From NCBI GenBank assembly GCA_016709225.1, contig JADJEE010000012.1, positions 2,243,630-2,307,629 of the forward strand: a stretch of DNA of 64,000 bases. The letters are read 5' to 3'. The stretch's first letter is position 1. Every line of letters begins with the position of its first letter. The notes under the pieces are model-generated. The model was not told where the DNA came from and did not search any database. It worked only from the letters and a program-made list of their open reading frames with translations. The position numbers were made by a program, and so were the translations under genes. This stretch comes from Deltaproteobacteria bacterium. Its GTDB lineage: Bacteria > Myxococcota_A > Polyangia > Nannocystales > Nannocystaceae. Of this stretch, positions 1 to 64,000 are shown one piece after another.

Positions 1-621
1 GTGGCGGATGCGAGCGCCTGCATCGGTAAGCTCATCGGTGGCGACGAGTCGGGCGCGCGCGAGATCCAGGGCGCGGGTACCCTCGAGAATCCCGTCTATC
101 GCCACCTCACGGTGACCACCGGAGGCATCGCTGAATCGGCCGTGCGAGACCTCCCGCTCGATCCTCTGGGCATGCGAGTCGAGAATCGTACCCACGCCGA
201 GACGGTCACGGAGGAGGACGTCCACCCCGAGTTCGGTCTCGTCGGATACACGACGCTCTCGTCGACCGCCCAAGCCTGGGCGGACGTGTCGGTCGCAGCG
301 ACCTTGAGCGTCGACGGGCCCGGCGTGGGTGCAAACACGGTGTGCCTCACCGCCCGCCCGGCGGGTCTGCCCGAGTCGAGCTTCGTGCAGGATCACCTCC
401 TCGGTGCCCACGACGACGAGAACGCGGCACGATTCGGCCACTGGTGGGGCTCGCAGCTGAGCCTCAACTGCGACGACAAGTGGAGCTTGTTCCCGCTCGC
501 GCAGCGGCTGCCGCTGCCGTGCGCGGCCGAGCTGGCAGAGCAATCGGTGGGTTGGGAGTGCAAGTTCGACGAGTTGTGCGGCGCGACCGTGGGGACCTGC
601 ATCACACCCGAATCGGTGTGA
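1..621 (+). CDS. C-terminal fragment of a hypothetical protein (5' end lies outside the window); Cys-containing tail
   Basis: Open frame from base 1, stop at 619-621. Composition is protein-like with W/F/Y/C. No recognisable family. Confidence 0.35.
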   Translation: MADASACIGKLIGGDESGAREIQGAGTLENPVYRHLTVTTGGIAESAVRDLPLDPLGMRVENRTHAETVTEEDVHPEFGLVGYTTLSSTAQAWADVSVAATLSVDGPGVGANTVCLTARPAGLPESSFVQDHLLGAHDDENAARFGHWWGSQLSLNCDDKWSLFPLAQRLPLPCAAELAEQSVGWECKFDELCGATVGTCITPESV

Positions 622-718
622 CCCGCCCTCGGCGCTTGACATGCGTCGGCAGCGTGGCATCTTTAGACCAGCGGTCGAACCGATGGTTGCACCGCTGGTT
701 GAACAGGGACACGCAAGC

Positions 719-1894
719 ATGGACATCCTCATCGTCGGCACCGGCATTGCCGGGCCCACGCTGGCCTACTGGCTGCGGCGCGCGGGCCATCGGCCGACGC
801 TGGTCGAGCGCGCGCCGCAGCTGCGTACAGGCGGCTACCTGATCGACTTCTGGGGCGCCGGGTTCGAGGTCGCCGAGCGCATGGGCATCGTGCCGGAGCT
901 GATCCGGCGGGGCTATCGCGCGCGCGAGGTCCGGCAAGTGGATCGCGACGGCGCGCGCATCACCTCGATGAACCCCGAGGTGTTCGTGGGCTCGCAGTCG
1001 CGCTACGTGAGCCTGGCCCGCAGTGATCTCGCCGCTGTGGTGTACGACACGCTCGCGGGTGAGGTCGAGACGATCTTCGACGACACCGTGCGTGTGCTCG
1101 ATGACGACGGTCGTCGCGTGCACGTGGAGTTCGAGCGCACGACCGCAAGGGAGTTCGATCTGGTGGTGGGCGCCGATGGTCTACATTCCGCCGTGCGGCG
1201 GCTGGTGTTCGGCCCCCACGGCGACTTCGAGCGCTACCTCGGCTTCAAGATCGCCGCCTTCGACCTGGTCGGCTTCCGGCCGCGCGAGGAGTCGGTCGCG
1301 ACCCTCTACACCGAGGTCGGCCACCAGATCACGTCGTTCCCCATGCGCGACGACGCCACGATGATCGCGATCACCTTCATCGATGAGCGCCCCGAAGTGC
1401 CGGCGACGCGTGCGGAGCAGGAGGCGCTGCTGCGCTCGCGCCTCGCGGGTGCGGGCTGGCACGCGCCCGAGATCCTCGCGCAGATGTCGGCGGCGGAGGG
1501 CCTCTACATGGATCGCGTGAGCCAGATTCGCATGCCCGGGTGGTCGCGCGGTCGTGTGGTGCTGCTCGGTGATGCCGCCGCGTGTCCATCGCTGCTGTCG
1601 GGCCAGGGTTCGGCGCTCGCGATGGTCGAGGCCTACGTGCTGGCCTCGCAGCTGGCGCACGCGCCCGATCACGAGGCGGCCTTCGCCGGCTACGAGCAAC
1701 TGCTCGCGCCGCTGCTGCACTCGAAGCAACAGGCAGCCCAGCGGCTTGCGCTCGCGTTCGCCCCGAAGAACCGATTCCAGTTGTTCGTGCGCAACGGCGT
1801 GATGAAGCTGATGGGAGTACCGTGGGTCGCGAGGCTCGCCGCCGGCAAGAGCTTCAACGACGCCATCCGGCTGCCGCCGCCGCCCGACACGTGA
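719..1894 (+). CDS. FAD-dependent monooxygenase (aromatic-ring hydroxylase / UbiH-like)
   Basis: N-terminal dinucleotide-binding motif MDILIVGTGIAGPTLAYWL. DG..S motif (LVVGADGLHSAVRR). GD motif (VLLGDAAACPSLLSGQGSALAMVEA). ATG at 719 with upstream AGGGA; the track ORF (641) starts at an alternative codon. Confidence 0.85.
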   Translation: MDILIVGTGIAGPTLAYWLRRAGHRPTLVERAPQLRTGGYLIDFWGAGFEVAERMGIVPELIRRGYRAREVRQVDRDGARITSMNPEVFVGSQSRYVSLARSDLAAVVYDTLAGEVETIFDDTVRVLDDDGRRVHVEFERTTAREFDLVVGADGLHSAVRRLVFGPHGDFERYLGFKIAAFDLVGFRPREESVATLYTEVGHQITSFPMRDDATMIAITFIDERPEVPATRAEQEALLRSRLAGAGWHAPEILAQMSAAEGLYMDRVSQIRMPGWSRGRVVLLGDAAACPSLLSGQGSALAMVEAYVLASQLAHAPDHEAAFAGYEQLLAPLLHSKQQAAQRLALAFAPKNRFQLFVRNGVMKLMGVPWVARLAAGKSFNDAIRLPPPPDT

Positions 1895-1903
1895 CCACCG
1901 AAC

Positions 1904-2091
1904 ATGCCCCGACCGCGCTTCCACAAGCTTCCCCCCGAGCAGCAGCAAGAGATCGTGCGATCGTGTTCGGCGTGGGCCAGGCCATCGACACCTGGCTGCT
2001 CACGCAGGAGCTCGACGCCAAGTCGCTGCGAAAGTACGGCCCGATCTTGATCGGCATGTTCCGACGAACCCTGTCACCCGAGGAGCCCTGA
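1904..2091 (+). pseudogene. TetR-family regulator remnant: degenerate copy of 3465-4091 with a 436-bp internal deletion
   Basis: First 19 codons (MPRPRFHKLPPEQQQEIVR) match 3465-3521. Then the sequence jumps, across a gatcgtg microhomology, to the last ~43 codons (IVFG.GQA.DTWLLTQELDAKSLRKYGPILIGMFRRTLSPEEP) in another frame. The deletion is not a multiple of 3. Confidence 0.7.
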
Positions 2092-2092
2092 G

Positions 2093-2284
2093 ATGGACAT
2101 GTACGGCCACAAGCACTCGAACCTGCCGCAGAAGACGGTGATCGTCGCGATCGAGCTGGTGCTCCTCGGGATCGCAGGCCTCGTGCTGTTCGGCCCGCTG
2201 GGCGCCAGCATCCGCGCGGCACCAAGTGACACGACCGCCGAGTACCAGCCGGAGGCGATTGGAATTCTGCGTGGCTTCGGATGA
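2093..2284 (+). pseudogene. 5' fragment of an ICMT/DUF1295-like membrane protein (truncated duplicate of 4093-4770)
   Basis: First ~39 codons match 4093-4209 (MDMYGHKHS.LPQKTVIVAIELVLLGIAGLVLFGPLGAS) and keep RBS spacing. The sequence diverges after codon 39 and stops at 63 aa. The identity decay (boundary) with the intact copy is near 2212. Confidence 0.55.
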
Positions 2285-2352
2285 TTCCGGTCCCAGCCGC
2301 GGAGGTTCGCTTACGGCGGGGGCTTTTCTTTCGTAGGGTCGAGTCTTCGAGA

Positions 2353-2889
2353 TTACGGGCACTCGACCGTGTCGGTGACTTCGCAGTCGATCCCCCACGC
2401 GCTGAAGTCGGCGCAGTCGCTCGTGCCGAAGGGCTGTCCTTGGCAGGGCTCGAAGATCTCTCCGCGCAGGGTGCAGCGTAGGATTTCTCCGTAGCTCGTC
2501 ACGTCCGTGGTGCTCCAGGCCTGCACGTATAGGAAGCCGAAGCTGATGAGTAGGTCGGTACCGGAGCAGCCGATGTCGCAGTAGGACTCGGTCAGCTCGG
2601 AGACGTTGCCTTCGAGGGAGGACAGGAGTGCCTCGTGAATCGCACACTCGAGGTTCGGATCGACCGCCTCCTGGTTCGAGCCCGGATCGCGGGAGACCGG
2701 CTCGCAGGGCACAGGCGCGTCGCATCGCTCGAGCATCGACGCCGGCAGTGGGTCCCCCGTCGTCGTGTCCTCGCCCGTGTCCGAGGTTGCACCACCCGAA
2801 GCGCCCCCTTCGTCCTCGATCTGCTCCGGCCCACATCCGAGCGCCAACGTCCCGACAACAAGAGCCCCAACCAAGCCACGAATACCCAC
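2353..2889 (-). CDS. Cys-rich secreted lipoprotein, hypothetical
   Basis: Signal peptide with lipobox (LALGCG), 12 Cys, Thr/Asp-rich linker. Local GC (~62%) is below the window average. Confidence 0.6.
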   Translation of the reverse strand: MGIRGLVGALVVGTLALGCGPEQIEDEGGASGGATSDTGEDTTTGDPLPASMLERCDAPVPCEPVSRDPGSNQEAVDPNLECAIHEALLSSLEGNVSELTESYCDIGCSGTDLLISFGFLYVQAWSTTDVTSYGEILRCTLRGEIFEPCQGQPFGTSDCADFSAWGIDCEVTDTVECP

Positions 2890-2921
2890 GGCTGGGAGGC
2901 TAGCACAGCTCGGCCGGCGGA

Positions 2922-3050
2922 CTACTTCTCGAGTGACGCCGTCGCCAGCAGCGTGATCTCGATGCGCCGGTTCTTCTTCTTGCCGCGCGAATTCTTGTTG
3001 CCGTGGGCCAATCGAGTCACCTTGTGCCCAGCCTGGCTCAGCATATCCCT
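2922..3050 (-). pseudogene. OmpA-family C-terminal domain remnant (gene fragment)
   Basis: Last ~40 codons read ...LSQAGHKVTRLAHGNKNSRGKKKNRRIEITLL, matching the OmpA/MotB peptidoglycan-binding domain C-terminus (N.T..GR..NRRVEI). The rest of the domain is absent upstream. Confidence 0.4.
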
Positions 3051-3327
3051 GAGCGGCCGGCTCGGGCCAGACGACTTCGAGCCGTCTTCATGGAAGCAGT
3101 TTCGGGCAGCAAGTTTGACGGGCCCGTCCACAGGCCTGCCGGGCCAGCCGCGGTGGACATCGGGCCGAGGGCGCGCTGCACTGCGCGGCAAAGACTCGGT
3201 GATCGCGGCGCGCTCGTGCTGGCGCACGAGCAGCAACGCCGGGCCGCGGCTTGGGCCGCGGCTTGGCCCACCGCTGTGTCACGACGCCCTACGTTCCGCG
3301 TACGACCGCGCGCAGCGATGCGGTGGC

Positions 3328-3455
3328 AGAACCGATTCCAGTTGTTCATGCGCAACGGCGTGATGAAGCTGATGGGAGTACCGTGGGTCGCGAGGCTCGC
3401 CGCCGGCAAGAGCTTCATCGACGCCATCCGGCTGCCGCCGCCGCCCGACACGTGA
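3328..3455 (+). pseudogene. Duplicated 3' fragment of the FAD monooxygenase gene (copy of 1767-1894)
   Basis: Near-identical nucleotides encode NRFQLF(M/V)RNGVMKLMGVPWVARLAAGKSF(I/N)DAIRLPPPPDT. There is no monooxygenase body upstream of it. Confidence 0.6.
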
Positions 3456-3464
3456 CCACCGAAC

Positions 3465-4091
3465 ATGCCCCGACCGCGCTTCCACAAGCTTCCCCCCGAG
3501 CAGCAGCAAGAGATCGTGCGCGCAGCCCTCACAGAATTCTCCGAGCACGGCTTCAACGCCGCGTCGTTGAACCGCATCATCGACGCGGCCGGCATCTCCA
3601 AGGGGTCGATGTACTACTACTTCGACGGCAAGGAGGACCTCTACGGCCACGTGGTCCGCGTCGAGCTCGGGCGGCTCTTCGAGGCCTCCGGTCCGTTCCC
3701 GGTGCCCTCCGCCCGCGATGCCGCCAGCTTCTGGGCCACGCTCACGGAGTACTACGGCCGCATCATGGGCGCGCTCATGGCCTCGCCGGCCCTCGCCGCG
3801 CTCGCCCGTGGCTGGCTCGCGGCGTCGGCCAGCCCCGCGCTGCAGCAGGTCCAACGCGAGATGGAGTCGGCCGTGCTGCCGTGGTTCGAGCGGGTGCTGA
3901 CCGCCGGCCAGCGCGCCCGTGCCGTCCGCAAGGACATCCCGACCAGCCTCGCGATCGCGATCGTGTTCGGCATGGGCCAGGCCATGGACACCTGGCTGCT
4001 CACGCAGGAGCTCGACGCCAAGTCGCTGCGAAAGTACGGCCCGATCTTGATCGGCATGTTCCGACGAACCCTGTCACCCGAGGAGCCCTGA
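3465..4091 (+). CDS. TetR/AcrR-family transcriptional regulator
   Basis: N-terminal HTH (ALTEFSEHGFNAASLNRIIDAAGISKGSMYYYF). 208 aa. The stop overlaps the RBS (GGAG at 4082-4085) of the next gene. Confidence 0.9.
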   Translation: MPRPRFHKLPPEQQQEIVRAALTEFSEHGFNAASLNRIIDAAGISKGSMYYYFDGKEDLYGHVVRVELGRLFEASGPFPVPSARDAASFWATLTEYYGRIMGALMASPALAALARGWLAASASPALQQVQREMESAVLPWFERVLTAGQRARAVRKDIPTSLAIAIVFGMGQAMDTWLLTQELDAKSLRKYGPILIGMFRRTLSPEEP

Positions 4092-4092
4092 G

Positions 4093-4770
4093 ATGGACAT
4101 GTACGGCCACAAGCACTCGAGCCTGCCGCAGAAGACGGTGATCGTCGCGATCGAGCTGGTGCTCCTCGGGATCGCAGGCCTCGTGCTGTTCGGCCCGCTG
4201 GGCGCCAGCTTCCGCGCGTTCGGTGATTCGCCCCACCTCGGTCGCAACCTGACGCTGCTGGTCTTCGACATCGTGGTGTTCGCGCGCTACCTCGCGACGA
4301 TGTTCGTGTTCGTCGAGCGGCGGATCCCCTGGGACGAGGCATTCTCGATCCCGCTCGCGTTCGCGCTCTACCTGGTCGGCTTCCCCTTGCTCGCGAAGCC
4401 GGCGTCGACGGGCTTCGGTGCGCTCGAGCTGCTCGGGATCGGCCTGTTCGTCGGCGGATCGTTCATCAACACCTACGCCGAGTACCAGCGACGCCGCTTC
4501 AAGCGACGGCCACAGAACGCCGGCCAGCTCTACACGGGTGGATTGTTCGCCATCACGATGCACCCGAACTATTTCGGCGACCTGCTGTGGGTCGCCGGCT
4601 TCGCCTGCGTCACCCACAACGCCTTTGCCTGGCTCATCCCCGCGTTCCTGCTGGGATTCTTCTACTTCTACAACATCCCCAAGCTCGACGCCTACCTGCG
4701 CAGTCACTACGGCGCGGCGTTCACCGCCTACGCGCAGCGAACGAAGCGGCTGGTGCCGTTCGTGCTCTGA
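4093..4770 (+). CDS. Membrane protein of the DUF1295 / ICMT / steroid-5-alpha-reductase-like methyltransferase fold
   Basis: Multi-TM, 225 aa. The C-terminal motif (HPNYFGDLLWVAGFA) is typical of this family. 2 nt after the TetR stop, so translationally coupled. Confidence 0.75.
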   Translation: MDMYGHKHSSLPQKTVIVAIELVLLGIAGLVLFGPLGASFRAFGDSPHLGRNLTLLVFDIVVFARYLATMFVFVERRIPWDEAFSIPLAFALYLVGFPLLAKPASTGFGALELLGIGLFVGGSFINTYAEYQRRRFKRRPQNAGQLYTGGLFAITMHPNYFGDLLWVAGFACVTHNAFAWLIPAFLLGFFYFYNIPKLDAYLRSHYGAAFTAYAQRTKRLVPFVL

Positions 4771-4926
4771 CGGTGCTCTGCTTGGGTGATCCGTCACCTG
4801 TCGCCGCGGGCACCGTGTCACCGACCTCGACGAGGTTCTACGGGTGTGGCGAGTGACGGCGGTGCGAGGCACCTCGCCATCGACTCGTCGCTTGCCTCCG
4901 TCCTGATCTCCCGGCATCGTCGAGCG

Positions 4927-5511
4927 GTGGTTCGCACCTTCGCGTTGCTCGGCATCCTCATCGCCGCATGCGACCGCTCCGAGCCGTCGCCGGCCGGCCA
5001 CGACCCCGCGTCGACGCCGACGGCCGACGAGCCGTGCGCGCGGGACGAGGACTGTGTGTTCGCGAGCGGCTGCTGCACCGGCTGCTCGTTCTTCAGTGGC
5101 CGCACCGCGAGCGCGCGCATGAGATCCGCGAGCGAACAGGCCAGCGAAGATCGCAAGTGCTGGCTGCGCGGATGGTTCGAGGACTGCCCGCATGTCGACT
5201 GCGCCTCGCCGCCGCCGTGTCGCCTCGATCTCGGCCCGGCGTGCGTGGAGGGCCGTTGCCGACCCCGCGCGACCGGGGTCGTGGGCGACGCCAACGATCG
5301 CTGTCGGGCCGACGCCTGCGGCGAGCCACCGGCGTTCACCGGCTCCGACTGCGATGACTTCGCCCAGGCGGCGTACGAGCGCTGCGCGTGCCTCGACGGC
5401 GGCGGCCCCTGCCCGCCGGAGATCTGGCGCGGCCTGTGTGCGGACGCCAGCCGCTGCGTGGGAGACTCGCCAGGCGTCGCGGTGACGCGCGCGACCGCCG
5501 ACTGCCCGTGA
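4927..5511 (+). CDS. Cys-rich secreted lipoprotein, hypothetical
   Basis: GTG start before the signal (VVRTFALLGILIAAC), many paired Cys. The start is uncertain; the track ORF begins at 4786. Confidence 0.45.
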   Translation: MVRTFALLGILIAACDRSEPSPAGHDPASTPTADEPCARDEDCVFASGCCTGCSFFSGRTASARMRSASEQASEDRKCWLRGWFEDCPHVDCASPPPCRLDLGPACVEGRCRPRATGVVGDANDRCRADACGEPPAFTGSDCDDFAQAAYERCACLDGGGPCPPEIWRGLCADASRCVGDSPGVAVTRATADCP

Positions 5512-5586
5512 TCGATGACGCCACGACCATGTGTGCGACGCCGCGGCGGGTGCGGGACGCCGCCCACGCGGCGAATGGTCGCTCGT

Positions 5587-6939
5587 TCACTCCTCGAACG
5601 GGTTCGCGAACGCGGGGTCGAGGAGGAACTCGTCGTCGGTCATCGACTCGAGGAATGCGATGACGGCGTCGATCTCTTCGTCGGTCGCGGGGAATCCGCG
5701 CACCAGCCCCGACTTGAGCGGGCTGACCCGACCATCGCCGGCGTACGGGCCCGTCTCGGTCACGGTGCCACCCGCGGCGTAGTGGTCGAGCACGTCGCGG
5801 AGCGTCGCCTTGCTGCCGTCGTGCATGTACGGCCCGGTCACCGCGATGTTGCGCAGCGACGGGGGCCGGAACAACCCGCGATGGTCTGGATCGAAGGTCA
5901 CCTCGAAGAGGCCCTGATCGTACGGCGGATAGCTGCCGTCGCCACCGACGTTGTAGAGCCCGTTGTTGAAGAACGGATACTGGATCGACCCCGGGTCGGA
6001 GTCCGCGTCGCGGTACGACGTGGTGAGGTTGATGCCATTGTGGCAGTGGAAGCACTCGAAGCGCTCGCCGAAGAACAGCGTCATGCCCTGGCGCTGCTGC
6101 TCGGTCAGCGCGTCGTGGTCACCGGCCACGAAGCGATCGTAGGGGCTGCGACCCGGGATCATCGTGCGACAGAAGCTCGCGAGCGCGAACACGATCTTGT
6201 TGACGGTCGCGCCCGACTCGCTCTCGGGGAACGCGGCCGCGAACATCGCTGCGTACATCGGATCGTCGTCGAAGCGCGCGAGCACCTCGGCCTCGTTGCC
6301 ATCGTTGATCCCCAGCTCGACCGGATTGTCGTTGCGTAGCGGCACCTGCAGCTGGTCCTCGAGCTCGAGCAGCACGTTGCTCGCCCACGTGAACGTCGTG
6401 CGATACGCGACCATGCCGAGCGCCTGGCTGTTGCGCTCGAGCACAGTACCGGTCGAGCCGCTCGGCGTCGTCTCGGGGTCTGCAAATCCCAGCTCTTGGA
6501 AGTGGCAGTCGGCGCACGACTGCTCGAGGTTTCCCGACAGGCGACGGTCGTAGAACAGATGCCGCCCGAGCTCGATCTTCTCGGCCGTGAGCGGATTGAA
6601 CTCGGGAATGTAGGGGGTCTCGAGGTGATCCGGCAGCCGCAGCAGCTCGCGAACGGGATCGACCGGGACGCCGCCGCTCGACGAATCGGCGGCGCCCGTG
6701 TCGGTCGGCACACCCGTGTCGTCGCTGCTGCCGCTCGTGCTCGTGCTCGTGCTCGTTCCGGTGCCCGTGCTGCCGCCGCTGCTGCTGCTCGCACTGGCGT
6801 GCTCACCCGCGCCGCTGGGCGACGAGCATCCGATCGACGCGCACAGCGCGAGCGCAAGCGACGTTGCCGCCCGCGCCCGCGGCCGCTCTGCCTCACTGGG
6901 CAGCGAACACCGCATCTTGATCCGCCGCCGAAACGCCAT
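5587..6939 (-). CDS. Di-heme cytochrome c peroxidase of the MauG/MbnH type (MXAN_0977-family di-heme enzyme)
   Basis: Two CxxCH motifs (CADCH, CFHCH). Signal peptide with lipobox (LALALCASIGCSS) after a Thr/Ser-rich linker. Start at ATG 6939; an alternative ATG is at 6915. Confidence 0.85.
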   Translation of the reverse strand: MAFRRRIKMRCSLPSEAERPRARAATSLALALCASIGCSSPSGAGEHASASSSSGGSTGTGTSTSTSTSGSSDDTGVPTDTGAADSSSGGVPVDPVRELLRLPDHLETPYIPEFNPLTAEKIELGRHLFYDRRLSGNLEQSCADCHFQELGFADPETTPSGSTGTVLERNSQALGMVAYRTTFTWASNVLLELEDQLQVPLRNDNPVELGINDGNEAEVLARFDDDPMYAAMFAAAFPESESGATVNKIVFALASFCRTMIPGRSPYDRFVAGDHDALTEQQRQGMTLFFGERFECFHCHNGINLTTSYRDADSDPGSIQYPFFNNGLYNVGGDGSYPPYDQGLFEVTFDPDHRGLFRPPSLRNIAVTGPYMHDGSKATLRDVLDHYAAGGTVTETGPYAGDGRVSPLKSGLVRGFPATDEEIDAVIAFLESMTDDEFLLDPAFANPFEE

Positions 6940-8014
6940 CGTCGATGTCGACGCCGAACGAGGCAAAGATGGTCCCACAGTGCGGCTGCATCGGCGACGA
7001 GTGACACTCGACGCCGGGCCCCTCGCCGATGATTTCGAACGTCTTGGGGTCATAGATCGGCGCGAGGAAGTCCACCCCCTCGAGCGCGCGCCCGAGGTCG
7101 ACCGCGACCACACCGGTCGCGAGATCGAACCCGTCGAGGTCGACCTTCGGTGTGTTCAAGAATCCGCACGCGTCTTGGTTCTCGAGCGCGAGCTCGCCAT
7201 CCCCCGCGCAATCGGTGCTCCCGATGTGCAGGTAGCCGCCGCCCGCGACCGCCTCGGGGTCCTCCACGGAGAAGTTGAACACGAAGTGGCGGTAGCCGGT
7301 CGCCCACGACCAGTACATCTCGCCCAGCGGCGACGGAGCCGCCTCCGCGCTCGTGGTGTTGATGAGATCCTTCATCACGGCCTGCGGCACACCGACGTCG
7401 AAGCTGATCCGCGTCACGTCCGCGACCTGCGTCATGCCGGTGATCACGTCGTTCTCGCGCGCGGTGCCTTCGGCGAAGGCAATCGCGGAGGCTTCGCAAT
7501 CGCCTTCGGTGTTGCTGGTGAGATCGATGAGCGAGACCTGTCCGGCATCACTCGTGTACTGGAAGTCGTTGACGTCGAGCTCGACGGTCACCTCGCTGCC
7601 GTCGGCGGCGTACATGTGCAGGTTGCTGATGTAGAACCGCAGATCCGCTGGGCTCGCGGTGTGCTCGCCGTCGGGGCCGAGCCCGGTGATCGTGCTGCCG
7701 CAACCGACCTCTTCGCCGTTGGCGACCGCCGCGAACCGCAGGCTGAACGGCGCGAGCGCCTCGCCGGTCGTGCTTCCGCCGGAGCTGTCGAGCCCGGTCG
7801 GGTCGGTATCGCTCGTCGCCGTGGTGGCGCTGGTGGTGGTGGCGGTCGGGTCTGTCGTGGTCGTCGATGCGGTGGTCGCCGAGGTGCTCGACATCGTCGG
7901 ATCGCCGGTCGAGCCGTCGGCGTTCGTCGAAGTCTCCGCGTCGTCGCCACCGCAAGCGCCGAGGACCGCAGCAAACAAAAGGGTGGGCGCGAGTGTCCGG
8001 CAGTCCATCGTCAT
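6893..8014 (-). CDS. Four-Cys partner lipoprotein of the metallo-mystery pair (MbnP-like)
   Basis: Lipobox (LLFAAVLGACGG), long Thr-rich linker, conserved Cys/His/Met/Trp-rich domain. Immediately upstream of the di-heme peroxidase and overlapping it by 47 nt (23 nt with the 6915 start). This is the partner-then-peroxidase order seen in mbnPH-type pairs. Confidence 0.7.
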   Translation of the reverse strand: MTMDCRTLAPTLLFAAVLGACGGDDAETSTNADGSTGDPTMSSTSATTASTTTTDPTATTTSATTATSDTDPTGLDSSGGSTTGEALAPFSLRFAAVANGEEVGCGSTITGLGPDGEHTASPADLRFYISNLHMYAADGSEVTVELDVNDFQYTSDAGQVSLIDLTSNTEGDCEASAIAFAEGTARENDVITGMTQVADVTRISFDVGVPQAVMKDLINTTSAEAAPSPLGEMYWSWATGYRHFVFNFSVEDPEAVAGGGYLHIGSTDCAGDGELALENQDACGFLNTPKVDLDGFDLATGVVAVDLGRALEGVDFLAPIYDPKTFEIIGEGPGVECHSSPMQPHCGTIFASFGVDIDDGVSAADQDAVFAAQ

Positions 8015-8296
8015 GTGTCGCGACGCTAGCCAGGCCGACCGCGCGCCGCCAGCGAGAATGGGGGGGCGCGAAAATTCGCCACATGCCTGGTGCCGCGTAG
8101 GCTCGAGTCGCGCATTGGGCATCGCAGGTGTTCCGCGAGGTGTTCAAGACTTGGCCAGCGCCGCCGGAGGGTCGCGGTGGCTGCGATGCCGTCGCGAACA
8201 GCGATGCCTCCCGCGTGACAGATCCGCAACGGGCATTCTCCGCCGCGTGCGCTAACCTCGGCGGAGGTCCGCCTCCGACGGGCAGCGGGTAGGATC

Positions 8297-8787
8297 ATGC
8301 GAAGGACCCTCAAGTTCCTGCACGAGGTCGGCAGCGCGGGGCTCATGGGCGCCGTCGCGGCCCAGGCAATCCTGTCGTTCGCCGCCGACGGTCGCGGGCC
8401 GCTCGAGTACGCGGCGATGCGCCACGCGATCTTGCTGGTCTCCCAGTGGCTGCTGGTCCCGTCCCTGCTGGTCGTGCTCGTCAGCGGGCTCGCCGCGATC
8501 GCAGCCCACCACCCGTTCCAGAACGCCGGCTGGGCGTGGATGAAGCCGCCACCACCTTGCTGGTGCTCGAGGGCACGCTGGTCGCCCTGTCGGGCCCCGC
8601 ACAGGGGGCCGCGGTGGTCTCGGCCCGGATCGCCGCCGGTGAACCGGCCGACGCCGAGGAGCTCGCCGACTTCGTCCGTCACGAGCGCGGCGGCCTCGCG
8701 ATGATCGCGTTGCTGTCGATCGTCAACATCGCGCTGGCGGTGTGGCGCCCTCGATTCAAGCGAAGGACGCCGCCGCCGCCGGAGTGA
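8297..8787 (+). pseudogene. Small integral membrane protein carrying an apparent +1 frameshift near 8500-8530
   Basis: The frame from ATG 8297 (RBS GGGTAGGA) gives two TM helices to ...HHPFQNAGWAWMK. The +1 frame then continues as ...TTLLVLEGTLVALSGPAQGAAVVSA...MIALLSIVNIALAVW to a stop at 8787. Either a true frameshift or a sequencing indel. Confidence 0.4.
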
Positions 8788-8838
8788 GTCCGTCGTCGAT
8801 CGCGGCGCAGCTTGGTCTCGACCCGAAGGTGCCGTGCC

Positions 8839-9864
8839 TCAGCCGGCGGGACAGCTCGGCGCACGCAGAACTTCGACGGCTGCGGTGGCGCGATCGATGA
8901 CAGCGAGGCTGCCGGTCGGCGCGTCCAGCCGAACGACGACGATCGACCCCTCCGGCTGCCAGCCGACCAGCGATGCGTGCCGCTCGCGGGGCGAATCGAA
9001 CCACAGAGCGTCGAGCGAGTAGCGGGCGATCTCCGTGCCCGTCGACACGTCGAGCACGAGCAAGGTGTCGAGGCGATCGACCAGGAAAGCCCAGTGATCG
9101 CCGCCGAGCCACGCAGGCTCCGTCGCAATTCCACCTCGAGGCTCGTCGATGACGCTCGTGAGCCGGTTGCCGTGTCGGTCGTAGAGCCAGCTCCGCACGC
9201 CGGGCTCGTCGCAGCCCTCGAGCAACACGTACAACGTATCGCCCAGCCAAACGTGGCTCGCGCAGCGCAACTGCGGGTCGTCGAGCTCGAATGCGGCGAC
9301 TCGTCGGTGATCCCGGTACGCCCAGATCTCCGCGCTCGCGGGGCCGCTCTCGAAGGTGTTGGTGACGGCGAGAACGCTGCGTTGCGCGGTGCTGGTGACG
9401 TGGCGGTCGAGCACGCCACTGCGCGGAACGCCGACGCGCAGCACGAAGCCCAAGTCGTTGGAGACCACGCCATCGAGGTCGATGCGGTCGATCCACTCTT
9501 GCGGTGTCGCGGGGCGGACGGTGGCGAACGCCGCTTCTGGCACGCGCGCGTCGGTACGCTGGTACTGCTTGTCGGCGAGGTCGACGAGTACGAGCACGGG
9601 CGAGATGCCGTAGTTGAACTCCAGCCCGAGCTGCCCGTCGACGATTCTCCCCATTGCGACGGACTGCGCCTCGGGAACACAGTCGCCGCTCGCCGCTTCG
9701 GACCTCGCGGACGCGGAAGACCGCGGGGCGACGGGCTCCCCGGGGCGCACCGGTGCGACGTCGACGGGAGAGGCCCTGCGCTCGGTGCTTCCAACTCGAC
9801 AGCCCGCGCCGACCAAGAGCGCGATCGACAACGCCGCCCTGAGTGTCCGAGAACGCAGGTGCAT
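8839..9864 (-). CDS. Secreted lipoprotein, hypothetical
   Basis: Signal with lipobox (ALSIALLVGAGC) from ATG 9864. Protein-like composition. No family recognised. Confidence 0.5.
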   Translation of the reverse strand: MHLRSRTLRAALSIALLVGAGCRVGSTERRASPVDVAPVRPGEPVAPRSSASARSEAASGDCVPEAQSVAMGRIVDGQLGLEFNYGISPVLVLVDLADKQYQRTDARVPEAAFATVRPATPQEWIDRIDLDGVVSNDLGFVLRVGVPRSGVLDRHVTSTAQRSVLAVTNTFESGPASAEIWAYRDHRRVAAFELDDPQLRCASHVWLGDTLYVLLEGCDEPGVRSWLYDRHGNRLTSVIDEPRGGIATEPAWLGGDHWAFLVDRLDTLLVLDVSTGTEIARYSLDALWFDSPRERHASLVGWQPEGSIVVVRLDAPTGSLAVIDRATAAVEVLRAPSCPAG

Positions 9865-10148
9865 CCACGCCGCAACGTCCCGGCTCATCGCCGGCGAGCG
9901 TAGCCGTCTTGCTCCGCGGGTTCCACCGACGCCAGGGAAGCCGGATCGGCTCATTGCGGGTACCCGGCGCTCAGAGTCTGCATGTCGTGCCAGACCCGCG
10001 ACGCGAAGCGGAGCTCACGGGATGTGCGGCACCGTGAAGCATGTCCCGAATCCCGCACGGCGTGCTGGCCTCAGGTCTGACATGAGGACGAACGCGCCCG
10101 CGCCTGGGGTGGTGTCGGCGAGCACGCACTCGGATACGCTGCGGCCCC

Positions 10149-11048
10149 ATGATTCGCACGGGTTCTCCGGGCTGGCTTGCGTCGGTGACATTCGGCGCGC
10201 TCGCATGCGCTGCTCGTCCAGCCGGCATCCCCAACGGTGCGCCGCACCTCGCACGCTCGAATGCGGGCTTCGACGCCGAGCAGCAGTTGAACCGGGCCCG
10301 AGGTCCGCTCGAGCTCCAGGCACCACCCCAGGGCTGGTGGGAAGCCGAGCACGCGTGCCCCGCGGGCACGACGTTGCTCGTACAGGGGAGCGACTACGAT
10401 CCGGCGCACCCCGAGACCGCAAGCGACTTACCGCGCATCGGGTGTGTGCGGCCGGATGGCACACAACACGGGCCATCGACGATCTTCGCTCGCAACGGTG
10501 TCGCGATCCAGCAGGGCCACTACCGCAACGGGCGCCAGCACGGCACGTGGGAGGAGCACAGCGCCACGGAGCCCGACGACGGCGGACGCGAGTACTGGGA
10601 TGACGGAGTCGGGATCGGAACGTGGTCGAGCACGTTCGGCGGCAGAGAGCGGTTGCTCGAGCATCGCGGACCCGGCGAGATCCATCGAACGATCCGTGAA
10701 GAAGGCGCCGTCGTCGAGCAGGGCCTGCTGGTCGATGGCCTGCGTCAGGGCCCGTGGACGATCACCACCGATGGTGTCACGCGCGAGGTCGAGTTCGTCG
10801 ATGGACGGGCAGCCGGCGCATCCGCGTTGATCGCCGTGCAAGCATGCGACGACTTTCTCCGCCGCATCTCCGTTTGCTTGGAGAGCAAGTCGGGCGCCGA
10901 GCGCTACGAGCTATCCTCGCTCCTCATCTTGCTCGTCGACCTCTGGGAAGACTTCGGCCTCGAGGTCTCTCCAGGAAGGAGCGAGCCGCTGTGTGTCGTC
11001 AACGTGCGCAACACGCAGGACACACTCGCGGCGCACGGCTGCGAGTGA
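10149..11048 (+). CDS. MORN-repeat (YwqK-like) secreted protein
   Basis: Signal peptide. Repeated G..HG.W motifs (NGRQHGTWEEH, DGVGIGTWSST, DGLRQGPWTIT). Confidence 0.55.
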   Translation: MIRTGSPGWLASVTFGALACAARPAGIPNGAPHLARSNAGFDAEQQLNRARGPLELQAPPQGWWEAEHACPAGTTLLVQGSDYDPAHPETASDLPRIGCVRPDGTQHGPSTIFARNGVAIQQGHYRNGRQHGTWEEHSATEPDDGGREYWDDGVGIGTWSSTFGGRERLLEHRGPGEIHRTIREEGAVVEQGLLVDGLRQGPWTITTDGVTREVEFVDGRAAGASALIAVQACDDFLRRISVCLESKSGAERYELSSLLILLVDLWEDFGLEVSPGRSEPLCVVNVRNTQDTLAAHGCE

Positions 11049-11285
11049 CCGTCGTCGGTGACACGGGGAGCGAGTGCTGTCGTTCGGCGACACCCGCTCC
11101 CCATGTGCATCGTCACGCCCCCCTTGAACGCGAGCAACGGCCGCAGCCGTCGCACCGCGCGGGTCAGCTCCCGCTGCGCGCGCATCACCGCGCCGATGTC
11201 CTTGTACGCATCGGGGGCTTCCTCGACCAGCCGTGGCGCGACCCGGTGGTCGAACCACACGCCCTGCATCGATCGATGCAGCGAT

Positions 11286-12008
11286 CTAGCCGGCGATGAG
11301 CGCCATCATCTCGGGGTAGTGATACGTCGCGCTCGCGGCCGGATGGCGCTTGGCGGTGGCGACCATCGCCTTGGCGATCTGCTGCACCGTGATCGATTTG
11401 TACTTGGCCGGCGTCACGAACGAGAGCAGCGGCAGGGTCTTCTCGAGCAGCCACGGCGTGTGCTGCGAGCCGATGATCATGGCCGGCCGGAACACGCTGA
11501 CGATCGCAGGGCCACCGGCGCGCACCGCCTCCTCGGCCTCGCCCTTCACACGGCTGTAGCGCGCCATGCCGGCGGCACCGCTGCCGGTCGACTTGGCGGT
11601 GGGGTCGGCACCGGCGGCGCTCATGAATGCCAGGTGCTGCACCTTGCCGGAGTCGCGCAGCGCGCGGGCGAAGGCCTCGTTGAGCACGACATCGATCGCG
11701 CGGTGCTCGTCGAGGCTCAGCTTCGACGTGCCCGCACCGACGCCGAGCACACTGAACCCTTCGGCCTCGCCATCGATCACCTTCAACGCGTCCAGCGTTG
11801 CGGCCGCGAGCGACGCGGCGCTCATCTCCGGCACCAACACCTCGACCAGCCGTCGATCGCGGGCCTGTGCCATCGCGACGGCCTCGGGCAGCGATCGACG
11901 CGACAGCGTGATCACCGTGGCGAAGTCGTCGGCGAAGACCTCTTGCAAGAGCGCGGCGCCGACCGAGCCGGAGCCGCCCAAGACGATCGCTGTGCGTGGG
12001 CTGGGCAT
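11286..12008 (-). CDS. NAD(P)-binding Rossmann-fold oxidoreductase (HTATIP2/NmrA-like atypical SDR)
   Basis: N-terminal IVLGGSGSVGAALL Rossmann motif. 240 aa. Confidence 0.8.
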   Translation of the reverse strand: MPSPRTAIVLGGSGSVGAALLQEVFADDFATVITLSRRSLPEAVAMAQARDRRLVEVLVPEMSAASLAAATLDALKVIDGEAEGFSVLGVGAGTSKLSLDEHRAIDVVLNEAFARALRDSGKVQHLAFMSAAGADPTAKSTGSGAAGMARYSRVKGEAEEAVRAGGPAIVSVFRPAMIIGSQHTPWLLEKTLPLLSFVTPAKYKSITVQQIAKAMVATAKRHPAASATYHYPEMMALIAG

Positions 12009-12149
12009 CGCGTGGGGATGGTACGCCGGCTTGGCTGCGTCCGGGGCCGCCGGCCGACACTCGAAACGTCATCGGTCGGATCCCTCATCGGCCTGCGCCA
12101 GGGCTCATGGCAACCAGCGCTGGCATCTGCCGTGCGGCGCGCGATCGCT

Positions 12150-12581
12150 TCACCGCGGCCAGCCGACGAACCACGCCTCGCCGCTCACCCGCTCCCACGT
12201 GAGCGTGAAGCCGCCGGCGGTCACCTCCCACTCCGACCAGCCAGCGGTATGCATGCCGGCGAAGCGATAGCTCGTGACCGCGTCGGCACTGACTTGTCTG
12301 GCCTCGACGATCTCGCCGGACAGCGGCGCTGCGGCATCAGCATGCGCGACCCAGGCCTGCGCGGCATCGTCGAACAGGCGCGCGCGCTCGCCAGCGACGT
12401 CGCGCAGCAGCAGCACGCAAGGCTGCACGCACACCGCGGTCGGCTCGGGGTTGGCGGGGTGCTCGGCGCGCAGGTTGGCGTGGCCGAGTCGCAGCGAGAT
12501 GCCGTCGCGGGTGCGCTCGATCGCGAGGATCGGCGCGTCGTGCAGGTCGAGCAGGTCGAAGCGCTCGGACGTGGACGGCAT
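12150..12581 (-). CDS. Hypothetical protein
   Basis: ATG start, 143 aa, balanced composition. Divergent from 12613. Confidence 0.45.
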   Translation of the reverse strand: MPSTSERFDLLDLHDAPILAIERTRDGISLRLGHANLRAEHPANPEPTAVCVQPCVLLLRDVAGERARLFDDAAQAWVAHADAAAPLSGEIVEARQVSADAVTSYRFAGMHTAGWSEWEVTAGGFTLTWERVSGEAWFVGWPR

Positions 12582-12612
12582 CTCGTCGTGGCGATGCTAG
12601 CATCCCGCCGAC

Positions 12613-13242
12613 ATGGAACGCCCGTCGGACGACGCCGCACGCACGATGCTCGGACTCCCCATGGCCTACGTGCTGCCCGCGACCGACGTGATGATCTCGG
12701 AGGCGCGCCGCATCGTCGAGACCAACCTCGCGCTCGCGCGCGAGCTCGGCCCGCTCCAGCTGCCATCGCCGATCTGGGAGCGCAAGGGCAGCCGCGCGGG
12801 CGTACGCCTGGTGACGCTGCCCGCCGCGTTCGCGCAGCGCTACTTCACCGGGGGTGGCGCGCTCGTGCTCGGTAAGGATCGCGTGCGGACCTTGGTCGCC
12901 GAGCTCATGCCATGGATGGCCGAGGATCCCGCCGGTGCCGCGGTCGCACTCGAGGACACGCTCGAGGTGTGGACCACCGACGGCGCGCCGCTGCGCGAGC
13001 TCGAGTCGCCCTACGGCGGCCACTACAAGTTGTTGTCGCTGATGCTCGCCGACTTCGCGCGCAAGGCCGATGCCGGCCTCGACACCCTCGACTGGATCGC
13101 GTCGCTGGGGCTTCCGGTGGAGGAGTTCCGCGACGACGACGATCCCGACGCCGACGCGATCCTCGAGCGCATGGAGGCCCGCGTCGACGCGATGTGGGCC
13201 ACGGAGGACGCCTGGCTCGAGGCCGCCGCGCCGCGCCCCTAG
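12613..13242 (+). CDS. Hypothetical protein
   Basis: ATG start, 209 aa, acidic C-terminus. No family recognised. Confidence 0.5.
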   Translation: MERPSDDAARTMLGLPMAYVLPATDVMISEARRIVETNLALARELGPLQLPSPIWERKGSRAGVRLVTLPAAFAQRYFTGGGALVLGKDRVRTLVAELMPWMAEDPAGAAVALEDTLEVWTTDGAPLRELESPYGGHYKLLSLMLADFARKADAGLDTLDWIASLGLPVEEFRDDDDPDADAILERMEARVDAMWATEDAWLEAAAPRP

Positions 13243-13250
13243 AGCGTGCA

Positions 13251-13724
13251 TCACAGCGCGCGCACGTAGCCGCGGGTGCAGCGGGCACCGCGGATCTGCG
13301 CATCGTCGCGGACGAAGCCGTGTCGCTCGTAGAACGCGATCGCGGCCGCCATGCCCTCGATGGTGTCGAGCACGATGCGCTCGCCGCCGCGGGCCTTCAC
13401 CCACGCGACCGCCTCGTCGAGCAAGCGCTTGCCGACGCCCAGCCCGCGGGACGCGGCGCAGAGGTACATCTTGCGCAGCTCGAAGCTGCCCGGTGCGACC
13501 GGGAACACGCCGCAGGTGCCGACCAGCGTGCGTCGATCGCCCTCGACCTCGTGCGCCACCCAGAACGCACCCCCGTGATCGAGGTACGACGATGGCAGAC
13601 CACGCACCGCCTCGTCGGTCTCGCTACCGACGCCGAAATCGAGTCCGAACTCGGCGAGCACCGCGGTCACGTGCGCGACGACCTCGGGCACATCCGCGGC
13701 TTCGACCACCCGCACGACGATCAC
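13251..13724 (-). CDS. GNAT-family N-acetyltransferase
   Basis: Acetyl-CoA binding motif region (RGLGVGKRLL...A). 157 aa. GTG start. Confidence 0.8.
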   Translation of the reverse strand: MIVVRVVEAADVPEVVAHVTAVLAEFGLDFGVGSETDEAVRGLPSSYLDHGGAFWVAHEVEGDRRTLVGTCGVFPVAPGSFELRKMYLCAASRGLGVGKRLLDEAVAWVKARGGERIVLDTIEGMAAAIAFYERHGFVRDDAQIRGARCTRGYVRAL

Positions 13725-13769
13725 GGACGCGAAGGTAGCACGCCGCGACGCGGCCGCGCCTCCGCGAGC

Positions 13770-14858
13770 TCAGTTTGCCGGCGGCAGCGGCGTGCCGTCG
13801 TCCCACACGTTCGCGATCCACTGATTGCCCGGCCGCGTCTCGTCGAAGTCGGTGATCGGAAAGTAGTATCCACACTGCCCGCCGCGCCCGCGCTGGAACA
13901 CGTTCTCCTCGAACACGATGTTGTTGGCCTGGTCGCCGTAGGGCTTCGAGCCGTCGTCGCCGCTCGAGCCTCCGTACGCGCATGCACCCCCGGTGGTGGC
14001 CATGAACAAGTTGCGATGGATGGTGTTGTTCTGGATCGGCGCAAAGTCGCCGTAGCCCGTGAGATCGGCAGAGCAGCCGGCATCGGGCGGGAAGTCGGGC
14101 GCGTTGCAGAGGATCGAGTTGTGCTCGATCGTCGAGCCGTCGCCCATGCGCACCGCGGACTCGTGGGCGGTGCCGGTCGGATCGGGCGCCTGATCGTGGA
14201 TCCACGAGTCGGTCACGCTGCACGCGAATTCGCACCACACGCCCCGCTTGCCGCCGTAGACGTCGACGCGCGTGGCGGTGAAGTCGCTCTTGCCGATGCC
14301 GCTGTCGTCGTCGGTGCCCTGCACGGGGCCCGCGTCGATCTCGCTGTCGGAGATCGCGAAGGAGTAGCCCATGCCGGGCGCCTCCACCAACACGCTGCCG
14401 TTGATCTTGGTGCGCGTGATCCGAACGTCGGCCGCACGGATGACGAGGGGATCACACGTCACCGACTTCGCATCGATCTCGGTGCCGTTCTGCGTGATCG
14501 TGCATTCGCCGTCATAGTCGGTGAGCGTCGTGCCCGCGGGGATGCCCGTGCGCGTCGCATCGGGCCAGCATCCGCCGAACGGGTCGGGGCCTCCCGGCGT
14601 GTTGGCGGGTGCGTCGCACGGCAGCGAAGCTCCACCGCTGTCGCCGCTGCTGCCTTCACCACCCTCGCTGGCGTCGCCCGAGCTGCCCGCGCCGGTGCTC
14701 CCGCCCTCGCTCCCACCGCCGCCGGAGGTGCCGCCGCTGGTCGCGGTGACCACCGCGCCGCCGGTGGTGTCGGCCTCGGTGCCGGTCGCCGGCCCGCTCG
14801 ACGGGCAGCCGAGGATCAGCCATCCGAACCACACGGAGCGACGATGCACGTTCGACAC
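13770..14858 (-). CDS. Secreted lipoprotein, probable right-handed beta-helix protein
   Basis: Lipobox (LILGC). Gly/Ser/Thr linker. Repetitive N..I / asparagine-ladder-like segments (NNTIHRN, NNIVFEEN). Confidence 0.6.
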   Translation of the reverse strand: MSNVHRRSVWFGWLILGCPSSGPATGTEADTTGGAVVTATSGGTSGGGGSEGGSTGAGSSGDASEGGEGSSGDSGGASLPCDAPANTPGGPDPFGGCWPDATRTGIPAGTTLTDYDGECTITQNGTEIDAKSVTCDPLVIRAADVRITRTKINGSVLVEAPGMGYSFAISDSEIDAGPVQGTDDDSGIGKSDFTATRVDVYGGKRGVWCEFACSVTDSWIHDQAPDPTGTAHESAVRMGDGSTIEHNSILCNAPDFPPDAGCSADLTGYGDFAPIQNNTIHRNLFMATTGGACAYGGSSGDDGSKPYGDQANNIVFEENVFQRGRGGQCGYYFPITDFDETRPGNQWIANVWDDGTPLPPAN

Positions 14859-14951
14859 CTCAGCACGCTATCACCCGTCCGCACGCGCCGTCGAGGAATC
14901 CCGTGCCGGGGCGCGCCCTCGACTGCGGACGAATGCAATCTCGGTCCGCCG

Positions 14952-15953
14952 TCACTGCGTCCCGCGATGGCCCGCGTCGCCGCGAACGGCGACTTCGAGA
15001 TCCGGCAACCCATCGAGTGCGGCATCCACCGGGTCCGCCGCCACCGCCGACGGCGCGGGTGCGATGACCTTCAGCGCGCGTGGCAACGCCGTCAGCGTCA
15101 CCGGCGTCTCGCCGAAGGGCTCGCCGTCGAGCAGGATCTGCTGCCGTGGATCCGTGCGAATCGTGACGGTCGACGACGCGAGCGAGCCGACGTTGTCGCG
15201 GTTCGCGGGCTCCCCCTCGAGCGCGCTGCGGTAGAGGTGCCACGTCGTGGCAACCGCCTCGCTGATGCCCTCGGCGGCGACGATGGTCGTGTCGAGCAGG
15301 CCGTCGTCGGGCACGAGGTGAGACGGGCCCTGGGCCATCATGGCGCGCGGCGGCGCAATGTTGGCCACGCCGACGCCGATCGATCGACAGCGAATCTCGT
15401 GTGCGTCCGACGTGATTTCGACGGCGAACGACGCGAGGCTCGCGAGCTGACGCAGCGCCGAGCCCACGTACGCGAGCACGCCCCAGTGTTGCTTCGACTC
15501 GACCGTCGCGGACGCGATGGTGTCGGCGTGGATGCCGATCATGCAGTGCAAGATCATCGTGCGCTTGCCGGCCTCGGCCTCCGCCACGCCGACGTCGATC
15601 GTGCGCGTCGGGGCCGACTCGAGCAGCGCGATCGCCTCGTGGAGATCGCCCGGAATGCCGAGCGCGACCGAGAACGAGTTCGACGTGCCCATCGGCAGCA
15701 CGCCGAGCGCTGGTCCGTTCTCACCCAGGCCGAGCTCGAGCAGCGCAGCGGCCACCGCCGACACCGTGCCATCGCCGCCGGCCGCGACGATGCGATCGGG
15801 CTGCGATCGCAGGCAGTGCCGCGCGCGATCGACAGGGTCCTCGTCCTCGCCGAGCTCGCACACCGTCACGCCCTCGAGCTTGGCGCGCGCCTCGTCGAGC
15901 AGCTCTGCGGTCGCACGCGAAGCCCGCGGGTTCCACACCAAGATCGTCGTCAC
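14952..15953 (-). CDS. Diacylglycerol-kinase catalytic-domain lipid kinase (YegS/BmrU-like)
   Basis: DAGK_cat signature (IVAAGGDGT) and GTSNSF loop. GTG start. Confidence 0.8.
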   Translation of the reverse strand: MTTILVWNPRASRATAELLDEARAKLEGVTVCELGEDEDPVDRARHCLRSQPDRIVAAGGDGTVSAVAAALLELGLGENGPALGVLPMGTSNSFSVALGIPGDLHEAIALLESAPTRTIDVGVAEAEAGKRTMILHCMIGIHADTIASATVESKQHWGVLAYVGSALRQLASLASFAVEITSDAHEIRCRSIGVGVANIAPPRAMMAQGPSHLVPDDGLLDTTIVAAEGISEAVATTWHLYRSALEGEPANRDNVGSLASSTVTIRTDPRQQILLDGEPFGETPVTLTALPRALKVIAPAPSAVAADPVDAALDGLPDLEVAVRGDAGHRGTQ

Positions 15954-16081
15954 GCGGGCATGCTACCCGAGTCGACGACAAGCGCACGCAGGCGGCACGG
16001 CGCGCGAACCCGCCGGCGAGCGCGAGGCGTCGACGCCGTGACCGAGCCGACGACCAGACCGCGTGACCGAGCGCCCGCGTC

Positions 16082-17251
16082 TCACATGCAGCAGTAGGTG
16101 ATCGCGTCGGTCGGCGCCACGCCGCCGACGAGCGATCCGCCCGACGGGGTGCAGCTGGCGTCTGGCTCGGGATAGTAGGTCGCGTGGCTCGCCGCGGGCT
16201 GGACGGCACACGTGCCGGGCGAGGCGTCACCGAGGTAGATCACGCCGCAGCCTTGGTTGTTGAGCTCGACGTACCCGCCGCAGCTTCCGGTCGGCGTGCC
16301 GCAGCTGCACGCGGTGCAGTCGCGATCATCGTCGAGGTCGCCATACGTGATCACCTGCTGCGACCACGGCCCGGGCGGACATGCGGCCTCGCCGGCGGCC
16401 CAGATGCACATCTGATGAGCATCGGGCGTGCTCGGCAGACAGCCGCCGCCGTCGCAGCCCTCGGCAATCGCCGCGCTGCAGCTGCGAACGTCGCGGCCCC
16501 AGGTGGGCGCGGGGATCGACTCGGTCGCCTCGGGGTCACAGCTCGCGCCGCCGATCTGCAGGCTCGGCGTGCTGATCGCGTAGGTGCCGGCGGCGTTGCT
16601 GACGAACGTGCACACGTTGGGCTGGAGCACGTCCGCGAGGCCTTGGCTCGCGGTGCACATCGCGTTGGTCTGCTGCACGGTCACCGCGCCGCAGCTCACG
16701 CCCACCGCGTCACCGCACTCGCAGCCGCACGTGGCGTTGCCGGGCGAGAGCTCCGCGTGTTGATCGCCGTGCACGAGCTGCGGGAAGTCGGCGGGACACG
16801 GGTCGGCGTCGGCGCCCTCGTTGATCACCACCGGTCCCTGCCAGCCGCCGGGCACATCGGGCGCACACTGGCCGGCGCACACCGGACCGCCGCTGTCGCC
16901 CGAGGTGTTGCCGTCGTCGCCGGACGAGGTCGACGGGCCGGTCGCGGTCGGGTCGGTCTCCGAAGCGGTGCTCGAGCCTCCCGTCGACCCGTCGGTGTCG
17001 GACGAGGCTCCCGTCGGATCGCCGGACGAGGCTCCCGTCGGGTCGCCGGACGAGGCTCCCGTCGGATCGCTGGTCGCCGTGTTGCCGGTGCCGGCGGTCG
17101 ACGCCGTCGTCGATGCGGTCGTCGCCGAGCTCGAGGACTCGTCGCCCGAGGTCGGCGCGCCGACGGTGCTCTCGGCCGAGGTGCCGGTGGGATCGAAGCA
17201 GGCGGGAACGAGGGCGAGCAAGCCGGCACAGGCGATCGAGGCGCGTGACAT
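16082..17251 (-). CDS. Cys-rich secreted lipoprotein with a Thr/Ser linker and a tandem peptide repeat
   Basis: Lipobox (LLALVPAC). About 30 Cys in the C-terminal domain. Three copies of DPTGASSG. Confidence 0.6.
   Translation of the reverse strand: MSRASIACAGLLALVPACFDPTGTSAESTVGAPTSGDESSSSATTASTTASTAGTGNTATSDPTGASSGDPTGASSGDPTGASSDTDGSTGGSSTASETDPTATGPSTSSGDDGNTSGDSGGPVCAGQCAPDVPGGWQGPVVINEGADADPCPADFPQLVHGDQHAELSPGNATCGCECGDAVGVSCGAVTVQQTNAMCTASQGLADVLQPNVCTFVSNAAGTYAISTPSLQIGGASCDPEATESIPAPTWGRDVRSCSAAIAEGCDGGGCLPSTPDAHQMCIWAAGEAACPPGPWSQQVITYGDLDDDRDCTACSCGTPTGSCGGYVELNNQGCGVIYLGDASPGTCAVQPAASHATYYPEPDASCTPSGGSLVGGVAPTDAITYCCM
16997..17068. repeat. 3 x 24-nt perfect-to-near-perfect tandem repeat (encodes DPTGASSG x3)
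   Basis: Unit gccggacgaggctcccgtcggatc repeated three times on the plus strand, inside the linker of 16082-17251. Confidence 0.7.
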
Positions 17252-17342
17252 GCCCCCGAAGACCGCGGCCGCGGCGGTTCTGATCACACCGCGGGGTGGG
17301 TTTTCGGCTTGCCGAGCGAACGGCCACGCGGGCGGCCGCCGG

Positions 17343-18788
17343 TCAGCGATCCCCATCCGCGAGCGATTCGCCGCCACGCCCCATCGCGACGTCGGCGGCG
17401 GCACGAACCATCGAGGTTGCCGCCGCGGGCTCGGGCGCGTGCGGTGCCTCCGTATCCTCGGGCATGTGCGGCCCGTGACGCACCTTCTCGTTCACCACCA
17501 CCAGCCACAGGGCGAAGAGCGCCAGATAGATCACCGCGAACATCACCAGCGACACCATCACCTGGTCGGCATCCACGGCGACGGAGTTGGCATCGCGCGT
17601 CCGCAGCAGTCCGTACACCACCCACGGCTGGCGACCGACCTCGGCGGCGACCCAGCCGCCCTCGTTGGCGGCGTAAGGGCCGAGCACCGCGAGCACGAAG
17701 ATCCACAACAGCCACCGCTGCTGCCACAGCACACCGCGCCACCACAGCACGCACGCCAGCGACGTGAGGCCGATGAACGCGGTGCCGAGCATCGCCATGA
17801 CGTGGTACGCGAGAAACGGGATCACGACCGGCGGGCGCTCGTCCTCGGGCACGCGATCGAGCCCGGCGACCGGCGTGTCGAAATCCTCGTGGATGAGGAA
17901 GCTGAGCATGCCGGGGATCGCGATGCCACCGCGGACCCGCTGTGCGTCGACATCGGGCCAGCCGACGAGGTACATCGGCGCACCGCCTTCGCCGGTCACG
18001 AAGTGGCCCTCGAAGGCGGCGAGCTTCGCGGGCTGGTGGCGCGCGACCATGTTGGCCTGTGCGTGCCCGGACACCAGCTCGCCCCACGACGCCAGCGTGG
18101 CGATGACGAGCCCGATCGCGAAGCTGCGCCGGGCGAAGCCGACGTGGCGCCCCCGCAGCAGGTACCACGCGCTGATGCTCATCACGAAGAAGCCACCCAG
18201 GATGAACGCGCCCAGCAGCACGTGATTGAGCCGGTGCACGGTCGAGGGGTTGAAGACCATCGCCCAGAAGTCGGTCACCTCGACGCGCGCGGCGCCATCG
18301 TGCACCACGAGGCGGTGCCCGGCCGGCGTCTGCTGCCACGAGTTGGCGATGATGATCCACACCGCGGAGAACGTGCTGCCGAGGAACACCATCACGGTCG
18401 CGAAGAAGTGCATGCGCCGCGACACGCGGTCCCAGCCGAACACCAGCACCGCGAGGAAGCCCGACTCGAGGAAGAACGCGAAGATGCCCTCGGCCGCCAG
18501 CGCCGAGCCGAACACATCGCCGACGAAGCGCGAGTAGGTGGCCCAGTTGGTGCCGAACTGGAACTCCATCACGATGCCGCTGGCGACCCCGACCGCGAAA
18601 TTGACGGCGAAGATGCGGGTCCAGAAGCGAGCCATCGCCTCGTATGCGGCGTCGCCGGTGCGCAGCGCAAAGCCCTCGATCACGACCATCACCAGCCCCA
18701 AGCCGATCGAGAGCGGCGGGAACAGGTAGTGGAACATGATCGTGAACGCGAACTGGATCCGCGACAGCAGGACGACGTCGAGATCCAC
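17343..18788 (-). CDS. cydA: Cytochrome bd-type quinol oxidase subunit I
   Basis: N-terminus [23 protein letters not shown] matches the CydA consensus (E. coli MLDIVELSRLQF...). Q-loop and 9 TM helices. GTG start with GAGGTG 7 nt upstream. Confidence 0.85.
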
Positions 18789-18798
18789 CGCGATCACC

Positions 18799-19863
18799 TC
18801 ACTTGTCGAACAGACCGTCGAGGTCCTCGCGCCGCGCACCCTTGGCGTCGCAGACCGCGAACTGGCCCCCGGGATAGAGCGCCGCGCCGCCGTAGCGACC
18901 GCCGCGATCGACCGCGTAGAAGTTGACGTTGAAGTCGGGCCGCCCATCCGCGCGCAGCAATCGCTTGGCGCGGGTGGTCTCGACGATGCGCTTGCATGCG
19001 GCCATGCACGCGTCCTTGGGGTGCTTGCCCGCGCGGATGAACTCGACCACCGTGTGACTGCCGGCGCTGACGATGTTGGCCTCGCCACGCCCGGTGCTGC
19101 CGGCCGCGCCGACGAGGTTGTCGACGAACAGACCCGCGCCGATGAGCGGCGAGTCGCCGACGCGACCGGGGATCTTGAATGCGAGCCCGCTGGTGGTGGT
19201 GACACCGCCGAGGTCGCCGTTGCGATCGACGCCGCAGCAGTTGATGGTGCCGGTGATGCCGAAGTGCGCCTTGACATCGGCGGGCACGTCCTTGCCGGTC
19301 TTGGGCAGCCAGTCGTCGCGATCGGACAGCGTCGACTTCCAGTACAGCCAGATCTCGCGCGCCTCGGGCGTGAGCAACTCCTGCTCGACGAAGCCGTGGG
19401 CGTTGGCGAACGCGCGCGCGCCCTCGCCCGACAGCAGCACGTGATCGGTGTAGCGCAGCACCGCCAGTGCGACCTGGCTGGGGTTCTTGATCCGTCGCAG
19501 CGAGCACACCGCGCCCGCCAGACCGCTCGGTCCATCCATGACCGAGGCGTCGAGCTCGACCTCGCCGTCTTCGTTGGGCAGGCCGCCGAGGCCGACGCTG
19601 TGATCGTTGGGATCGTCCTCCACCAGTGTCACGCCCTTCACCACCGCGTCGACCACCGGTGCACCGTCGAGGATCGCCTTCATCGCGGTCTCGACGCAGG
19701 CGGGATGACCGTTGGCGGAGGCGACCACGACCGGGTGCTTGGGCTTGCGCAGCACCGCCGGCGCGGCCGCACTGGCGCCGCGGCTGGGCGGCGCCATCAG
19801 GCAGCCGGAGCCGAGCACCATCGACGATCGGAGCAGGAAACCGCGGCGTCGCAATCGGGGCAT
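18799..19863 (-). CDS. Ntn-hydrolase isoaspartyl peptidase / L-asparaginase (aspartylglucosaminidase-like), Tat-exported
   Basis: Twin-arginine signal ([14 protein letters not shown]). Autoproteolytic G-T nucleophile region ([14 protein letters not shown]). Stop is 10 nt before the cydA start. Confidence 0.8.
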
Positions 19864-19894
19864 GGACACCCGCGAGCGTGCCAGAAAATCCGGG

Positions 19895-22810
<2,916 letters not shown>

Positions 22811-23084
22811 CGGGCGCAATGGACGGGCTCGAACGGCCCCCCGGGAGGGCGACGCAGCGCCCCGCCGGTACCCGATCGAATGGCCAGTCTATCAGTCGCC
22901 CCCACCGACGTCGGCGGCCCGGCCGCTCGTGGGGGCCCTGGCCGTCGACCTGCTCCGCACGCTCGCCACCCCCATCACGACCACGAAATCGCCAACCATC
23001 GACACCCCTGCGGGGTCCGGCCTACCCTCGCGCGCCGAGGCCGCGGCGACGCACGTCCCTTCCCACGGCAGAAGAGGTTCGACC

Positions 23085-24287
23085 ATGCTTGCGAAGTTTC
23101 TGACGCGCTCTGTTTTCTCGTGCATCGGGCTCACGCTCGTTGCGTCCGGTTGTGAAAAGCAGCAGACCACCCCGCCGCCCAGCGATCCGGTCGCGACCGC
23201 GCCGGCCAAGCCACCGGCGAAGCCGATCCCCGATGGCTTCTTCACGCTGACGCCGCAGCTGACCGTCAACGATGTCGACGCCGCGATCGCGTTCTACACC
23301 ACCGCGCTCGGCGCCCAGAAGCTGTTCACACTGCCCGGCGCCGACGGCAAGACGATGCACGGCGAGATCAAGATCGGCGACTCGATCGTGATGATCGACG
23401 CCGAGAACCCGCAGGGCAAGTCGCCGCTGACGCTCGGCGGCACGCCGGCGACGCTGATGGTCTATGTCGAGAAGGTCGACGAGACCTACGCGGCCGCGCT
23501 CGCAGCCGGCGCGAAGCAGGAGCAGCCGGTGCAGGATCAGTTCTGGGGCGATCGCTACGGCGAGCTCAGCGATCCGTTCGGACACCGCTGGGCGCTCGCG
23601 ACCCACGTCGAGGACCTGACGCCCGAGCAGATGCAGCAGCGCAGCGCCCTGGTGATGGCCGAGATGGCGCCGCCGGCCAAGGGCAAGAAGAAGAAGAAGG
23701 CCAAGAAGGGCGCGCCGCCGGTGTGGAAGGCGGTCGCAGGCACGCCCGCGACGCAAGCCGTGCCCGCGCCGTACCACACCGTGACCGTGGCCTACACCCT
23801 CGACAACGCTGCGGCCGCGATCGAGTTCTACAAGACCGCCCTGGGTGCACAGGAGCGCGATCGCATGGCGATGCCCGACGGTCGCATCATGCACGCCGAG
23901 ATCTCCATCGGTGACTCGTTCCTCATGCTCTCCGACGAGATGCCGGGCATGTCGAAGTCGGCCAAGACCCTCGCGGGCTCGCCGGTGGCGCTGATGCTCT
24001 ACACGCCCGACGTCGACGCCGCGATGACGACCGCGACCGGTGCCGGTGGCACCGCGGTGATGCCGGTCAGCGACATGTTCTGGGGCGATCGCTACGGCGC
24101 GATCGTGGATGTCGCGGGCTACCTGTGGGGCATCGCCACGCACAAGGAAGACCTGACGCCCGAGGAGATCGCCGAGCGGGCCAAGGCAGCGATGCCGCCG
24201 GCCGCAGCCGAGACCGCGCCCGCGCCCGCGCCCGCGGCTGCGCCCGCCGGGGCCGAGACCGCCGCCGCGCCGACGCCCGCGAGCTGA
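23085..24287 (+). CDS. Lipoprotein with two tandem VOC/glyoxalase-fold (PhnB-like) domains
   Basis: ATG 23085 with GAAGAGG RBS. Lipobox (LTLVASGC). Two repeats of the ~130-aa domain (...AIAFY.TALGAQ...GDRYG...) separated by a KGKKKKKAKKG linker. Confidence 0.8.
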   Translation: MLAKFLTRSVFSCIGLTLVASGCEKQQTTPPPSDPVATAPAKPPAKPIPDGFFTLTPQLTVNDVDAAIAFYTTALGAQKLFTLPGADGKTMHGEIKIGDSIVMIDAENPQGKSPLTLGGTPATLMVYVEKVDETYAAALAAGAKQEQPVQDQFWGDRYGELSDPFGHRWALATHVEDLTPEQMQQRSALVMAEMAPPAKGKKKKKAKKGAPPVWKAVAGTPATQAVPAPYHTVTVAYTLDNAAAAIEFYKTALGAQERDRMAMPDGRIMHAEISIGDSFLMLSDEMPGMSKSAKTLAGSPVALMLYTPDVDAAMTTATGAGGTAVMPVSDMFWGDRYGAIVDVAGYLWGIATHKEDLTPEEIAERAKAAMPPAAAETAPAPAPAAAPAGAETAAAPTPAS

Positions 24288-24456
24288 GCCCTCGCGAACT
24301 GTTCGCACGACGCCCGTGCAACTTGCCCAAGGCCCGCGTGATCCCGAGTCGATCGCGCGGGCCTTCGCGCGTGGCAGCGGAGCACGATCGCAGGAAGATC
24401 GCGTGCGGACTCCGTACCCGTGATTCGGGGCACACCGGTTGCAGTCCAGTGCGTCC

Positions 24457-25914
24457 ATGCGGAAGCGATCGATCATGGAGACCCTGTGGTGCGCATGCCT
24501 GGGACTCGTCGCGGCGGCCGGCTGCAGCGCGGCGAGCTTGCAAGGCGACGACCACGGCGGCGCGTGCCGATCGCCGGCAGGCTGCGTCGGTGACGACGCC
24601 GGCACCAGCGGTGCGAGCGGCTGGGATCCCGCCGACGACAGCAGCGACGGCAGTGGAGCCGCAACCGGCGGCGACGAGGCGACCTCGTCCGAGCCACCAC
24701 GAGGGCCGCAGCTGCCGTGCGACGTCGCGGCCGCGCTGTCGCGGGCGTGCGGCGAGTGCCACGGCGACACGCCGGCCTACGGCGCCCCGATGTCGCTGGT
24801 GGACTTCGATGACCTGCACGTGCCCGCGCCGACCGACCCCACCCGCTCGGTGTTCGATCTCGTCGGCGAGCGCATCACCGCCGACACGAAGATGATGCCA
24901 CCCGACGACGACATCACCGACGCCGAGCGGGCCGCGTTGTTGTCGTGGATCGAGGCCGGCGCACCGGCAGATCCCGACGCCCAGTGCGGCGATCTCCCGC
25001 CGCCCGACGATGGCCCCGACGTCGGCCCCGAGGCGCTGCCGTGCGAGACCAACTTCGAGGTGCGTGCACACGCGCCCGGCGGCCAGGGTGGCTTCCAGGT
25101 GCCAGCGCAGGGCGCCGACGATCTCTACCAGTGCTTCGCCTTCAAGGCGCCGTTCACCGAGCCTCGGCAGGCGGTCGCGTGGGCCCCGATCATCGACGAC
25201 GAGCGCGTCGTGCACCACTGGATCCTCTACCGCACGCCGTCACCGCAGGAGGACGGCGGTGTGTTCCCCTGCGATGTCTCGCTGCAGGTCTCGGCGGAGT
25301 TCGTCGCGGGCTGGGCCCCCGGTGGTGGCAACGTGCTGATGCCCGAGGGCGTCGGCCTCGAGCTCGGCGATCCCAACGACTGGTACGTGCTGCAGGTCCA
25401 CTACCACAACACCGCGCACCACCAGGACGCCGTCGACGCCAGCGGCGTGGCCTTCTGCATGCCGGACGAGCCGCGCCCGCAGACCGCCGGCGTGCTCACC
25501 CTCGGCACCACGAGTCTGAACATCCCCGCCGGCGCGGTTGCCCACGAGGAGACCGGCAACTGTGGCGGGCTGCTGACGCTGTTCTGGCCCGGCGACCTGC
25601 ACATCATCGGGAGCTCACCGCACATGCACGAGCTCGGCCGTGGCTTCCACACCGAGCTGGTGCGCGCCGGCGGCGTCACCGAGGTCGTCACGGACGTGCC
25701 GGTGTTCAACTTCGAGAGCCAGGGCATGTACTTCAACACGCCCGAGATCGTGGTGCACCCCGGCGAGTCCCTGCGCACTACCTGCGTCTTCGACAACCCC
25801 GGCGCCGAGATGGTGCACTTCGGTGAAGGCACCACCGACGAGATGTGCTTCAACTTCGTGCTCGCCTACCCCATCCAGCAGCTCAACAATCGCAACTGCG
25901 GGATCGTGTTCTAG
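24457..25914 (+). CDS. Secreted lipoprotein: N-terminal c-type heme motif fused to a PHM/DBH-like type-II copper monooxygenase fold
   Basis: Lipobox (LVAAAGC). CGECHGD (CxxCH). Then HHWILY, H.H and HMH...M spacing, like the CuH/CuM ligand sets of peptidylglycine monooxygenase. Confidence 0.75.
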   Translation: MRKRSIMETLWCACLGLVAAAGCSAASLQGDDHGGACRSPAGCVGDDAGTSGASGWDPADDSSDGSGAATGGDEATSSEPPRGPQLPCDVAAALSRACGECHGDTPAYGAPMSLVDFDDLHVPAPTDPTRSVFDLVGERITADTKMMPPDDDITDAERAALLSWIEAGAPADPDAQCGDLPPPDDGPDVGPEALPCETNFEVRAHAPGGQGGFQVPAQGADDLYQCFAFKAPFTEPRQAVAWAPIIDDERVVHHWILYRTPSPQEDGGVFPCDVSLQVSAEFVAGWAPGGGNVLMPEGVGLELGDPNDWYVLQVHYHNTAHHQDAVDASGVAFCMPDEPRPQTAGVLTLGTTSLNIPAGAVAHEETGNCGGLLTLFWPGDLHIIGSSPHMHELGRGFHTELVRAGGVTEVVTDVPVFNFESQGMYFNTPEIVVHPGESLRTTCVFDNPGAEMVHFGEGTTDEMCFNFVLAYPIQQLNNRNCGIVF

Positions 25915-26078
25915 TACCTCGACACAGCGATAGTGATGGGTCAGAACGCCGTCATGGCCGCGACTCCGCAAGGCGCCGTGCCGCCGGAATACCGGGCGTA
26001 TTTCAAGGTGCGGCAACGCAGCGAGGCGCGGTCAGGGCGGTGTTATGGCCCGTCACTATCGCTGTGTCGAGGTACTAG
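25911..26078. repeat. Palindromic intergenic element: 26-nt perfect inverted repeat (imperfect further in) around a ~116-nt lower-GC core. Probable bidirectional terminator or REP-like element.
   Basis: Left arm ctagtacctcgacacagcgatagtga (25911-25936). Right arm tcactatcgctgtgtcgaggtactag (26053-26078). The arms contain the TAG stop codons of both convergent flanking genes. Confidence 0.6.
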
Positions 26079-26695
26079 CCGGGTGCGGTGTTGCGGCGCA
26101 GCGGCTCGGGCAGCCACGCGTCGAGCATGCTGTGCGGCGGATCGCCCAGCGGTGTCAGCAGCAACGGGGTCCGTCGCGTCGCGATCGGCGAGGCCAGTGT
26201 GGTCTCGCCGAGCGCGAGCTCGATCCGCTTGGCGGCGCCGGCGACCAGCTCGGCGCCGCTGGGCAGCCGCGCCGGGCGACCACGCACCGCCAGCACACAC
26301 TCGATCGCCACGATGATCCGCGAGCGCTCCGAGACGGGCCACGCGCTGGGATCGTGCTCGCCCCACGGCACGAGCGCGTCCTCGATGAGCGGCAGTCGTC
26401 GCGTGACCTCCAGCTGCAGTGACTCGCCCGGTGGCAGAGCGCAGGCGGTCGGCCACACCGGCATCGCCGTCGCCGCGGCCCACGGCGCGGGCCGAAAGCG
26501 CCCTGCGCCCACGACGATGCAATCGTCGCCACCGTGCTGGCAGTGCCACCAAGCCCGAGTGCCGGTGGGATCGAGCAGCATGGGATGGATCGGCGCACGC
26601 GTGTCGTTGCGCAGCACGATCGCGAGTTCGAGGCGATCACCGCGCACACGTGCGTCGACCCGGAGCGGCACCGAGGTTGCGACGACGATCGTCAT
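26075..26695 (-). CDS. Hypothetical protein (second candidate immunity gene of the PAAR array)
   Basis: 206 aa. ATGA stop/start overlap with the upstream ORF. Protein-like composition. No signal peptide. Confidence 0.45.
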   Translation of the reverse strand: MTIVVATSVPLRVDARVRGDRLELAIVLRNDTRAPIHPMLLDPTGTRAWWHCQHGGDDCIVVGAGRFRPAPWAAATAMPVWPTACALPPGESLQLEVTRRLPLIEDALVPWGEHDPSAWPVSERSRIIVAIECVLAVRGRPARLPSGAELVAGAAKRIELALGETTLASPIATRRTPLLLTPLGDPPHSMLDAWLPEPLRRNTAPG

Positions 26696-27291
26696 GGACT
26701 CCGCGACCGCAGTCGACGCAGCTCAACCGGCAAGAGATGATCGACGGTGCTCATGATCCCGCGCGGCAGCGGATCGGGAAGCACCGCGCGCGCGATCGTG
26801 CTGGGCGCGGGCAGCTCGGCCCACGCCCACGCGGCGATCACCGGCTCGACCAGCCCGATGCCATGGCTGTCGGTGCGCGCGTCGTGGGTGGCCGCGACCG
26901 CAGCGACCGGCACGACCTGCACGCCGGCCAGCACCCGCAACACCGGCACGCGCTCGACTTCGAGGGCGGCGGCGCGGGCGATGGCGGTCTCGGTGAGGCG
27001 ACGCCCGAGCGAGAGCGTGCGCTGCCAGCCGCGCTCGGGATCGATGCGTTCGCCGCGGGGCAGGATCGGCGCCGCCGACAGCAAGCCGTCCGGCACGCGC
27101 ACCTGACCGAACCACACCAGGGCGCCATCGTTGCCGATCGACTGCACCACCGGACGCGCGCGGGGGCCTTGGCAGTCGCGAACCAACGCGAAGCAGCTGT
27201 CCTCGATCCGCAGCCGCAGGCTCAGCCGCAGCTCGCCGCGATCGATCGCGATCGCAGCGTCGAGTCGGTGGCGAGGGCTGGCTGCGTTCAT
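26692..27291 (-). CDS. Hypothetical protein (first candidate immunity gene directly downstream of the PAAR-toxin gene)
   Basis: 199 aa. Start is 14 nt after the toxin stop. No family recognised. Confidence 0.45.
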   Translation of the reverse strand: MNAASPRHRLDAAIAIDRGELRLSLRLRIEDSCFALVRDCQGPRARPVVQSIGNDGALVWFGQVRVPDGLLSAAPILPRGERIDPERGWQRTLSLGRRLTETAIARAAALEVERVPVLRVLAGVQVVPVAAVAATHDARTDSHGIGLVEPVIAAWAWAELPAPSTIARAVLPDPLPRGIMSTVDHLLPVELRRLRSRSP

Positions 27292-27304
27292 GGCTCGCGC
27301 TCGC

Positions 27305-28696
27305 TCACGGGAACGGCGACGTATAGGTGGTGCGGGTCGGCAGGCCGGTCTCGGTGCGGTAGCTGTTCTCGGCGGCGACCGTCGAGTACTCCTCGTGGTT
27401 CACCCACCGGCTGTCCCAGCCATGCTCGGAGTTGGTCGCGAGCTGGCGACTCGCACCCTCGGAGTGGTTCGCCGCGTGGTTCATCTCGTGGAAGAGAATC
27501 GCGTCCGAGCTGGTGCCCGGCGCGGGATGGGCGTGGCCGCCGGCGGCCCACGGATTGGCGGGGTGGTTGGCCCAGTTCGAGGGCATGTGCTCGACGGTGG
27601 TCGGCGCCCCCGGCATGCGCAGGCCCGTCGGCGTGTCCATGAACGCGTCCCAGTTGCCGTGATGATCGGCGACGGCGTTGAGCGGGCCGTTCGCGCCGTG
27701 GTACGGCACGATCGTCACCGGCTTGCCCGCGCGTTCGATCCGCTCGAGCGCCTCGCGACCGGCCCGCGTCCGCGCCATGCGTTCGAGATCGCGGGTGACG
27801 TCGTCGGCCCAGCCGGTCGGCGCACCGTGGGGGCTCACGTGCACGTGCTGCAAGTTGCGCACGTAGCGAGCCGCGGTCAGGCGCCGGAACACCGAGCCGC
27901 CCACGCGGAACAACGCCTTGAAGCCCTGGGCGATCGCGAGGCTGAACAGCGACGGGAACGGGATACCGCCGACCACCACGTTCGCCGAGCCCGGGCCGAC
28001 CGTGGTGCCGATCATCGGCCCCATCGGCGGATCGCTGGGCTTCGGCGACGAGAAGGTGCAGTGCTTGGTGATGTCGACCGCGAGCCGAGCCGCGCGCGCG
28101 CCCTCGATCCACACCGACGACGAGCCCAGGAAGATCTCGAACATCGGGAAGTAGCCACCGCACCAGATGCCGAGGCCCATGTCGCCGCAGCGGGCGGCCG
28201 CGCGAGCGTTGACCATGACCGTCGAAGCGCCCGAGAGGATCGGAATCGGGATGATCGGGCCCATGCTCGGCAGCGGGATCGGCACGGGATTGGGCGGCGT
28301 CAGGTTGGGCGGGTGGTTGTGCGCGTGGGGTAGCCCGACGTCGAGGTCCCACATGCGCAACGCCGGGAACGCAGGGAACGCAGGCAGGCCGAGCGCGTCG
28401 GCGATCTGGCCCATGGTCTGGGTGATCGCCATCTCGACGTGGATCGCCGCCTGCACGCCCGCGGCCAGGGTCGCGAGCACACCACCACCACCGCCGGCGT
28501 GACCATCGGCGCCCGCCGGGCCACCGGCCTCGCCGCCGCCGGAATCGGCGTGGCCCGACGCGCGGCCGGCCGCAGCGACCGTGACCCCGCCGGCACCCGA
28601 TCGACCGGCGTTGACCGTCGCGCGCTCGCCCCACTGCGAGTACAGCTCGGCGGCACGCGAGAAGCGGATGTTCGACAGATGATCGAGCACGCCCAT
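27305..28696 (-). CDS. PAAR-like (DUF4150) protein with a C-terminal HExxH domain (putative T6SS-delivered toxin)
   Basis: ATG 28696 with GGAG RBS. Two PAAR-type motifs (NARAAARCGDMG, GARAARLAVDITKHC). Pro-rich linker. C-terminal HEMNHAANH. Confidence 0.7.
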   Translation of the reverse strand: MGVLDHLSNIRFSRAAELYSQWGERATVNAGRSGAGGVTVAAAGRASGHADSGGGEAGGPAGADGHAGGGGGVLATLAAGVQAAIHVEMAITQTMGQIADALGLPAFPAFPALRMWDLDVGLPHAHNHPPNLTPPNPVPIPLPSMGPIIPIPILSGASTVMVNARAAARCGDMGLGIWCGGYFPMFEIFLGSSSVWIEGARAARLAVDITKHCTFSSPKPSDPPMGPMIGTTVGPGSANVVVGGIPFPSLFSLAIAQGFKALFRVGGSVFRRLTAARYVRNLQHVHVSPHGAPTGWADDVTRDLERMARTRAGREALERIERAGKPVTIVPYHGANGPLNAVADHHGNWDAFMDTPTGLRMPGAPTTVEHMPSNWANHPANPWAAGGHAHPAPGTSSDAILFHEMNHAANHSEGASRQLATNSEHGWDSRWVNHEEYSTVAAENSYRTETGLPTRTTYTSPFP

Positions 28697-28698
28697 GG

Positions 28699-30531
28699 CT
28701 ACGGCTCCTCGCTCGGCGGCGCGATCGCCCCGTGTCGGCGTGCGGACTCGATCTCGCGCTTCTTGGCGGCACCCATGCCGAGCTTGTCGAACACCCGCGC
28801 CTTGCGCTGGAGGATGTCGGCGCGCGAGCTGTCGGCGGCATCGCCGAAGGTCTCGGGGACCGCGTTGCAGCAGGCCAGCGCGCGATCGAACTCGACCACG
28901 GCGTCGACGCGACGCCCGGCCTTGGCGTGCGACTCGGCGATCCACGTGCGCGCGTACGCTTCGGCGAGGTGGTTGCGCATGTTGGCGTAGTACTTGGCCG
29001 CGATCGTGTAGCGCTCGATCGCTCGATCGCAGGCGCCGACCATGAAGTCGCAGTGACCGATGCCGGTCATGCCACTGGCCGCGAGCACGGCGTGGTCGTG
29101 CTCGACCGCGACCTCGACGCAGCGGGCGTACGCCTCCATCGCCTTGTCGAACGCGGCGCAGTGGTACAGCGCGCCGCCCATCCCGTACCACGCGCTGGCG
29201 ATCTCGATCGGCTCCTCGGTCGCGTGCGCGAGCTCGAGGCTCTCGATCTGCAGGGCCATGCCGCGCTCGGGATCGCCATTGTGCATGCGATAGGCGGCCA
29301 GCGCCGAGAGGCACCGCAGTCGTTCGATGGTCGGCAGCTCAGGCTGGGCGAGCTTGTCGGTCAGGCCCTTCTCGATCACTGGACCGTCGATGCGAAAGTC
29401 GAGGGTTCGCATCACCGCGCGCAAGGGCGCGCCAGCGAGGCGCTCGACGCCGGTGGCAACGGCGCACACACGGACCTTCGCGCTCACCAGTACACGGGCG
29501 AGTCGCGCCAGCGAGGCGAGGAACTCCTGCTGCTCGCCCGGTGGCACCTCGTCGTCGATCGCAGCGGCGAGCACGACGATGAGCTCCTGCTCGGGGTCGA
29601 GCACGGTGCGTTGCACCCGGAGCAACAGCTGCGCGAAATGGACCTCGGCACCGTGGCGCCCGATCGGAGCGGCGATCTCCGCCAACAGTGCAGCGGTGCG
29701 ATCACCTCGACCCACGCGCTCGGCGTGGGCGTGGACCTGGCGCACGACCGCCTCGGCGACGCGACCATAGAAGTGAATCGGCCGCCAGAACCTGACCTCC
29801 TCGGCATGGACGACCAGCGCGCGGTTGGCCAGCCCGGCCTCGATCAACGCCGAGACCAGCCACGCCTGCCCGCGGCGCGGCGCGTCATAGACCAGCATGC
29901 GCGGCAGCGGATCGATCATGGCGTGGCGGATCGTCGCGCCGATGGCCGCCGCGTCGCCCTGCCGCAGCGCGACCACGCGCGGCCGCGCGACCTCGACGTC
30001 GCGCACGATGCCCGCACTCGGCTCGACCATCAGCAGCAGCTTGAAGCGACCGCTCTCGGTCGCCTCGGTGATCCGGCCGAGCGTCGCTGCGAGCTCGAGC
30101 GAGCGCGCGTCCTCGCGATCGATCGACAGCACCATCACCACGCCCTCGACGAAGGGGTCGAACGCGAGCGCCGATTGCTCGGCGTACTCGGCCAGCAGCT
30201 GCTCGATCGTGCGACCGCGGGAGCCCGCACGCGGATCGAACGGTGGCGGCGGCTCGATCGTGATCTCGGCCGCGGCGGCCTCGCGCACGGCGGCATCGAC
30301 TGCCGCGGCGATTGCCTCGCCGATCGCCGCGCAGTACGACGCGCCATCGACGAAGCGATCGTCCATCGCCGCCCACAGCCGCCGACCATCGTCGGCGAGC
30401 CCGGCGAGCAGCTTCGCCGCCGCGGCCCGCTGATCCGCTGCGGCGCGCAGCTCGAGCACCACCGCGTCGGGCTCGGCGAGGAACCCGTGGATGGCAGTGA
30501 TGCGCGACTGCACGTACTCGGCGAGCGGCAT
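28699..30531 (-). CDS. Large (610 aa) cytoplasmic alpha-helical protein with a TPR-like C-terminus, hypothetical. Possible adaptor/chaperone of the downstream PAAR protein.
   Basis: ATG 30531. Ends 2 nt before the PAAR-gene start. No signal peptide. No catalytic motif recognised. Confidence 0.6.
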   Translation of the reverse strand: MPLAEYVQSRITAIHGFLAEPDAVVLELRAAADQRAAAAKLLAGLADDGRRLWAAMDDRFVDGASYCAAIGEAIAAAVDAAVREAAAAEITIEPPPPFDPRAGSRGRTIEQLLAEYAEQSALAFDPFVEGVVMVLSIDREDARSLELAATLGRITEATESGRFKLLLMVEPSAGIVRDVEVARPRVVALRQGDAAAIGATIRHAMIDPLPRMLVYDAPRRGQAWLVSALIEAGLANRALVVHAEEVRFWRPIHFYGRVAEAVVRQVHAHAERVGRGDRTAALLAEIAAPIGRHGAEVHFAQLLLRVQRTVLDPEQELIVVLAAAIDDEVPPGEQQEFLASLARLARVLVSAKVRVCAVATGVERLAGAPLRAVMRTLDFRIDGPVIEKGLTDKLAQPELPTIERLRCLSALAAYRMHNGDPERGMALQIESLELAHATEEPIEIASAWYGMGGALYHCAAFDKAMEAYARCVEVAVEHDHAVLAASGMTGIGHCDFMVGACDRAIERYTIAAKYYANMRNHLAEAYARTWIAESHAKAGRRVDAVVEFDRALACCNAVPETFGDAADSSRADILQRKARVFDKLGMGAAKKREIESARRHGAIAPPSEEP

Positions 30532-30692
30532 GTTCGAAGGTAGACCGAAACGTAGCGCCGAGGATCCGAGGTGTCCACGTCGCCGCGGGGTCGTGCCGCG
30601 TCGTCGCGGACCCCCGTCGGATGGCTCGATCGCGCACGATCGGGCGCGCAGACGCGAATCCGCAGGGCAGCCCGCGCACTGCTGCTGCGCGA

Positions 30693-31487
30693 TTAATTCT
30701 CGCGCGGGGCCGTACCGCTCGCGCCGTCGCGACAAGGCCACAGGCCCACGAGGTCGTCGCCGCGACGGTACATCCAGCGCATCACCTCGCGCACGACGAG
30801 GTCGTCGTCGTCCACGCGCTGACGAGCATACGCGGGGCCCTTGGGGTCGAGCGCCATGAATGCAAAGAACCGTTCCGAGCCCTCACCGCACGGTGCGTCG
30901 AGGCGATAGACATCGAGGGCATCGTCTTGCCGCTGCCCGACTCCGAACGCGCGGCGCAGCGGTGCGCAGGCCCGCGCGGCCTCGATCAGTCGGTTCATCT
31001 CGCGCTCGTGACTGTCGCCGTCGAGCAGCGGCACCTTGCTGCGCAGGGCCGCGGCACAGGGGTACTCCGCGCAATCGACCACCTCGAGCTCCGCGTCGAT
31101 GCCGCAGGCCTCGAAGGCCTCGTCGACCGTCGCGGACCACTGCTCGGGCGACTCTATGCCGGTCGGCTCGGGGAACTCGTGGCGCACCGCAGCCCGCTCG
31201 CGGCGAGACTCGGCGAGCTCCGACTCGCACCAGCGTTGCCGCAGCTCGAGTTCCTCGCACGAGGCGTCACGCCCGAGCGGGCGCCCGACCGGCGCGCACA
31301 CCAGCGATCGCAACGCGCGTGGAACCGGCTGCGCTTGCGCGGGCTCGGGCTCGTCGGGGGCCGAGGTCGGCGGGATCGCGTCGATGGGCGCAGGCCACAC
31401 GCAGCGCCCAAGCGCGAATGCGGACCCCAGTGCGAGCACGCCGATCGCTGCGCGCAGTACAGACGACACGTGCGATGGCGTGGACAC
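30693..31487 (-). CDS. Secreted Cys-containing hypothetical protein
   Basis: Signal peptide (AAIGVLALGSAFALG). 264 aa. 8 Cys. Confidence 0.5.
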   Translation of the reverse strand: MSTPSHVSSVLRAAIGVLALGSAFALGRCVWPAPIDAIPPTSAPDEPEPAQAQPVPRALRSLVCAPVGRPLGRDASCEELELRQRWCESELAESRRERAAVRHEFPEPTGIESPEQWSATVDEAFEACGIDAELEVVDCAEYPCAAALRSKVPLLDGDSHEREMNRLIEAARACAPLRRAFGVGQRQDDALDVYRLDAPCGEGSERFFAFMALDPKGPAYARQRVDDDDLVVREVMRWMYRRGDDLVGLWPCRDGASGTAPREN

Positions 31488-31514
31488 TGCTCGCGATTGT
31501 AGCGCGCCGGCACG

Positions 31515-32594
31515 TCACTTCGGGCGCGGCTCGGGCAGCGGCGCGTCGCCGGGCGGCCACCGACCCTCGCGCATCACCCTGACCGCACGGCACAGCGTGA
31601 TCGCGGCGTTGTGGACCTCGGCCTCGACCGCATCGTCGAGTTCGAGATCGACATGGTTGGTCGCGTACGGCCGCAGGTAGCCGATGTAGCGGCCCACGGT
31701 CGCCTGCGGCCCGGCCGAGGTGAGGCCCAGGGTCGTGAGCCAGTCGACCAGCGACGAGGTCAGTCCGCGCACACCCTCGGCGTCGCCATGCACCACCACC
31801 GAGAAGGCGCGGCCCGCCAGGTGCTTGGGGTAGTCCCAGCCATCGAGCTCGACCTGCTTGGCGCGGCGAGGATCCTTGCCGCCGGTCAGCGTGGGATCGG
31901 GGTTGCCACCGTCGGCGCACACCAACCGATCGATCATCAGCTTGAGCACGCTGGGTGCCTGATACCAGTGCACGGGGGTGATGATCATGACCCCGTGCGC
32001 GGCGATCCACCGCTCGTAGATCTCCGCCATCCAGTCCTGCACCTGACCGAGACCGTGGTTGGGGTAGCACGAGCACGGCCAGTGACACAGCGGCATCGCA
32101 GTGGAGACGCAGCCCTTGCACGGGTGGATGTTGCGCCCGTACTCGGCGGTGATGCGGCCGAGATCGAGTACGTCGGTCTCCACGTCACCCGCCGTCGCGA
32201 TGCTCTCGCGCGCGAGCTCCAGCAGGCGATGGCTCTTGGGCTGCTCGCCGGGGCAGGTCTGATCGTTGCGTGGCGAGCCGCTGATGAGCAGGATTCGTCG
32301 CGGGTGCGATCGGTCGCGCCAGCGCTCACCCGCCGCCTCGATGCGCTCGCGGGTCGCGAGCCAGTCGACCGAGAGCTCGTAGCTGGGATCGTGGTAGCCG
32401 GGCCCGGCCGCACGCGTGCGCGGGGCCTTGCGACCGGCCTCGTACGCTTCGTGGGCGACGCCGACGATGCGGTCGATCGCGTCGTCGACCGCACGAAACC
32501 CGGAATCGACGAAGCGCTCGCGGGCCCGCGCACGGAAGGCTTCCGCCGTCAGGTGCACGCTGGGCTGGCCCTTGCGTGGATCGATGTCGGCCAT
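31515..32594 (-). CDS. Flavodoxin-fold NAD(P)H-dependent FMN reductase / iron-sulfur flavoprotein-like
   Basis: RILLISGSPR motif (FMN_red). Cys cluster (HPCKGC...CHWPCSC). ATG with GGAGAACC RBS. Confidence 0.7.
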   Translation of the reverse strand: MADIDPRKGQPSVHLTAEAFRARARERFVDSGFRAVDDAIDRIVGVAHEAYEAGRKAPRTRAAGPGYHDPSYELSVDWLATRERIEAAGERWRDRSHPRRILLISGSPRNDQTCPGEQPKSHRLLELARESIATAGDVETDVLDLGRITAEYGRNIHPCKGCVSTAMPLCHWPCSCYPNHGLGQVQDWMAEIYERWIAAHGVMIITPVHWYQAPSVLKLMIDRLVCADGGNPDPTLTGGKDPRRAKQVELDGWDYPKHLAGRAFSVVVHGDAEGVRGLTSSLVDWLTTLGLTSAGPQATVGRYIGYLRPYATNHVDLELDDAVEAEVHNAAITLCRAVRVMREGRWPPGDAPLPEPRPK

Positions 32595-32685
32595 GCGGAG
32601 GTTCTCCGGGCACAGCATGCGATCCAGGCCGAGGGGCGCCACCTCGCGCGGGGCGCTCGCGCGAGCGGTGGGCGCGAACGCGACG

Positions 32686-34335
32686 TCAGCAGCCGCCCAG
32701 GCCCGCGATCGCCGGCGCGTTGGGGTAGTTCGCCTTCGCCTCGCAGCCGCGTGCGCTCCGCAGCGACCGCAGCGGCTCGCGCCCGGCGGATTGGTCGGCC
32801 TTGAAGCGCGCCTCGACCATCGCGCCGAGCCCATCGTTGTCGGTGACGCACATGCCGCTGCCATCGGCACCACAGGCCTCGTCGCCGAGCTTGCCCGCGG
32901 CGAGCGCCTCGGCGAGCGCCTGCAGCGAGGCCTCGTCGGCCTTCGCGAGCGCGATGAACTTGCCCGCCGTTGGCGACGCCAGCGGAATCGAAGCCGGCAG
33001 GTCGGTGCCACCGATGCCGAAGTCGTCCTTGTGCACGGTGAGGATCTCATCGAGCAGCGGCACGAAGAGCTCGGAGTTCTTGGCGCCGGTGAAGCTCTTG
33101 GCCTTCACGCGCGGCAGCGCGTTGTGCCAAAGCCCGCAGCGGAACGACGACAGCGTCGGCGTGGTCCAGTCCAGCGCCCGCACCCGCATGACCTGGTCGG
33201 CCGTCAGCGCGCGCACCGACAGCAGCTGCTTCTCGTACGCGATCGTCGCCGCGCCGCGGGTCGGCATCATCGTGAGCGGATCGTTCGTGGCGGCCGGCGA
33301 GAAGCGCATGACCTTGTCCTGCCACCAATCCCACGGCCAGCCGGTCCCCATCAGCTGGAAGTAGACCGATGCGAGCCCCTCGTCGATGGTCGCATTGGTG
33401 GAGATGAGGCCGCTCTTGCCGTCCTCGGTGACGTACGTGAGCTGCTCGTCGCAGAACAGCGGCCGCAGCAGCGACATCGCCTCATCGACGTTGGCGGGGT
33501 TGCGACGCAGCCGCAGACGCGCCGTGGCGATGCGCTGCGTGTACGCCGAGCGGATGGTCTGCTCGAGCCGCGCGGCCGACTTGCGGAAGCTCGAACCCAC
33601 GCCCGCCAGCTGCTTGAAGTGCGGCGCCGCTGCCGTCTTGTCGGGCACGTGGTGCTCGAAGCTCACCGGCTCCGCGAACCAGTGCTGCCAGGGCGCCGAC
33701 AGCTCGTTCATGATCGGCGTCATCGGCATCTTCAGGCCCTCGATGTGCTCGGGCTGCTCGTGGCACTCCCGACAGTCCGACGGCGCGACCTGCAGCGCGA
33801 CCGCGGTGTCGCTGCCCTCGACCGGGGTGCCCTTGTAGAAGCGATACTGGAACGCCGCCGAGTCCCACGCGAACATCTCGATGGTTCGGACATCGACGTC
33901 GACGCCATCGGCGTCGGCAAACGACAGCGCGAAGAAGGCGAGATCGGCCTTGGTGCGATCATCGGAGCACACCGTGTTGACCACGCGGGGGAACGCACCG
34001 CCGCCATCGGCCACGAGATCGTCGGAGATCACGTAGCTGTCGATGGTGGTCTCGGCGCAGCCCTGCTGCTTCGCGATGCCCTTCAACAGGTCGAGATACC
34101 CGACCTCGAACTGGCCCTCCTCGTCGACCTGCGTGCGCAGGAAGGTCGCGATGGGGTCCTGGAAGCCCGCGAGCTGCTCGGCGACCGGGCCGTTCGCGTC
34201 GCACTTGCCGTCGACACACGCCGCACCATCGTCGCCGTCCTCCTCGCCCTCCTCCGCGCAGCCGGGCAGCAGGCTTGCCAGCGCGAGCGCGAGACCCAAC
34301 TCGAGGGGGGAACGGCGGCGAGACGTCGCAGACAT
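32686..34335 (-). CDS. Secreted lipoprotein, hypothetical (549 aa)
   Basis: Lipobox (LASLLPGC). Acidic linker. W-rich. No family recognised. Confidence 0.6.
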   Translation of the reverse strand: MSATSRRRSPLELGLALALASLLPGCAEEGEEDGDDGAACVDGKCDANGPVAEQLAGFQDPIATFLRTQVDEEGQFEVGYLDLLKGIAKQQGCAETTIDSYVISDDLVADGGGAFPRVVNTVCSDDRTKADLAFFALSFADADGVDVDVRTIEMFAWDSAAFQYRFYKGTPVEGSDTAVALQVAPSDCRECHEQPEHIEGLKMPMTPIMNELSAPWQHWFAEPVSFEHHVPDKTAAAPHFKQLAGVGSSFRKSAARLEQTIRSAYTQRIATARLRLRRNPANVDEAMSLLRPLFCDEQLTYVTEDGKSGLISTNATIDEGLASVYFQLMGTGWPWDWWQDKVMRFSPAATNDPLTMMPTRGAATIAYEKQLLSVRALTADQVMRVRALDWTTPTLSSFRCGLWHNALPRVKAKSFTGAKNSELFVPLLDEILTVHKDDFGIGGTDLPASIPLASPTAGKFIALAKADEASLQALAEALAAGKLGDEACGADGSGMCVTDNDGLGAMVEARFKADQSAGREPLRSLRSARGCEAKANYPNAPAIAGLGGC

Positions 34336-34557
34336 GGCTCGCGCTAGTAGTGCGGGATCGCGGCCGGCCGTTCGCGACGATCGCCCGCGAAGGGGCATTT
34401 GGAGTGGAAACCCGTCACGCCGCAGGCGAAGGCGCGACCGCCCGTGCGGCGCCACGCCGTCTGGTTCGCGCGCGCCTGCGCGGGCAATCTCACGGTCTTT
34501 GCGGCGGGGCCGATCACGTCGGTACGCGACCGCTCAGGGCGACGCGACGATCGGTCG

Positions 34558-37500
34558 TCACGGCCGCACGAGCGTCGCGAGCCACGCGTCGATCTCGGCG
34601 CGCTCGGGCGCGGCCGGATCGTAGAGCGCTTGCGCGGCACGGGCGAGCTCGTCCACGTCGGATCGCGAGCCGCCGCTGGCCCAGGTCGCCTCGGCGAGTC
34701 GGCGGCGTGCGGTCGCGCGCTGATCGGCCGACGCACCGCCGCGATCGAGACGCTCCTGCGCCTCACGAGCCGTGGCAAGGGCCGCGTCGGCGTCGCCCAG
34801 CTGCAGCTGCGCGGTGCACAGATCGAGCAGGACCGCGCCGAGGTCGGGATGATCGGGCTGCGTCTTTGCCAGCAAAGTCCGAGCGCGCTCGAAATGGGCG
34901 AGCGCCGCGGCCGGGCGCCCGAACGCGAGCTCGTCGTTGCCCAGGCCCACGAGGATGGGCGGCAGCAAGGTGTGCGCGGGGCCCAGCTTCTCCTCGATGA
35001 TCGCGAGCGCCCGCCGGTGATGTGCGAGCGCGTCGTCGAGGCGACCCAACGCTCGTTCGGCGTCGCCGAGGTTGCCGAGGGCGTTGGCCAGCTCGGGATG
35101 GTCCGGCCCGAGCGCGCGCTCGAAGATCGCCACGGCGCGCTCGAGCTGCCGCGCGGCGTCGGCCGGCCGCTTCGCACTGCGCGTGACGACGCCCAGATTG
35201 GTGAGGCTCTGCGCAACGCGGGGATGATCGGGCCCGAAGGCGGCCTCGTTGACCGCGAGCACGCGCGCCATCAATGCGGCAGCCTGCTCGAGATCGCCGC
35301 GACGCCAGTACACCTCGGCCTCGTTCGACAGCGCGTTGGCGACGTCAGGGTGATCCTCGCCGAAGGTGGCGACGAAGATCGCTCGCGCCTGCTCGTAGCT
35401 CGCGAGCGCATCGTCGAGGCGGCCGAGATCGACGAGCGTGGTGCCGAGGTTGTTGAGCGACAACGCCACGTCGGGGTGCTCGGGACCAAGCCGCTCGCGG
35501 AGGATCGCGAGTGCACGCGTGTGATGGGCGAGCGCATCGTCGAGGCGGCCGAGATCGCGGGCCATCACGCCGAGCTCGTTGTGCATCCGCGCACCGCGGA
35601 GGTCACCCTCCTCGCCGAGTCGCTCGACCAGCGACTCGGCCCAGCGCGCCCACAGCTGGCCTTCGGCGGGCCGCACCAGTCGCAGCGCGACGACCACCGC
35701 GAGGCGGCGCGCCGCATCGGCCGCCTCGGCATCCTCGCCCAGCTCGACGGCGGCGAGCACCGCCTGGGTCAGCTCGCGCTCGGCATCCTCGTGACGGCCG
35801 ACCCTCTCGAGCAGTGCCCCGACACGCGCGCGGCTGCGGACGATGAGCGCCGGATCACCGTGCGCCTCGGCGTCGGCGAGCAAGCCCTCGGCCATCGCGA
35901 GCGCGGGTTCGGCACGGCCTGCCGCCTGCAGCGCATCGACGCGGACGAGCTGCCGTTCGATCGCGAGATCGCTCGCATCGCGCTCGGCCGGGGCATGACG
36001 AACCACCCAACCGACGTCCTGGCAGCGCTCGACCGGGGGCAGCTCGGCCGCGAGCAGCAGTGCCTTGCCGACGAACTTCCGGTCGGCCTCACGCGCGACC
36101 TCGAGAAGCGCCGCGAGCGACTCGGCCTCGAGGTCCAGACAGTCGCGCATTCCGGCGACGATCGCAGGGGGCTGCGTGCCGTCCAGCCCCGCACGGCACG
36201 CATCGACGCGCGCGGCGGACCAGCGTGCGGCATAGTCGTCGATGGCGGGCGAGAACTTCGCGATCGTCGGGGTCGCAAACGGCACCTCGGTGGTGCGCAT
36301 CGCGGTCTCGACCTCGGCACGGATGCGATCGTCCCAGTGCTCGTCGATGGCATCGCCCTCGCGATCGCAACCTGCGAGCGCGCGCACGTGGGCGATCCGC
36401 CACGCCGCCGCGCCGCCGCCGGCGAGCGCGAGCAACCCACCCACCGCCAACCAACGTCGACGGCGCTGTCGCGGATCGCGGGCGAGGGCAGCGAGCAGCG
36501 CATCGAGATCTTCGAAGCGGTCGGCCGGCGCCAGGGCAAGCCCGCGATCGAGCACCCGGCGTACGAACGTGGGAACGCCAGTCGCGAGCTTCGGTTCGAC
36601 ACGTCGGCCCGAGAGCACCGCGGCCGCCAGTTCGGGCAGCGAACGCGCGGCGAACGGACGACTGCCGTACACGCCCTCCCACAGCGCCACGCAGAAGCTG
36701 AACTGATCCGAGCGGGGATCGATCGGCATGCTCTGGAACTGCTCGGGGGACATATACGCTGGCGTACCCACCGTCGTGCCGGTGCGCGTCAGATCGGTGG
36801 CGAGCGCGTCGGTGCGCGGCCGCGGCCCGTCGCTCGTGATCTCGTCGACGTGCTGCACCCGCACGAGCCCGAAGTCCATGACGAGCACGCGACCGTCGTC
36901 GCCGACCATCACGTTGTCGGGCTTGAAGTCGCGATGCACGAGCCCCTTGCGATGCGCGGCCGCGAGTCCGCGTCCGGCCTGCATCATGACGGCGATCACC
37001 TCGCTCCACGTGCGCGGACTCGCCTGCAGCCACTGCCGGAGCGTCACGCCCTGCACCAGCTCCATCGCGAGAAACACCTGGCCCTCGTGCGTGCCGACGT
37101 CATGCACGGCGATGACATTGGGGTGGCTCACCCGCGCCATCGCCTGGGCCTCGCGCAGCAGTCGATCGTCGACGCCGGGGCTGGCGGCCGCCTGGTCCTC
37201 GTCGCCGAAGAGCCGATGCATGAGCCGCCCCAGCACGCGGGCCTCGCCGAGCTCCGCATGCAGTCGATGCAGCAGTTTGAGCGCGACCCGGCGGTCGAGC
37301 TCGGGATCGTACGCCGCATAGACGGTCCCCATGCCGCCCGCACCGAGCCGATCGAGCACCACGTAGCGACCGATCGTCTGGCCGCGCGCGAAGCCCTCGC
37401 CGCGTGGGCGGGCACCGGTGCCGTCGGCCGGCCCCGAGCCTTTGGTCGTCTCGGTCTCGCCGCTCACATGCTTCCGCCCGCTTCGCGCTGCCCGCTGGCT

Positions 37501-37638
37501 GTCGTCGGGCGCTCGGCAACCTGTGCGGGACGCCGGTCGCTCGAGCGTACCAGGGTTGTACGCGGCCGCGGCACCAACCCCACCGCGCCGCCGCTCCCCA
37601 CGGCGCATCGCACGGATCGGCTCGCGCCATCGAGCCAC
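34558..37638 (-). CDS. Ser/Thr protein kinase with a long C-terminal TPR array (paralogue of 19895-22810)
   Basis: GAGGMGTVY, VALK, HRDFKPDN, DFG, SPE. About 45-aa insert after the catalytic Lys. About 600 aa of TPR. The start is uncertain (non-ATG in the track; next in-frame ATG at 37608). Confidence 0.85.
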   Translation of the reverse strand: MARWREPIRAMRRGERRRGGVGAAAAYNPGTLERPASRTGCRAPDDSQRAARSGRKHVSGETETTKGSGPADGTGARPRGEGFARGQTIGRYVVLDRLGAGGMGTVYAAYDPELDRRVALKLLHRLHAELGEARVLGRLMHRLFGDEDQAAASPGVDDRLLREAQAMARVSHPNVIAVHDVGTHEGQVFLAMELVQGVTLRQWLQASPRTWSEVIAVMMQAGRGLAAAHRKGLVHRDFKPDNVMVGDDGRVLVMDFGLVRVQHVDEITSDGPRPRTDALATDLTRTGTTVGTPAYMSPEQFQSMPIDPRSDQFSFCVALWEGVYGSRPFAARSLPELAAAVLSGRRVEPKLATGVPTFVRRVLDRGLALAPADRFEDLDALLAALARDPRQRRRRWLAVGGLLALAGGGAAAWRIAHVRALAGCDREGDAIDEHWDDRIRAEVETAMRTTEVPFATPTIAKFSPAIDDYAARWSAARVDACRAGLDGTQPPAIVAGMRDCLDLEAESLAALLEVAREADRKFVGKALLLAAELPPVERCQDVGWVVRHAPAERDASDLAIERQLVRVDALQAAGRAEPALAMAEGLLADAEAHGDPALIVRSRARVGALLERVGRHEDAERELTQAVLAAVELGEDAEAADAARRLAVVVALRLVRPAEGQLWARWAESLVERLGEEGDLRGARMHNELGVMARDLGRLDDALAHHTRALAILRERLGPEHPDVALSLNNLGTTLVDLGRLDDALASYEQARAIFVATFGEDHPDVANALSNEAEVYWRRGDLEQAAALMARVLAVNEAAFGPDHPRVAQSLTNLGVVTRSAKRPADAARQLERAVAIFERALGPDHPELANALGNLGDAERALGRLDDALAHHRRALAIIEEKLGPAHTLLPPILVGLGNDELAFGRPAAALAHFERARTLLAKTQPDHPDLGAVLLDLCTAQLQLGDADAALATAREAQERLDRGGASADQRATARRRLAEATWASGGSRSDVDELARAAQALYDPAAPERAEIDAWLATLVRP

Positions 37639-37706
37639 GCATGGACGCGACGCGGAGCGACGCGGCCGGCTTCGGGTAACATCGCCGCCCCGAGGGAGAG
37701 CCGACG

Positions 37707-38168
37707 ATGCGCAAGGTGACGCCGTTTCTGATGTTCGACGACCAGCTCGAAGCCGCGATGGCGTTCTACACCGCCACGTTCCCGGACTCCGAGATCAAGA
37801 ACGTCGCGCGCACCGGCGCAGATGGGCCGGTCAGTTCCGCGGAGTTCGTCGTCGGTGGTCAGGCGTTCATGGGCTACAACGGCGGGCCGTACTTTTCGTT
37901 CTCGGAGGGTTTCTCGCTGTACGTCGACTGCGAGGACCAGGCCGAGGTCGATGCGTACTGGAACAAGCTCGTCGAGGCCGGCGCCACGCCGACCCAGTGT
38001 GGTTGGATCAAGGACCCGTTCGGCGTCACCTGGCAGATCGTGCCGCGGCGCTTCACCGAGCTCATCCGCGACGCAGACCGGAAGAAGGTCAAGGCCGTAA
38101 TGGACGCGATGTTGACCATGGTGAAGCTCGACGTCGCGGCGCTCGAGCGCGCCTACGACGAGGCGTAG
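37707..38168 (+). CDS. PhnB-like VOC-family protein (3-demethylubiquinone-9 3-methyltransferase-like domain)
   Basis: 153 aa. MRKVTPFLMFDDQ...A..FY...F consensus of the PhnB/glyoxalase fold. Confidence 0.8.
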   Translation: MRKVTPFLMFDDQLEAAMAFYTATFPDSEIKNVARTGADGPVSSAEFVVGGQAFMGYNGGPYFSFSEGFSLYVDCEDQAEVDAYWNKLVEAGATPTQCGWIKDPFGVTWQIVPRRFTELIRDADRKKVKAVMDAMLTMVKLDVAALERAYDEA

Positions 38169-38250
38169 CCCGCCGCACCGAACCGGCCTCGATGACGTGG
38201 GTCACCCTTCATCCGGGAACCCGCGGGCGCGCCGGTGGTCGTTGGTCCCG

Positions 38251-40476
38251 ATGCGACTGGGTGCTGGCCTGCTCCTCGTGCTCACGAGCTGCTCCGCGGT
38301 CGCGTCGCCGAGCTCGCCCGACGACGTGCCGACGGCGGACGCCGACGTGCTCGCAGTGGGCAGCACCTACGCGAGCGCAGGATTCCCGGAGACCGCCGGT
38401 CGACCTTGGGTGGTGCGCGTGGAGCAGGTGCCCGGGCGCGCGAGCGCCTGTGTCGAAGGGATCCTGGTGCGATCGAGCTTGGGGGACGAGCTGTTGTTGA
38501 CCCCGAATCTCGAGGTCGACTGGGAACCCAGCCTGCCGGCACGGGTGCCGCCGTGGCTGCGCACCGCCTCGCCGGTGGGGACGGACGAAGCCTTCGATCC
38601 GGTGCCCCGCGTGGCGCGTGCGGGGCGTGCACGCGAGGACGTGACGATCCACGAGGTGCGACTCGATGCGACGGCGGAGCTCTCGGCGCCCCTGCGCGGT
38701 GCAACGCCGGCGTGGACGCTCCTCGGTTGCGGCGGTGAACCGCCCGGCGGCGCCTACCGGCCGCTGGTGCTGGCGGCGTGGGCCATGGCCGCGGGGCAGC
38801 GGCAGCTGGCCGCCGACCTCGAGCGCACCAGCACAATCGACGCGCGTCGGGGATTCGCCGACCACCTCGCCACGCAGGTGGCCATCGAGGCCGCATCGGC
38901 GTTCGCATCGTTCGCGCCGCGGCCGTACGTCATCGGGCGGCTCGCGCGGGTCGTCGCGTTGGCGCCACGATCCTCGGCGGCGAAGTGGGCGAGCGACATG
39001 GCGGCGCGAATCGGCCACGATCCTCGTCCGGACGGTACTGGTCTGCAGGCGGACGCGGCGTTGCTGGCGGACGATCACGGATCAGGCGTGATCGGCCCCG
39101 AGCTGCGTTCTCCGTTCGCCGAGCTGACGCGTGCGCGATGGCGAGGACTGCCCTGGCTCGTGGCTCGGCTCGGTGACGCGACGCCCACGCGCGATGCGTA
39201 TTTCTCGGATGGGGGGCGGATCCCGCGGTTTCGCACGGTCGGAGAGAAAGCACACCAGGCGATCGAGCGAATCGCCGGCCGGCGATTCGCCGACCGCGAC
39301 GCGATCGTCGCGTGGTGGAAGGTCGCCGAGGCCCGCGGCGAGCGGCGCACGTGGTTCGCCGACTTCGCCGATGCCGCGGGCGTCGAGACCTGCATGCTGG
39401 CCGAACGCATCGTAGTCACGGCCGCACCGGCCGCGCTGCAGGCCGACGTCGACGCGCTGCTCGCCCTGCAGCCGCAATCACGGGCATCCACCCTCGCGTG
39501 CGTGCTCGTGTCGCTGCCCGAGTACGTGCGGATCGACGCGCCCGCCCGGACGGGCCCCTCCGTCGCGCTGCTGCAGCGCAGCCTCGACGATCCCGATCCG
39601 CAGCTGGTCGCGCGTGCGGCCGAGGTGTTGCTGGAGATCGACCCGGTCCGCGCCGCGCGTTCGGTGGTCGAACCATTGCGACGCACGCAGCCGTCCGAGT
39701 GGAACGACGAATGGTCGGTGGACGCACTGGTCTACGATCTGCTGCGTGCCGACCCGAGTGCCGGTGGCGACGCGGTGGTGGGGTTCTTGGCCGATCGCGA
39801 GGGCGAGTGGTTCGAGGCCGCGGTGCAGGGCCTGTCGGAGTGCCTCGACGACGACTGCCTGCCCACGCGGCCCCGGACGCGCCGCCGCGCCGCTGCGGTG
39901 CTGCACGCCGAGGCCGCACGCACGAGCAACCTCGCGAGCTGGGACGATCGCGTGTATCGAGCCGCGCATCTGCTCGCCACGGGCCGCCGGCTCGCCCCGT
40001 CGGAGACCTTGCTGGCCGGGCTGCGGCGCGCGCTGCCCGAGCTGCGCCGAAGGGGGCTGAGCGTCGGAATCGAGCCGCGCGTGCTGCAGCCGACCGCCGC
40101 GGCCACGAGCGACGAGGTGGCACGCGTGGTGTTCGTCGATGCATCCGCGGGCGCCGAGGTCGAGGCCCTGCGTTCGTTGCCGGGCGCAGCCTTCGACCCG
40201 GTGCGGTTCTCCGACGCGCTCATGCGTTGGGTGGGCACCCGCGGCCGCGCGACCGCGGTGATCGAACGCCACCCCGAAGGCGGGATCTCCATCTATCTCG
40301 AGCGGCGCTGCGACGACGAGCAGACCGGCGTGATGGTTCGCGTCGACGGTCTCGGCGCGGGCTGCGGTACGCTGGAGTGCTTGCCCGATCTGGTGCGCGA
40401 GCGCGTCCTTCGACGACCCACCCGCGAAGCGATCGTCTGCGTGGTGACCGACGATCCCACGCAAGGCGTGGACTAG
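38251..40476 (+). CDS. Large secreted lipoprotein, hypothetical (741 aa, helical-repeat-like)
   Basis: Lipobox (LLLVLTSC) from ATG 38251. Protein-like composition throughout. Confidence 0.5.
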   Translation: MRLGAGLLLVLTSCSAVASPSSPDDVPTADADVLAVGSTYASAGFPETAGRPWVVRVEQVPGRASACVEGILVRSSLGDELLLTPNLEVDWEPSLPARVPPWLRTASPVGTDEAFDPVPRVARAGRAREDVTIHEVRLDATAELSAPLRGATPAWTLLGCGGEPPGGAYRPLVLAAWAMAAGQRQLAADLERTSTIDARRGFADHLATQVAIEAASAFASFAPRPYVIGRLARVVALAPRSSAAKWASDMAARIGHDPRPDGTGLQADAALLADDHGSGVIGPELRSPFAELTRARWRGLPWLVARLGDATPTRDAYFSDGGRIPRFRTVGEKAHQAIERIAGRRFADRDAIVAWWKVAEARGERRTWFADFADAAGVETCMLAERIVVTAAPAALQADVDALLALQPQSRASTLACVLVSLPEYVRIDAPARTGPSVALLQRSLDDPDPQLVARAAEVLLEIDPVRAARSVVEPLRRTQPSEWNDEWSVDALVYDLLRADPSAGGDAVVGFLADREGEWFEAAVQGLSECLDDDCLPTRPRTRRRAAAVLHAEAARTSNLASWDDRVYRAAHLLATGRRLAPSETLLAGLRRALPELRRRGLSVGIEPRVLQPTAAATSDEVARVVFVDASAGAEVEALRSLPGAAFDPVRFSDALMRWVGTRGRATAVIERHPEGGISIYLERRCDDEQTGVMVRVDGLGAGCGTLECLPDLVRERVLRRPTREAIVCVVTDDPTQGVD

Positions 40477-40677
40477 CTCTGCCGCTCGTGCCCATGCTCG
40501 AGCGAGCTCGGCGATCCGCGTGGACGTTGCGTGATCGCATGTGACGGGCGCCAGCGTCCGTCAATTCGATTGAAGGCCGAGCGTCGCGCCGACGTAGGTG
40601 CATCGAGGCGCCGTCCGCATGGTCTTCCGCTGCACCACGAGCGCACGCATCGCGTGGCCCCTGGGCGGGGCGTCGCG

Positions 40678-41298
40678 ATGACGCGGCGGCGTGCCGATCC
40701 CAGTGCCCTGGTCCGAGCGGGTGCCGATCGCTCCGACGCCCCCGCACCTGCGGCGCCCGCCCGCCTGCAGTCCACCGTCACCTCGTTCGGGACCGTCGCC
40801 CTCTCCCGCGGCGAGGTGCTCGCCCGGCTCGCTCCGCCGGAGCCCGAGCCGCGGGTGCTCTTCGCCGAGCGCTACGACCTGCGCATCACGGAGTCGGGCG
40901 CGCGGGCGAGTCGCGATCGCAACGGATTGTTCTTCGCCAAGGCCGCGGTCGAGATCGATCTCGTCGCCATCGACGACATGCACACGAGCGTCGCCATCCG
41001 CGCGGTCCGCCGCTGGGGCCCCGTCGAGATCGCCGTCGTCGTCGTGCCGCTGCTGGTACTCGTTCTCGAGGCGTTGATCACGATGCCGCTCGCCTCGGGG
41101 TACATGCTGCGCGCGTTCGCCCTGTTCACGCTGTTGGCCACCGGCGCCCGGCGGTACCGGGCGTGGGTCGAGCGCACACGACTGGAGCGCGAGATCCGTG
41201 CGCGTCTCGCCGCCTTCGTGGTGCCGGACCAGCCGCTCGAGCTGCCGTACCGCAAGGGCGCCGCGCAGCTGCCCGAAGGCGAACGCTCGCCACAGTGA
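40678..41298 (+). CDS. Small membrane-associated hypothetical protein
   Basis: ATG at 40678. Two hydrophobic helices near the C-terminus. Weak call. Confidence 0.35.
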   Translation: MTRRRADPSALVRAGADRSDAPAPAAPARLQSTVTSFGTVALSRGEVLARLAPPEPEPRVLFAERYDLRITESGARASRDRNGLFFAKAAVEIDLVAIDDMHTSVAIRAVRRWGPVEIAVVVVPLLVLVLEALITMPLASGYMLRAFALFTLLATGARRYRAWVERTRLEREIRARLAAFVVPDQPLELPYRKGAAQLPEGERSPQ

Positions 41299-41393
41299 CG
41301 GGGCGTCGACCACCGCTCGCGTGGCGTCGATGTCGTCACCCGGCGGCGAAGACGTCGTGACGCAGGTGGGCGCTCTCGAATACGATCGTCGAC

Positions 41394-42566
41394 ATGCGAT
41401 CGTCGTCGATCACCCGCGGGTTGCTCGTACTTCTGCTCCTCGCGCCGTCGACCGCGTACGCAGTCGAGCCGTACTGCGTCGACAACCCCGCGGTCATCTA
41501 CTGCAACGACTTCGAAGAGAGCTTGGACGGCATCGAGGCGCTGCCGCGCGCCACGCTCGTTTCGGCGCAGAGCGGTCCGACCTTCGAAGGCGACGGTGCT
41601 CTGCTCGCCGACTTCACACCGCCGTACGGCGCCGACGCGGAGTTCTCGGTGCGCTTCGCCGGTGCCGATCGGGTGTACGCGCGCTTCTACATGCGCTTCG
41701 ACGATTCGTGGACCGAGCCGATGCACCACTTCTACGCGATCCACGGCGATCGCACCGACGACGAATGGTCGTGCCACGGCGACGCGGGCTGTCGCCCGAA
41801 CGGTGTGCAGTGCCTCAGCGGCACGACCGTCGACACACGCGTCGTCACCGACGGCGAGCTACCCGGGCAGCCGTTCTTCTACACGTACCACCCGGCGATG
41901 AACTGCGATCCGGGCGACAGCTGCGCGAACTATGCCGACCCGCAGGCGATCTGCGACGGCTGTGCCGATCGCGGGCTGCCGTGCGAGATGGGCCTCGAGT
42001 GTTGCTGGGGCGAGAACCTCGACATCTCCGATCCCTCGGTCTCGCTCGTCGCCGACACCTGGTACGCGATCGAGACGATGGTCGCCGCGAACACGCCGGG
42101 CGTCGCCGACGGCGAGATGACGCTGTGGATCGACGGGGTGGAGATCGGGCATCACGACGGCATTCTCTGGCGCGAGGATCCGACCCTGCAGCTCAACCAC
42201 TTCATCGTGTGGAACTACTACCCGGAGGCTGAGGTCGCGCATCGCATCTGGTTCGACGCGCTCGTGATCAGCACCGAGCCGATCGGTGTGCTCGGTGGGG
42301 GCGCGTCCGATACGAGCGGTAGTGGCGGCGGCACCAGCGATGGCATGACCACCGCGCCGGGCGAAGGGAGCGCGACCAGCTCGGCGACGACGTCACCGGA
42401 CGGAGGCAGCGCGAGCACGACGACCCCGGGCGCGGGTACGGCGGGCGAGTCGACGGGCGCTGGGGAGAACGACGATGGCGCGAGCGGCTGCGGGTGCCGC
42501 AGCGCCGGCACGCCGACCGCGTTCGCGTGGCTGCTCGTGCTCGGCGTGCTGCGACGCCGGAGGTGA
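41394..42566 (+). CDS. Secreted protein with a MYXO-CTERM sorting signal (possible lectin/lyase-like fold)
   Basis: Signal peptide (LLVLLLLAPSTAYA). Gly/Ser/Thr linker. C-terminal tail reads GCGCRSAGTPTAFAWLLVLGVLRRRR. Confidence 0.7.
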   Translation: MRSSSITRGLLVLLLLAPSTAYAVEPYCVDNPAVIYCNDFEESLDGIEALPRATLVSAQSGPTFEGDGALLADFTPPYGADAEFSVRFAGADRVYARFYMRFDDSWTEPMHHFYAIHGDRTDDEWSCHGDAGCRPNGVQCLSGTTVDTRVVTDGELPGQPFFYTYHPAMNCDPGDSCANYADPQAICDGCADRGLPCEMGLECCWGENLDISDPSVSLVADTWYAIETMVAANTPGVADGEMTLWIDGVEIGHHDGILWREDPTLQLNHFIVWNYYPEAEVAHRIWFDALVISTEPIGVLGGGASDTSGSGGGTSDGMTTAPGEGSATSSATTSPDGGSASTTTPGAGTAGESTGAGENDDGASGCGCRSAGTPTAFAWLLVLGVLRRRR

Positions 42567-42642
42567 TGTTGGGGGTGCGTCGTCGGGCCCGAGCCCGAAC
42601 GGCCGGGGCAGCGGCGAGTGCCGAAACCAACGGACGCGCCAC

Positions 42643-43734
42643 CTACTTCGCCGCGATGTAGACCATCCCCCGCTGCCCGACGACCAGCCCCGACGGCTCC
42701 GCGAGCGCCACCACCACCTCGAGGATCTTCGTGTCGTTGCGCTCCACGGGATCATCCGTCCGCAGGTTCTTGCGACCCATGCGTCGGCCGATCTCCACCA
42801 CCTCACCGCCGAGATCGCGGCCCGGCATCGCGGGCACCCGCAGGATCGCGCGCGCCCCCAGCTCGATCCTCGCGACGTCGCGCTCGTCGACATCGACGCG
42901 CACATGCAAGGTCCGCGTGTCACCCATCACCATCAACGGCTCGGCGCCGCCGGGCTGGTAGTACTCGCCCTCGCGAAACTTGCTCTGCAGGAGTTCACCT
43001 GAAAGCGGCGCGTCGACGAAACGACTCGCCAAGGTCGCGGCGGCCTGATCGCGCCGGGCCTGCGCGGCGACGAGGCGCGCGCGGGCGGCTTGGATGTCCT
43101 CGCGTCGCGAGCCGCGGATGCTCGCGTCGCGTCGCGCCTCGCTCTGTCGCGCGGCGGCGGTGTCGACGTCGGCCTGCTTGCGCGCGCGCTCGAGCTCGTC
43201 GACGGTGGTGCCGCCCTTGGCGATCACGGACTCGAGTCGCGTGAGCACGCCGGCGGAGAGCTCGGCGCGGGCGCGGGCGGCCTCGGCCTCGGCCTCGGCG
43301 GCGCGGATGTCCTCGCGACGATTGCCGCGGAGTGTCCGGTCGAGCTCGGCCTGGGCGGCGAGCACCTCGGCCTGCGCGCCGGCGAGCGCCGCCTGCTCGA
43401 CGCCGTGCTCGAGCTCGACCAATCGCGCGCCCGCCTCGACGAACTGGCCCTCCTTCGCGGCGATCGCCACGATGCGTCCACCGACGTCGCCGGCGACCTT
43501 CACCTCGCGACCGCTCGGCTCGACGACCCCGTTGCCGCCGACGAAGTTGCCCTCGGGCACGGCCATGCGCTCGTCGAGGCCGCCCTCGGGGATTGTCTCG
43601 CGCGCGGCGATCTCGACGTCGGCGGGGCGCGGATCGGTGGGCGACGGCGCGACGTAGGCGCGGGCCACGACGGCGACGAGGCCGATCGTGACCGCGGGGG
43701 CGACGACGGCGGTGAACCAGCGAAAGCGACTCAC
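42643..43734 (-). CDS. HlyD/MacA-family periplasmic adaptor (membrane fusion protein)
   Basis: N-terminal TM. Coiled-coil with RREDI... repeats. Beta-barrel/lipoyl regions. Confidence 0.85.
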   Translation of the reverse strand: MSRFRWFTAVVAPAVTIGLVAVVARAYVAPSPTDPRPADVEIAARETIPEGGLDERMAVPEGNFVGGNGVVEPSGREVKVAGDVGGRIVAIAAKEGQFVEAGARLVELEHGVEQAALAGAQAEVLAAQAELDRTLRGNRREDIRAAEAEAEAARARAELSAGVLTRLESVIAKGGTTVDELERARKQADVDTAAARQSEARRDASIRGSRREDIQAARARLVAAQARRDQAAATLASRFVDAPLSGELLQSKFREGEYYQPGGAEPLMVMGDTRTLHVRVDVDERDVARIELGARAILRVPAMPGRDLGGEVVEIGRRMGRKNLRTDDPVERNDTKILEVVVALAEPSGLVVGQRGMVYIAAK

Positions 43735-44432
43735 GGGGCTGCTCCTGTCTGTTCCTGCACGATGTGGCCGTCCTCGATGTGCACGATGCGATCGGCGAGG
43801 TGGAAGATGCGGTTGTCGTGGGTGACGACCACGACCGTGTCGCCACGCTCGCGGCTGACCTCGCGCAACAGCTCGGTGGCCTGCAGGCCGCTTGCGGCGT
43901 CGAGGGCTGCGGTCGGCTCGTCGGCGAGCACCAGCGGCGGATCTCCGGCGAGCGCGCGGGCGATCGCGACGCGCTGGCGCTGCCCGCCCGACAGCTCTGC
44001 GGGCCGCGCATGCAGCTTGGTGCCGAGCGACACCCGCTCGAGCAGTCGCTTGGCCTCGGCGTTCGCGTCGCCCACCGACCAGCCCTTCATCTTCAGGACC
44101 AAGGCGACGTTGTCGCGCGCGGTGAGGGCCGGCAGCAGGTTGTGGCCCTGGAAGATGAAGCCGATCGTGGCCATGCGCACCGCGGGCAGCTTGCGCTCGG
44201 GCAAGCCACTGACGCGCGCGCCGAAGAGCGACAGCTCGCCTTGCGTGCTGCTGAGCACGCAGCCGAGGATCGATAGCAGCGTGGTCTTGCCGCTGCCCGA
44301 GGGCCCCGCGAGCATCACGAACTCGCCGCGGCGCACCTGCAGATCGACGCCAGCCAGCGCCTGGAATGCCAGCGCGCCGGAGCCGAAGGTCTTGGCGATG
44401 CCGCGGGCATCGATCGCGAGCTCGGCGCTCAT
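43731..44432 (-). CDS. ABC transporter ATP-binding protein (MacB/LolD-type)
   Basis: Walker A (GPSGSGKTT), LSGGQRQRVAIARAL signature, Walker B (LVLADEPT). ATGA overlap with the adaptor gene. Confidence 0.9.
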   Translation of the reverse strand: MSAELAIDARGIAKTFGSGALAFQALAGVDLQVRRGEFVMLAGPSGSGKTTLLSILGCVLSSTQGELSLFGARVSGLPERKLPAVRMATIGFIFQGHNLLPALTARDNVALVLKMKGWSVGDANAEAKRLLERVSLGTKLHARPAELSGGQRQRVAIARALAGDPPLVLADEPTAALDAASGLQATELLREVSRERGDTVVVVTHDNRIFHLADRIVHIEDGHIVQEQTGAAP

Positions 44433-45610
44433 CGGAACACCATCCCCGGCTCGAGGCCGCGTACGCGCAGCAGCGCCAGCCCCGAGGCGAGCATGCACAG
44501 CACGATCATCGCGGCGGGGGCCAGCAGGTACAGCTCGGGCACGATGATCGGCACCAGCTGCGGGCTACGGATGCCCTCGGACATGCCGGTGACCAGCGCC
44601 ATGCCGAGCAGCGATCCGAACACGGCGTAGCCGATCGACTGCGCGAGCAACAGCTTGGTCAGATCGAAGTTCGTGCAGCCGATCGCCTTGAGCGTCCCGA
44701 ACTCGCGGATGTGGTCGAGCACCGACGAGAACATCGACAGCGCCACGATCGCGAAGCCGACCAGCAAGCCGAACGCGGTCGAGGTGCCGAACGACACGCC
44801 CAGCTGATCGGCGATCAGGCGCCCGACGATCGAGTCGTGGAACTGCGCGCCCGTCATGACCTTGGTCTCGGGCAGCGCGGCGGCGAGTCGGGCGGCGACC
44901 TCCTCGGGATCAACGCCCGCATCGACGCGCACGAGCACGAACGTGTGCTGGTCCGCGGGCGCGCGCACGAGCTCGCGCACCAGCTCGATGTCGCCGAAGG
45001 CGTACGGCGGCCCGAACGGCAGCAATCCCCACGTGAAGCCACCGACGGTCACCAGCCGGCCGTTGAGCTCGCGGCGGCTGCCGAGGTTGAGCGCGCCGAG
45101 CTTGTCGCGCTCGGCGTCCTCGAAGATCACGGTGTCGGGCCGCGCGAGGACGTCGGGATCGCCGGCGACCATCGCCCACGGTCCGCCCAGCCGCAGCGGC
45201 GCCGCGGTGCCGATGAGCGTGACCGGCTCGGAGGCGCCCAGCGGCGTCTTGATGACGGCGCCGGCGTAGACCAACGGCTCCGCGATCGCGACGCCCGGGG
45301 TCGTGCGCGCGCGCATGAGCACCGCGTCCGACAGCGGCGCGCCGGGCTGCAGCTGCTCGGTACCCGCCGGGGTGATCCACACGTCGGCGCCGGCGTGGTC
45401 GACGAACATCGTGTTCTTGTCGAGCAGGCCGAACAGGATGCTGAGCTGCTGCAGCGACAGCACCACCGCGAACACGACGCCGACGAGCGTGCCGGCGAGC
45501 TTGGGCTTGTCGTAGATCATCATCTCGACGCCGAGCGCGGCCATGGCCCGCGCGCGGTAGCCGAACCACGCGCGACGAGGTCGTCGTGGCGATGTGGGGT
45601 TCGGCGTCAT
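44429..45610 (-). CDS. ABC transporter permease, FtsX/MacB-like (4 TM with a large periplasmic loop)
   Basis: ATG 45610 with GGTGGAGG RBS. Typical FtsX C-terminal TM bundle. ATGA overlap with the ATPase gene. Confidence 0.85.
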   Translation of the reverse strand: MTPNPTSPRRPRRAWFGYRARAMAALGVEMMIYDKPKLAGTLVGVVFAVVLSLQQLSILFGLLDKNTMFVDHAGADVWITPAGTEQLQPGAPLSDAVLMRARTTPGVAIAEPLVYAGAVIKTPLGASEPVTLIGTAAPLRLGGPWAMVAGDPDVLARPDTVIFEDAERDKLGALNLGSRRELNGRLVTVGGFTWGLLPFGPPYAFGDIELVRELVRAPADQHTFVLVRVDAGVDPEEVAARLAAALPETKVMTGAQFHDSIVGRLIADQLGVSFGTSTAFGLLVGFAIVALSMFSSVLDHIREFGTLKAIGCTNFDLTKLLLAQSIGYAVFGSLLGMALVTGMSEGIRSPQLVPIIVPELYLLAPAAMIVLCMLASGLALLRVRGLEPGMVFR

Positions 45611-46896
45611 CGCAGATCCTCCACCCCGCGGCCCGCGGCGAGCCGCAGCTGCGCGCGCGCGTACGACAACTCGCTGGTCGCCTGGATGCGGCTCGCCTCG
45701 GCGACGAAGCCATCGCGCAACGCCTGCACCACCTCGAGCTGCGTCGCGGTGCCGCCCTCGTAGCGGGCCTGCGCCACCGCGATCGCGGCCTGGCTCGCCT
45801 CGGCCTCGGACGCCGCGGCGACGGCCCGCACGCGCAGCGACTCGACGCGATCGTGGGCGTCCTCGATCTCGAGTCGCTTGCTGCGCTTCGCGAGATCGAA
45901 GCGGGCCTCGCTCGCCGCCACGTTCGCCCGCTCGGCGCGGGCGCGGTGGATCGCCTGCACGTCGAAGCGCGCGGTCAGGGTCACGCCGACCGCCCACTGC
46001 GCGGGCTGGCCGAAGCCGGCGGCGTTGGTCAGCCGCTCGGTGGCGCGGGCCGACAAGAGCGGCAGGAACACCGAGCGTCGCGCGCGGAGGTTGGCCTCGG
46101 CCGCCCGGATCTTCGTCCGCGCCGACGCGACCTCGTCGGTGCCCTCGAGGCCGTCGAGCCACGTCGGCAGCGCGGCCTCGGCCCGGAGATCCGCGGGCGG
46201 CGCGGGGATCGGATCGGCCACGGCGATTCCGGTGATCGCCTCGAGTTCACGCGCGGCGCTCCGCTTGCGAAGCGACGCCTCGGCGATCGCCTGCTCGGCC
46301 GCCGCGACCTGGGCGGTCGCGCGGCGCACGTCGAGATCGGACGCCAGCCCGCCCGACTCGCGGGCGCGCACCACCTCGAGGTTCGCCCGCGCCGCCTCGA
46401 GGCCACCCTCGGCCGATCGCGAGAGCGCCTCGTAGGCGAGGAGGTTGGTGTAGGCCGCGACGATCCGGTCGTCGAGATCGACGAGCGCGACGGTGCGATC
46501 GCGAACCGCAGCCTGCTCGCTGGCGCGGGCCGACTGGGTCCGACGGATCGCCGCGAGATCGAGCAGCGGCACCGTCAGCGTCACCGAGGCGTCGAGCTGG
46601 TTGCGCGGGGTGAACGTCGCCTCGTCGAAGCCACCGGCCGCGTTGGGGATCCGCGCGACGATGTCGAACTGATTGCGCGTGTAGCCGGCCGAGGCCTCGA
46701 GCGCGGGGAACAGCCGCGCCCGCTCGGCGCGGGTCTCGGCCTTGCGCGCCGTGACGGTGGCCGCGGTCTCGCGCGCCTCGGCGGCATGGCTGCGCCCAGC
46801 CTCGAGGTAGCGCGCCAGCGGCTCGAGCGCGGCGGCGGCGGTGGGGGTGCACGCGAGTGCGCACGCGATCGCGATCGACGGAATCCTACGGCCCAT
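45607..46896 (-). CDS. TolC-family outer-membrane efflux protein
   Basis: Signal with lipobox-like LACT. Two structural repeats of OEP-type coiled-coil/beta segments. ATGA overlap with the permease gene. Confidence 0.8.
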   Translation of the reverse strand: MGRRIPSIAIACALACTPTAAAALEPLARYLEAGRSHAAEARETAATVTARKAETRAERARLFPALEASAGYTRNQFDIVARIPNAAGGFDEATFTPRNQLDASVTLTVPLLDLAAIRRTQSARASEQAAVRDRTVALVDLDDRIVAAYTNLLAYEALSRSAEGGLEAARANLEVVRARESGGLASDLDVRRATAQVAAAEQAIAEASLRKRSAARELEAITGIAVADPIPAPPADLRAEAALPTWLDGLEGTDEVASARTKIRAAEANLRARRSVFLPLLSARATERLTNAAGFGQPAQWAVGVTLTARFDVQAIHRARAERANVAASEARFDLAKRSKRLEIEDAHDRVESLRVRAVAAASEAEASQAAIAVAQARYEGGTATQLEVVQALRDGFVAEASRIQATSELSYARAQLRLAAGRGVEDLR

Positions 46897-46988
46897 GCTC
46901 GTGCCAGCGGTCTACGGCACGCCTCCGGGATCGTCGAGGTGCGCCGAGGTCACGATTGTGGCCCGCGCGACCGCAGCGAGCATGACCT

Positions 46989-48218
46989 TTGGCCGGTGTG
47001 GCGGCGCTGCGGGAGGCCGCTAGACTCGTCGCCGACGTGGCGACGAGCGCGATCGAGGACGGCGACGTCGAGGCCAAGTTGCGGGTGCAGATCCGCTTCT
47101 GGGCGAAGGTCGCGAGCACGGTCGTGCTGGCGTCGAACGTGACGCTCGCGCTGTGGCCCGGCGAGCCCTTTCGCTGGACGATCGTGGGCCTCGATTGCGT
47201 CTGGGCCATCGCGCTCGTGCTCGGCGCATCGCGGCCCCGCTGGTTGGCGGTGTCGGTCATCGCCGCGGTGATCGAGCTGTCGTTCTATGGCTGGGCCGCG
47301 GCCGGAGCGTTCATCGTGCTGGTCGCCGCGCTCGCGATGCGACTGCCGGCCGCCCGCGCGGGGGCGTCGACGTTGGGCATGTGGGGCGCCGCGGCGCTCG
47401 GGATCCTGTGGCTGGGCGACGGCCATCCACCGGAGTACGTCATGCAGCCGCGGGAGCTCATGTTCGCGGCCTGCAACATGTTCGTGCTCGGTGCCTTGAT
47501 GCGCAGCTCGCTGCTGTCGCGGTTCCGTGCGGAGTCGCTGGCGTCGCAGCTCCACGCCGCGCACGACATGCTGCGCCGCGACCTCGCGACCACCGAGGCG
47601 CTCGCCGCCGCGCAGGAGCGCACGCGGATCGCCCACGAGCTCCACGACAGCCTCGGGCACTCGCTGGCCACGGCGCACGTGCACACCCAGCTCGCGCGTC
47701 GGCTCGCGCAGCAGTCGTGCGAGCCCGCCGACCCCGCTCACCCGGCCCTGCTGCAGGCGATCGATCAGGTCGGCGAGTCGACCCGGCGGGCGATGCACGA
47801 GCTGCGCGATGCGGTCTCACTGCTACGCCATCGCTCGGACGTCGCGACGCTGGGCACGCGGATCCGGGCGCTGCTGGCCCGCCTGCCGGAGGCCGTGCTC
47901 GCCCACGAGGTCGCCATCGTGGGCGACGAGCGAGCGCTGGCCCCGGCGACCGAGTTCGCGATCTATCGCGCGCTGCAGGAGGCGATGACCAACGTCGTCA
48001 AGCACGCGCGCGCCCGCGCGGTGTCGGTGCGGCTCGAGTACACGGCGTCGTGGGTGCGACTCGAGGTCGTCGACGACGGTGCCGGCACCGACGAGCTGCG
48101 CCCCGGCTTCGGCCTGCGCGGCATCGCCGAGCGCCTGAAGTCGGTCGGGGGTCGTCTCGACGTGTCGTCGGCGGCGGGCAAGGGGTTGCGTCTGCGGGTC
48201 GAGGTCGACGCGGCATGA
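46989..48218 (+). CDS. Two-component sensor histidine kinase (HisKA_3 / NarL-DesK type), membrane-bound
   Basis: About 5 N-terminal TM helices. H-box (RIAHELHDSLGH). HATPase region (LQEAMTNVVKHA...DDGAG...GFGLRGIAERL). Confidence 0.85.
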   Translation: MAGVAALREAARLVADVATSAIEDGDVEAKLRVQIRFWAKVASTVVLASNVTLALWPGEPFRWTIVGLDCVWAIALVLGASRPRWLAVSVIAAVIELSFYGWAAAGAFIVLVAALAMRLPAARAGASTLGMWGAAALGILWLGDGHPPEYVMQPRELMFAACNMFVLGALMRSSLLSRFRAESLASQLHAAHDMLRRDLATTEALAAAQERTRIAHELHDSLGHSLATAHVHTQLARRLAQQSCEPADPAHPALLQAIDQVGESTRRAMHELRDAVSLLRHRSDVATLGTRIRALLARLPEAVLAHEVAIVGDERALAPATEFAIYRALQEAMTNVVKHARARAVSVRLEYTASWVRLEVVDDGAGTDELRPGFGLRGIAERLKSVGGRLDVSSAAGKGLRLRVEVDAA

Positions 48219-48862
48219 TCCCGCGCGTGCTCGTGGTCGACGATCAGGCGCTCTTCCGCCAGGGGCTGTGCAGCTTGCTGGCGGGCGACGGCACGCTTCA
48301 GATCGTCGGCCAGGCTGGCAACGGCCTCGAGTGCCTGCGACAGGTCGCGCTGCTGCAGCCCGACGTGGTCCTGCTCGATCTGCGCATGCCCGAGCTCGAC
48401 GGCGTGCAGACGATCCGGCGGCTCCGCGAGGCGGGCAGCGATGTGCGCATCGTCGTGCTCACCACCTTCGACGACGACCAGCTGGTGTTCGAAGCGCTGC
48501 GCGAGGGTGCGCTCGCGTTCCTGCTCAAGGACGCGGATGCCGAGGAGATCGCCGATGCGATCCGTGAGGCCGCCGAGGGTCGCGGGCGTCTGGCATCCGC
48601 GGTGACGCACAAGGTCGTCACCGAGTTCGCCCGCATGGCGCGGCGGCTCGGGGACACGCCGACCGACACCGCCGGGTTGTCGCGCCGCGAGATCGAGGTA
48701 CTGAAGCTGCTCGCCCGCGGCGCGACCAACAAGGAGATCGCGAGCACGCTGCACATCGCCGAGGGCACCGTGAAGAACCACCTCACCAACATCTTCACCA
48801 AGCTCGACGTGAACGATCGGACCCGCGCTGCGCTCCGGGCCCGCGAGCTCGGGTTGCTGTGA
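48215..48862 (+). CDS. NarL/LuxR-family response regulator
   Basis: REC domain (VLVVDDQ...D...K) plus C-terminal LuxR HTH (REIEVLKLLARGATNKEIASTLHIAEGTVKNHL). ATGA overlap with the kinase stop. Confidence 0.9.
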   Translation: MIPRVLVVDDQALFRQGLCSLLAGDGTLQIVGQAGNGLECLRQVALLQPDVVLLDLRMPELDGVQTIRRLREAGSDVRIVVLTTFDDDQLVFEALREGALAFLLKDADAEEIADAIREAAEGRGRLASAVTHKVVTEFARMARRLGDTPTDTAGLSRREIEVLKLLARGATNKEIASTLHIAEGTVKNHLTNIFTKLDVNDRTRAALRARELGLL

Positions 48863-48910
48863 GGGTCGGCGGTCGGCGCAGCCCGACCACAATCGGTGTA
48901 CGCTGGACGC

Positions 48911-49615
48911 ATGACGCAGGCCGTCGGCCCGATCCTCCGTGCGGTCCTGGGCGTTGCTTCGAGCCTGTCGCTCGCCTGCGATCCGGCGACCCCCACGGTC
49001 CCACCGACGTCTTCGTCGGCGACGAACATCGCCCCGCAGGCTGCGGGCGTGCAGGCGACATCGGCATCGCCGTGTGCGGGCAAGCGAGCGTCGCCGCTAC
49101 TGCTCCAAGTCGATGCGACCCAGCAGTCGTCGATCGCGCAGGCGATGTCGCGAGACCTCGCCGTGGTGGCGTTCGACTGCACATCGATCACGGTCCTCGA
49201 GTCGTGCCGTCTCGAGGGGCGCTATCGATTCGTGGCGGGCCGCCGCGACGAGATCCAACGCCGCGTGTCGTCGGCCGAGGATGCGGCCGCGTCGCTGTGG
49301 GGGGCGGCCACGCCACCGCTCACCCTCGAGCCCGGCGAGACGCTCGAGCTGCGCGCCATCGCCATCGGTCAGCAACGGGCCGATGTCGCCGGCGCGAGCG
49401 CGAAGCTTCTCGCGGGAGACTGCGCCAAGGCGACGCACTTCATCCGGAGCGCGCGCATCGGTGCCTACGAACTGACGGGCAGGGTGGGCACGACCAAGCA
49501 CGAGTCCAAGTCGGGCGATCTGACCACCTGCCCCGGCGACGGCGTGCGCACGCGGCTCCCGCCACCGCAGTGCAGCGGGCCGCTGCAACTCGAGCTGGTT
49601 CCAATCGGTCCATGA
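48911..49615 (+). CDS. Secreted lipoprotein, hypothetical
   Basis: Signal with lipobox (SSLSLAC). 234 aa. No family recognised. Confidence 0.45.
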   Translation: MTQAVGPILRAVLGVASSLSLACDPATPTVPPTSSSATNIAPQAAGVQATSASPCAGKRASPLLLQVDATQQSSIAQAMSRDLAVVAFDCTSITVLESCRLEGRYRFVAGRRDEIQRRVSSAEDAAASLWGAATPPLTLEPGETLELRAIAIGQQRADVAGASAKLLAGDCAKATHFIRSARIGAYELTGRVGTTKHESKSGDLTTCPGDGVRTRLPPPQCSGPLQLELVPIGP

Positions 49616-49708
49616 CGGCCTCCGGACCGGTCGGGGGACACCGGGCCACGACCGGTTCCCGCGCGAGCCCTAGAGAGACGAACCGCAGATGTTGGACGTG
49701 GCGCGGGC

Positions 49709-50275
49709 GTGACGGGCTCTACGGGCGGGTGTCGCCCTCGTCGCGAGCGGGAGGGCGCGTCTCGTTCTACGATTGCGTCGGCCTTGTTCTGCGCCCGCTC
49801 GACGTCGTGTCTGTTCGCGCTCTGCCTTCTGCTCGGCCTGCCCTGCGGCTGCGCAGGACGAACGATCCGCGGTCAGCCGGATGCATGGTATGCACCGCCT
49901 GCGTCGTGGGACTGGCCGCGAGACCGCGTGCCCGACGAACAGTTCCGCGTCGTCACGTCCGCAGGACGGGCCGCGGCCGAGGCCTCGCTCTCGACCCGCG
50001 CTTGGGTGCCGCTCGATGAGGTGCCCGGTCTCGCGATCGAGACCGAGGGTCTCGTCGTTCCTGCGGGAGGCCGCGTCTACCTGGTGCGCGGCGTGATGCT
50101 CGAAGGCACCGACGGCACCGGCCGATTCTCCATCGAGCAGGCCGACGACGGCACTACGGCCGTGAACTGGGGCTGCCTCGGCGCCGGCGCGGCGCGGCAG
50201 GTGCGACGACCACTGATCGTCGCGCTGCCTCGAGCGCCACGAGACCTGGTCGTCGCCGTCTCGATGGCGCGCTGA
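49709..50275 (+). CDS. Hypothetical small protein (possible lipoprotein; start uncertain)
   Basis: Protein-like frame containing LFALCLLLGLPCGC. An internal TTG start is likely. Confidence 0.3.
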   Translation: MTGSTGGCRPRREREGASRSTIASALFCARSTSCLFALCLLLGLPCGCAGRTIRGQPDAWYAPPASWDWPRDRVPDEQFRVVTSAGRAAAEASLSTRAWVPLDEVPGLAIETEGLVVPAGGRVYLVRGVMLEGTDGTGRFSIEQADDGTTAVNWGCLGAGAARQVRRPLIVALPRAPRDLVVAVSMAR

Positions 50276-50311
50276 CGCCCGAGTCCCTCGTCGTGCACGG
50301 CACCGCCTCGA

Positions 50312-51223
50312 TCAGCGCGGCTCGAGGATGTCGCGGTGCTCGGCGCTCATGCTGCCGAAGTGCACGTTGCCCCTGATCTCGGCCACGCTGGGGAACACCT
50401 CGGTCTGCATGCAGTGCACCGCCTTGCCCCACCGGCTCCACCCATTGCCGGGCGGCTCGTCGACGATCGGCGTGAGCCCGTGGTGACGCACGAACTGGGT
50501 CAGCATCTCGCCCCAGACCTGCTTCACGACGGCAGGGATGCTGCCCATTGCGATCTCGGAGCCGGCGACCACCTGGCTGGAGAAGCGCTCGATGGCGACG
50601 GTCTCGAACACACAGCGATCGTCGCGGTAGCCGAACGAGCTGCCCACGTCGAAGCGAAACGCGCGACGACCGGCGAGGAAATGACACTGGTTGTAGTAGA
50701 CCGCGATGTCGGCCAGCTTGCGAGCGATGACCGCGACCAGCAGGCCACCGCCGGGCACCAGCGCCGCGAGGATGCTCGCGAGCGCACCAGCGGCCTGGCG
50801 GATCTGCTTGTCGTTGTCGTCTTCGAACTCGCGCTTGAGCGTCTGCACGGTGAAGCCGGTGCCATGCTTGGTCACGAGCCCGACGCAGTCGGTGTGCAGG
50901 TCGGGCATCATCCAGTCGCGCACGCGTTCGGGCACTGGCACCGGGATCGGAATGCCAGCGACCGGGATCGTCACATAGACGTTGAACGGCCTGATGCGCG
51001 CGACGCCGCGGAATCGCAGCGTACCGCTGCCGTTCCAGGTTCGATCGCTCCACTGCACCGAGGCGGTGTTGGCCGCCATGTAGCGCGGCATGTTGGCCAT
51101 CAGGGAACCGCCGATGGCTGCGATTTGGCTCCGGTCACGCGGCGGCCTCACGCAGATGCGGAACCGGTTCATGTGTACATTGCCGTAGCCGTTGTGGATG
51201 GAGATGGATGTGAAGTCGCTCAT
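50312..51223 (-). CDS. Hypothetical cytoplasmic protein, orphan, locally lower GC (~63%)
   Basis: Clean 303-aa ATG ORF. No signal peptide. No motif recognised. Confidence 0.55.
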   Translation of the reverse strand: MSDFTSISIHNGYGNVHMNRFRICVRPPRDRSQIAAIGGSLMANMPRYMAANTASVQWSDRTWNGSGTLRFRGVARIRPFNVYVTIPVAGIPIPVPVPERVRDWMMPDLHTDCVGLVTKHGTGFTVQTLKREFEDDNDKQIRQAAGALASILAALVPGGGLLVAVIARKLADIAVYYNQCHFLAGRRAFRFDVGSSFGYRDDRCVFETVAIERFSSQVVAGSEIAMGSIPAVVKQVWGEMLTQFVRHHGLTPIVDEPPGNGWSRWGKAVHCMQTEVFPSVAEIRGNVHFGSMSAEHRDILEPR

Positions 51224-51446
51224 GGTCGTCGGGGAGGGGGACCCGATCCCAGCGACTGCGAATCGCCGGACTCGAGAGAGCTACGCCCGAGCGCGCGCCG
51301 TGCTTCACGTGATCGGGTCGGCGCCGGCGGCGACACGATCACGTGAACCGAGCGGGGGTCGTGGGCATCACTGGAAAGCTGTCATGGCAGGCCAGGACTC
51401 GCGGTGAGCCGTCTCGGCGGCCTCGCGCGACTTCCCCTGCGACACG

Positions 51447-52823
51447 ATGCGCCACCGCTCCCCCGCGATCCACCACGTCACCGTCGCGCTTGCCCTCGCC
51501 GCCTGCGGTCGCGACGACGCCCACGATGCCGACACGAGCACCGAGTCCTCCACCGGCTCGGCATCGACGGCTTCGACGAGCGTCTCCGCCACCGCAGATG
51601 CCACCGGCATCACGACCGACAGCTCGGCCGAAGCGAGCTCGGGCGTGACCGCCTCGACCACCGACGCGGGCGATGACACCACCACCACCGGCGAACCCGT
51701 CGGCCCTGGCGGCTGCGCTGGCGAGGGCGCGCCGCTCACCGATCTCGAGCGCGACATCGCGGAGCTCCCCGCCGACACCTGGTGGTCTGCGCCCGACACG
51801 AAGATGCGTGCGGTGTGCTCCGACGATCTGAGCGAGTACATGTGTGCATCCGTCATCGCGGCGTGGAGCGGCGGCGCGTGGGATCCCGTGCATCGGCAGA
51901 TGCTGATCTTCGGCGGCGGCCACACCGACTCGGGGGACAACGCGCTCTACGCCTTCGACCTGGGCACGCTCGCGTGGTCGCGACTCACCGAGCACTCGTC
52001 GGTCGATCTGAAGGACGCGGATCCCCTGCCCGATGGGCAACCCGCGTCGCGCCACACCTACGACGGGCTGCAGTACCTCACGGGCGCGCAGCGCCTGTTC
52101 GCGTGGGGCGGATCGCAGTGGGAGAACGGCGGCATCACGAACATCACGTGGACGTTCGATCACGCCTCGGGCTGGCACGACACCGGCGTGCAACCGCCGA
52201 TGCCGTTCACCTACGCCCACGGCACGGCCTACGACGCCGCCAGCGATCGCGTGATCATGCACCACGACTACGGCCTGCACGCCTTCGACCCCGCGAGCAA
52301 CACATGGACCAAGCTCGAGGACTACGGCACGCCGCCCTACTGGCCGCGCTATTCGATCTCGGGTGACTACCGCGGCGTCGTCGACAGCTCGCGCGGGCTG
52401 GTGTGGTTCCTCGGTGCGCGGCTCTACCTGGTCTACGATCTCGCCACCGGTGAGCACGTCACTGACGACTGGATCACGCAGGGCGGCGGCGCGTTCACCA
52501 ACGCCGATGCGGTCGCCGGTCACCCCGAGCAGGTGATCCAGACCGGCGGCGCCGTCGTGATCGAGGCCGCAGGGCCCGGCGTCGACTACGATCCCGCGGG
52601 CGACGCCCTGGTCGCGTGGGCCGGCGGTGCGCCGTGGCGCCTCGATCTCGCGAGTAAGACGTGGAGCGAGCTCTCGGCCGAGGGCGCCCCCGCAGCACCG
52701 CAATCATCGGGCGGCACGTACGGTCGCTGGCGCTACGTCCCCCGCGTCAACGCGTTCATCCTCGTCAACGACGTCGACCAGGACGTGGTGTTCTACAAGC
52801 ACACCGCCGGCTGCGGTCCGTGA
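51447..52823 (+). CDS. Secreted lipoprotein with a Kelch/galactose-oxidase-like beta-propeller
   Basis: Lipobox (LALAACG). Ser/Thr linker. Repeated W/Y-containing blades (LYAFD, LFAWGG, LHAFD). Confidence 0.65.
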   Translation: MRHRSPAIHHVTVALALAACGRDDAHDADTSTESSTGSASTASTSVSATADATGITTDSSAEASSGVTASTTDAGDDTTTTGEPVGPGGCAGEGAPLTDLERDIAELPADTWWSAPDTKMRAVCSDDLSEYMCASVIAAWSGGAWDPVHRQMLIFGGGHTDSGDNALYAFDLGTLAWSRLTEHSSVDLKDADPLPDGQPASRHTYDGLQYLTGAQRLFAWGGSQWENGGITNITWTFDHASGWHDTGVQPPMPFTYAHGTAYDAASDRVIMHHDYGLHAFDPASNTWTKLEDYGTPPYWPRYSISGDYRGVVDSSRGLVWFLGARLYLVYDLATGEHVTDDWITQGGGAFTNADAVAGHPEQVIQTGGAVVIEAAGPGVDYDPAGDALVAWAGGAPWRLDLASKTWSELSAEGAPAAPQSSGGTYGRWRYVPRVNAFILVNDVDQDVVFYKHTAGCGP

Positions 52824-52932
52824 TCCCGCGGGCGACCACCAACCGGTGCCGCGCAGGTCGTGGGTGTGGTGGAACCGCTGCGCGCGCGGGTAACCTGGGC
52901 GTCGCGGTCGGCGTCCGATCGCCTGCACCGTC

Positions 52933-53958
52933 ATGTCGTCGCTCGCCATCCCGCTGTCCATCCTCGATCTCGCGCCGATCCGCGAGGGCGGCACCGTCGC
53001 CGATGCGCTGCACGAGAGCCTCGCGCTCGCCCGCGCCGCCGAGCGCCTGGGCTACCGGCGCCACTGGGTCGCGGAGCACCACGGCATGCCTGGCATCGCG
53101 AGCGCGGCGACGGCGGTCGTGATGGCCCACCTCGCGGCGGGCACGTCGACGATTCGCATCGGGGCCGGCGGCATCATGCTGCCGAATCACGCGCCGCTGG
53201 TGATCGCCGAGCAGTTCGGCACGCTCGCGGCGCTGCACCCTGGCCGCATCGACCTCGGCCTGGGGCGTGCGCCGGGCAGCGACGGGCGCACCGCTCGCGC
53301 GCTGCGTCGCGACCCCGCGCGCGCCGACGCGTTCGCCGATGACGTGCGCGAGCTGCAGCAGCTACTGGCGCGACCGAGCCCCACGCAAGCGATCGTCGCG
53401 ACCCCGGGCGCCGGCAGCGACGTGCCGCTGTGGATCCTCGGCTCGAGTTTGTTCGGGGCCCAGCTCGCGGCCGCCTACGGGCTGCCGTTCGCGTTCGCCT
53501 CGCACTTCGCACCCGACGCCTTGATGGATGCGCTCGCGATCTACCGCCGTCGCTTCGTGCCCTCGGCGCAGCTCGAGCAGCCCTACGCCATGCTCGGCCT
53601 CAACGTCCTCGCCGCCGAGACCGACGCGGCCGCGCGCCGCTCGTTCACGACCGTGCAGCAGGCCTTCGCCAACCTCGTGCGCGGCCAACCCGGCAAGTTC
53701 CGACCGCCCGTCGCCGACATCGAGGGCCACTGGTCCGCGGCCGAGAAGCAGCATGCCGAGCACATGCTGCGTCACGCCGTCGTCGGCTCACCCAGCACCG
53801 TGCGCGATGGCCTCGCACGCTTCGTCGAGCAGACCCGCGCCAACGAGCTGATCATCACGACCACGACCTGGGATCCCGCGCAGCGTCTCGCGTCGTACGC
53901 GATCGTGGCGGAGCTCGCCGGACTCGAGGGCGCCGCCGCACTGCCGCCCGCATCGTGA
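52933..53958 (+). CDS. LLM-class (luciferase-like) flavin-dependent oxidoreductase
   Basis: [15 protein letters not shown]...RHWVAEHH...TIRIGAGG: canonical LLM N-terminal and TIM-barrel motifs. Confidence 0.85.
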
Positions 53959-53991
53959 GCGACCCCACCCAGGCGCGAGCTCGCCCCCGTC

Positions 53992-55590
53992 CTACTGCTC
54001 GAGCACGGCGGCCGCGAGCTCGATCTGCTCGTCGGTGAGGTGCCGGAAGCGGGCCGGCGGCATGAGCAGCGCCGAGTCCTTCGGGGCCCGGAGCCGATCG
54101 GCCGCGAGCTGCTTCTCGGCCGCCGACATCTGATCGAGGGTCTCGACGTTGAAGCGCGCGCGCGTGAGCGACTGATCGAGCCGCGAGTTGTGGCACTGGA
54201 TGCACATCTGCGTGAGGATCTCCTCGCCGGTCGCGTCGGGCCGCGGCGTGATCGTCATGTCGGGCAGCGCTGCGTCGAGGAACACGTCGCTGATGTCGGG
54301 CAGCTGATCGGGCGAGGTGACGCCGTTGCGCACGTCGAGGTACGCGTCGGTCATGTCGGCGACCTTCTGCGCATCGGTCACGCGGAAGTCGTGATACGGC
54401 GGCGGGATCGCGCTGCCGCCGAGGTAGGCGGCATAGAGACCATCCCAGGTGTTGCTCTGGCCCGGCGGCACGTTCACGCCCGGCTGCATCGGGTTCGAGG
54501 CGGTGACCTCGTTGTTGATCATGTCGGTGATGAACTGATTGGGCTGCGCGATGAAGCCGTTGTTCTCGACGAAGTTCTCGAGCGCCGGTGGGCCGGCGAA
54601 GGTGCCCTGCGGGGCGCGGCAGCCGCTGGCGTAGTTGAGCGCGGGGATGCCGGCGTAGTCCTCACCGGAGTGCGCAGCGCGGAAGTCCGCGCACAGGAAG
54701 ACGTTGCCCTGGGGCTCGTCGAACAACCAGTGCGTCCACGGGAACTGCAGCTCCTGCATGCGCAGGATCGATGCCGTGCCGGGACCATCGGGCTCGTGGC
54801 ATTGCTTGCAATCGAAGATGGTGTTGGCGATGTCGACGTCCTCGTAGAGCGTGTACTTGGTGTAGTCGCTCTCGATCGCGGGCGTGAAGAGATCACCGGG
54901 TGAGCAGCCGCCGGGCTGGTCGTTGCAGGCCTGCTCGAACTTGAAGAGGAAGAAGCGCAGCTGATCGTTCGCGGTGGTGTCCTTGGCGACCAGCTCGACG
55001 AACTGCTCGCCGCGCGTGAAGCCGAGCGCGGCGTAGTGATCGTTGGGCAGCAGGTTGCCCTGGCGCGGCTGGCCGCCGCGCGGTCGGGTGAACATGATGG
55101 CGCGGGGATTGATCGGCGAGACCAGCCGCATCACCAGCGACGACGAGTGCGAGCTGAGCGCGAACGACGTGGTCGTCGGATCGGTCATGTCGAGACCAAT
55201 GAAGTTCTGCAGCTCCACGAGGCTCGCGATCGTCGGCTGATCGTCGGTGGCGCAGAACGCCTGCGAGATCGGGTCGCCGTGCCCGCGGGCACACAGCGCA
55301 TCGTGCTGGTCCTCGCCGTCGGGCAGACCATCGAAGGGATCGGTCGGATAGTCGTCGCCGCCACCGCCGGTGCTCTCCTCGCCGCCACCGCCCGAGCTCG
55401 AGTCGCCGCCGCCCTGCGTGGTGCCGGGGCCTCCACCGCTGCCGCTGCTGCCGTCGCTGCCCATGCCCACCGTTGCCGAGGGCAAGGTATCGCCCTCGCT
55501 GCCGCTGCTGCCGTCGGCGCCCATCGGGCTCGCACCCGCGTAGCAACCCGCCAGACATGAACCAATCCACAACCACGCTGAGCGTCGCAT
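53992..55590 (-). CDS. Secreted di-heme c-type cytochrome-domain lipoprotein, hypothetical
   Basis: Lipobox (GSCLAGC). Gly/Ser linker. Two CxxCH (CKQCH, CIQCH) within planctomycete-cytochrome-like domains. Confidence 0.65.
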   Translation of the reverse strand: MRRSAWLWIGSCLAGCYAGASPMGADGSSGSEGDTLPSATVGMGSDGSSGSGGGPGTTQGGGDSSSGGGGEESTGGGGDDYPTDPFDGLPDGEDQHDALCARGHGDPISQAFCATDDQPTIASLVELQNFIGLDMTDPTTTSFALSSHSSSLVMRLVSPINPRAIMFTRPRGGQPRQGNLLPNDHYAALGFTRGEQFVELVAKDTTANDQLRFFLFKFEQACNDQPGGCSPGDLFTPAIESDYTKYTLYEDVDIANTIFDCKQCHEPDGPGTASILRMQELQFPWTHWLFDEPQGNVFLCADFRAAHSGEDYAGIPALNYASGCRAPQGTFAGPPALENFVENNGFIAQPNQFITDMINNEVTASNPMQPGVNVPPGQSNTWDGLYAAYLGGSAIPPPYHDFRVTDAQKVADMTDAYLDVRNGVTSPDQLPDISDVFLDAALPDMTITPRPDATGEEILTQMCIQCHNSRLDQSLTRARFNVETLDQMSAAEKQLAADRLRAPKDSALLMPPARFRHLTDEQIELAAAVLEQ

Positions 55591-55753
55591 CGTCGCATCC
55601 CCCACGCAGGTCTTCACCCGCGTTGCCGTCGGTAACTCGGCGCCCGCGCGGATTACAGCTGGGGTGCGCAGCGCGTCGGTCTACGCACCGAGGTGCAGCA
55701 CCCCGCAAAGAAGTCAGAGGCGGGCAAGGGGTGCTGCTACGCTCGCGACCTTC

Positions 55754-56443
55754 ATGCTCCGCACGCTGACGCTGTCCCTCGTCGCTCTCACGGCATGTGC
55801 GAAGACCTCGACGCCGGGCTCCGACGGCGATGCGCCGACGCCGCCCGCCAAGCCGACCGATCGCGACAGCCCCGAGCCCGAGCTGCCGGCACCGCTGCCG
55901 CGCGATGATCGAGCCGCCGTCGCGGAGGCGCTGCGGCCCCACGGCGTCACGCTCGACGACAGCGACTGCATCGCGTGGCCGCCGAGCTTCCCCCGCGTGG
56001 TCGTGATCGGCTCGTTCGCCAACGATCGCGGCTGCCAGCACAGCGGCACGCTGGTGGACCGGCAGTGGTCCACCGACGAGGCCTCGGTCGCGGGCCTCGC
56101 GACCCGTGGCTTCGCGTCGGCGAGTCTCGACGACAAGCACACCATCGCCCGCGCGTGGGTCGACGAGGTCAACCACGCCTTCGGCCACGACTTCGTCACG
56201 GCCAGCGAGCCGGCGTTCTCACAGCCTGGCAGCCCCGCGTTCACGCCCGTGCACGTGCGCGACGACAAGCTCGCGGGCGTCGTCATCGAGGGCTGGGTTC
56301 GCCTGCCGTCCGGCATGGTCGACGAGACCGCGTACGCGTTCGAGAAGCACCGGATCACACGCGACGGCGCGCACAGCCATGAGTCCGATCGGCGCTTCGC
56401 GGTCGACGGCGCGGTGCTGCGCGGCGAGACGACGAAGCCGTAG
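55754..56443 (+). CDS. Secreted lipoprotein, hypothetical
   Basis: ATG 55754. Lipobox (LVALTAC). 229 aa. Confidence 0.45.
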   Translation: MLRTLTLSLVALTACAKTSTPGSDGDAPTPPAKPTDRDSPEPELPAPLPRDDRAAVAEALRPHGVTLDDSDCIAWPPSFPRVVVIGSFANDRGCQHSGTLVDRQWSTDEASVAGLATRGFASASLDDKHTIARAWVDEVNHAFGHDFVTASEPAFSQPGSPAFTPVHVRDDKLAGVVIEGWVRLPSGMVDETAYAFEKHRITRDGAHSHESDRRFAVDGAVLRGETTKP

Positions 56444-56463
56444 CGGCACTGCGCCGGTCGGCT

Positions 56464-58482
56464 TCAGAAGCGCGCCGAGATCACCGAGTTCCCGCCGTCG
56501 CGCACGACCTCGTCGGCGTGGATCGTGATCAACGCGGTCCCCGGTGCCAACCCGAGCTTGCTGCTCAGATCGATCTCCGGCAGGGTGCTCTGAGCGAAGC
56601 CGTCGGTCCCCAGCTGACCGAGCAGACCCACCACCAGCTGCGCCTCGAGCAGCTCGGTGAGCGACTCCTCCATGCCGATGTGCGCGTCGTCGGCGGTGAG
56701 CTCGGTCTGCACCAGCTCGACCTCGCCGAGATCGATCGAGACGCCGGTCTCACCCGCGTTCAGGCTCATCTCCACCACCAGTGTGGTGAATGCGGTGAAC
56801 TCGACGGGGTTGCCGTTGCTGGTGAAGCTGGCATCGATGCGGATGTCGCCGATCGTCGCCAGCAGCTTTCCGCCGGGTCCACAGTCGGAGATCGTCGGCG
56901 CGAGCATGCCGCTGACGTCGACCTTCAGGTCCTCCAGCAGCCCGCCGCCGGCGCCATCGCCAAGCGGGAACTCGAGCAGGCCGCCGCGCCAGCCCGCGAA
57001 CAGCAGCTGGTTGAGCGTGTCGTCGGCGAGCACGATCTCGAGCGGCGCGCTGCGAGGCATCGAGAGCGCCTGCGGGCCGGCCCCGCAGCCGTCGCGATTG
57101 GGCACGCCGTCGTTCTCGTAGGGCGTGACGGCGAGCGTCGGGTAGCCACCGGCACGCAACACCACCGCACCGCCCTGCGGTGGCGAGGGCTCGGGGGGCG
57201 CGACGCCGTCGTGGAAGTCGGTGCTGGCGAAGTCGGCCACCAGCTCGACCGGGATCGACTTGCGCGCGTTGCCGAGGTTGGGAAAGTCGAAGGTCGTCGC
57301 CAGCGAGAGGTCCGACAGGCCACCGGCGAGCGCGGGGCCGAGGTTCGACTCGATCTGGTCCTCGAGTGCGCCCTCGAGGCTCGAGACCAGCGAGTCGTGG
57401 ATGAAGATCTCGACCACCGACAGCAGGAAGTTGGTCCAGCCGTTGTTGGACCAGATGTCGACGTCGTCGGGATCGACCGTCGCGTCGACACCCGAGAGCG
57501 TCGCGACCAGGTGGTGCTCGGCGTCGACGTCGATCGAGAGCAGGCCGTCGACCTGCACCGCGGATACGCTCACGCCGCCGGTGCCGTCGCCACCGGCGAG
57601 CTCGCAACCGAAGTTGGTGCAGTCGAAGACGAGGTCGCCGACGATGTCCTGGATCGCCGCGCCGATGTGGATGCCACCGTCGGCGCCCTGCAACGAGACC
57701 TCGGCGCTGCCGAGATCGAGCGAGCTGAGGTAGACGTCGAAGCCCGCACTGCTGGTGATCGGCGTGGTTGGATCGGCGAACTGGTTGGTGTCGAACGACG
57801 CCAACGCGAGCTCGAGCGCGGTCGCGAGATCGTCGAGCGGCAGCGCGTGGTCGCCGTCATCGAGCGACTCCTGACCGAGCCAGAAGCCGAGCCCCTCGGG
57901 TACGGGTTGGTCGCCCGCGGTCATCGGCTCGCGGAAGCCGGTCGACCACAGGAACGACTGCACGCGACGGCGCGCGTTGCCGGCGCTATCGGTGGCCTCG
58001 AACACCAGGAGGTTGCCGCCGACCACCGCATCGACGGTGTGGCTGAAGCTGCCATCGGGCGCGACCTCGACCGGCTCGCCACCGAGCGTCAGGGAGGTGA
58101 TGTCACCCAGGCCGCTGTGGACGTTTCCGGTCACCGTGACGCTCGACGACCCGACCGCGCCGGTCACGGTCGCGGCGCGGGGCGGGTACTCGACGTCGAT
58201 CGCGGGGCGGCAGGCGTTGTCGACCAGCGGTGCGTGGGTGCAGGTATCGCCGTCACACTGATCGATCGTGCACGGATCGCCGTCGTCGCAGGTGGCCATG
58301 CAATCGCCCGCGGTCCCGTCGGCCTCGGCCGCGGTCGCACTGACCGTATTGCCGCCGCCGCTGCTGTCGCCCGCACTGCCACCGCCGTCGGCATGGCTGG
58401 TGTCGTGGCGGCAGGCACCGCACACCAACGAGGCGACCAGCGCGCCCATGCTCGGAAACCAACCCGCCGCCCGTCCACGCAT
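56464..58482 (-). CDS. Large secreted protein with a Myxococcus-type Cys-rich repeat, hypothetical
   Basis: ATG 58482. Signal (MGALVASLVCGAC). DGDPCTIDQCDGDTCTHAP motif. About 670 aa. The upstream 350 aa of the track ORF is antisense read-through of 58568-60094. Confidence 0.6.
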   Translation of the reverse strand: MRGRAAGWFPSMGALVASLVCGACRHDTSHADGGGSAGDSSGGGNTVSATAAEADGTAGDCMATCDDGDPCTIDQCDGDTCTHAPLVDNACRPAIDVEYPPRAATVTGAVGSSSVTVTGNVHSGLGDITSLTLGGEPVEVAPDGSFSHTVDAVVGGNLLVFEATDSAGNARRRVQSFLWSTGFREPMTAGDQPVPEGLGFWLGQESLDDGDHALPLDDLATALELALASFDTNQFADPTTPITSSAGFDVYLSSLDLGSAEVSLQGADGGIHIGAAIQDIVGDLVFDCTNFGCELAGGDGTGGVSVSAVQVDGLLSIDVDAEHHLVATLSGVDATVDPDDVDIWSNNGWTNFLLSVVEIFIHDSLVSSLEGALEDQIESNLGPALAGGLSDLSLATTFDFPNLGNARKSIPVELVADFASTDFHDGVAPPEPSPPQGGAVVLRAGGYPTLAVTPYENDGVPNRDGCGAGPQALSMPRSAPLEIVLADDTLNQLLFAGWRGGLLEFPLGDGAGGGLLEDLKVDVSGMLAPTISDCGPGGKLLATIGDIRIDASFTSNGNPVEFTAFTTLVVEMSLNAGETGVSIDLGEVELVQTELTADDAHIGMEESLTELLEAQLVVGLLGQLGTDGFAQSTLPEIDLSSKLGLAPGTALITIHADEVVRDGGNSVISARF

Positions 58483-58567
58483 CGCGATCCACCGTAGCAC
58501 GCTCGACGCGCGCCATCGACCGCCAGGATTTGGTCTCGGCGACATCGGCTGATGTACTCTGATCGCT

Positions 58568-60094
58568 ATGCCTAGCCCTGGGACTCGTGTGCCTGCAGCC
58601 GTGTCGATCGTGGTGCCGAACCGTCGCCTCTTGCCCCGCGCCACACTCGCTGCCATGGCGATGGCGCTCGGTGCCTGCGCCGATCCGTGCCTCGACGATG
58701 GTCTGGGACAGTCGGCGTGTCCGGTGCAGCAGACCGATGGCGCCAGCGGCAGCAGCACCGGCGAGACCGACTCGAACAGCAACACGATCTCCGACTCCGA
58801 CTCCGCCAGCGCGACGCTGACCGCGGGCTCGGCCTCGATGAGCGCTTCGGCCAGCGACACCGACACCGACTCGGCGACCGCATCGGCATCGGCCAGCGCG
58901 ACCGACTCGGCCAGCGCAACCGACTCGGCGTCGGACTCGGGCAGCGCGAGTGACAGCGAAGGTGGCACGCAGTGGTGCCCCGACGCCGACATGGACGGCT
59001 TCGGCGACCCCGAGGGCTGCGTGAACGCGATGGACCCCCCGCCCGGCACCGTCGACAACGACGACGACTGCGACGACGGCGACGCGGACACCTTCCCCGG
59101 CGCGGCCCCCAACGACGACGCGACCGCGTGCATGCACGATGGTGACGGCGACGACTGGGGCGACGACAACCCCGGGCCCGGCGTCGACGCGGGCACCGAC
59201 TGCGACGACGAGGACGCCGAGACCTTCCCGGGTGCGGCCGAGGCCGAGGCCGATCCGACCCAGTGCAGCACCGACGCCGACGGCGACGGCTGGGGCGACG
59301 CGAACCCCAGCGGCACCGCGGTGCCGGGCGCCGACTGCTTCGACGGCAACGATGCGCTCAACCCCTCGACGATGGCGCTCACGGCATTCGTCAACCAGGG
59401 CTTCCAGCCGGTGGTCGCGACCGCGAGCACGCTCGACGCCGCACTCTCGACGGTGGCCCCGCTCGACACGCCATTCCAGTGGAATCCGGTGTCGGCGACG
59501 ATCGACGAGACCGGCCTCATCATCCTCAACAACGACTCGCAGAACCGGCTCTACTCCGTCGAGTACCTCGGGGTCTGCGACGGCAGCGAGGCCGAGGGCA
59601 CGACGACTGCGCTGCCGCAGTCCCACGGCATCGACGTCTTCTGCGGCCTCGGCTTCGGCGTCGACGGTCTGCTCTACGGCGTGCAGAACGCGACCGACGA
59701 GGTCGCCGAGTTCGATCCCACCACCGGTGCGGTGCTCAGCTCGGTGCCGCTGACGCTGGGCGGCACGCCGTTCGACGCCGGCTCGTGTGGCATGACCTTC
59801 GACTGCCACACCCAGCGCCTGCTCTACGCCCACGGCCCCAGCGGTGACATCTTCGCGCTCGACCCCGTCGCCGGCACGCTCGAGCTGGTCGCCGACACCG
59901 CCTTCACGTGGTCACCGACCGGCCTCGCCTACGATCCCGTCGATCGCGTGGTGTGGGTCGCCGGTGACACGACGATGTATCGCGTCGCGATCGACGGCAG
60001 CAACACCGTCGAAGAGATCGGCAACTTCGACTTCGGACCCGGCGGCGACGTGTCGGTCTCGAACATCGAGACGCTGCCGGTCTGCGTACCGTAG
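58568..60094 (+). CDS. Secreted lipoprotein with three MopE-like putative metal-binding repeats plus a C-terminal beta-propeller-like domain
   Basis: Lipobox (ALGAC). Repeats of D.DGDG(W/F)GD......G.DC(D/F)D.(D/N)A..(F/N)PGA. Ser/Asp/Ala-rich linker. Confidence 0.65.
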   Translation: MPSPGTRVPAAVSIVVPNRRLLPRATLAAMAMALGACADPCLDDGLGQSACPVQQTDGASGSSTGETDSNSNTISDSDSASATLTAGSASMSASASDTDTDSATASASASATDSASATDSASDSGSASDSEGGTQWCPDADMDGFGDPEGCVNAMDPPPGTVDNDDDCDDGDADTFPGAAPNDDATACMHDGDGDDWGDDNPGPGVDAGTDCDDEDAETFPGAAEAEADPTQCSTDADGDGWGDANPSGTAVPGADCFDGNDALNPSTMALTAFVNQGFQPVVATASTLDAALSTVAPLDTPFQWNPVSATIDETGLIILNNDSQNRLYSVEYLGVCDGSEAEGTTTALPQSHGIDVFCGLGFGVDGLLYGVQNATDEVAEFDPTTGAVLSSVPLTLGGTPFDAGSCGMTFDCHTQRLLYAHGPSGDIFALDPVAGTLELVADTAFTWSPTGLAYDPVDRVVWVAGDTTMYRVAIDGSNTVEEIGNFDFGPGGDVSVSNIETLPVCVP

Positions 60095-60134
60095 CGGCGG
60101 GTTGCGCCGAAGCTGGCGCCTCAGCGTCGATGCG

Positions 60135-61121
60135 CTACGGCGTCGTGCAGTGAGAGGCGCTGCAGTGATGGCAGCGCCCGCTGCTCGTCGCGTCGTCGAC
60201 GAGCCGCATCGCTCGTCCATCGAACGCGTAGTGACGGGTGCGTTCGTGGTGATCGGGCACCATCGACGCACCCCCGCGCGTCGCCCACGACGCGGCGGTG
60301 TGCAGTTCGCGGATGCCATGATCGAAGCCGGCGACGTGGGAGCTGACGTCGACGAACCCGATGAACGTGCCGATGCGGTGGCCGCAGCTCCCGCGCATGA
60401 CGTAGGCATCGTGGGGCACCTCCCACGGGCAAGTGCCGCCCTCGGCGTGCGGTACGACCACGTCGAGCTGGCCATCGCCGTCGAGGTCGATGAGCGGCGT
60501 CGTCGACAGCAGCCAGCGAACCGAAGATTCGCGGAACTCGCCTTGCTGATCGATGCCCGACGAGGTCACCAGGATCTCACGGGCCTGCGTAGGCGGCTTC
60601 ACACAGGGTCCGGGGAGCGACGAGACGGGCTGGTGCCCGACCGGGAGCCACTGCACCGTGGCCTCGACCTCGCCGTTGCCGCGCGCGCCGATGTCGACGC
60701 CGACGCGGCGATCGTGGCCGATCCACGCGCAGGTGTGACGCGGCGCTTCGACACACGGGGTCACGCGCGTGAAGCCACCGGTCTCGAGGACCTCGCCCCA
60801 CGTCGCCGCGACCTCGGTGTACGACGCATCCGCGACGTGATGGCGCAGGCGCAGATCGCCGCCCTCGCCGATCGACACCGACGCATCTGCGGGGTCGTAG
60901 ATGGACGGGAACAGCAGTGCCGGTGGCCACTCGGCGGGACGAGCGAAGGTGTGCGTGCGATCCGGCGCGACCGCGCGCGATGCCGTGCCGGCTGTCTCGG
61001 CGACGGTGGGCACAGGACTCGCGTCCGGTGAGGCGTGGGCGGTCGTCGCGTCTGGCGGGCGCGCCGACGAGTTGGATGCGGCACAGGCGAATGAGGCGAC
61101 CCACAACGCACCCGCCGCCAT
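60135..61121 (-). CDS. Secreted hypothetical protein (FG-GAP-like DLDGDGQLDVVV segment, CHHC tail)
   Basis: ATG 61121. Signal (ALWVASFACAAS). 328 aa. Confidence 0.5.
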   Translation of the reverse strand: MAAGALWVASFACAASNSSARPPDATTAHASPDASPVPTVAETAGTASRAVAPDRTHTFARPAEWPPALLFPSIYDPADASVSIGEGGDLRLRHHVADASYTEVAATWGEVLETGGFTRVTPCVEAPRHTCAWIGHDRRVGVDIGARGNGEVEATVQWLPVGHQPVSSLPGPCVKPPTQAREILVTSSGIDQQGEFRESSVRWLLSTTPLIDLDGDGQLDVVVPHAEGGTCPWEVPHDAYVMRGSCGHRIGTFIGFVDVSSHVAGFDHGIRELHTAASWATRGGASMVPDHHERTRHYAFDGRAMRLVDDATSSGRCHHCSASHCTTP

Positions 61122-61136
61122 TGCCCGAGGACGTCT

Positions 61137-62357
61137 GTGCTCGGCAACCACGCCAGCGATTCTGCCACGACCGCGTCGGTCTCGCGGCTCGTACCGTCGT
61201 TGGCACAGCATGCTGCGCCCCGAATACGGGTGGCGGCGCCGAGGCCGATCCGTGGCCGGCGCTCGTGGCATGCTCGCCGCATCCGCGTGGACGACTCGGT
61301 TCCGACCAAGGTCTCCGGCCACCTGCGCAAGCGCTTCGGCCACAACGAAGGCGTGCAGTACTGGTTCCGCACCCCCGACGGGCAGACACGCACCTCGTCG
61401 GCGGGCTTCGCCAGTCGTCGGCCGCCACGCCGCGTCACGCCGGCGACGACGTTCCACTGCTTCTCGACCACCAAGCCGATCACCGCGCTCGCGCTGCTGC
61501 AGCTGGCGGCCGACGGCAAGGTCGATCTCGACGCGCCGGTGCGCGAGTCGTTGCCGGAGATTCCCTACGACAACGGCATGACCGCCCGTCAGCTGCTGTC
61601 GCACCAGGGCGGCCTGCCGAACCCGCTGCCGCTGGCGTGGGTGCACCGCGCCGAGGACCACGCGGGCTTCGACCGGCAGGCCTTCCTCGAGCGCGTGCTG
61701 AAAGAGAACCCGCGCGCCGAGCCGCCGGGCAAGAAGGCCCGCTACTCCAACATCGGGTACCTGCTGCTCGGTGCGATGATCGAGCGCGTCTCGGGCCAGC
61801 CCTACCCCGTGTTCGTGCGCCAGCGGATCCTCGACGTGGTGCGATCGCGCGACGTCACGGCCTTCCTCGACTTCGGGGCGCCGGTCGAGCGACACGCGGT
61901 GGGCTACACGCGCGTGGTCTCGGGCATCGGCCTCGCGCTGGCGTTCATGCGAGATCCCGCCAAGCTGCGCACACGCGAAGGCGGCTGGATCCGCTACCAC
62001 CCCTTCCACCTCGACGGCGCCGCGTACGGTGGCCTCGAGGGCAACGTACGGGGCTGGGCGCCGCTACTCACCGCGATCGTCGATCGTGATCCCCGGCTGC
62101 TGCCACCCGAGTGGTACGCGACATGGTTCGCGCCGCAGTCGCTCGCCTCGGGTGCGCCGTCGGGCCACGCGTTGTCGTGGTTCACCGGCGACACCGCCGG
62201 CCATGCGCACCTGCGCCACGCCGGCGGTGGCTCGGGCTACGGCGCCGAGATCCGCATCTACCCCGAACTCGGGGCCGCCAGCGCGATCCTCTGCAACACC
62301 ACGGTCGTCAGCGACACGCGCATGCTCGACGAGCTCGACGCGCTGTGGCTGCCGTGA
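61137..62357 (+). CDS. Serine hydrolase of the beta-lactamase / penicillin-binding-protein-like fold
   Basis: S-x-x-K motif (FHCFSTTKPITA), Y-x-N (YSNIGY), HxG-like C-terminus (HAGGGSGYGA). The true start is likely an internal GTG, because 61137 sits 15 nt from the divergent start at 61121. Confidence 0.75.
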   Translation: MLGNHASDSATTASVSRLVPSLAQHAAPRIRVAAPRPIRGRRSWHARRIRVDDSVPTKVSGHLRKRFGHNEGVQYWFRTPDGQTRTSSAGFASRRPPRRVTPATTFHCFSTTKPITALALLQLAADGKVDLDAPVRESLPEIPYDNGMTARQLLSHQGGLPNPLPLAWVHRAEDHAGFDRQAFLERVLKENPRAEPPGKKARYSNIGYLLLGAMIERVSGQPYPVFVRQRILDVVRSRDVTAFLDFGAPVERHAVGYTRVVSGIGLALAFMRDPAKLRTREGGWIRYHPFHLDGAAYGGLEGNVRGWAPLLTAIVDRDPRLLPPEWYATWFAPQSLASGAPSGHALSWFTGDTAGHAHLRHAGGGSGYGAEIRIYPELGAASAILCNTTVVSDTRMLDELDALWLP

Positions 62358-62446
62358 TCCACACCCACGACGATGGAAAAAGACCGCGGCCGCTCGATGC
62401 GACCGCGGTCCATGCCGTCGTGCACGAAGACGTGCACGCATGCGCA

Positions 62447-63661
62447 TCAGTGACGACGGCGACGCAGCAGCGCGAGGCCGAACGCACCGAACGCAGCCCA
62501 CAGCGGGCTACCACCGCCGGAGCTGTTGCAGACGCAGCCACCGCTGCCGTCGTCCTCGCCGCCGGTGCCCTCGTCGCTGCCACCGCCGGAGTCGTCGCTT
62601 CCGGCGGTCGCGCTCGCGGTCGCGGTCGCGCTCGCCGAGGCGTCGCCACCGCTGGTGTCCGCACCCGACGCGCTGGCGCTGGCGCTGCCGCTGTCGGCCG
62701 CGGTGGTGCCACCGTCGGAGCCGCTGCTCGTGCCGGGGTCGACCTCGACCGTGCAATCCGCCGCGCAACCGTCACCGGGATCGGTGTTCATGTCGTCGCA
62801 CTCTTCGACGCCCTCTTGCACGAGGCCATCGCCACACACCGCCGTGGTGCACGTGCTGGTGCAGGCCGCGGTGTCGGCGTTCATCAGGCCGTCGTCGCAC
62901 TCCTCGCCCTTGTCCATCAGGCCATTGCCGCAGACGTCGAGCAGACGGAACGTGATGCCCTCGATGCCGAGCTCGTCGCGCGCCGGGCCCGCGCCTCCGG
63001 CGTCGTCACCCGACCACGAGATGTAGTAGACGCCGCCGTCGGGGATCGGGGTCTCGGGCGTGATCACCTCGACCACGTCGGTCCCAACGAAGCCGTCGCG
63101 GTCGGCCGCCATCGGCGTGACGATGGGCTCGCCGATGGCGGTGTAGGCCATGTTGTCGGCCGAGTGCTCCAGCGACACGGTGCTGCTGCGACCGACGTCG
63201 TTGTTGACCCACAGGGTGTACTCGACCTGCACGTCGGTGATGTCGGCGCCGGTGTTGTTGACGAGGCGCAGCACCACGCGGCCGGGGGTGAAGGCGAGAT
63301 CGGTGGGCTGGATGCCGAAGGCGATCGTGCCGGCGCCGTCGATGTCGAAGGCCCACACACCGGGATCGTCGACGTTGCCGGTGCTGATGCCGCGCGCGTA
63401 GTCGCTGCCTGCGCCGCCGGCCGTGCCGCCGAAGTCGAGCACGCTGCTACCGCTGAGCCGCACCGACCAGTCGTCGGAGTCGAGCTGTCCCGCGGCCGGC
63501 TCGGGATCGAAGCCGCTGCCGTCGAAGGCCGAGAGGTCGATCTGGACCACCGGCGCGAGATCGACATCGGCGAGTGCCGGCTGCGTCGCCAATGCGACAC
63601 CGACACCAGCGAAGAGCGACAGACCACGGATACGACCCGAAGTAAGAACTGAAGTACGCAT
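62447..63661 (-). CDS. Secreted protein with Myxococcus Cys-rich repeats and a MYXO-CTERM sorting signal
   Basis: Signal (LSLFAGVGVALA). CGNG...EECDDG and CGDG...EECDD repeats. C-terminal tail reads GGCVCNSSGGGSPLWAAFGAFGLALLRRRRH. Confidence 0.7.
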   Translation of the reverse strand: MRTSVLTSGRIRGLSLFAGVGVALATQPALADVDLAPVVQIDLSAFDGSGFDPEPAAGQLDSDDWSVRLSGSSVLDFGGTAGGAGSDYARGISTGNVDDPGVWAFDIDGAGTIAFGIQPTDLAFTPGRVVLRLVNNTGADITDVQVEYTLWVNNDVGRSSTVSLEHSADNMAYTAIGEPIVTPMAADRDGFVGTDVVEVITPETPIPDGGVYYISWSGDDAGGAGPARDELGIEGITFRLLDVCGNGLMDKGEECDDGLMNADTAACTSTCTTAVCGDGLVQEGVEECDDMNTDPGDGCAADCTVEVDPGTSSGSDGGTTAADSGSASASASGADTSGGDASASATATASATAGSDDSGGGSDEGTGGEDDGSGGCVCNSSGGGSPLWAAFGAFGLALLRRRRH

Positions 63662-64000
63662 CCCCCGAGGGTAGACCGCTTCCAAGGTCACCGCAACGGC
63701 AGAAGACCGCGCGGGTCGACGCGGCGGGGCATGGGTCACGCCCGCCAGCGAGAACGTCAATCGCCAGGAGCGCGATCGATCGCACACCATCGACGGGAGG
63801 TTCGGAGGCCCCGCGCTCCGTACGACCCGCGCCGACAGCTCGCGCGCGCACCATAGGGACGAGCGATCTCGGCACGAACGTGCCGTCGAGCCCGCGCCGC
63901 GATCGCTGCGCCGTGCGTCCTCGCTACAGGGCGACCGCCAGCCCCCGCCAGGGGTGGAACACCGTGTGAATGCGCGTGCGTTAGAGTTCGGCATGCGCCT

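Follow-up and report, generated by a model that had tools for sequence, protein, structure and literature searches.

A very probable CTAG-targeting MITE at the stop codons of two convergent genes in a Nannocystaceae-like member of the Myxococcota

The window, meaning the whole 64-kb stretch of DNA that was analysed, contains two convergent genes whose 3' ends are separated by a near-palindrome. On the + strand lies a copper type II ascorbate-dependent monooxygenase-like gene (24439/24475..25914) with Cu2_monooxygen and Cu2_monoox_C domains. Facing it on the − strand is the gene of a 206-aa protein without a Pfam match (26075..26695), the last in a gene string after a PAAR and Peptidase_M91 toxin-like gene (27305-29314, −). 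A small ORF on the same strand, likewise without a Pfam match (26692-27291), follows the toxin-like gene, and the near-palindrome sits at the 3' end of the whole − strand string (26075-29314). The ORFs at 26692-27291 and 26075-26695 resemble immunity genes. A relationship as paralogues between the 199-aa and 206-aa neighbour genes was considered and rejected, as no similarity is detectable. Elsewhere in the window (5590-8122, −) an MbnP-family gene adjoins a di-haem cytochrome c peroxidase (MauG-like) gene, a pairing linked to copper handling, and this pair shares the window with the copper monooxygenase gene.

Counted with the CTAG at either border, the near-palindrome spans 168 nt (25911..26078, no strand assigned) and reads CTAGTACCTCGACACAGCGATAGTGA ... 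TCACTATCGCTGTGTCGAGGTACTAG. The left CTAG copy (25911..25914, +) holds the TAG stop codon of the monooxygenase gene at 25912-25914. It is followed by the left terminal inverted repeat, TACCTCGACACAGCGATAGTGA (25915..25936, +), which starts TACCTCGACACAGCG... and forms a 26-nt arm together with the CTAG. An internal region without coding capacity (25937..26052, no strand assigned) is an imperfect palindrome and continues the stem to a 5-nt apex loop near 25993-25997. The right terminal inverted repeat (26053..26074, −) is the reverse complement of the left, and the right CTAG copy (26075..26078, −) provides, as CTA at 26075-26077, the TAG stop of the 206-aa gene.

An earlier note, made from the letters of this DNA, had described a perfect 26-nt inverted repeat that contains both stop codons and continues imperfectly inwards. 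All of this stands: the 26-nt arms, CTAGTACCTCGACACAGCGATAGTGA, are perfect at 25911-25936 (+) and 26053-26078 (−), a shuffled window gives 0 matches to the arm pair, each stop lies in the CTAG at its end of the element, and the inverted repeat reaches 56-nt arms with 86% complementarity. The element is the longest inverted repeat in the window, and no third copy of the arm occurs in these 64 kb at up to three mismatches. The note's lower-GC core is wrong: with 69% GC the core is close to the 70.4% of the window, and it is the 26-nt arms that are low, at just 50%. Frame 1 of the + strand is open across the whole of 25911-26078 and closes at the terminal TAG (...PVTIAVSRY*); an IS870-like parent with its transposase stop in the CTAG target would leave such a frame, and no protein match backs this idea. 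A separate 44-nt palindrome at 51304-51347, with 22-nt arms that are 91% complementary and without a spacer, lies between the divergent genes 50312-51223 (−) and 51447-52823 (+) and could be an operator site.

RNA from either strand is predicted to fold into one long stem-loop, as the earlier note had proposed, with 71 of the 84 possible positions paired up to the 5-nt apex loop. The predicted fold has −125.7 kcal/mol on the + strand (z −12.1) and −102.0 kcal/mol on the − strand (z −9.0). The + strand RNA is the more stable by 24 kcal/mol, with the arm mismatches forming G:U pairs on that strand. Within the 56-nt arms all transition mismatches (5/5) are G:U on the + strand (binomial p = 0.03), and the full fold contains nine G:U pairs on + and two on −. 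Single-stranded DNA also folds strongly and asymmetrically (−71 vs −55 kcal/mol). The orientation of the element relative to the gene whose stop codon it occupies varies among loci.

Comparison with other genomes gives both an occupied and an unoccupied state of this site, referred to here as locus A. Two NCBI MAG contigs, L005 (GCA_020050275.1) and L006 (GCA_017996215.1), emerged from a look-up of the 206-aa protein; both have the element and are 99.995% identical to the window. The same look-up returned six short-read (Logan) contigs that all end exactly 28 nt into the element. The closest monooxygenase homologue, P0001, is 98% identical and is encoded on L014 and L015. These contigs have the same convergent genes with a 4-nt overlap that is exactly CTAG, and the element is absent; the junction reads ...gtgttCTAGccggg..., in a longer stretch ...gggatcgtgttCTAGccgggtgcgg.... 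Their flanks are identical to the window beside the site and ~97% identical over 3-4 kb. Relative to this empty site, 164 nt are added in the window, L005, and L006 while the flanks are identical and, judged from the aligned sequences, these bases are an insertion, probably with target duplication. The C-terminus of the monooxygenase (...NRNCGIVF*) is unchanged by it.

A more distant, 68%-identical monooxygenase orthologue on L018 ends ...GIVF-TAG within CTAG and is followed by an ordinary short hairpin, so the CTAG stop appears to be ancestral. At 1686-1762 of L018, and also in L016, L017, and L019-L021, a short terminator-like hairpin precedes a (CCCGTG)n hexanucleotide repeat, and five short-read contigs terminate within this repeat 3' of the orthologue.

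The element also occurs outside locus A. Exact 20-mer scans placed the arm in at least four other contigs (L001-L004), one of which, L003, was rejected as a copy since its 20-mer is a chance match within coding sequence on a low-GC contig. One protein search, for which the C-terminal ends of the genes preceding the L004, L002, and L001 copies were joined into a single query, returned proteins whose contigs cover loci B and C. The left end is also found in L001, L004/L042, and L036, and the right end in L002/L046/L049 and L036.

Locus B is bounded by an LTD-domain gene on one side and a gene for a SpoU methylase on the other. L036, from an independent ENA assembly, contains a complete 168-nt copy there (4231-4398) with CTAG at both borders, which is 98.8% identical to the window copy and whose two arms match at 25 of 26 positions. 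L004/L042 have a partial copy at this locus; in L004 the left arm and core equal the window over 122 nt, the flank is a different one, and the contig ends inside the element. In L029 and L030, which belong to the window's lineage, locus B is empty and reads gggctgCTAGgccatcc, with the CTA being the SpoU stop codon.

Locus C has the gene of a cysteine-rich protein on one side and that of a lipoprotein on the other. Here L002/L046 and an independent assembly, L049, share one identical truncated copy of 87 nt, and L047 ends after 77 nt of it. In L002 this is the right half of the element, identical at 86 of 87 positions; it sits directly on the TAG that ends the cysteine-rich protein gene, and unrelated sequence comes after it. 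The alignment places the loss of the other half, together with the second CTAG, between a CCCGG pentamer at the element apex and another in the flank. The locus is empty in L022-L024, where it reads ctgcggCTAGcccggcgg and the upstream gene has its stop codon in the CTAG. Locus D is in L001, an unrelated Deltaproteobacteria MAG, and holds a 47-nt internally deleted remnant with both termini kept, CTAGTACC...GCCGTACTAG, whose first TAG terminates an M28 peptidase gene.

The element is therefore found at a minimum of four unrelated loci in at least three genomes or lineages (window, L036/L004, L002/L049, L001). Three of these loci (A, B, and C) are known in both the filled and the empty state, with one CTAG at the empty site and CTAG at both borders of the filled complete copies. 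The window's lineage is filled at A and empty at B and C, a sister lineage that is 2-3% divergent is filled at B and C, and a divergence of ~3% separates the window from the genomes that are empty at A. Since sister lineages have different insertions, these appear to postdate the split, which points to recent movement. On this distribution the element is recently active and low-copy. The copies seen per lineage, at least one or two, are few for a MITE. The genome and metagenome scans used 20-mers that span arm position 22, which was later found to vary, so the family size is a lower bound.

CTAG is scarce in this DNA. It occurs 13 times in the window (at 2900, 8026, 11286, 12597, 13239, 19895, 25911, 26075, 34344, 40473, 47020, 49670, and 58572) where ~174 occurrences are expected from base composition, a depletion of ~13-fold. 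Counting the state before insertion, 5 of 12 sites (~40%) are stop codons of likely genes. As CTAG is scarce and its remaining sites are often stops, a CTAG-specific element would tend to land on gene ends. All four known insertions are on stop codons (4/4), a bias that in so few cases cannot be separated from selection against intragenic insertions.

The small size, perfect terminal repeats, apparently duplicated target, unrelated sites, and presence/absence polymorphism together identify the palindrome as a very probable MITE. It is small and non-coding, has terminal inverted repeats and a probable target-site duplication, and is present at several unrelated sites. It is considered very probable that this is a CTAG-targeting MITE that was moved in trans and duplicated its target, with both stop codons kept. 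A transposase made elsewhere, probably of the DDE type, would recognise the element ends and integrate the element at the tetranucleotide CTAG by staggered cuts, the repair of which would duplicate two to four target bases. Before insertion, the two convergent genes would have overlapped by exactly CTAG; afterwards they would be 160 nt apart, each with its own stop and exact C-terminus. CTAG is self-complementary and contains TAG on both strands, so its duplication gives an outward-facing TAG at each border. The apparent incorporation of the stops into both arms would thus be the outcome of doubling a palindromic target in which both stops were present beforehand, not of the design of the element. 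Likewise, the long hairpin in transcripts from either side would follow from the palindromic build of the element. Based on its predicted fold alone, this hairpin may alter the 3'-end stability or processing of the flanking transcripts.

The extent of the duplication bears on the parent of the element. All junctions fit C-TA-[GTACC...GGTAC]-TA-G, and a 4-nt CTAG duplication fits equally. This is because the CTAG prolongs the inverted repeat, so that TA, 3-nt, and 4-nt duplications give identical junctions. Both an IS630-like parent with a TA duplication and an IS5-like parent with a 4-nt duplication are consistent with these junctions. IS701-family elements may duplicate YTAR; a literature search on IS701 with YTAR found no paper.

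Several searches for a parent or for relatives were negative. Of the ~40 likely genes scanned across the window, none showed a Pfam transposase domain, and no Pfam transposase label occurs among the called genes of the neighbouring loci. Species-representative genomes, metagenomes, and viral contigs, scanned with exact 19-22-mers, yielded no element of greater length with the same ends; two patterns run against viral contigs and a blastn search of plasmids in distant mode gave no match. A six-frame translation of the element, submitted as one query against 5.8 billion proteins, returned no protein relatives. A literature search with the terminal-repeat sequence returned just unrelated primers.

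The few differences between copies fall at one position. L036 differs from the window only at mirrored arm position 22, with A->C on the left and T->A on the right. Neither change compensates for the other, and the pair is broken. Several independent samples share the variant of the left arm, a recurrence that explains why many short-read contigs assembled at k=31 stop at 52 nt (22 + 30). In more than 20 samples such contigs end 28, 30, or 52 nt into the element; those ending inside it are L007-L011 and L013 at the window locus and L037-L045 and L047-L055 at loci B and C. The stops at 28 and 30 nt are what would be expected where a contig runs into sequence with more than one context, and suggest further copies or co-occurring strains. 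The 26-nt repeat alone was rejected as the cause of the k=31 breaks because the arms share no 30-mer.

The low number of copies per lineage and the failure of the searches made to find an autonomous element with the same ends speak against the MITE reading. The strand asymmetry of the fold (9 vs 2 G:U pairs) is also not accounted for by a purely DNA-level parasite. A combined reading would make the strict CTAG rule a 'safe landing' on stop codons, with the hairpin then co-opted by the host as a 3'-end RNA element; this is unlikely. If it were true, insertion would regenerate stops on both strands and pull overlapping convergent genes apart. The co-opted hairpin, strand-asymmetric, G:U-rich, and 80 bp long, could then serve, for example, to stabilise the RNA, to offer RNase III a site, or to insulate against read-through from the convergent gene.

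A hairpin selected by the host from the outset, as a bidirectional terminator or as an mRNA 3'-end stabiliser or insulator, would explain why so extremely stable a predicted fold lies exactly at both 3' ends and why the G:U arm mismatches favour the + strand RNA. Bacterial MITE hairpins are also known to affect the mRNAs of adjacent genes (PMC2229807). Against this, the ~97%-identical genomes have the same genes and flanks without the element, which speaks against a terminator built by the host, and the same sequence appears at unrelated loci. The scan of 25600-26400 found no hairpin with a U-tract on either strand; the stem is followed by CCGGGTGCGG (+) and AACACGATCC (−). Neither the truncated copies (L001, L002) nor the empty junction (L014) folds better than shuffled sequence does, and such non-folding copies persist in independent assemblies, which indicates that the host manages without a hairpin at these places. 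The position-22 variation breaks a pair instead of compensating for it. A regulatory hairpin of this kind is accordingly judged very unlikely. The bidirectional terminator offered in the earlier note was not borne out, given the missing U-tract and the close relatives that lack a hairpin at the same junction.

About equally improbable is a single-strand mobile type, an IS200/IS605-derived PATE or a REP/RAYT, that inserted 3' of CTAG without duplication and brought the right CTAG as its own. The filled and empty patterns alone also fit insertion beside CTAG without duplication, which yields the same filled and empty sequences, and the strong, clearly strand-asymmetric hairpin of the single-stranded DNA suits such a mechanism. 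REPs are palindromes of 20-40 nt with a GTAG head, and REPs and PATEs have no terminal inverted repeats and no target duplication. The element, however, has a perfect inverted repeat that reaches the very termini, as is typical of DDE elements, and forms one stem as a whole, without a subterminal hairpin of its own at either end. Its 168 nt place it far above REP size, it has no GTAG head at its start, and no TnpA or RAYT domain is present in the window genes scanned. Of the REP/MITE-like repeat suggested in the earlier note, the MITE part is supported by at least four unrelated loci, three with an empty counterpart, and the REP part failed on these features.

A gene for a structured non-coding RNA would agree with the strong predicted fold on both strands and is considered extremely unlikely. 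Nothing relevant in Rfam matched 25500-26500 on either strand at E<=1, and a consensus scan of both strands found no sigma-70-like promoter. The sequence is also missing from close relatives. At 98.8-100% identity the copies offer too little variation for covariation to show, and the only pair that varies is broken. The earlier suggestion of a structured RNA thus found no support. An assembly artefact, to which the many short-read contigs that break within the element might point, can be practically dismissed, as the complete element is identical in L005, L006, and the window and a second complete copy is at another locus in the independent ENA assembly (L036).

The preferred reading, a CTAG-targeting MITE, would add a previously undescribed MITE to the uncultured Nannocystaceae-like Myxococcota, where mobile elements are, to our knowledge, poorly catalogued. 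What looks like a designed structure around two stop codons would be a by-product of palindromic target duplication. It would also be a clean example of how CTAG specificity may steer insertions to gene ends in high-GC genomes with the proteins left unchanged. Elements of this sort cause short-read assemblies to break and can pass for terminators or RNA genes, and the insertion differences between lineages are possible strain markers. The kind of element is ordinary among bacterial repeats and opens no new biological question.

Rho-independent bidirectional terminators resemble the element in placing a hairpin between convergent genes that is present in both transcripts. Their stems are 5-15 bp as opposed to ~80 bp, and the element has no U-tract, is mobile, and is absent from close relatives. 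The Correia elements (NEMIS) of Neisseria and ERIC/YPAL of enterobacteria are nearer in form, being 100-170 bp with terminal inverted repeats and one end-to-end RNA hairpin (PMC2229807). All of these are co-transcribed with their neighbours and can change mRNA processing or stability (PMC2229807), and Correia and ERIC elements share with the element a whole-length RNA hairpin in 3' untranslated regions. The Correia, ERIC, and YPAL families differ in having tens to hundreds of copies and tested RNA effects, whereas the element is found at four loci and known from sequence alone. There is no sequence similarity between them, and their target is simply TA rather than CTAG. RUP of Streptococcus pneumoniae, a MITE of 107 bp that forms a hairpin, is ascribed to the IS630-Tc1-mariner superfamily and is believed to be mobilised by IS630-Spn1 (PMC2229807).

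MITEPsy1 of Pseudomonas syringae matches the element in target. It is a 100-nt derivative of the IS5-family ISPsy2 with five to six copies, is still mobile, and inserts at CTAG (or YTAA) with a 4-nt duplication (PMC3189936). Both are small, non-coding, and low-copy, with terminal inverted repeats and a CTAG target. The terminal repeat of MITEPsy1, GGAAGGTCTGAAAAAGCC, is unrelated to the TACCTCGACACAGCG... of the element, and the test for an IS5-type repeat failed, as a by-eye comparison made just with this ISPsy2/MITEPsy1 end gave no resemblance. MITEPsy1 further differs in having a known parent insertion sequence, in not being reported as a palindrome over its whole length, and in belonging to a different phylum.

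The IS630-Tc1-mariner superfamily offers the other comparison. According to Tenzen and Ohtsubo (1991), as cited in PMC2170065, the target preference of IS630 is the TA in 5'-CTAG-3'. For IS870 and ISMt1 the target is CTAG, and the TAG within it serves them as a stop codon (PMC13630536). An IS630-like duplication of the TA within CTAG fits every junction of the element, as does a 4-nt one. The scans made found neither an IS630-type transposase nor a matching full-length element. The use of the target also differs, in that the TAG in IS870 ends the transposase gene of the insertion sequence itself, whereas here it preserves the stop codons of the host genes.

Follow-up and report, generated by a model that had tools for sequence, protein, structure and literature searches.

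The locus analysed here, a compact run of minus-strand genes within a window of 64,000 nucleotides (the whole stretch of DNA examined), raises the question of what kind of system these genes encode. In a preliminary description, five nearly gapless genes had been read as a candidate polymorphic PAAR toxin–immunity module. The five ORFs were confirmed with respect to strand and coordinates, with a GC3 coding signal in each called frame, but the conserved unit consists of four genes and not five: g610 (28699..30531; ATG start at 30531, MPL...), g463 (27305..28696), g199 (26692..27291) and g206 (26075..26695), all on the minus strand. The distance of 2 nt between the g610 stop and the g463 start (TAGCCATG) and the ATGA overlap of g199 and g206 were verified, and 13 nt separate the g463 stop from the g199 start. 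The secreted Cys-rich protein that had been counted in the array is encoded by a neighbouring gene, g264, which was rejected as a module component: it lies 161 nt upstream of g610, is present in near-identical strains only and is replaced by unrelated genes at the other loci showing the upstream region. All four module genes are labelled 'hypothetical protein' in GenBank, on which even a plain annotation is an improvement.

g463 was annotated as a PAAR–M91 polymorphic toxin (PF05488 and PF14891) and predicted T6SS spike-tip effector. PF05488 (PAAR_motif) scored 28.2 bits against a cutoff of 27 over residues 152–205, a marginal excess of 1.2 bits, and the NCBIfam model T6SS_PAAR_dom remained well under its cutoff (27 against 124). 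The PAAR domain of the preliminary description was retained and its DUF4150 (Tox-PAAR-like) label was dropped, since PF13665 gave no match in the Pfam search even at E ≤ 1. The PAAR motifs read INGxPAARCGD and EGARAAR in the homologues and NARAAARCGD and EGARAAR in g463. Seven putative metal ligands (H124, H126, H128, C170, C179, H212 and C213) are invariant across 25 sequences, and the family profile weakly matched the solved PAAR proteins 4jiv_D (E 0.006) and 4jiw_D (E 0.012) at the PAAR motifs. Reading the N-terminus of g463 by eye revealed no evident prePAAR motif. Homologues of g463 (n = 238) include some named 'M91 family zinc metallopeptidase' by NCBI and many annotated by JGI as Zn-binding protein involved in type VI secretion.

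The conserved trafficking module of g463 (residues 72–280; 27857..28483, minus strand) is arranged as hydrophobic helix, PAAR core, hydrophobic helix. It is 64–98% identical across loci and its alignment is gapless through the PAAR core; the hydrophobic peaks, at residues 73–91 and 238–256, are borderline TM-like (KD about 1.6). Among the 120 homologue clusters listed, 81 matched over the full length with M91 and 39 matched residues ~72–280 only and had other C-terminal domains, in some cases PF15644 or PF20148. Judged from these alignments, g463 fits the polymorphic toxin pattern of a constant trafficking module with exchangeable C-terminal toxins (Zhang et al., 2012).

The C-terminal domain had been described as an unfamiliar toxin fold. 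It is a recognised one: residues 296–458 (27323..27811, minus strand) matched PF14891 (Peptidase_M91, the NleD/Tox-HopH1 zincin) with 38.3 bits against a cutoff of 25 (E 2.2e-9, profile positions 13–176 of 176), and the domain is a predicted zinc protease. The metallopeptidase-like motif HEMNHAANH reported earlier falls within this domain; on checking the translation, HEMNH was placed at residues 403–407 (27476–27490), so that g463 contains H403-E404-x-x-H407 and, downstream, E443-N444. An HExxH motif followed by [DE]N is the signature of Tox-HopH1 (PMC3482391). Conservation of at least 90% in 78 sequences was found for H403, E404, H407, E435, E436, N444, Y446 and R447, and BoNT-like light chains were weakly matched by the family profile. 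Comparison of g463 with its counterpart in a 93%-identical strain (L011) gave 24 synonymous and two non-synonymous codon differences, which argues for strong purifying selection on the toxin. The same domain, with HExxH and [DE]N, occurs in other NleD/HopH1/Tox-HopH1 toxins, including Tpe2 of P. aeruginosa PA14 and PAAR-RHS-M91 of Salmonella Dublin; T6SS effector roles have been predicted for both, and the T6SS is a listed delivery route of Tox-HopH1 (PMC8867033, PMC9846239, PMC3482391). In g463, in contrast to PAAR-RHS-M91, the M91 domain is joined straight to PAAR without an Rhs cage.

T6SS effectors are commonly identified by searching next to known adaptor genes (DUF4123, DUF1795 and DUF2169 families). 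As had been reported, g610 lies outside all three (no Pfam match at E ≤ 1); at this threshold only sub-threshold TPR_12, SNAP and TPR_1/2 matches were obtained, and PDB sequence matches were absent outside the TPR region. The g610 family is rare: 1.84 billion representatives yielded about 39 clusters below E 1e-30. Its members all begin with MPL and align over their full length, as does L019_575; forms of about 400 residues align with the C-terminal two-thirds, lacking all of the first alpha/beta unit and the greater part of the second, and occupy the same position beside PAAR. The earlier reading of g610 as TPR-like holds for residues ~383–582 (383–582 corresponding to 28786..29385, minus strand), modelled as five TPR-like helical hairpins, but not for residues 1–375 (29407..30531, minus strand), modelled as two five-stranded alpha/beta units with a tentative resemblance to P-loop NTPases (MalT/ORC/AAA+). 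Assignment to the class II type III secretion chaperones was rejected: TIGR02552 (LcrH/SycD) gave 16.5 bits against a cutoff of 104.8, and those proteins (SycD/LcrH/PcrH/AcrH) serve another secretion system, have about 150 residues and carry no NTPase-like domain, so that the likeness is one of analogy and not of membership.

The linkage of g610 to the PAAR gene was assessed with nine PAAR homologues chosen blind to gene context, which are independently sampled loci. A g610 relative was found immediately upstream, on the same strand, in all nine, including two whose PAAR proteins carry non-M91 toxins; in eight of the nine the gap was 13 nt or less or the genes overlapped. The pairing noted in the preliminary description is conserved across phyla, and the tight spacing or overlap points to stoichiometric co-production of the two proteins. 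At five loci vgrG precedes the g610 relative, which in turn precedes the PAAR gene; the first two are immediate neighbours in L019, L020, L021 and L024 and are separated by one small ORF in L008. We propose that g610, translationally coupled to g463, acts as its dedicated accessory protein (a T6SS PAAR chaperone or adaptor). Its TPR half would bind the conserved PAAR-module region, probably the hydrophobic helices flanking the PAAR core, and would maintain this module in soluble form up to its mounting on VgrG. TPR proteins are promiscuous binders, and a chaperone, a co-effector and a regulator cannot be told apart by gene adjacency alone.

A close parallel is provided by the Eag (DUF1795)/prePAAR effectors such as EagT6–Tse6, in which an accessory gene likewise lies directly upstream of the PAAR toxin and an immunity gene downstream, and in which hydrophobic segments flank the PAAR core as in g463. 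Eag proteins shield the hydrophobic N-terminal region until VgrG loading (PMC12881460), and the same role may apply to g610. In contrast to Eag proteins, g610 has no DUF1795; it is several times larger and combines a pseudo-NTPase with TPRs in place of the small Eag fold. The same genomic slot, from vgrG to spike-tip effector, is occupied by DUF2169/Tvp (with DUF4150 PAAR-like proteins) and by DUF4123 Tap/Tec adaptors, which are required for an effector-loaded VgrG–PAAR spike (PMC13373197). g610 matches neither, and its partner is a PF05488 PAAR protein, not DUF4150. Alternatively, instead of acting as a chaperone, g610 might extend the spike structurally or ride on the PAAR tip as co-secreted cargo or a co-effector. 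The linkage data are also compatible with this, and a protein of 610 residues is large; a paper on the RIX domain reportedly describes secreted adaptors and co-effectors in the T6SS. We nevertheless regard such a role as unlikely.

Two distinct immunity candidates had been described downstream of the toxin. Their position was borne out, but they constitute one family duplicated in tandem. An HMM built exclusively from the downstream genes of other loci matched g199 (E 9e-14 to 1e-26) and g206 (E 1e-16), and nothing else in the six-frame translation of the window. L003_228, a lone downstream gene, matched both g206 (E 3e-13) and g199 (E 6e-9), and further members (L019_184, L020_186, L008_180 and L007_194) were linked to the two by BLASTP similarity. 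L016 carries both paralogues, so that the pair occurs in at least one relative. On sequence grounds, the two are tandem paralogues that have diverged within one unannotated cytoplasmic family. For g199, neither a signal peptide nor a TM segment was found, and searches of Pfam, NCBIfam and PADLOC gave no match. The genes of this family either overlap the upstream toxin gene or are separated from it by no more than about 30 nt. Since the family was found after M91 toxins only, with unrelated ORFs downstream of non-M91 toxins, both proteins are probable immunity proteins, which would protect the producing cell and its kin by blocking the protease.

Immunity proteins that reside in the cytoplasm imply that the protease has its target there. 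While NleD has host MAP kinases as targets, the g463 protease would have a bacterial one; should g199 and g206 indeed confer immunity to M91, NleD-like enzymes would have a bacterial cytoplasmic target and the family would offer a handle on their bacterial cleavage targets. The candidate immunity protein in Salmonella, of 110 residues with a TM segment, is unlike either. Cognate immunity proteins are normally expected to diverge in step with the toxin, and here the candidates are 43–45% identical between loci with toxin domains that are 88–89% identical. This much faster divergence would suit proteins that assist the protease domain, such as activators, or rapidly evolving ORFs of no relation to it, as would the lack of a listed immunity family for Tox-HopH1 in PMC3482391. 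Against these alternatives, the genes lie directly downstream and track the toxin domain, not the PAAR module; their products are small and cytoplasmic, and tandem copies are a typical feature of immunity genes. Roles other than immunity are accordingly considered quite unlikely.

The NTPase-like half of g610 also invites comparison with STAND NTPases carrying TPR sensors (MalT, Avs, NLR-like), and g610 could control toxin expression or activation as a sensor or regulator of STAND type, or could serve in anti-phage defence and adjoin the toxin gene by chance. Sequence-level similarity of g610 to STAND NTPases was not found outside the TPRs. Among 31 members, none has Walker A (GxxxxGK[ST]) or an acidic Walker B within its first 400 residues; the corresponding segment of g610 is DAPRRGQA, and the family shows no conservation there. 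g610 lacks DNA-binding and effector domains as well as a PADLOC match. The 400-residue forms dispense with most of the NTPase-like half and still stand beside PAAR, and the tight spacing with the PAAR gene likewise speaks against a regulator or chance neighbour, which we judge improbable. Returning to the chaperone, the half predicted to be dead for nucleotide binding would serve as a scaffold. Opinion is evenly balanced on the wider proposal that g610 represents a new class of T6SS spike-loading chaperone or adaptor, occurring in more than one phylum, built from a dead AAA+/STAND-like domain and TPRs, with a short form of ~400 residues, and recognising helix–PAAR–helix whatever the toxin, and that g199/g206 form the first M91/Tox-HopH1 immunity family. 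If correct, a STAND-like NTPase scaffold would have been turned into a secretion chaperone, and effector searches in Myxococcota, Gemmatimonadota and other little-studied phyla, in which PAAR toxins of the g463 kind abound, would gain a new marker in this further adaptor class.

For the locus itself, the best explanation, which we hold to be likely, is that the module (26075–30531), from a Nannocystaceae-like myxobacterium, comprises an orphan T6SS PAAR–M91 effector, an immunity pair and the dedicated accessory protein g610, the upstream Cys-rich gene being unrelated. The PAAR domain of g463 would sit at the tip of a VgrG spike whose gene lies in another part of the genome, and the NleD-like zinc endopeptidase would be injected into neighbouring cells. 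Apart from one new accessory family, the system is of an ordinary kind. The original toxin–immunity reading survives in its outline (accessory gene upstream, immunity candidates downstream, orphan setting) and was revised in its details (DUF4150, toxin fold, two immunity genes and Cys-rich gene).

The orphan setting, already pointed out from the lack of tss and vgrG genes, was confirmed: tblastn with VgrG, VipA/B, Hcp, TssE/F/M and TagF detected no T6SS gene in the 64-kb window, nor did Pfam searches of 30 further window ORFs. The module is thus an orphan PAAR island, with T6SS delivery in this organism assumed. Although the missing vgrG and a MITE-like element inserted at the module's 3' end might suggest a decaying relic no longer used by any spike, this is improbable, given four intact ORFs, the purifying selection noted above, the same orphan layout in L002, L007, L009 and L018, and the frequency of orphan vgrG and PAAR islands in myxobacteria (PMC5801462, PMC8651086). 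At other loci the T6SS context is direct: vgrG lies just downstream of the module in L022, and VipA/B, Hcp, TssE/F or TssM are encoded near it in L019, L021 and L022. In L019, a canonical vgrG–DUF2169–...–Tox-PAAR-like–AHH island adjoins the vgrG–TPR–PAAR–M91 island.

The module consists of four minus-strand genes: g610 (28699-30531), encoding a 610-residue accessory protein with a TPR half; g463 (27305-28696), encoding a PAAR-M91 toxin, M91 being the Peptidase_M91 (NleD/Tox-HopH1) zincin; and the immunity candidates g199 (26692-27291) and g206 (26075-26695). A Cys-rich protein is encoded upstream of g610 on the same strand (g264, 30693-31487). Third-position GC bias was clear in the called frames of all five ORFs (0.84-0.91). 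The g610 stop lies 2 nt from the g463 start, with GAGGAG just upstream, the g463 stop is followed by g199 at a spacing of 13 nt, and an ATGA overlap joins g199 and g206. The preliminary description of an array almost without gaps holds for these junctions and fails for g264, because 161 nt separate it from g610. Identical proteins in GenBank (MBK6922534-37, MBK8235273-76, MBK8716405-08 and MBP7287871-74) are annotated as hypothetical proteins of MAGs named 'Deltaproteobacteria bacterium' and 'Nannocystaceae bacterium'. In the NCBI models g610 has 678-680 residues and a GTG or TTG start 68-70 codons upstream (window 30532-30741), overlapping the 3' end of g264. This deposited start is probably too long, because the alignment of all family members begins with MPL and supports the ATG at 30531 as the start.

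Pfam searches of g463 matched residues 152-205 to PAAR_motif (PF05488; 28.2 bits, cutoff 27) and residues 296-458 to Peptidase_M91 (PF14891; 38.3 bits, cutoff 25, profile positions 13-176 of 176). The DUF4150 label initially given to this protein is wrong, because PF13665 was unmatched at E ≤ 1; PF05488 scores instead. The PAAR module (residues ~72-280) comprises, in order, a hydrophobic helix, an IPFPALPALR motif, the PAAR core, in which His and Cys residues are invariant, then GGxPxPSL and another hydrophobic helix; Kyte-Doolittle peaks of ~1.6 were located at residues 73-91 and 238-256. Identity between loci is 64-98% in this module, and the alignment is gap-free through the PAAR core. Among 78 sequences, conservation in the M91 domain is 90% or higher at H403, E404, H407, E435, E436, N444, Y446 and R447, and the domain fits the Tox-HopH1 (NleD-like) definition 'HExxH, [DE]N' (Zhang et al., 2012; PMC3482391), for which the T6SS is named among the delivery routes and no immunity family is given. 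A sequence search of the PDB with g463 alone found nothing. Searched with the g463-family profile, the PDB gave weak matches at the PAAR motifs to two PAAR proteins, 4jiv_D (E = 0.006) and 4jiw_D (E = 0.012), and over the zincin region to BoNT-like light chains (weak, E = 0.015-0.7).

The search for relatives of g463 covered 5.8 billion proteins and yielded 238; NCBI gives some of these the name 'M91 family zinc metallopeptidase', and in the JGI annotation many are a Zn-binding protein involved in type VI secretion. When the 120 listed clusters were compared by local BLAST, 81 proved full length with M91, and 39 matched residues ~72-280 only and had other C-termini, some of them PF15644 or PF20148. 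Such a pattern, in which one trafficking module stays constant and the warheads are exchanged, is the hallmark of a polymorphic toxin. M91 domains have previously been predicted in T6SS effectors, namely a PAAR-RHS-M91 protein of Salmonella Dublin (PMC8867033, where VgrG2b is also cited) and Tpe2 of P. aeruginosa (PMC9846239), and the toxin type is therefore already known. Compared with contig L011, from a 93%-identical strain, g463 has 24 synonymous and two non-synonymous codon differences and is under purifying selection. The corresponding values are 72/35 for g610, 11/9 for g199 and 8/3 for g206; selection within the module is uneven, the toxin being most constrained and g199, the first immunity paralogue, least.

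For g610 the sole Pfam match was a sub-threshold TPR_12 at residues 443-509; DUF4123, DUF1795 and DUF2169 were not matched. A word-indexed search recovered five relatives only, and a homologue search with a 12-sequence TPR-partner profile returned mostly generic TPR proteins and the same five relatives. An exhaustive scan with HMMER, covering 1.84 billion representatives, gave 39 below E = 1e-30. Full-length members have ~575-620 residues, and ~400-residue forms match only positions ~330-590. The family is real but rare; pattern scans with the g610 alignment located four loci in genome contigs and two in metagenome contigs. One cluster representative (P0001, 637 residues, on a 2.5-kb contig) has a WD40-like N-terminal stretch of 70 residues absent from the window protein, probably a mis-assembly or gene-call artefact.

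The g610 model built from five sequences was mediocre (pLDDT 72), and the N-terminal half was remodelled with 31 sequences. A GxxxxGK[ST] motif was present in none of the 31 family members, and no conserved acidic Walker B was found among them; the loop that follows strand 1 of the second unit (DAPRRGQA in g610) is unconserved across the family. When the family profile was compared with two STAND-TPR proteins using hhalign, the TPR regions alone aligned. Because of the missing Walker motifs and the restriction of the hhalign match to the TPRs, we describe g610, on the basis of the models, as a putative STAND/AAA+-like architecture without nucleotide binding and not as a STAND NTPase. Such reuse of an NTPase-like scaffold is mildly surprising.

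Genomic linkage was assessed in a sample of nine PAAR-module proteins whose neighbourhoods had not been seen beforehand (P0006, P0009, P0012, P0016, P0017, P0036, P0058, P0093 and P0119). A TPR protein is encoded immediately upstream on the same strand in all nine, and the TPR and PAAR genes overlap or lie ≤13 nt apart in eight. By BLASTP, the upstream TPR proteins of loci L007, L008, L018 and L019 (the last a Longimicrobiales MAG) are homologous to g610 over the full length, with E values down to 2e-24, and the 400-residue upstream proteins of L020, L021 and L022 are homologous to its C-terminal two-thirds only. L021 and L022 carry non-M91 toxins, yet a g610-type TPR gene lies upstream; the TPR protein therefore goes with the PAAR module, and the small ORF downstream goes with the toxin. 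Both linkages, TPR to PAAR module and small ORF to M91, are specific and extend across phyla.

Direct BLASTP comparison of g199 with g206 was not significant (E = 0.12). L003_228, the sole gene after the toxin in a Nannocystaceae MAG, matches g206 (E = 3e-13) and g199 (E = 6e-9), and L007_194 likewise matches both. An HMM built only from the downstream genes of other loci detected g206 (E = 1e-16) and g199 (E = 9e-14) even when the closest orthologue was omitted, and gave no other match better than E = 0.007 among 450 six-frame segments of the window. Since these intermediates and the HMM link the two, g199 and g206 are, judged by sequence, diverged tandem paralogues of a single family. Both paralogue types (45 and 41% identical) follow an 89%-identical toxin domain in L016, and in L002 a g199-type gene precedes another ORF that the end of the contig cuts off after its start. 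Members are located after M91 toxins in Myxococcota, in the Longimicrobiales MAG (L019_184) and in L020; in the sample, the two PAAR proteins that carry different toxins are followed by unrelated ORFs of 258 and 93 residues. No relatives of the family were found in Pfam, NCBIfam or PADLOC, and the PDB gave nothing significant. A single Glu is invariant, and the Pro and Leu before it reach at least 90% conservation (P102, L103 and E105 in g206). Members have no signal peptide and no convincing TM segment. We infer a cytoplasmic immunity protein, which would imply a cytoplasmic target for the protease. The immunity orthologues are 43-45% identical where the toxin domains are 88-89% identical, which we count as an oddity.

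Among the relatives, vgrG immediately precedes the TPR gene in L019, L020, L021 and L024; in L022 it is on the opposite strand, a short distance downstream of the module. It is also upstream in L008, where one small ORF intervenes (7760-8182; 140 residues, no Pfam match, this locus only). Genes for VipA/B, Hcp, TssE, TssF, TssM or TagF occur near the module in L019, L021 and L022. The g610-type gene occupies the slot normally taken by adaptor/chaperone genes. An eCIS or phage-tail origin of the PAAR protein was rejected because its relatives sit among vgrG, VipA/B, Hcp and TssE/F/M genes. L019 has a second effector island, of canonical type, immediately upstream of its vgrG-TPR-PAAR-M91 island, and both accessory solutions thus stand side by side; this second island (1-6036) comprises vgrG, genes for a DUF2169 and a ketoacyl-synthase-like protein, Tox-PAAR-like (DUF4150), an AHH nuclease and small ORFs. 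Transposase/integrase genes flank the module in L018 (6686-7969) and L020 (1976-4701 and 12758-20830), which suggests that it is mobile as a cassette.

Orphan versions, with unrelated genes upstream, are those of the window, L002, L007, L009 and L018; for this reason g264 was rejected as a module member. Its linkage to the module was not found in other lineages, and it has no Pfam match. The g264 protein has ten Cys residues and a hydrophobic N-terminus, and no other stretch of the locus diverges as much between strains as its gene (58-88% nucleotide identity with indels, ~75% amino-acid identity; 90-100% nucleotide identity for the four module genes). No T6SS genes were found in the window by tblastn with 18 T6SS-locus proteins or by Pfam scans of 30 other ORFs.

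Alongside the observed domain identities, polymorphic architecture, paralogy of the immunity candidates and vgrG/T6SS context of the relatives, the following steps are predicted. By analogy with Eag and class II T3SS TPR chaperones, g610 would bind the conserved N-terminal region of g463, plausibly at the hydrophobic helices, and would pass the toxin to a VgrG whose gene lies elsewhere. A cytoplasmic protein in the target cell would be the substrate of the M91 domain, and g199 and/or g206 would inhibit the protease. Both the type of system, in which an accessory gene and an immunity gene accompany a PAAR toxin, and its M91/Tox-HopH1 warhead are known, and this is not a new kind of system. The accessory and immunity families appear undescribed in the searchable literature, in which no TPR chaperone of PAAR effectors was found and the only T6SS-linked TPR proteins to emerge were TPR-like immunity proteins and the periplasmic localisation factor TslA. 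The finding is solid and useful for effector discovery.

Flanking genes encode Ser/Thr kinases with TPRs, an FMN reductase, a copper monooxygenase, a glyoxalase and cytochrome bd. Two large minus-strand Ser/Thr kinase genes with long TPR_12/TPR_10 arrays (19895-22819 and 34558-37638) bracket the region, and a 589-residue ORF at 32686-34455 has no Pfam match. PADLOC gave no matches. A 160-bp insertion (25915-26074) lies between the convergent stops of g206 and the copper monooxygenase gene; no second copy was found in the window. It is absent from L011 and L023, which are otherwise collinear (93-97% nucleotide identity) and in which the two genes overlap at CTAG. The 22-nt terminal inverted repeats of the insertion are perfect (TACCTCGACACAGCGATAGTGA), and with CTAG at either side it resembles a MITE flanked by a 4-bp target duplication.
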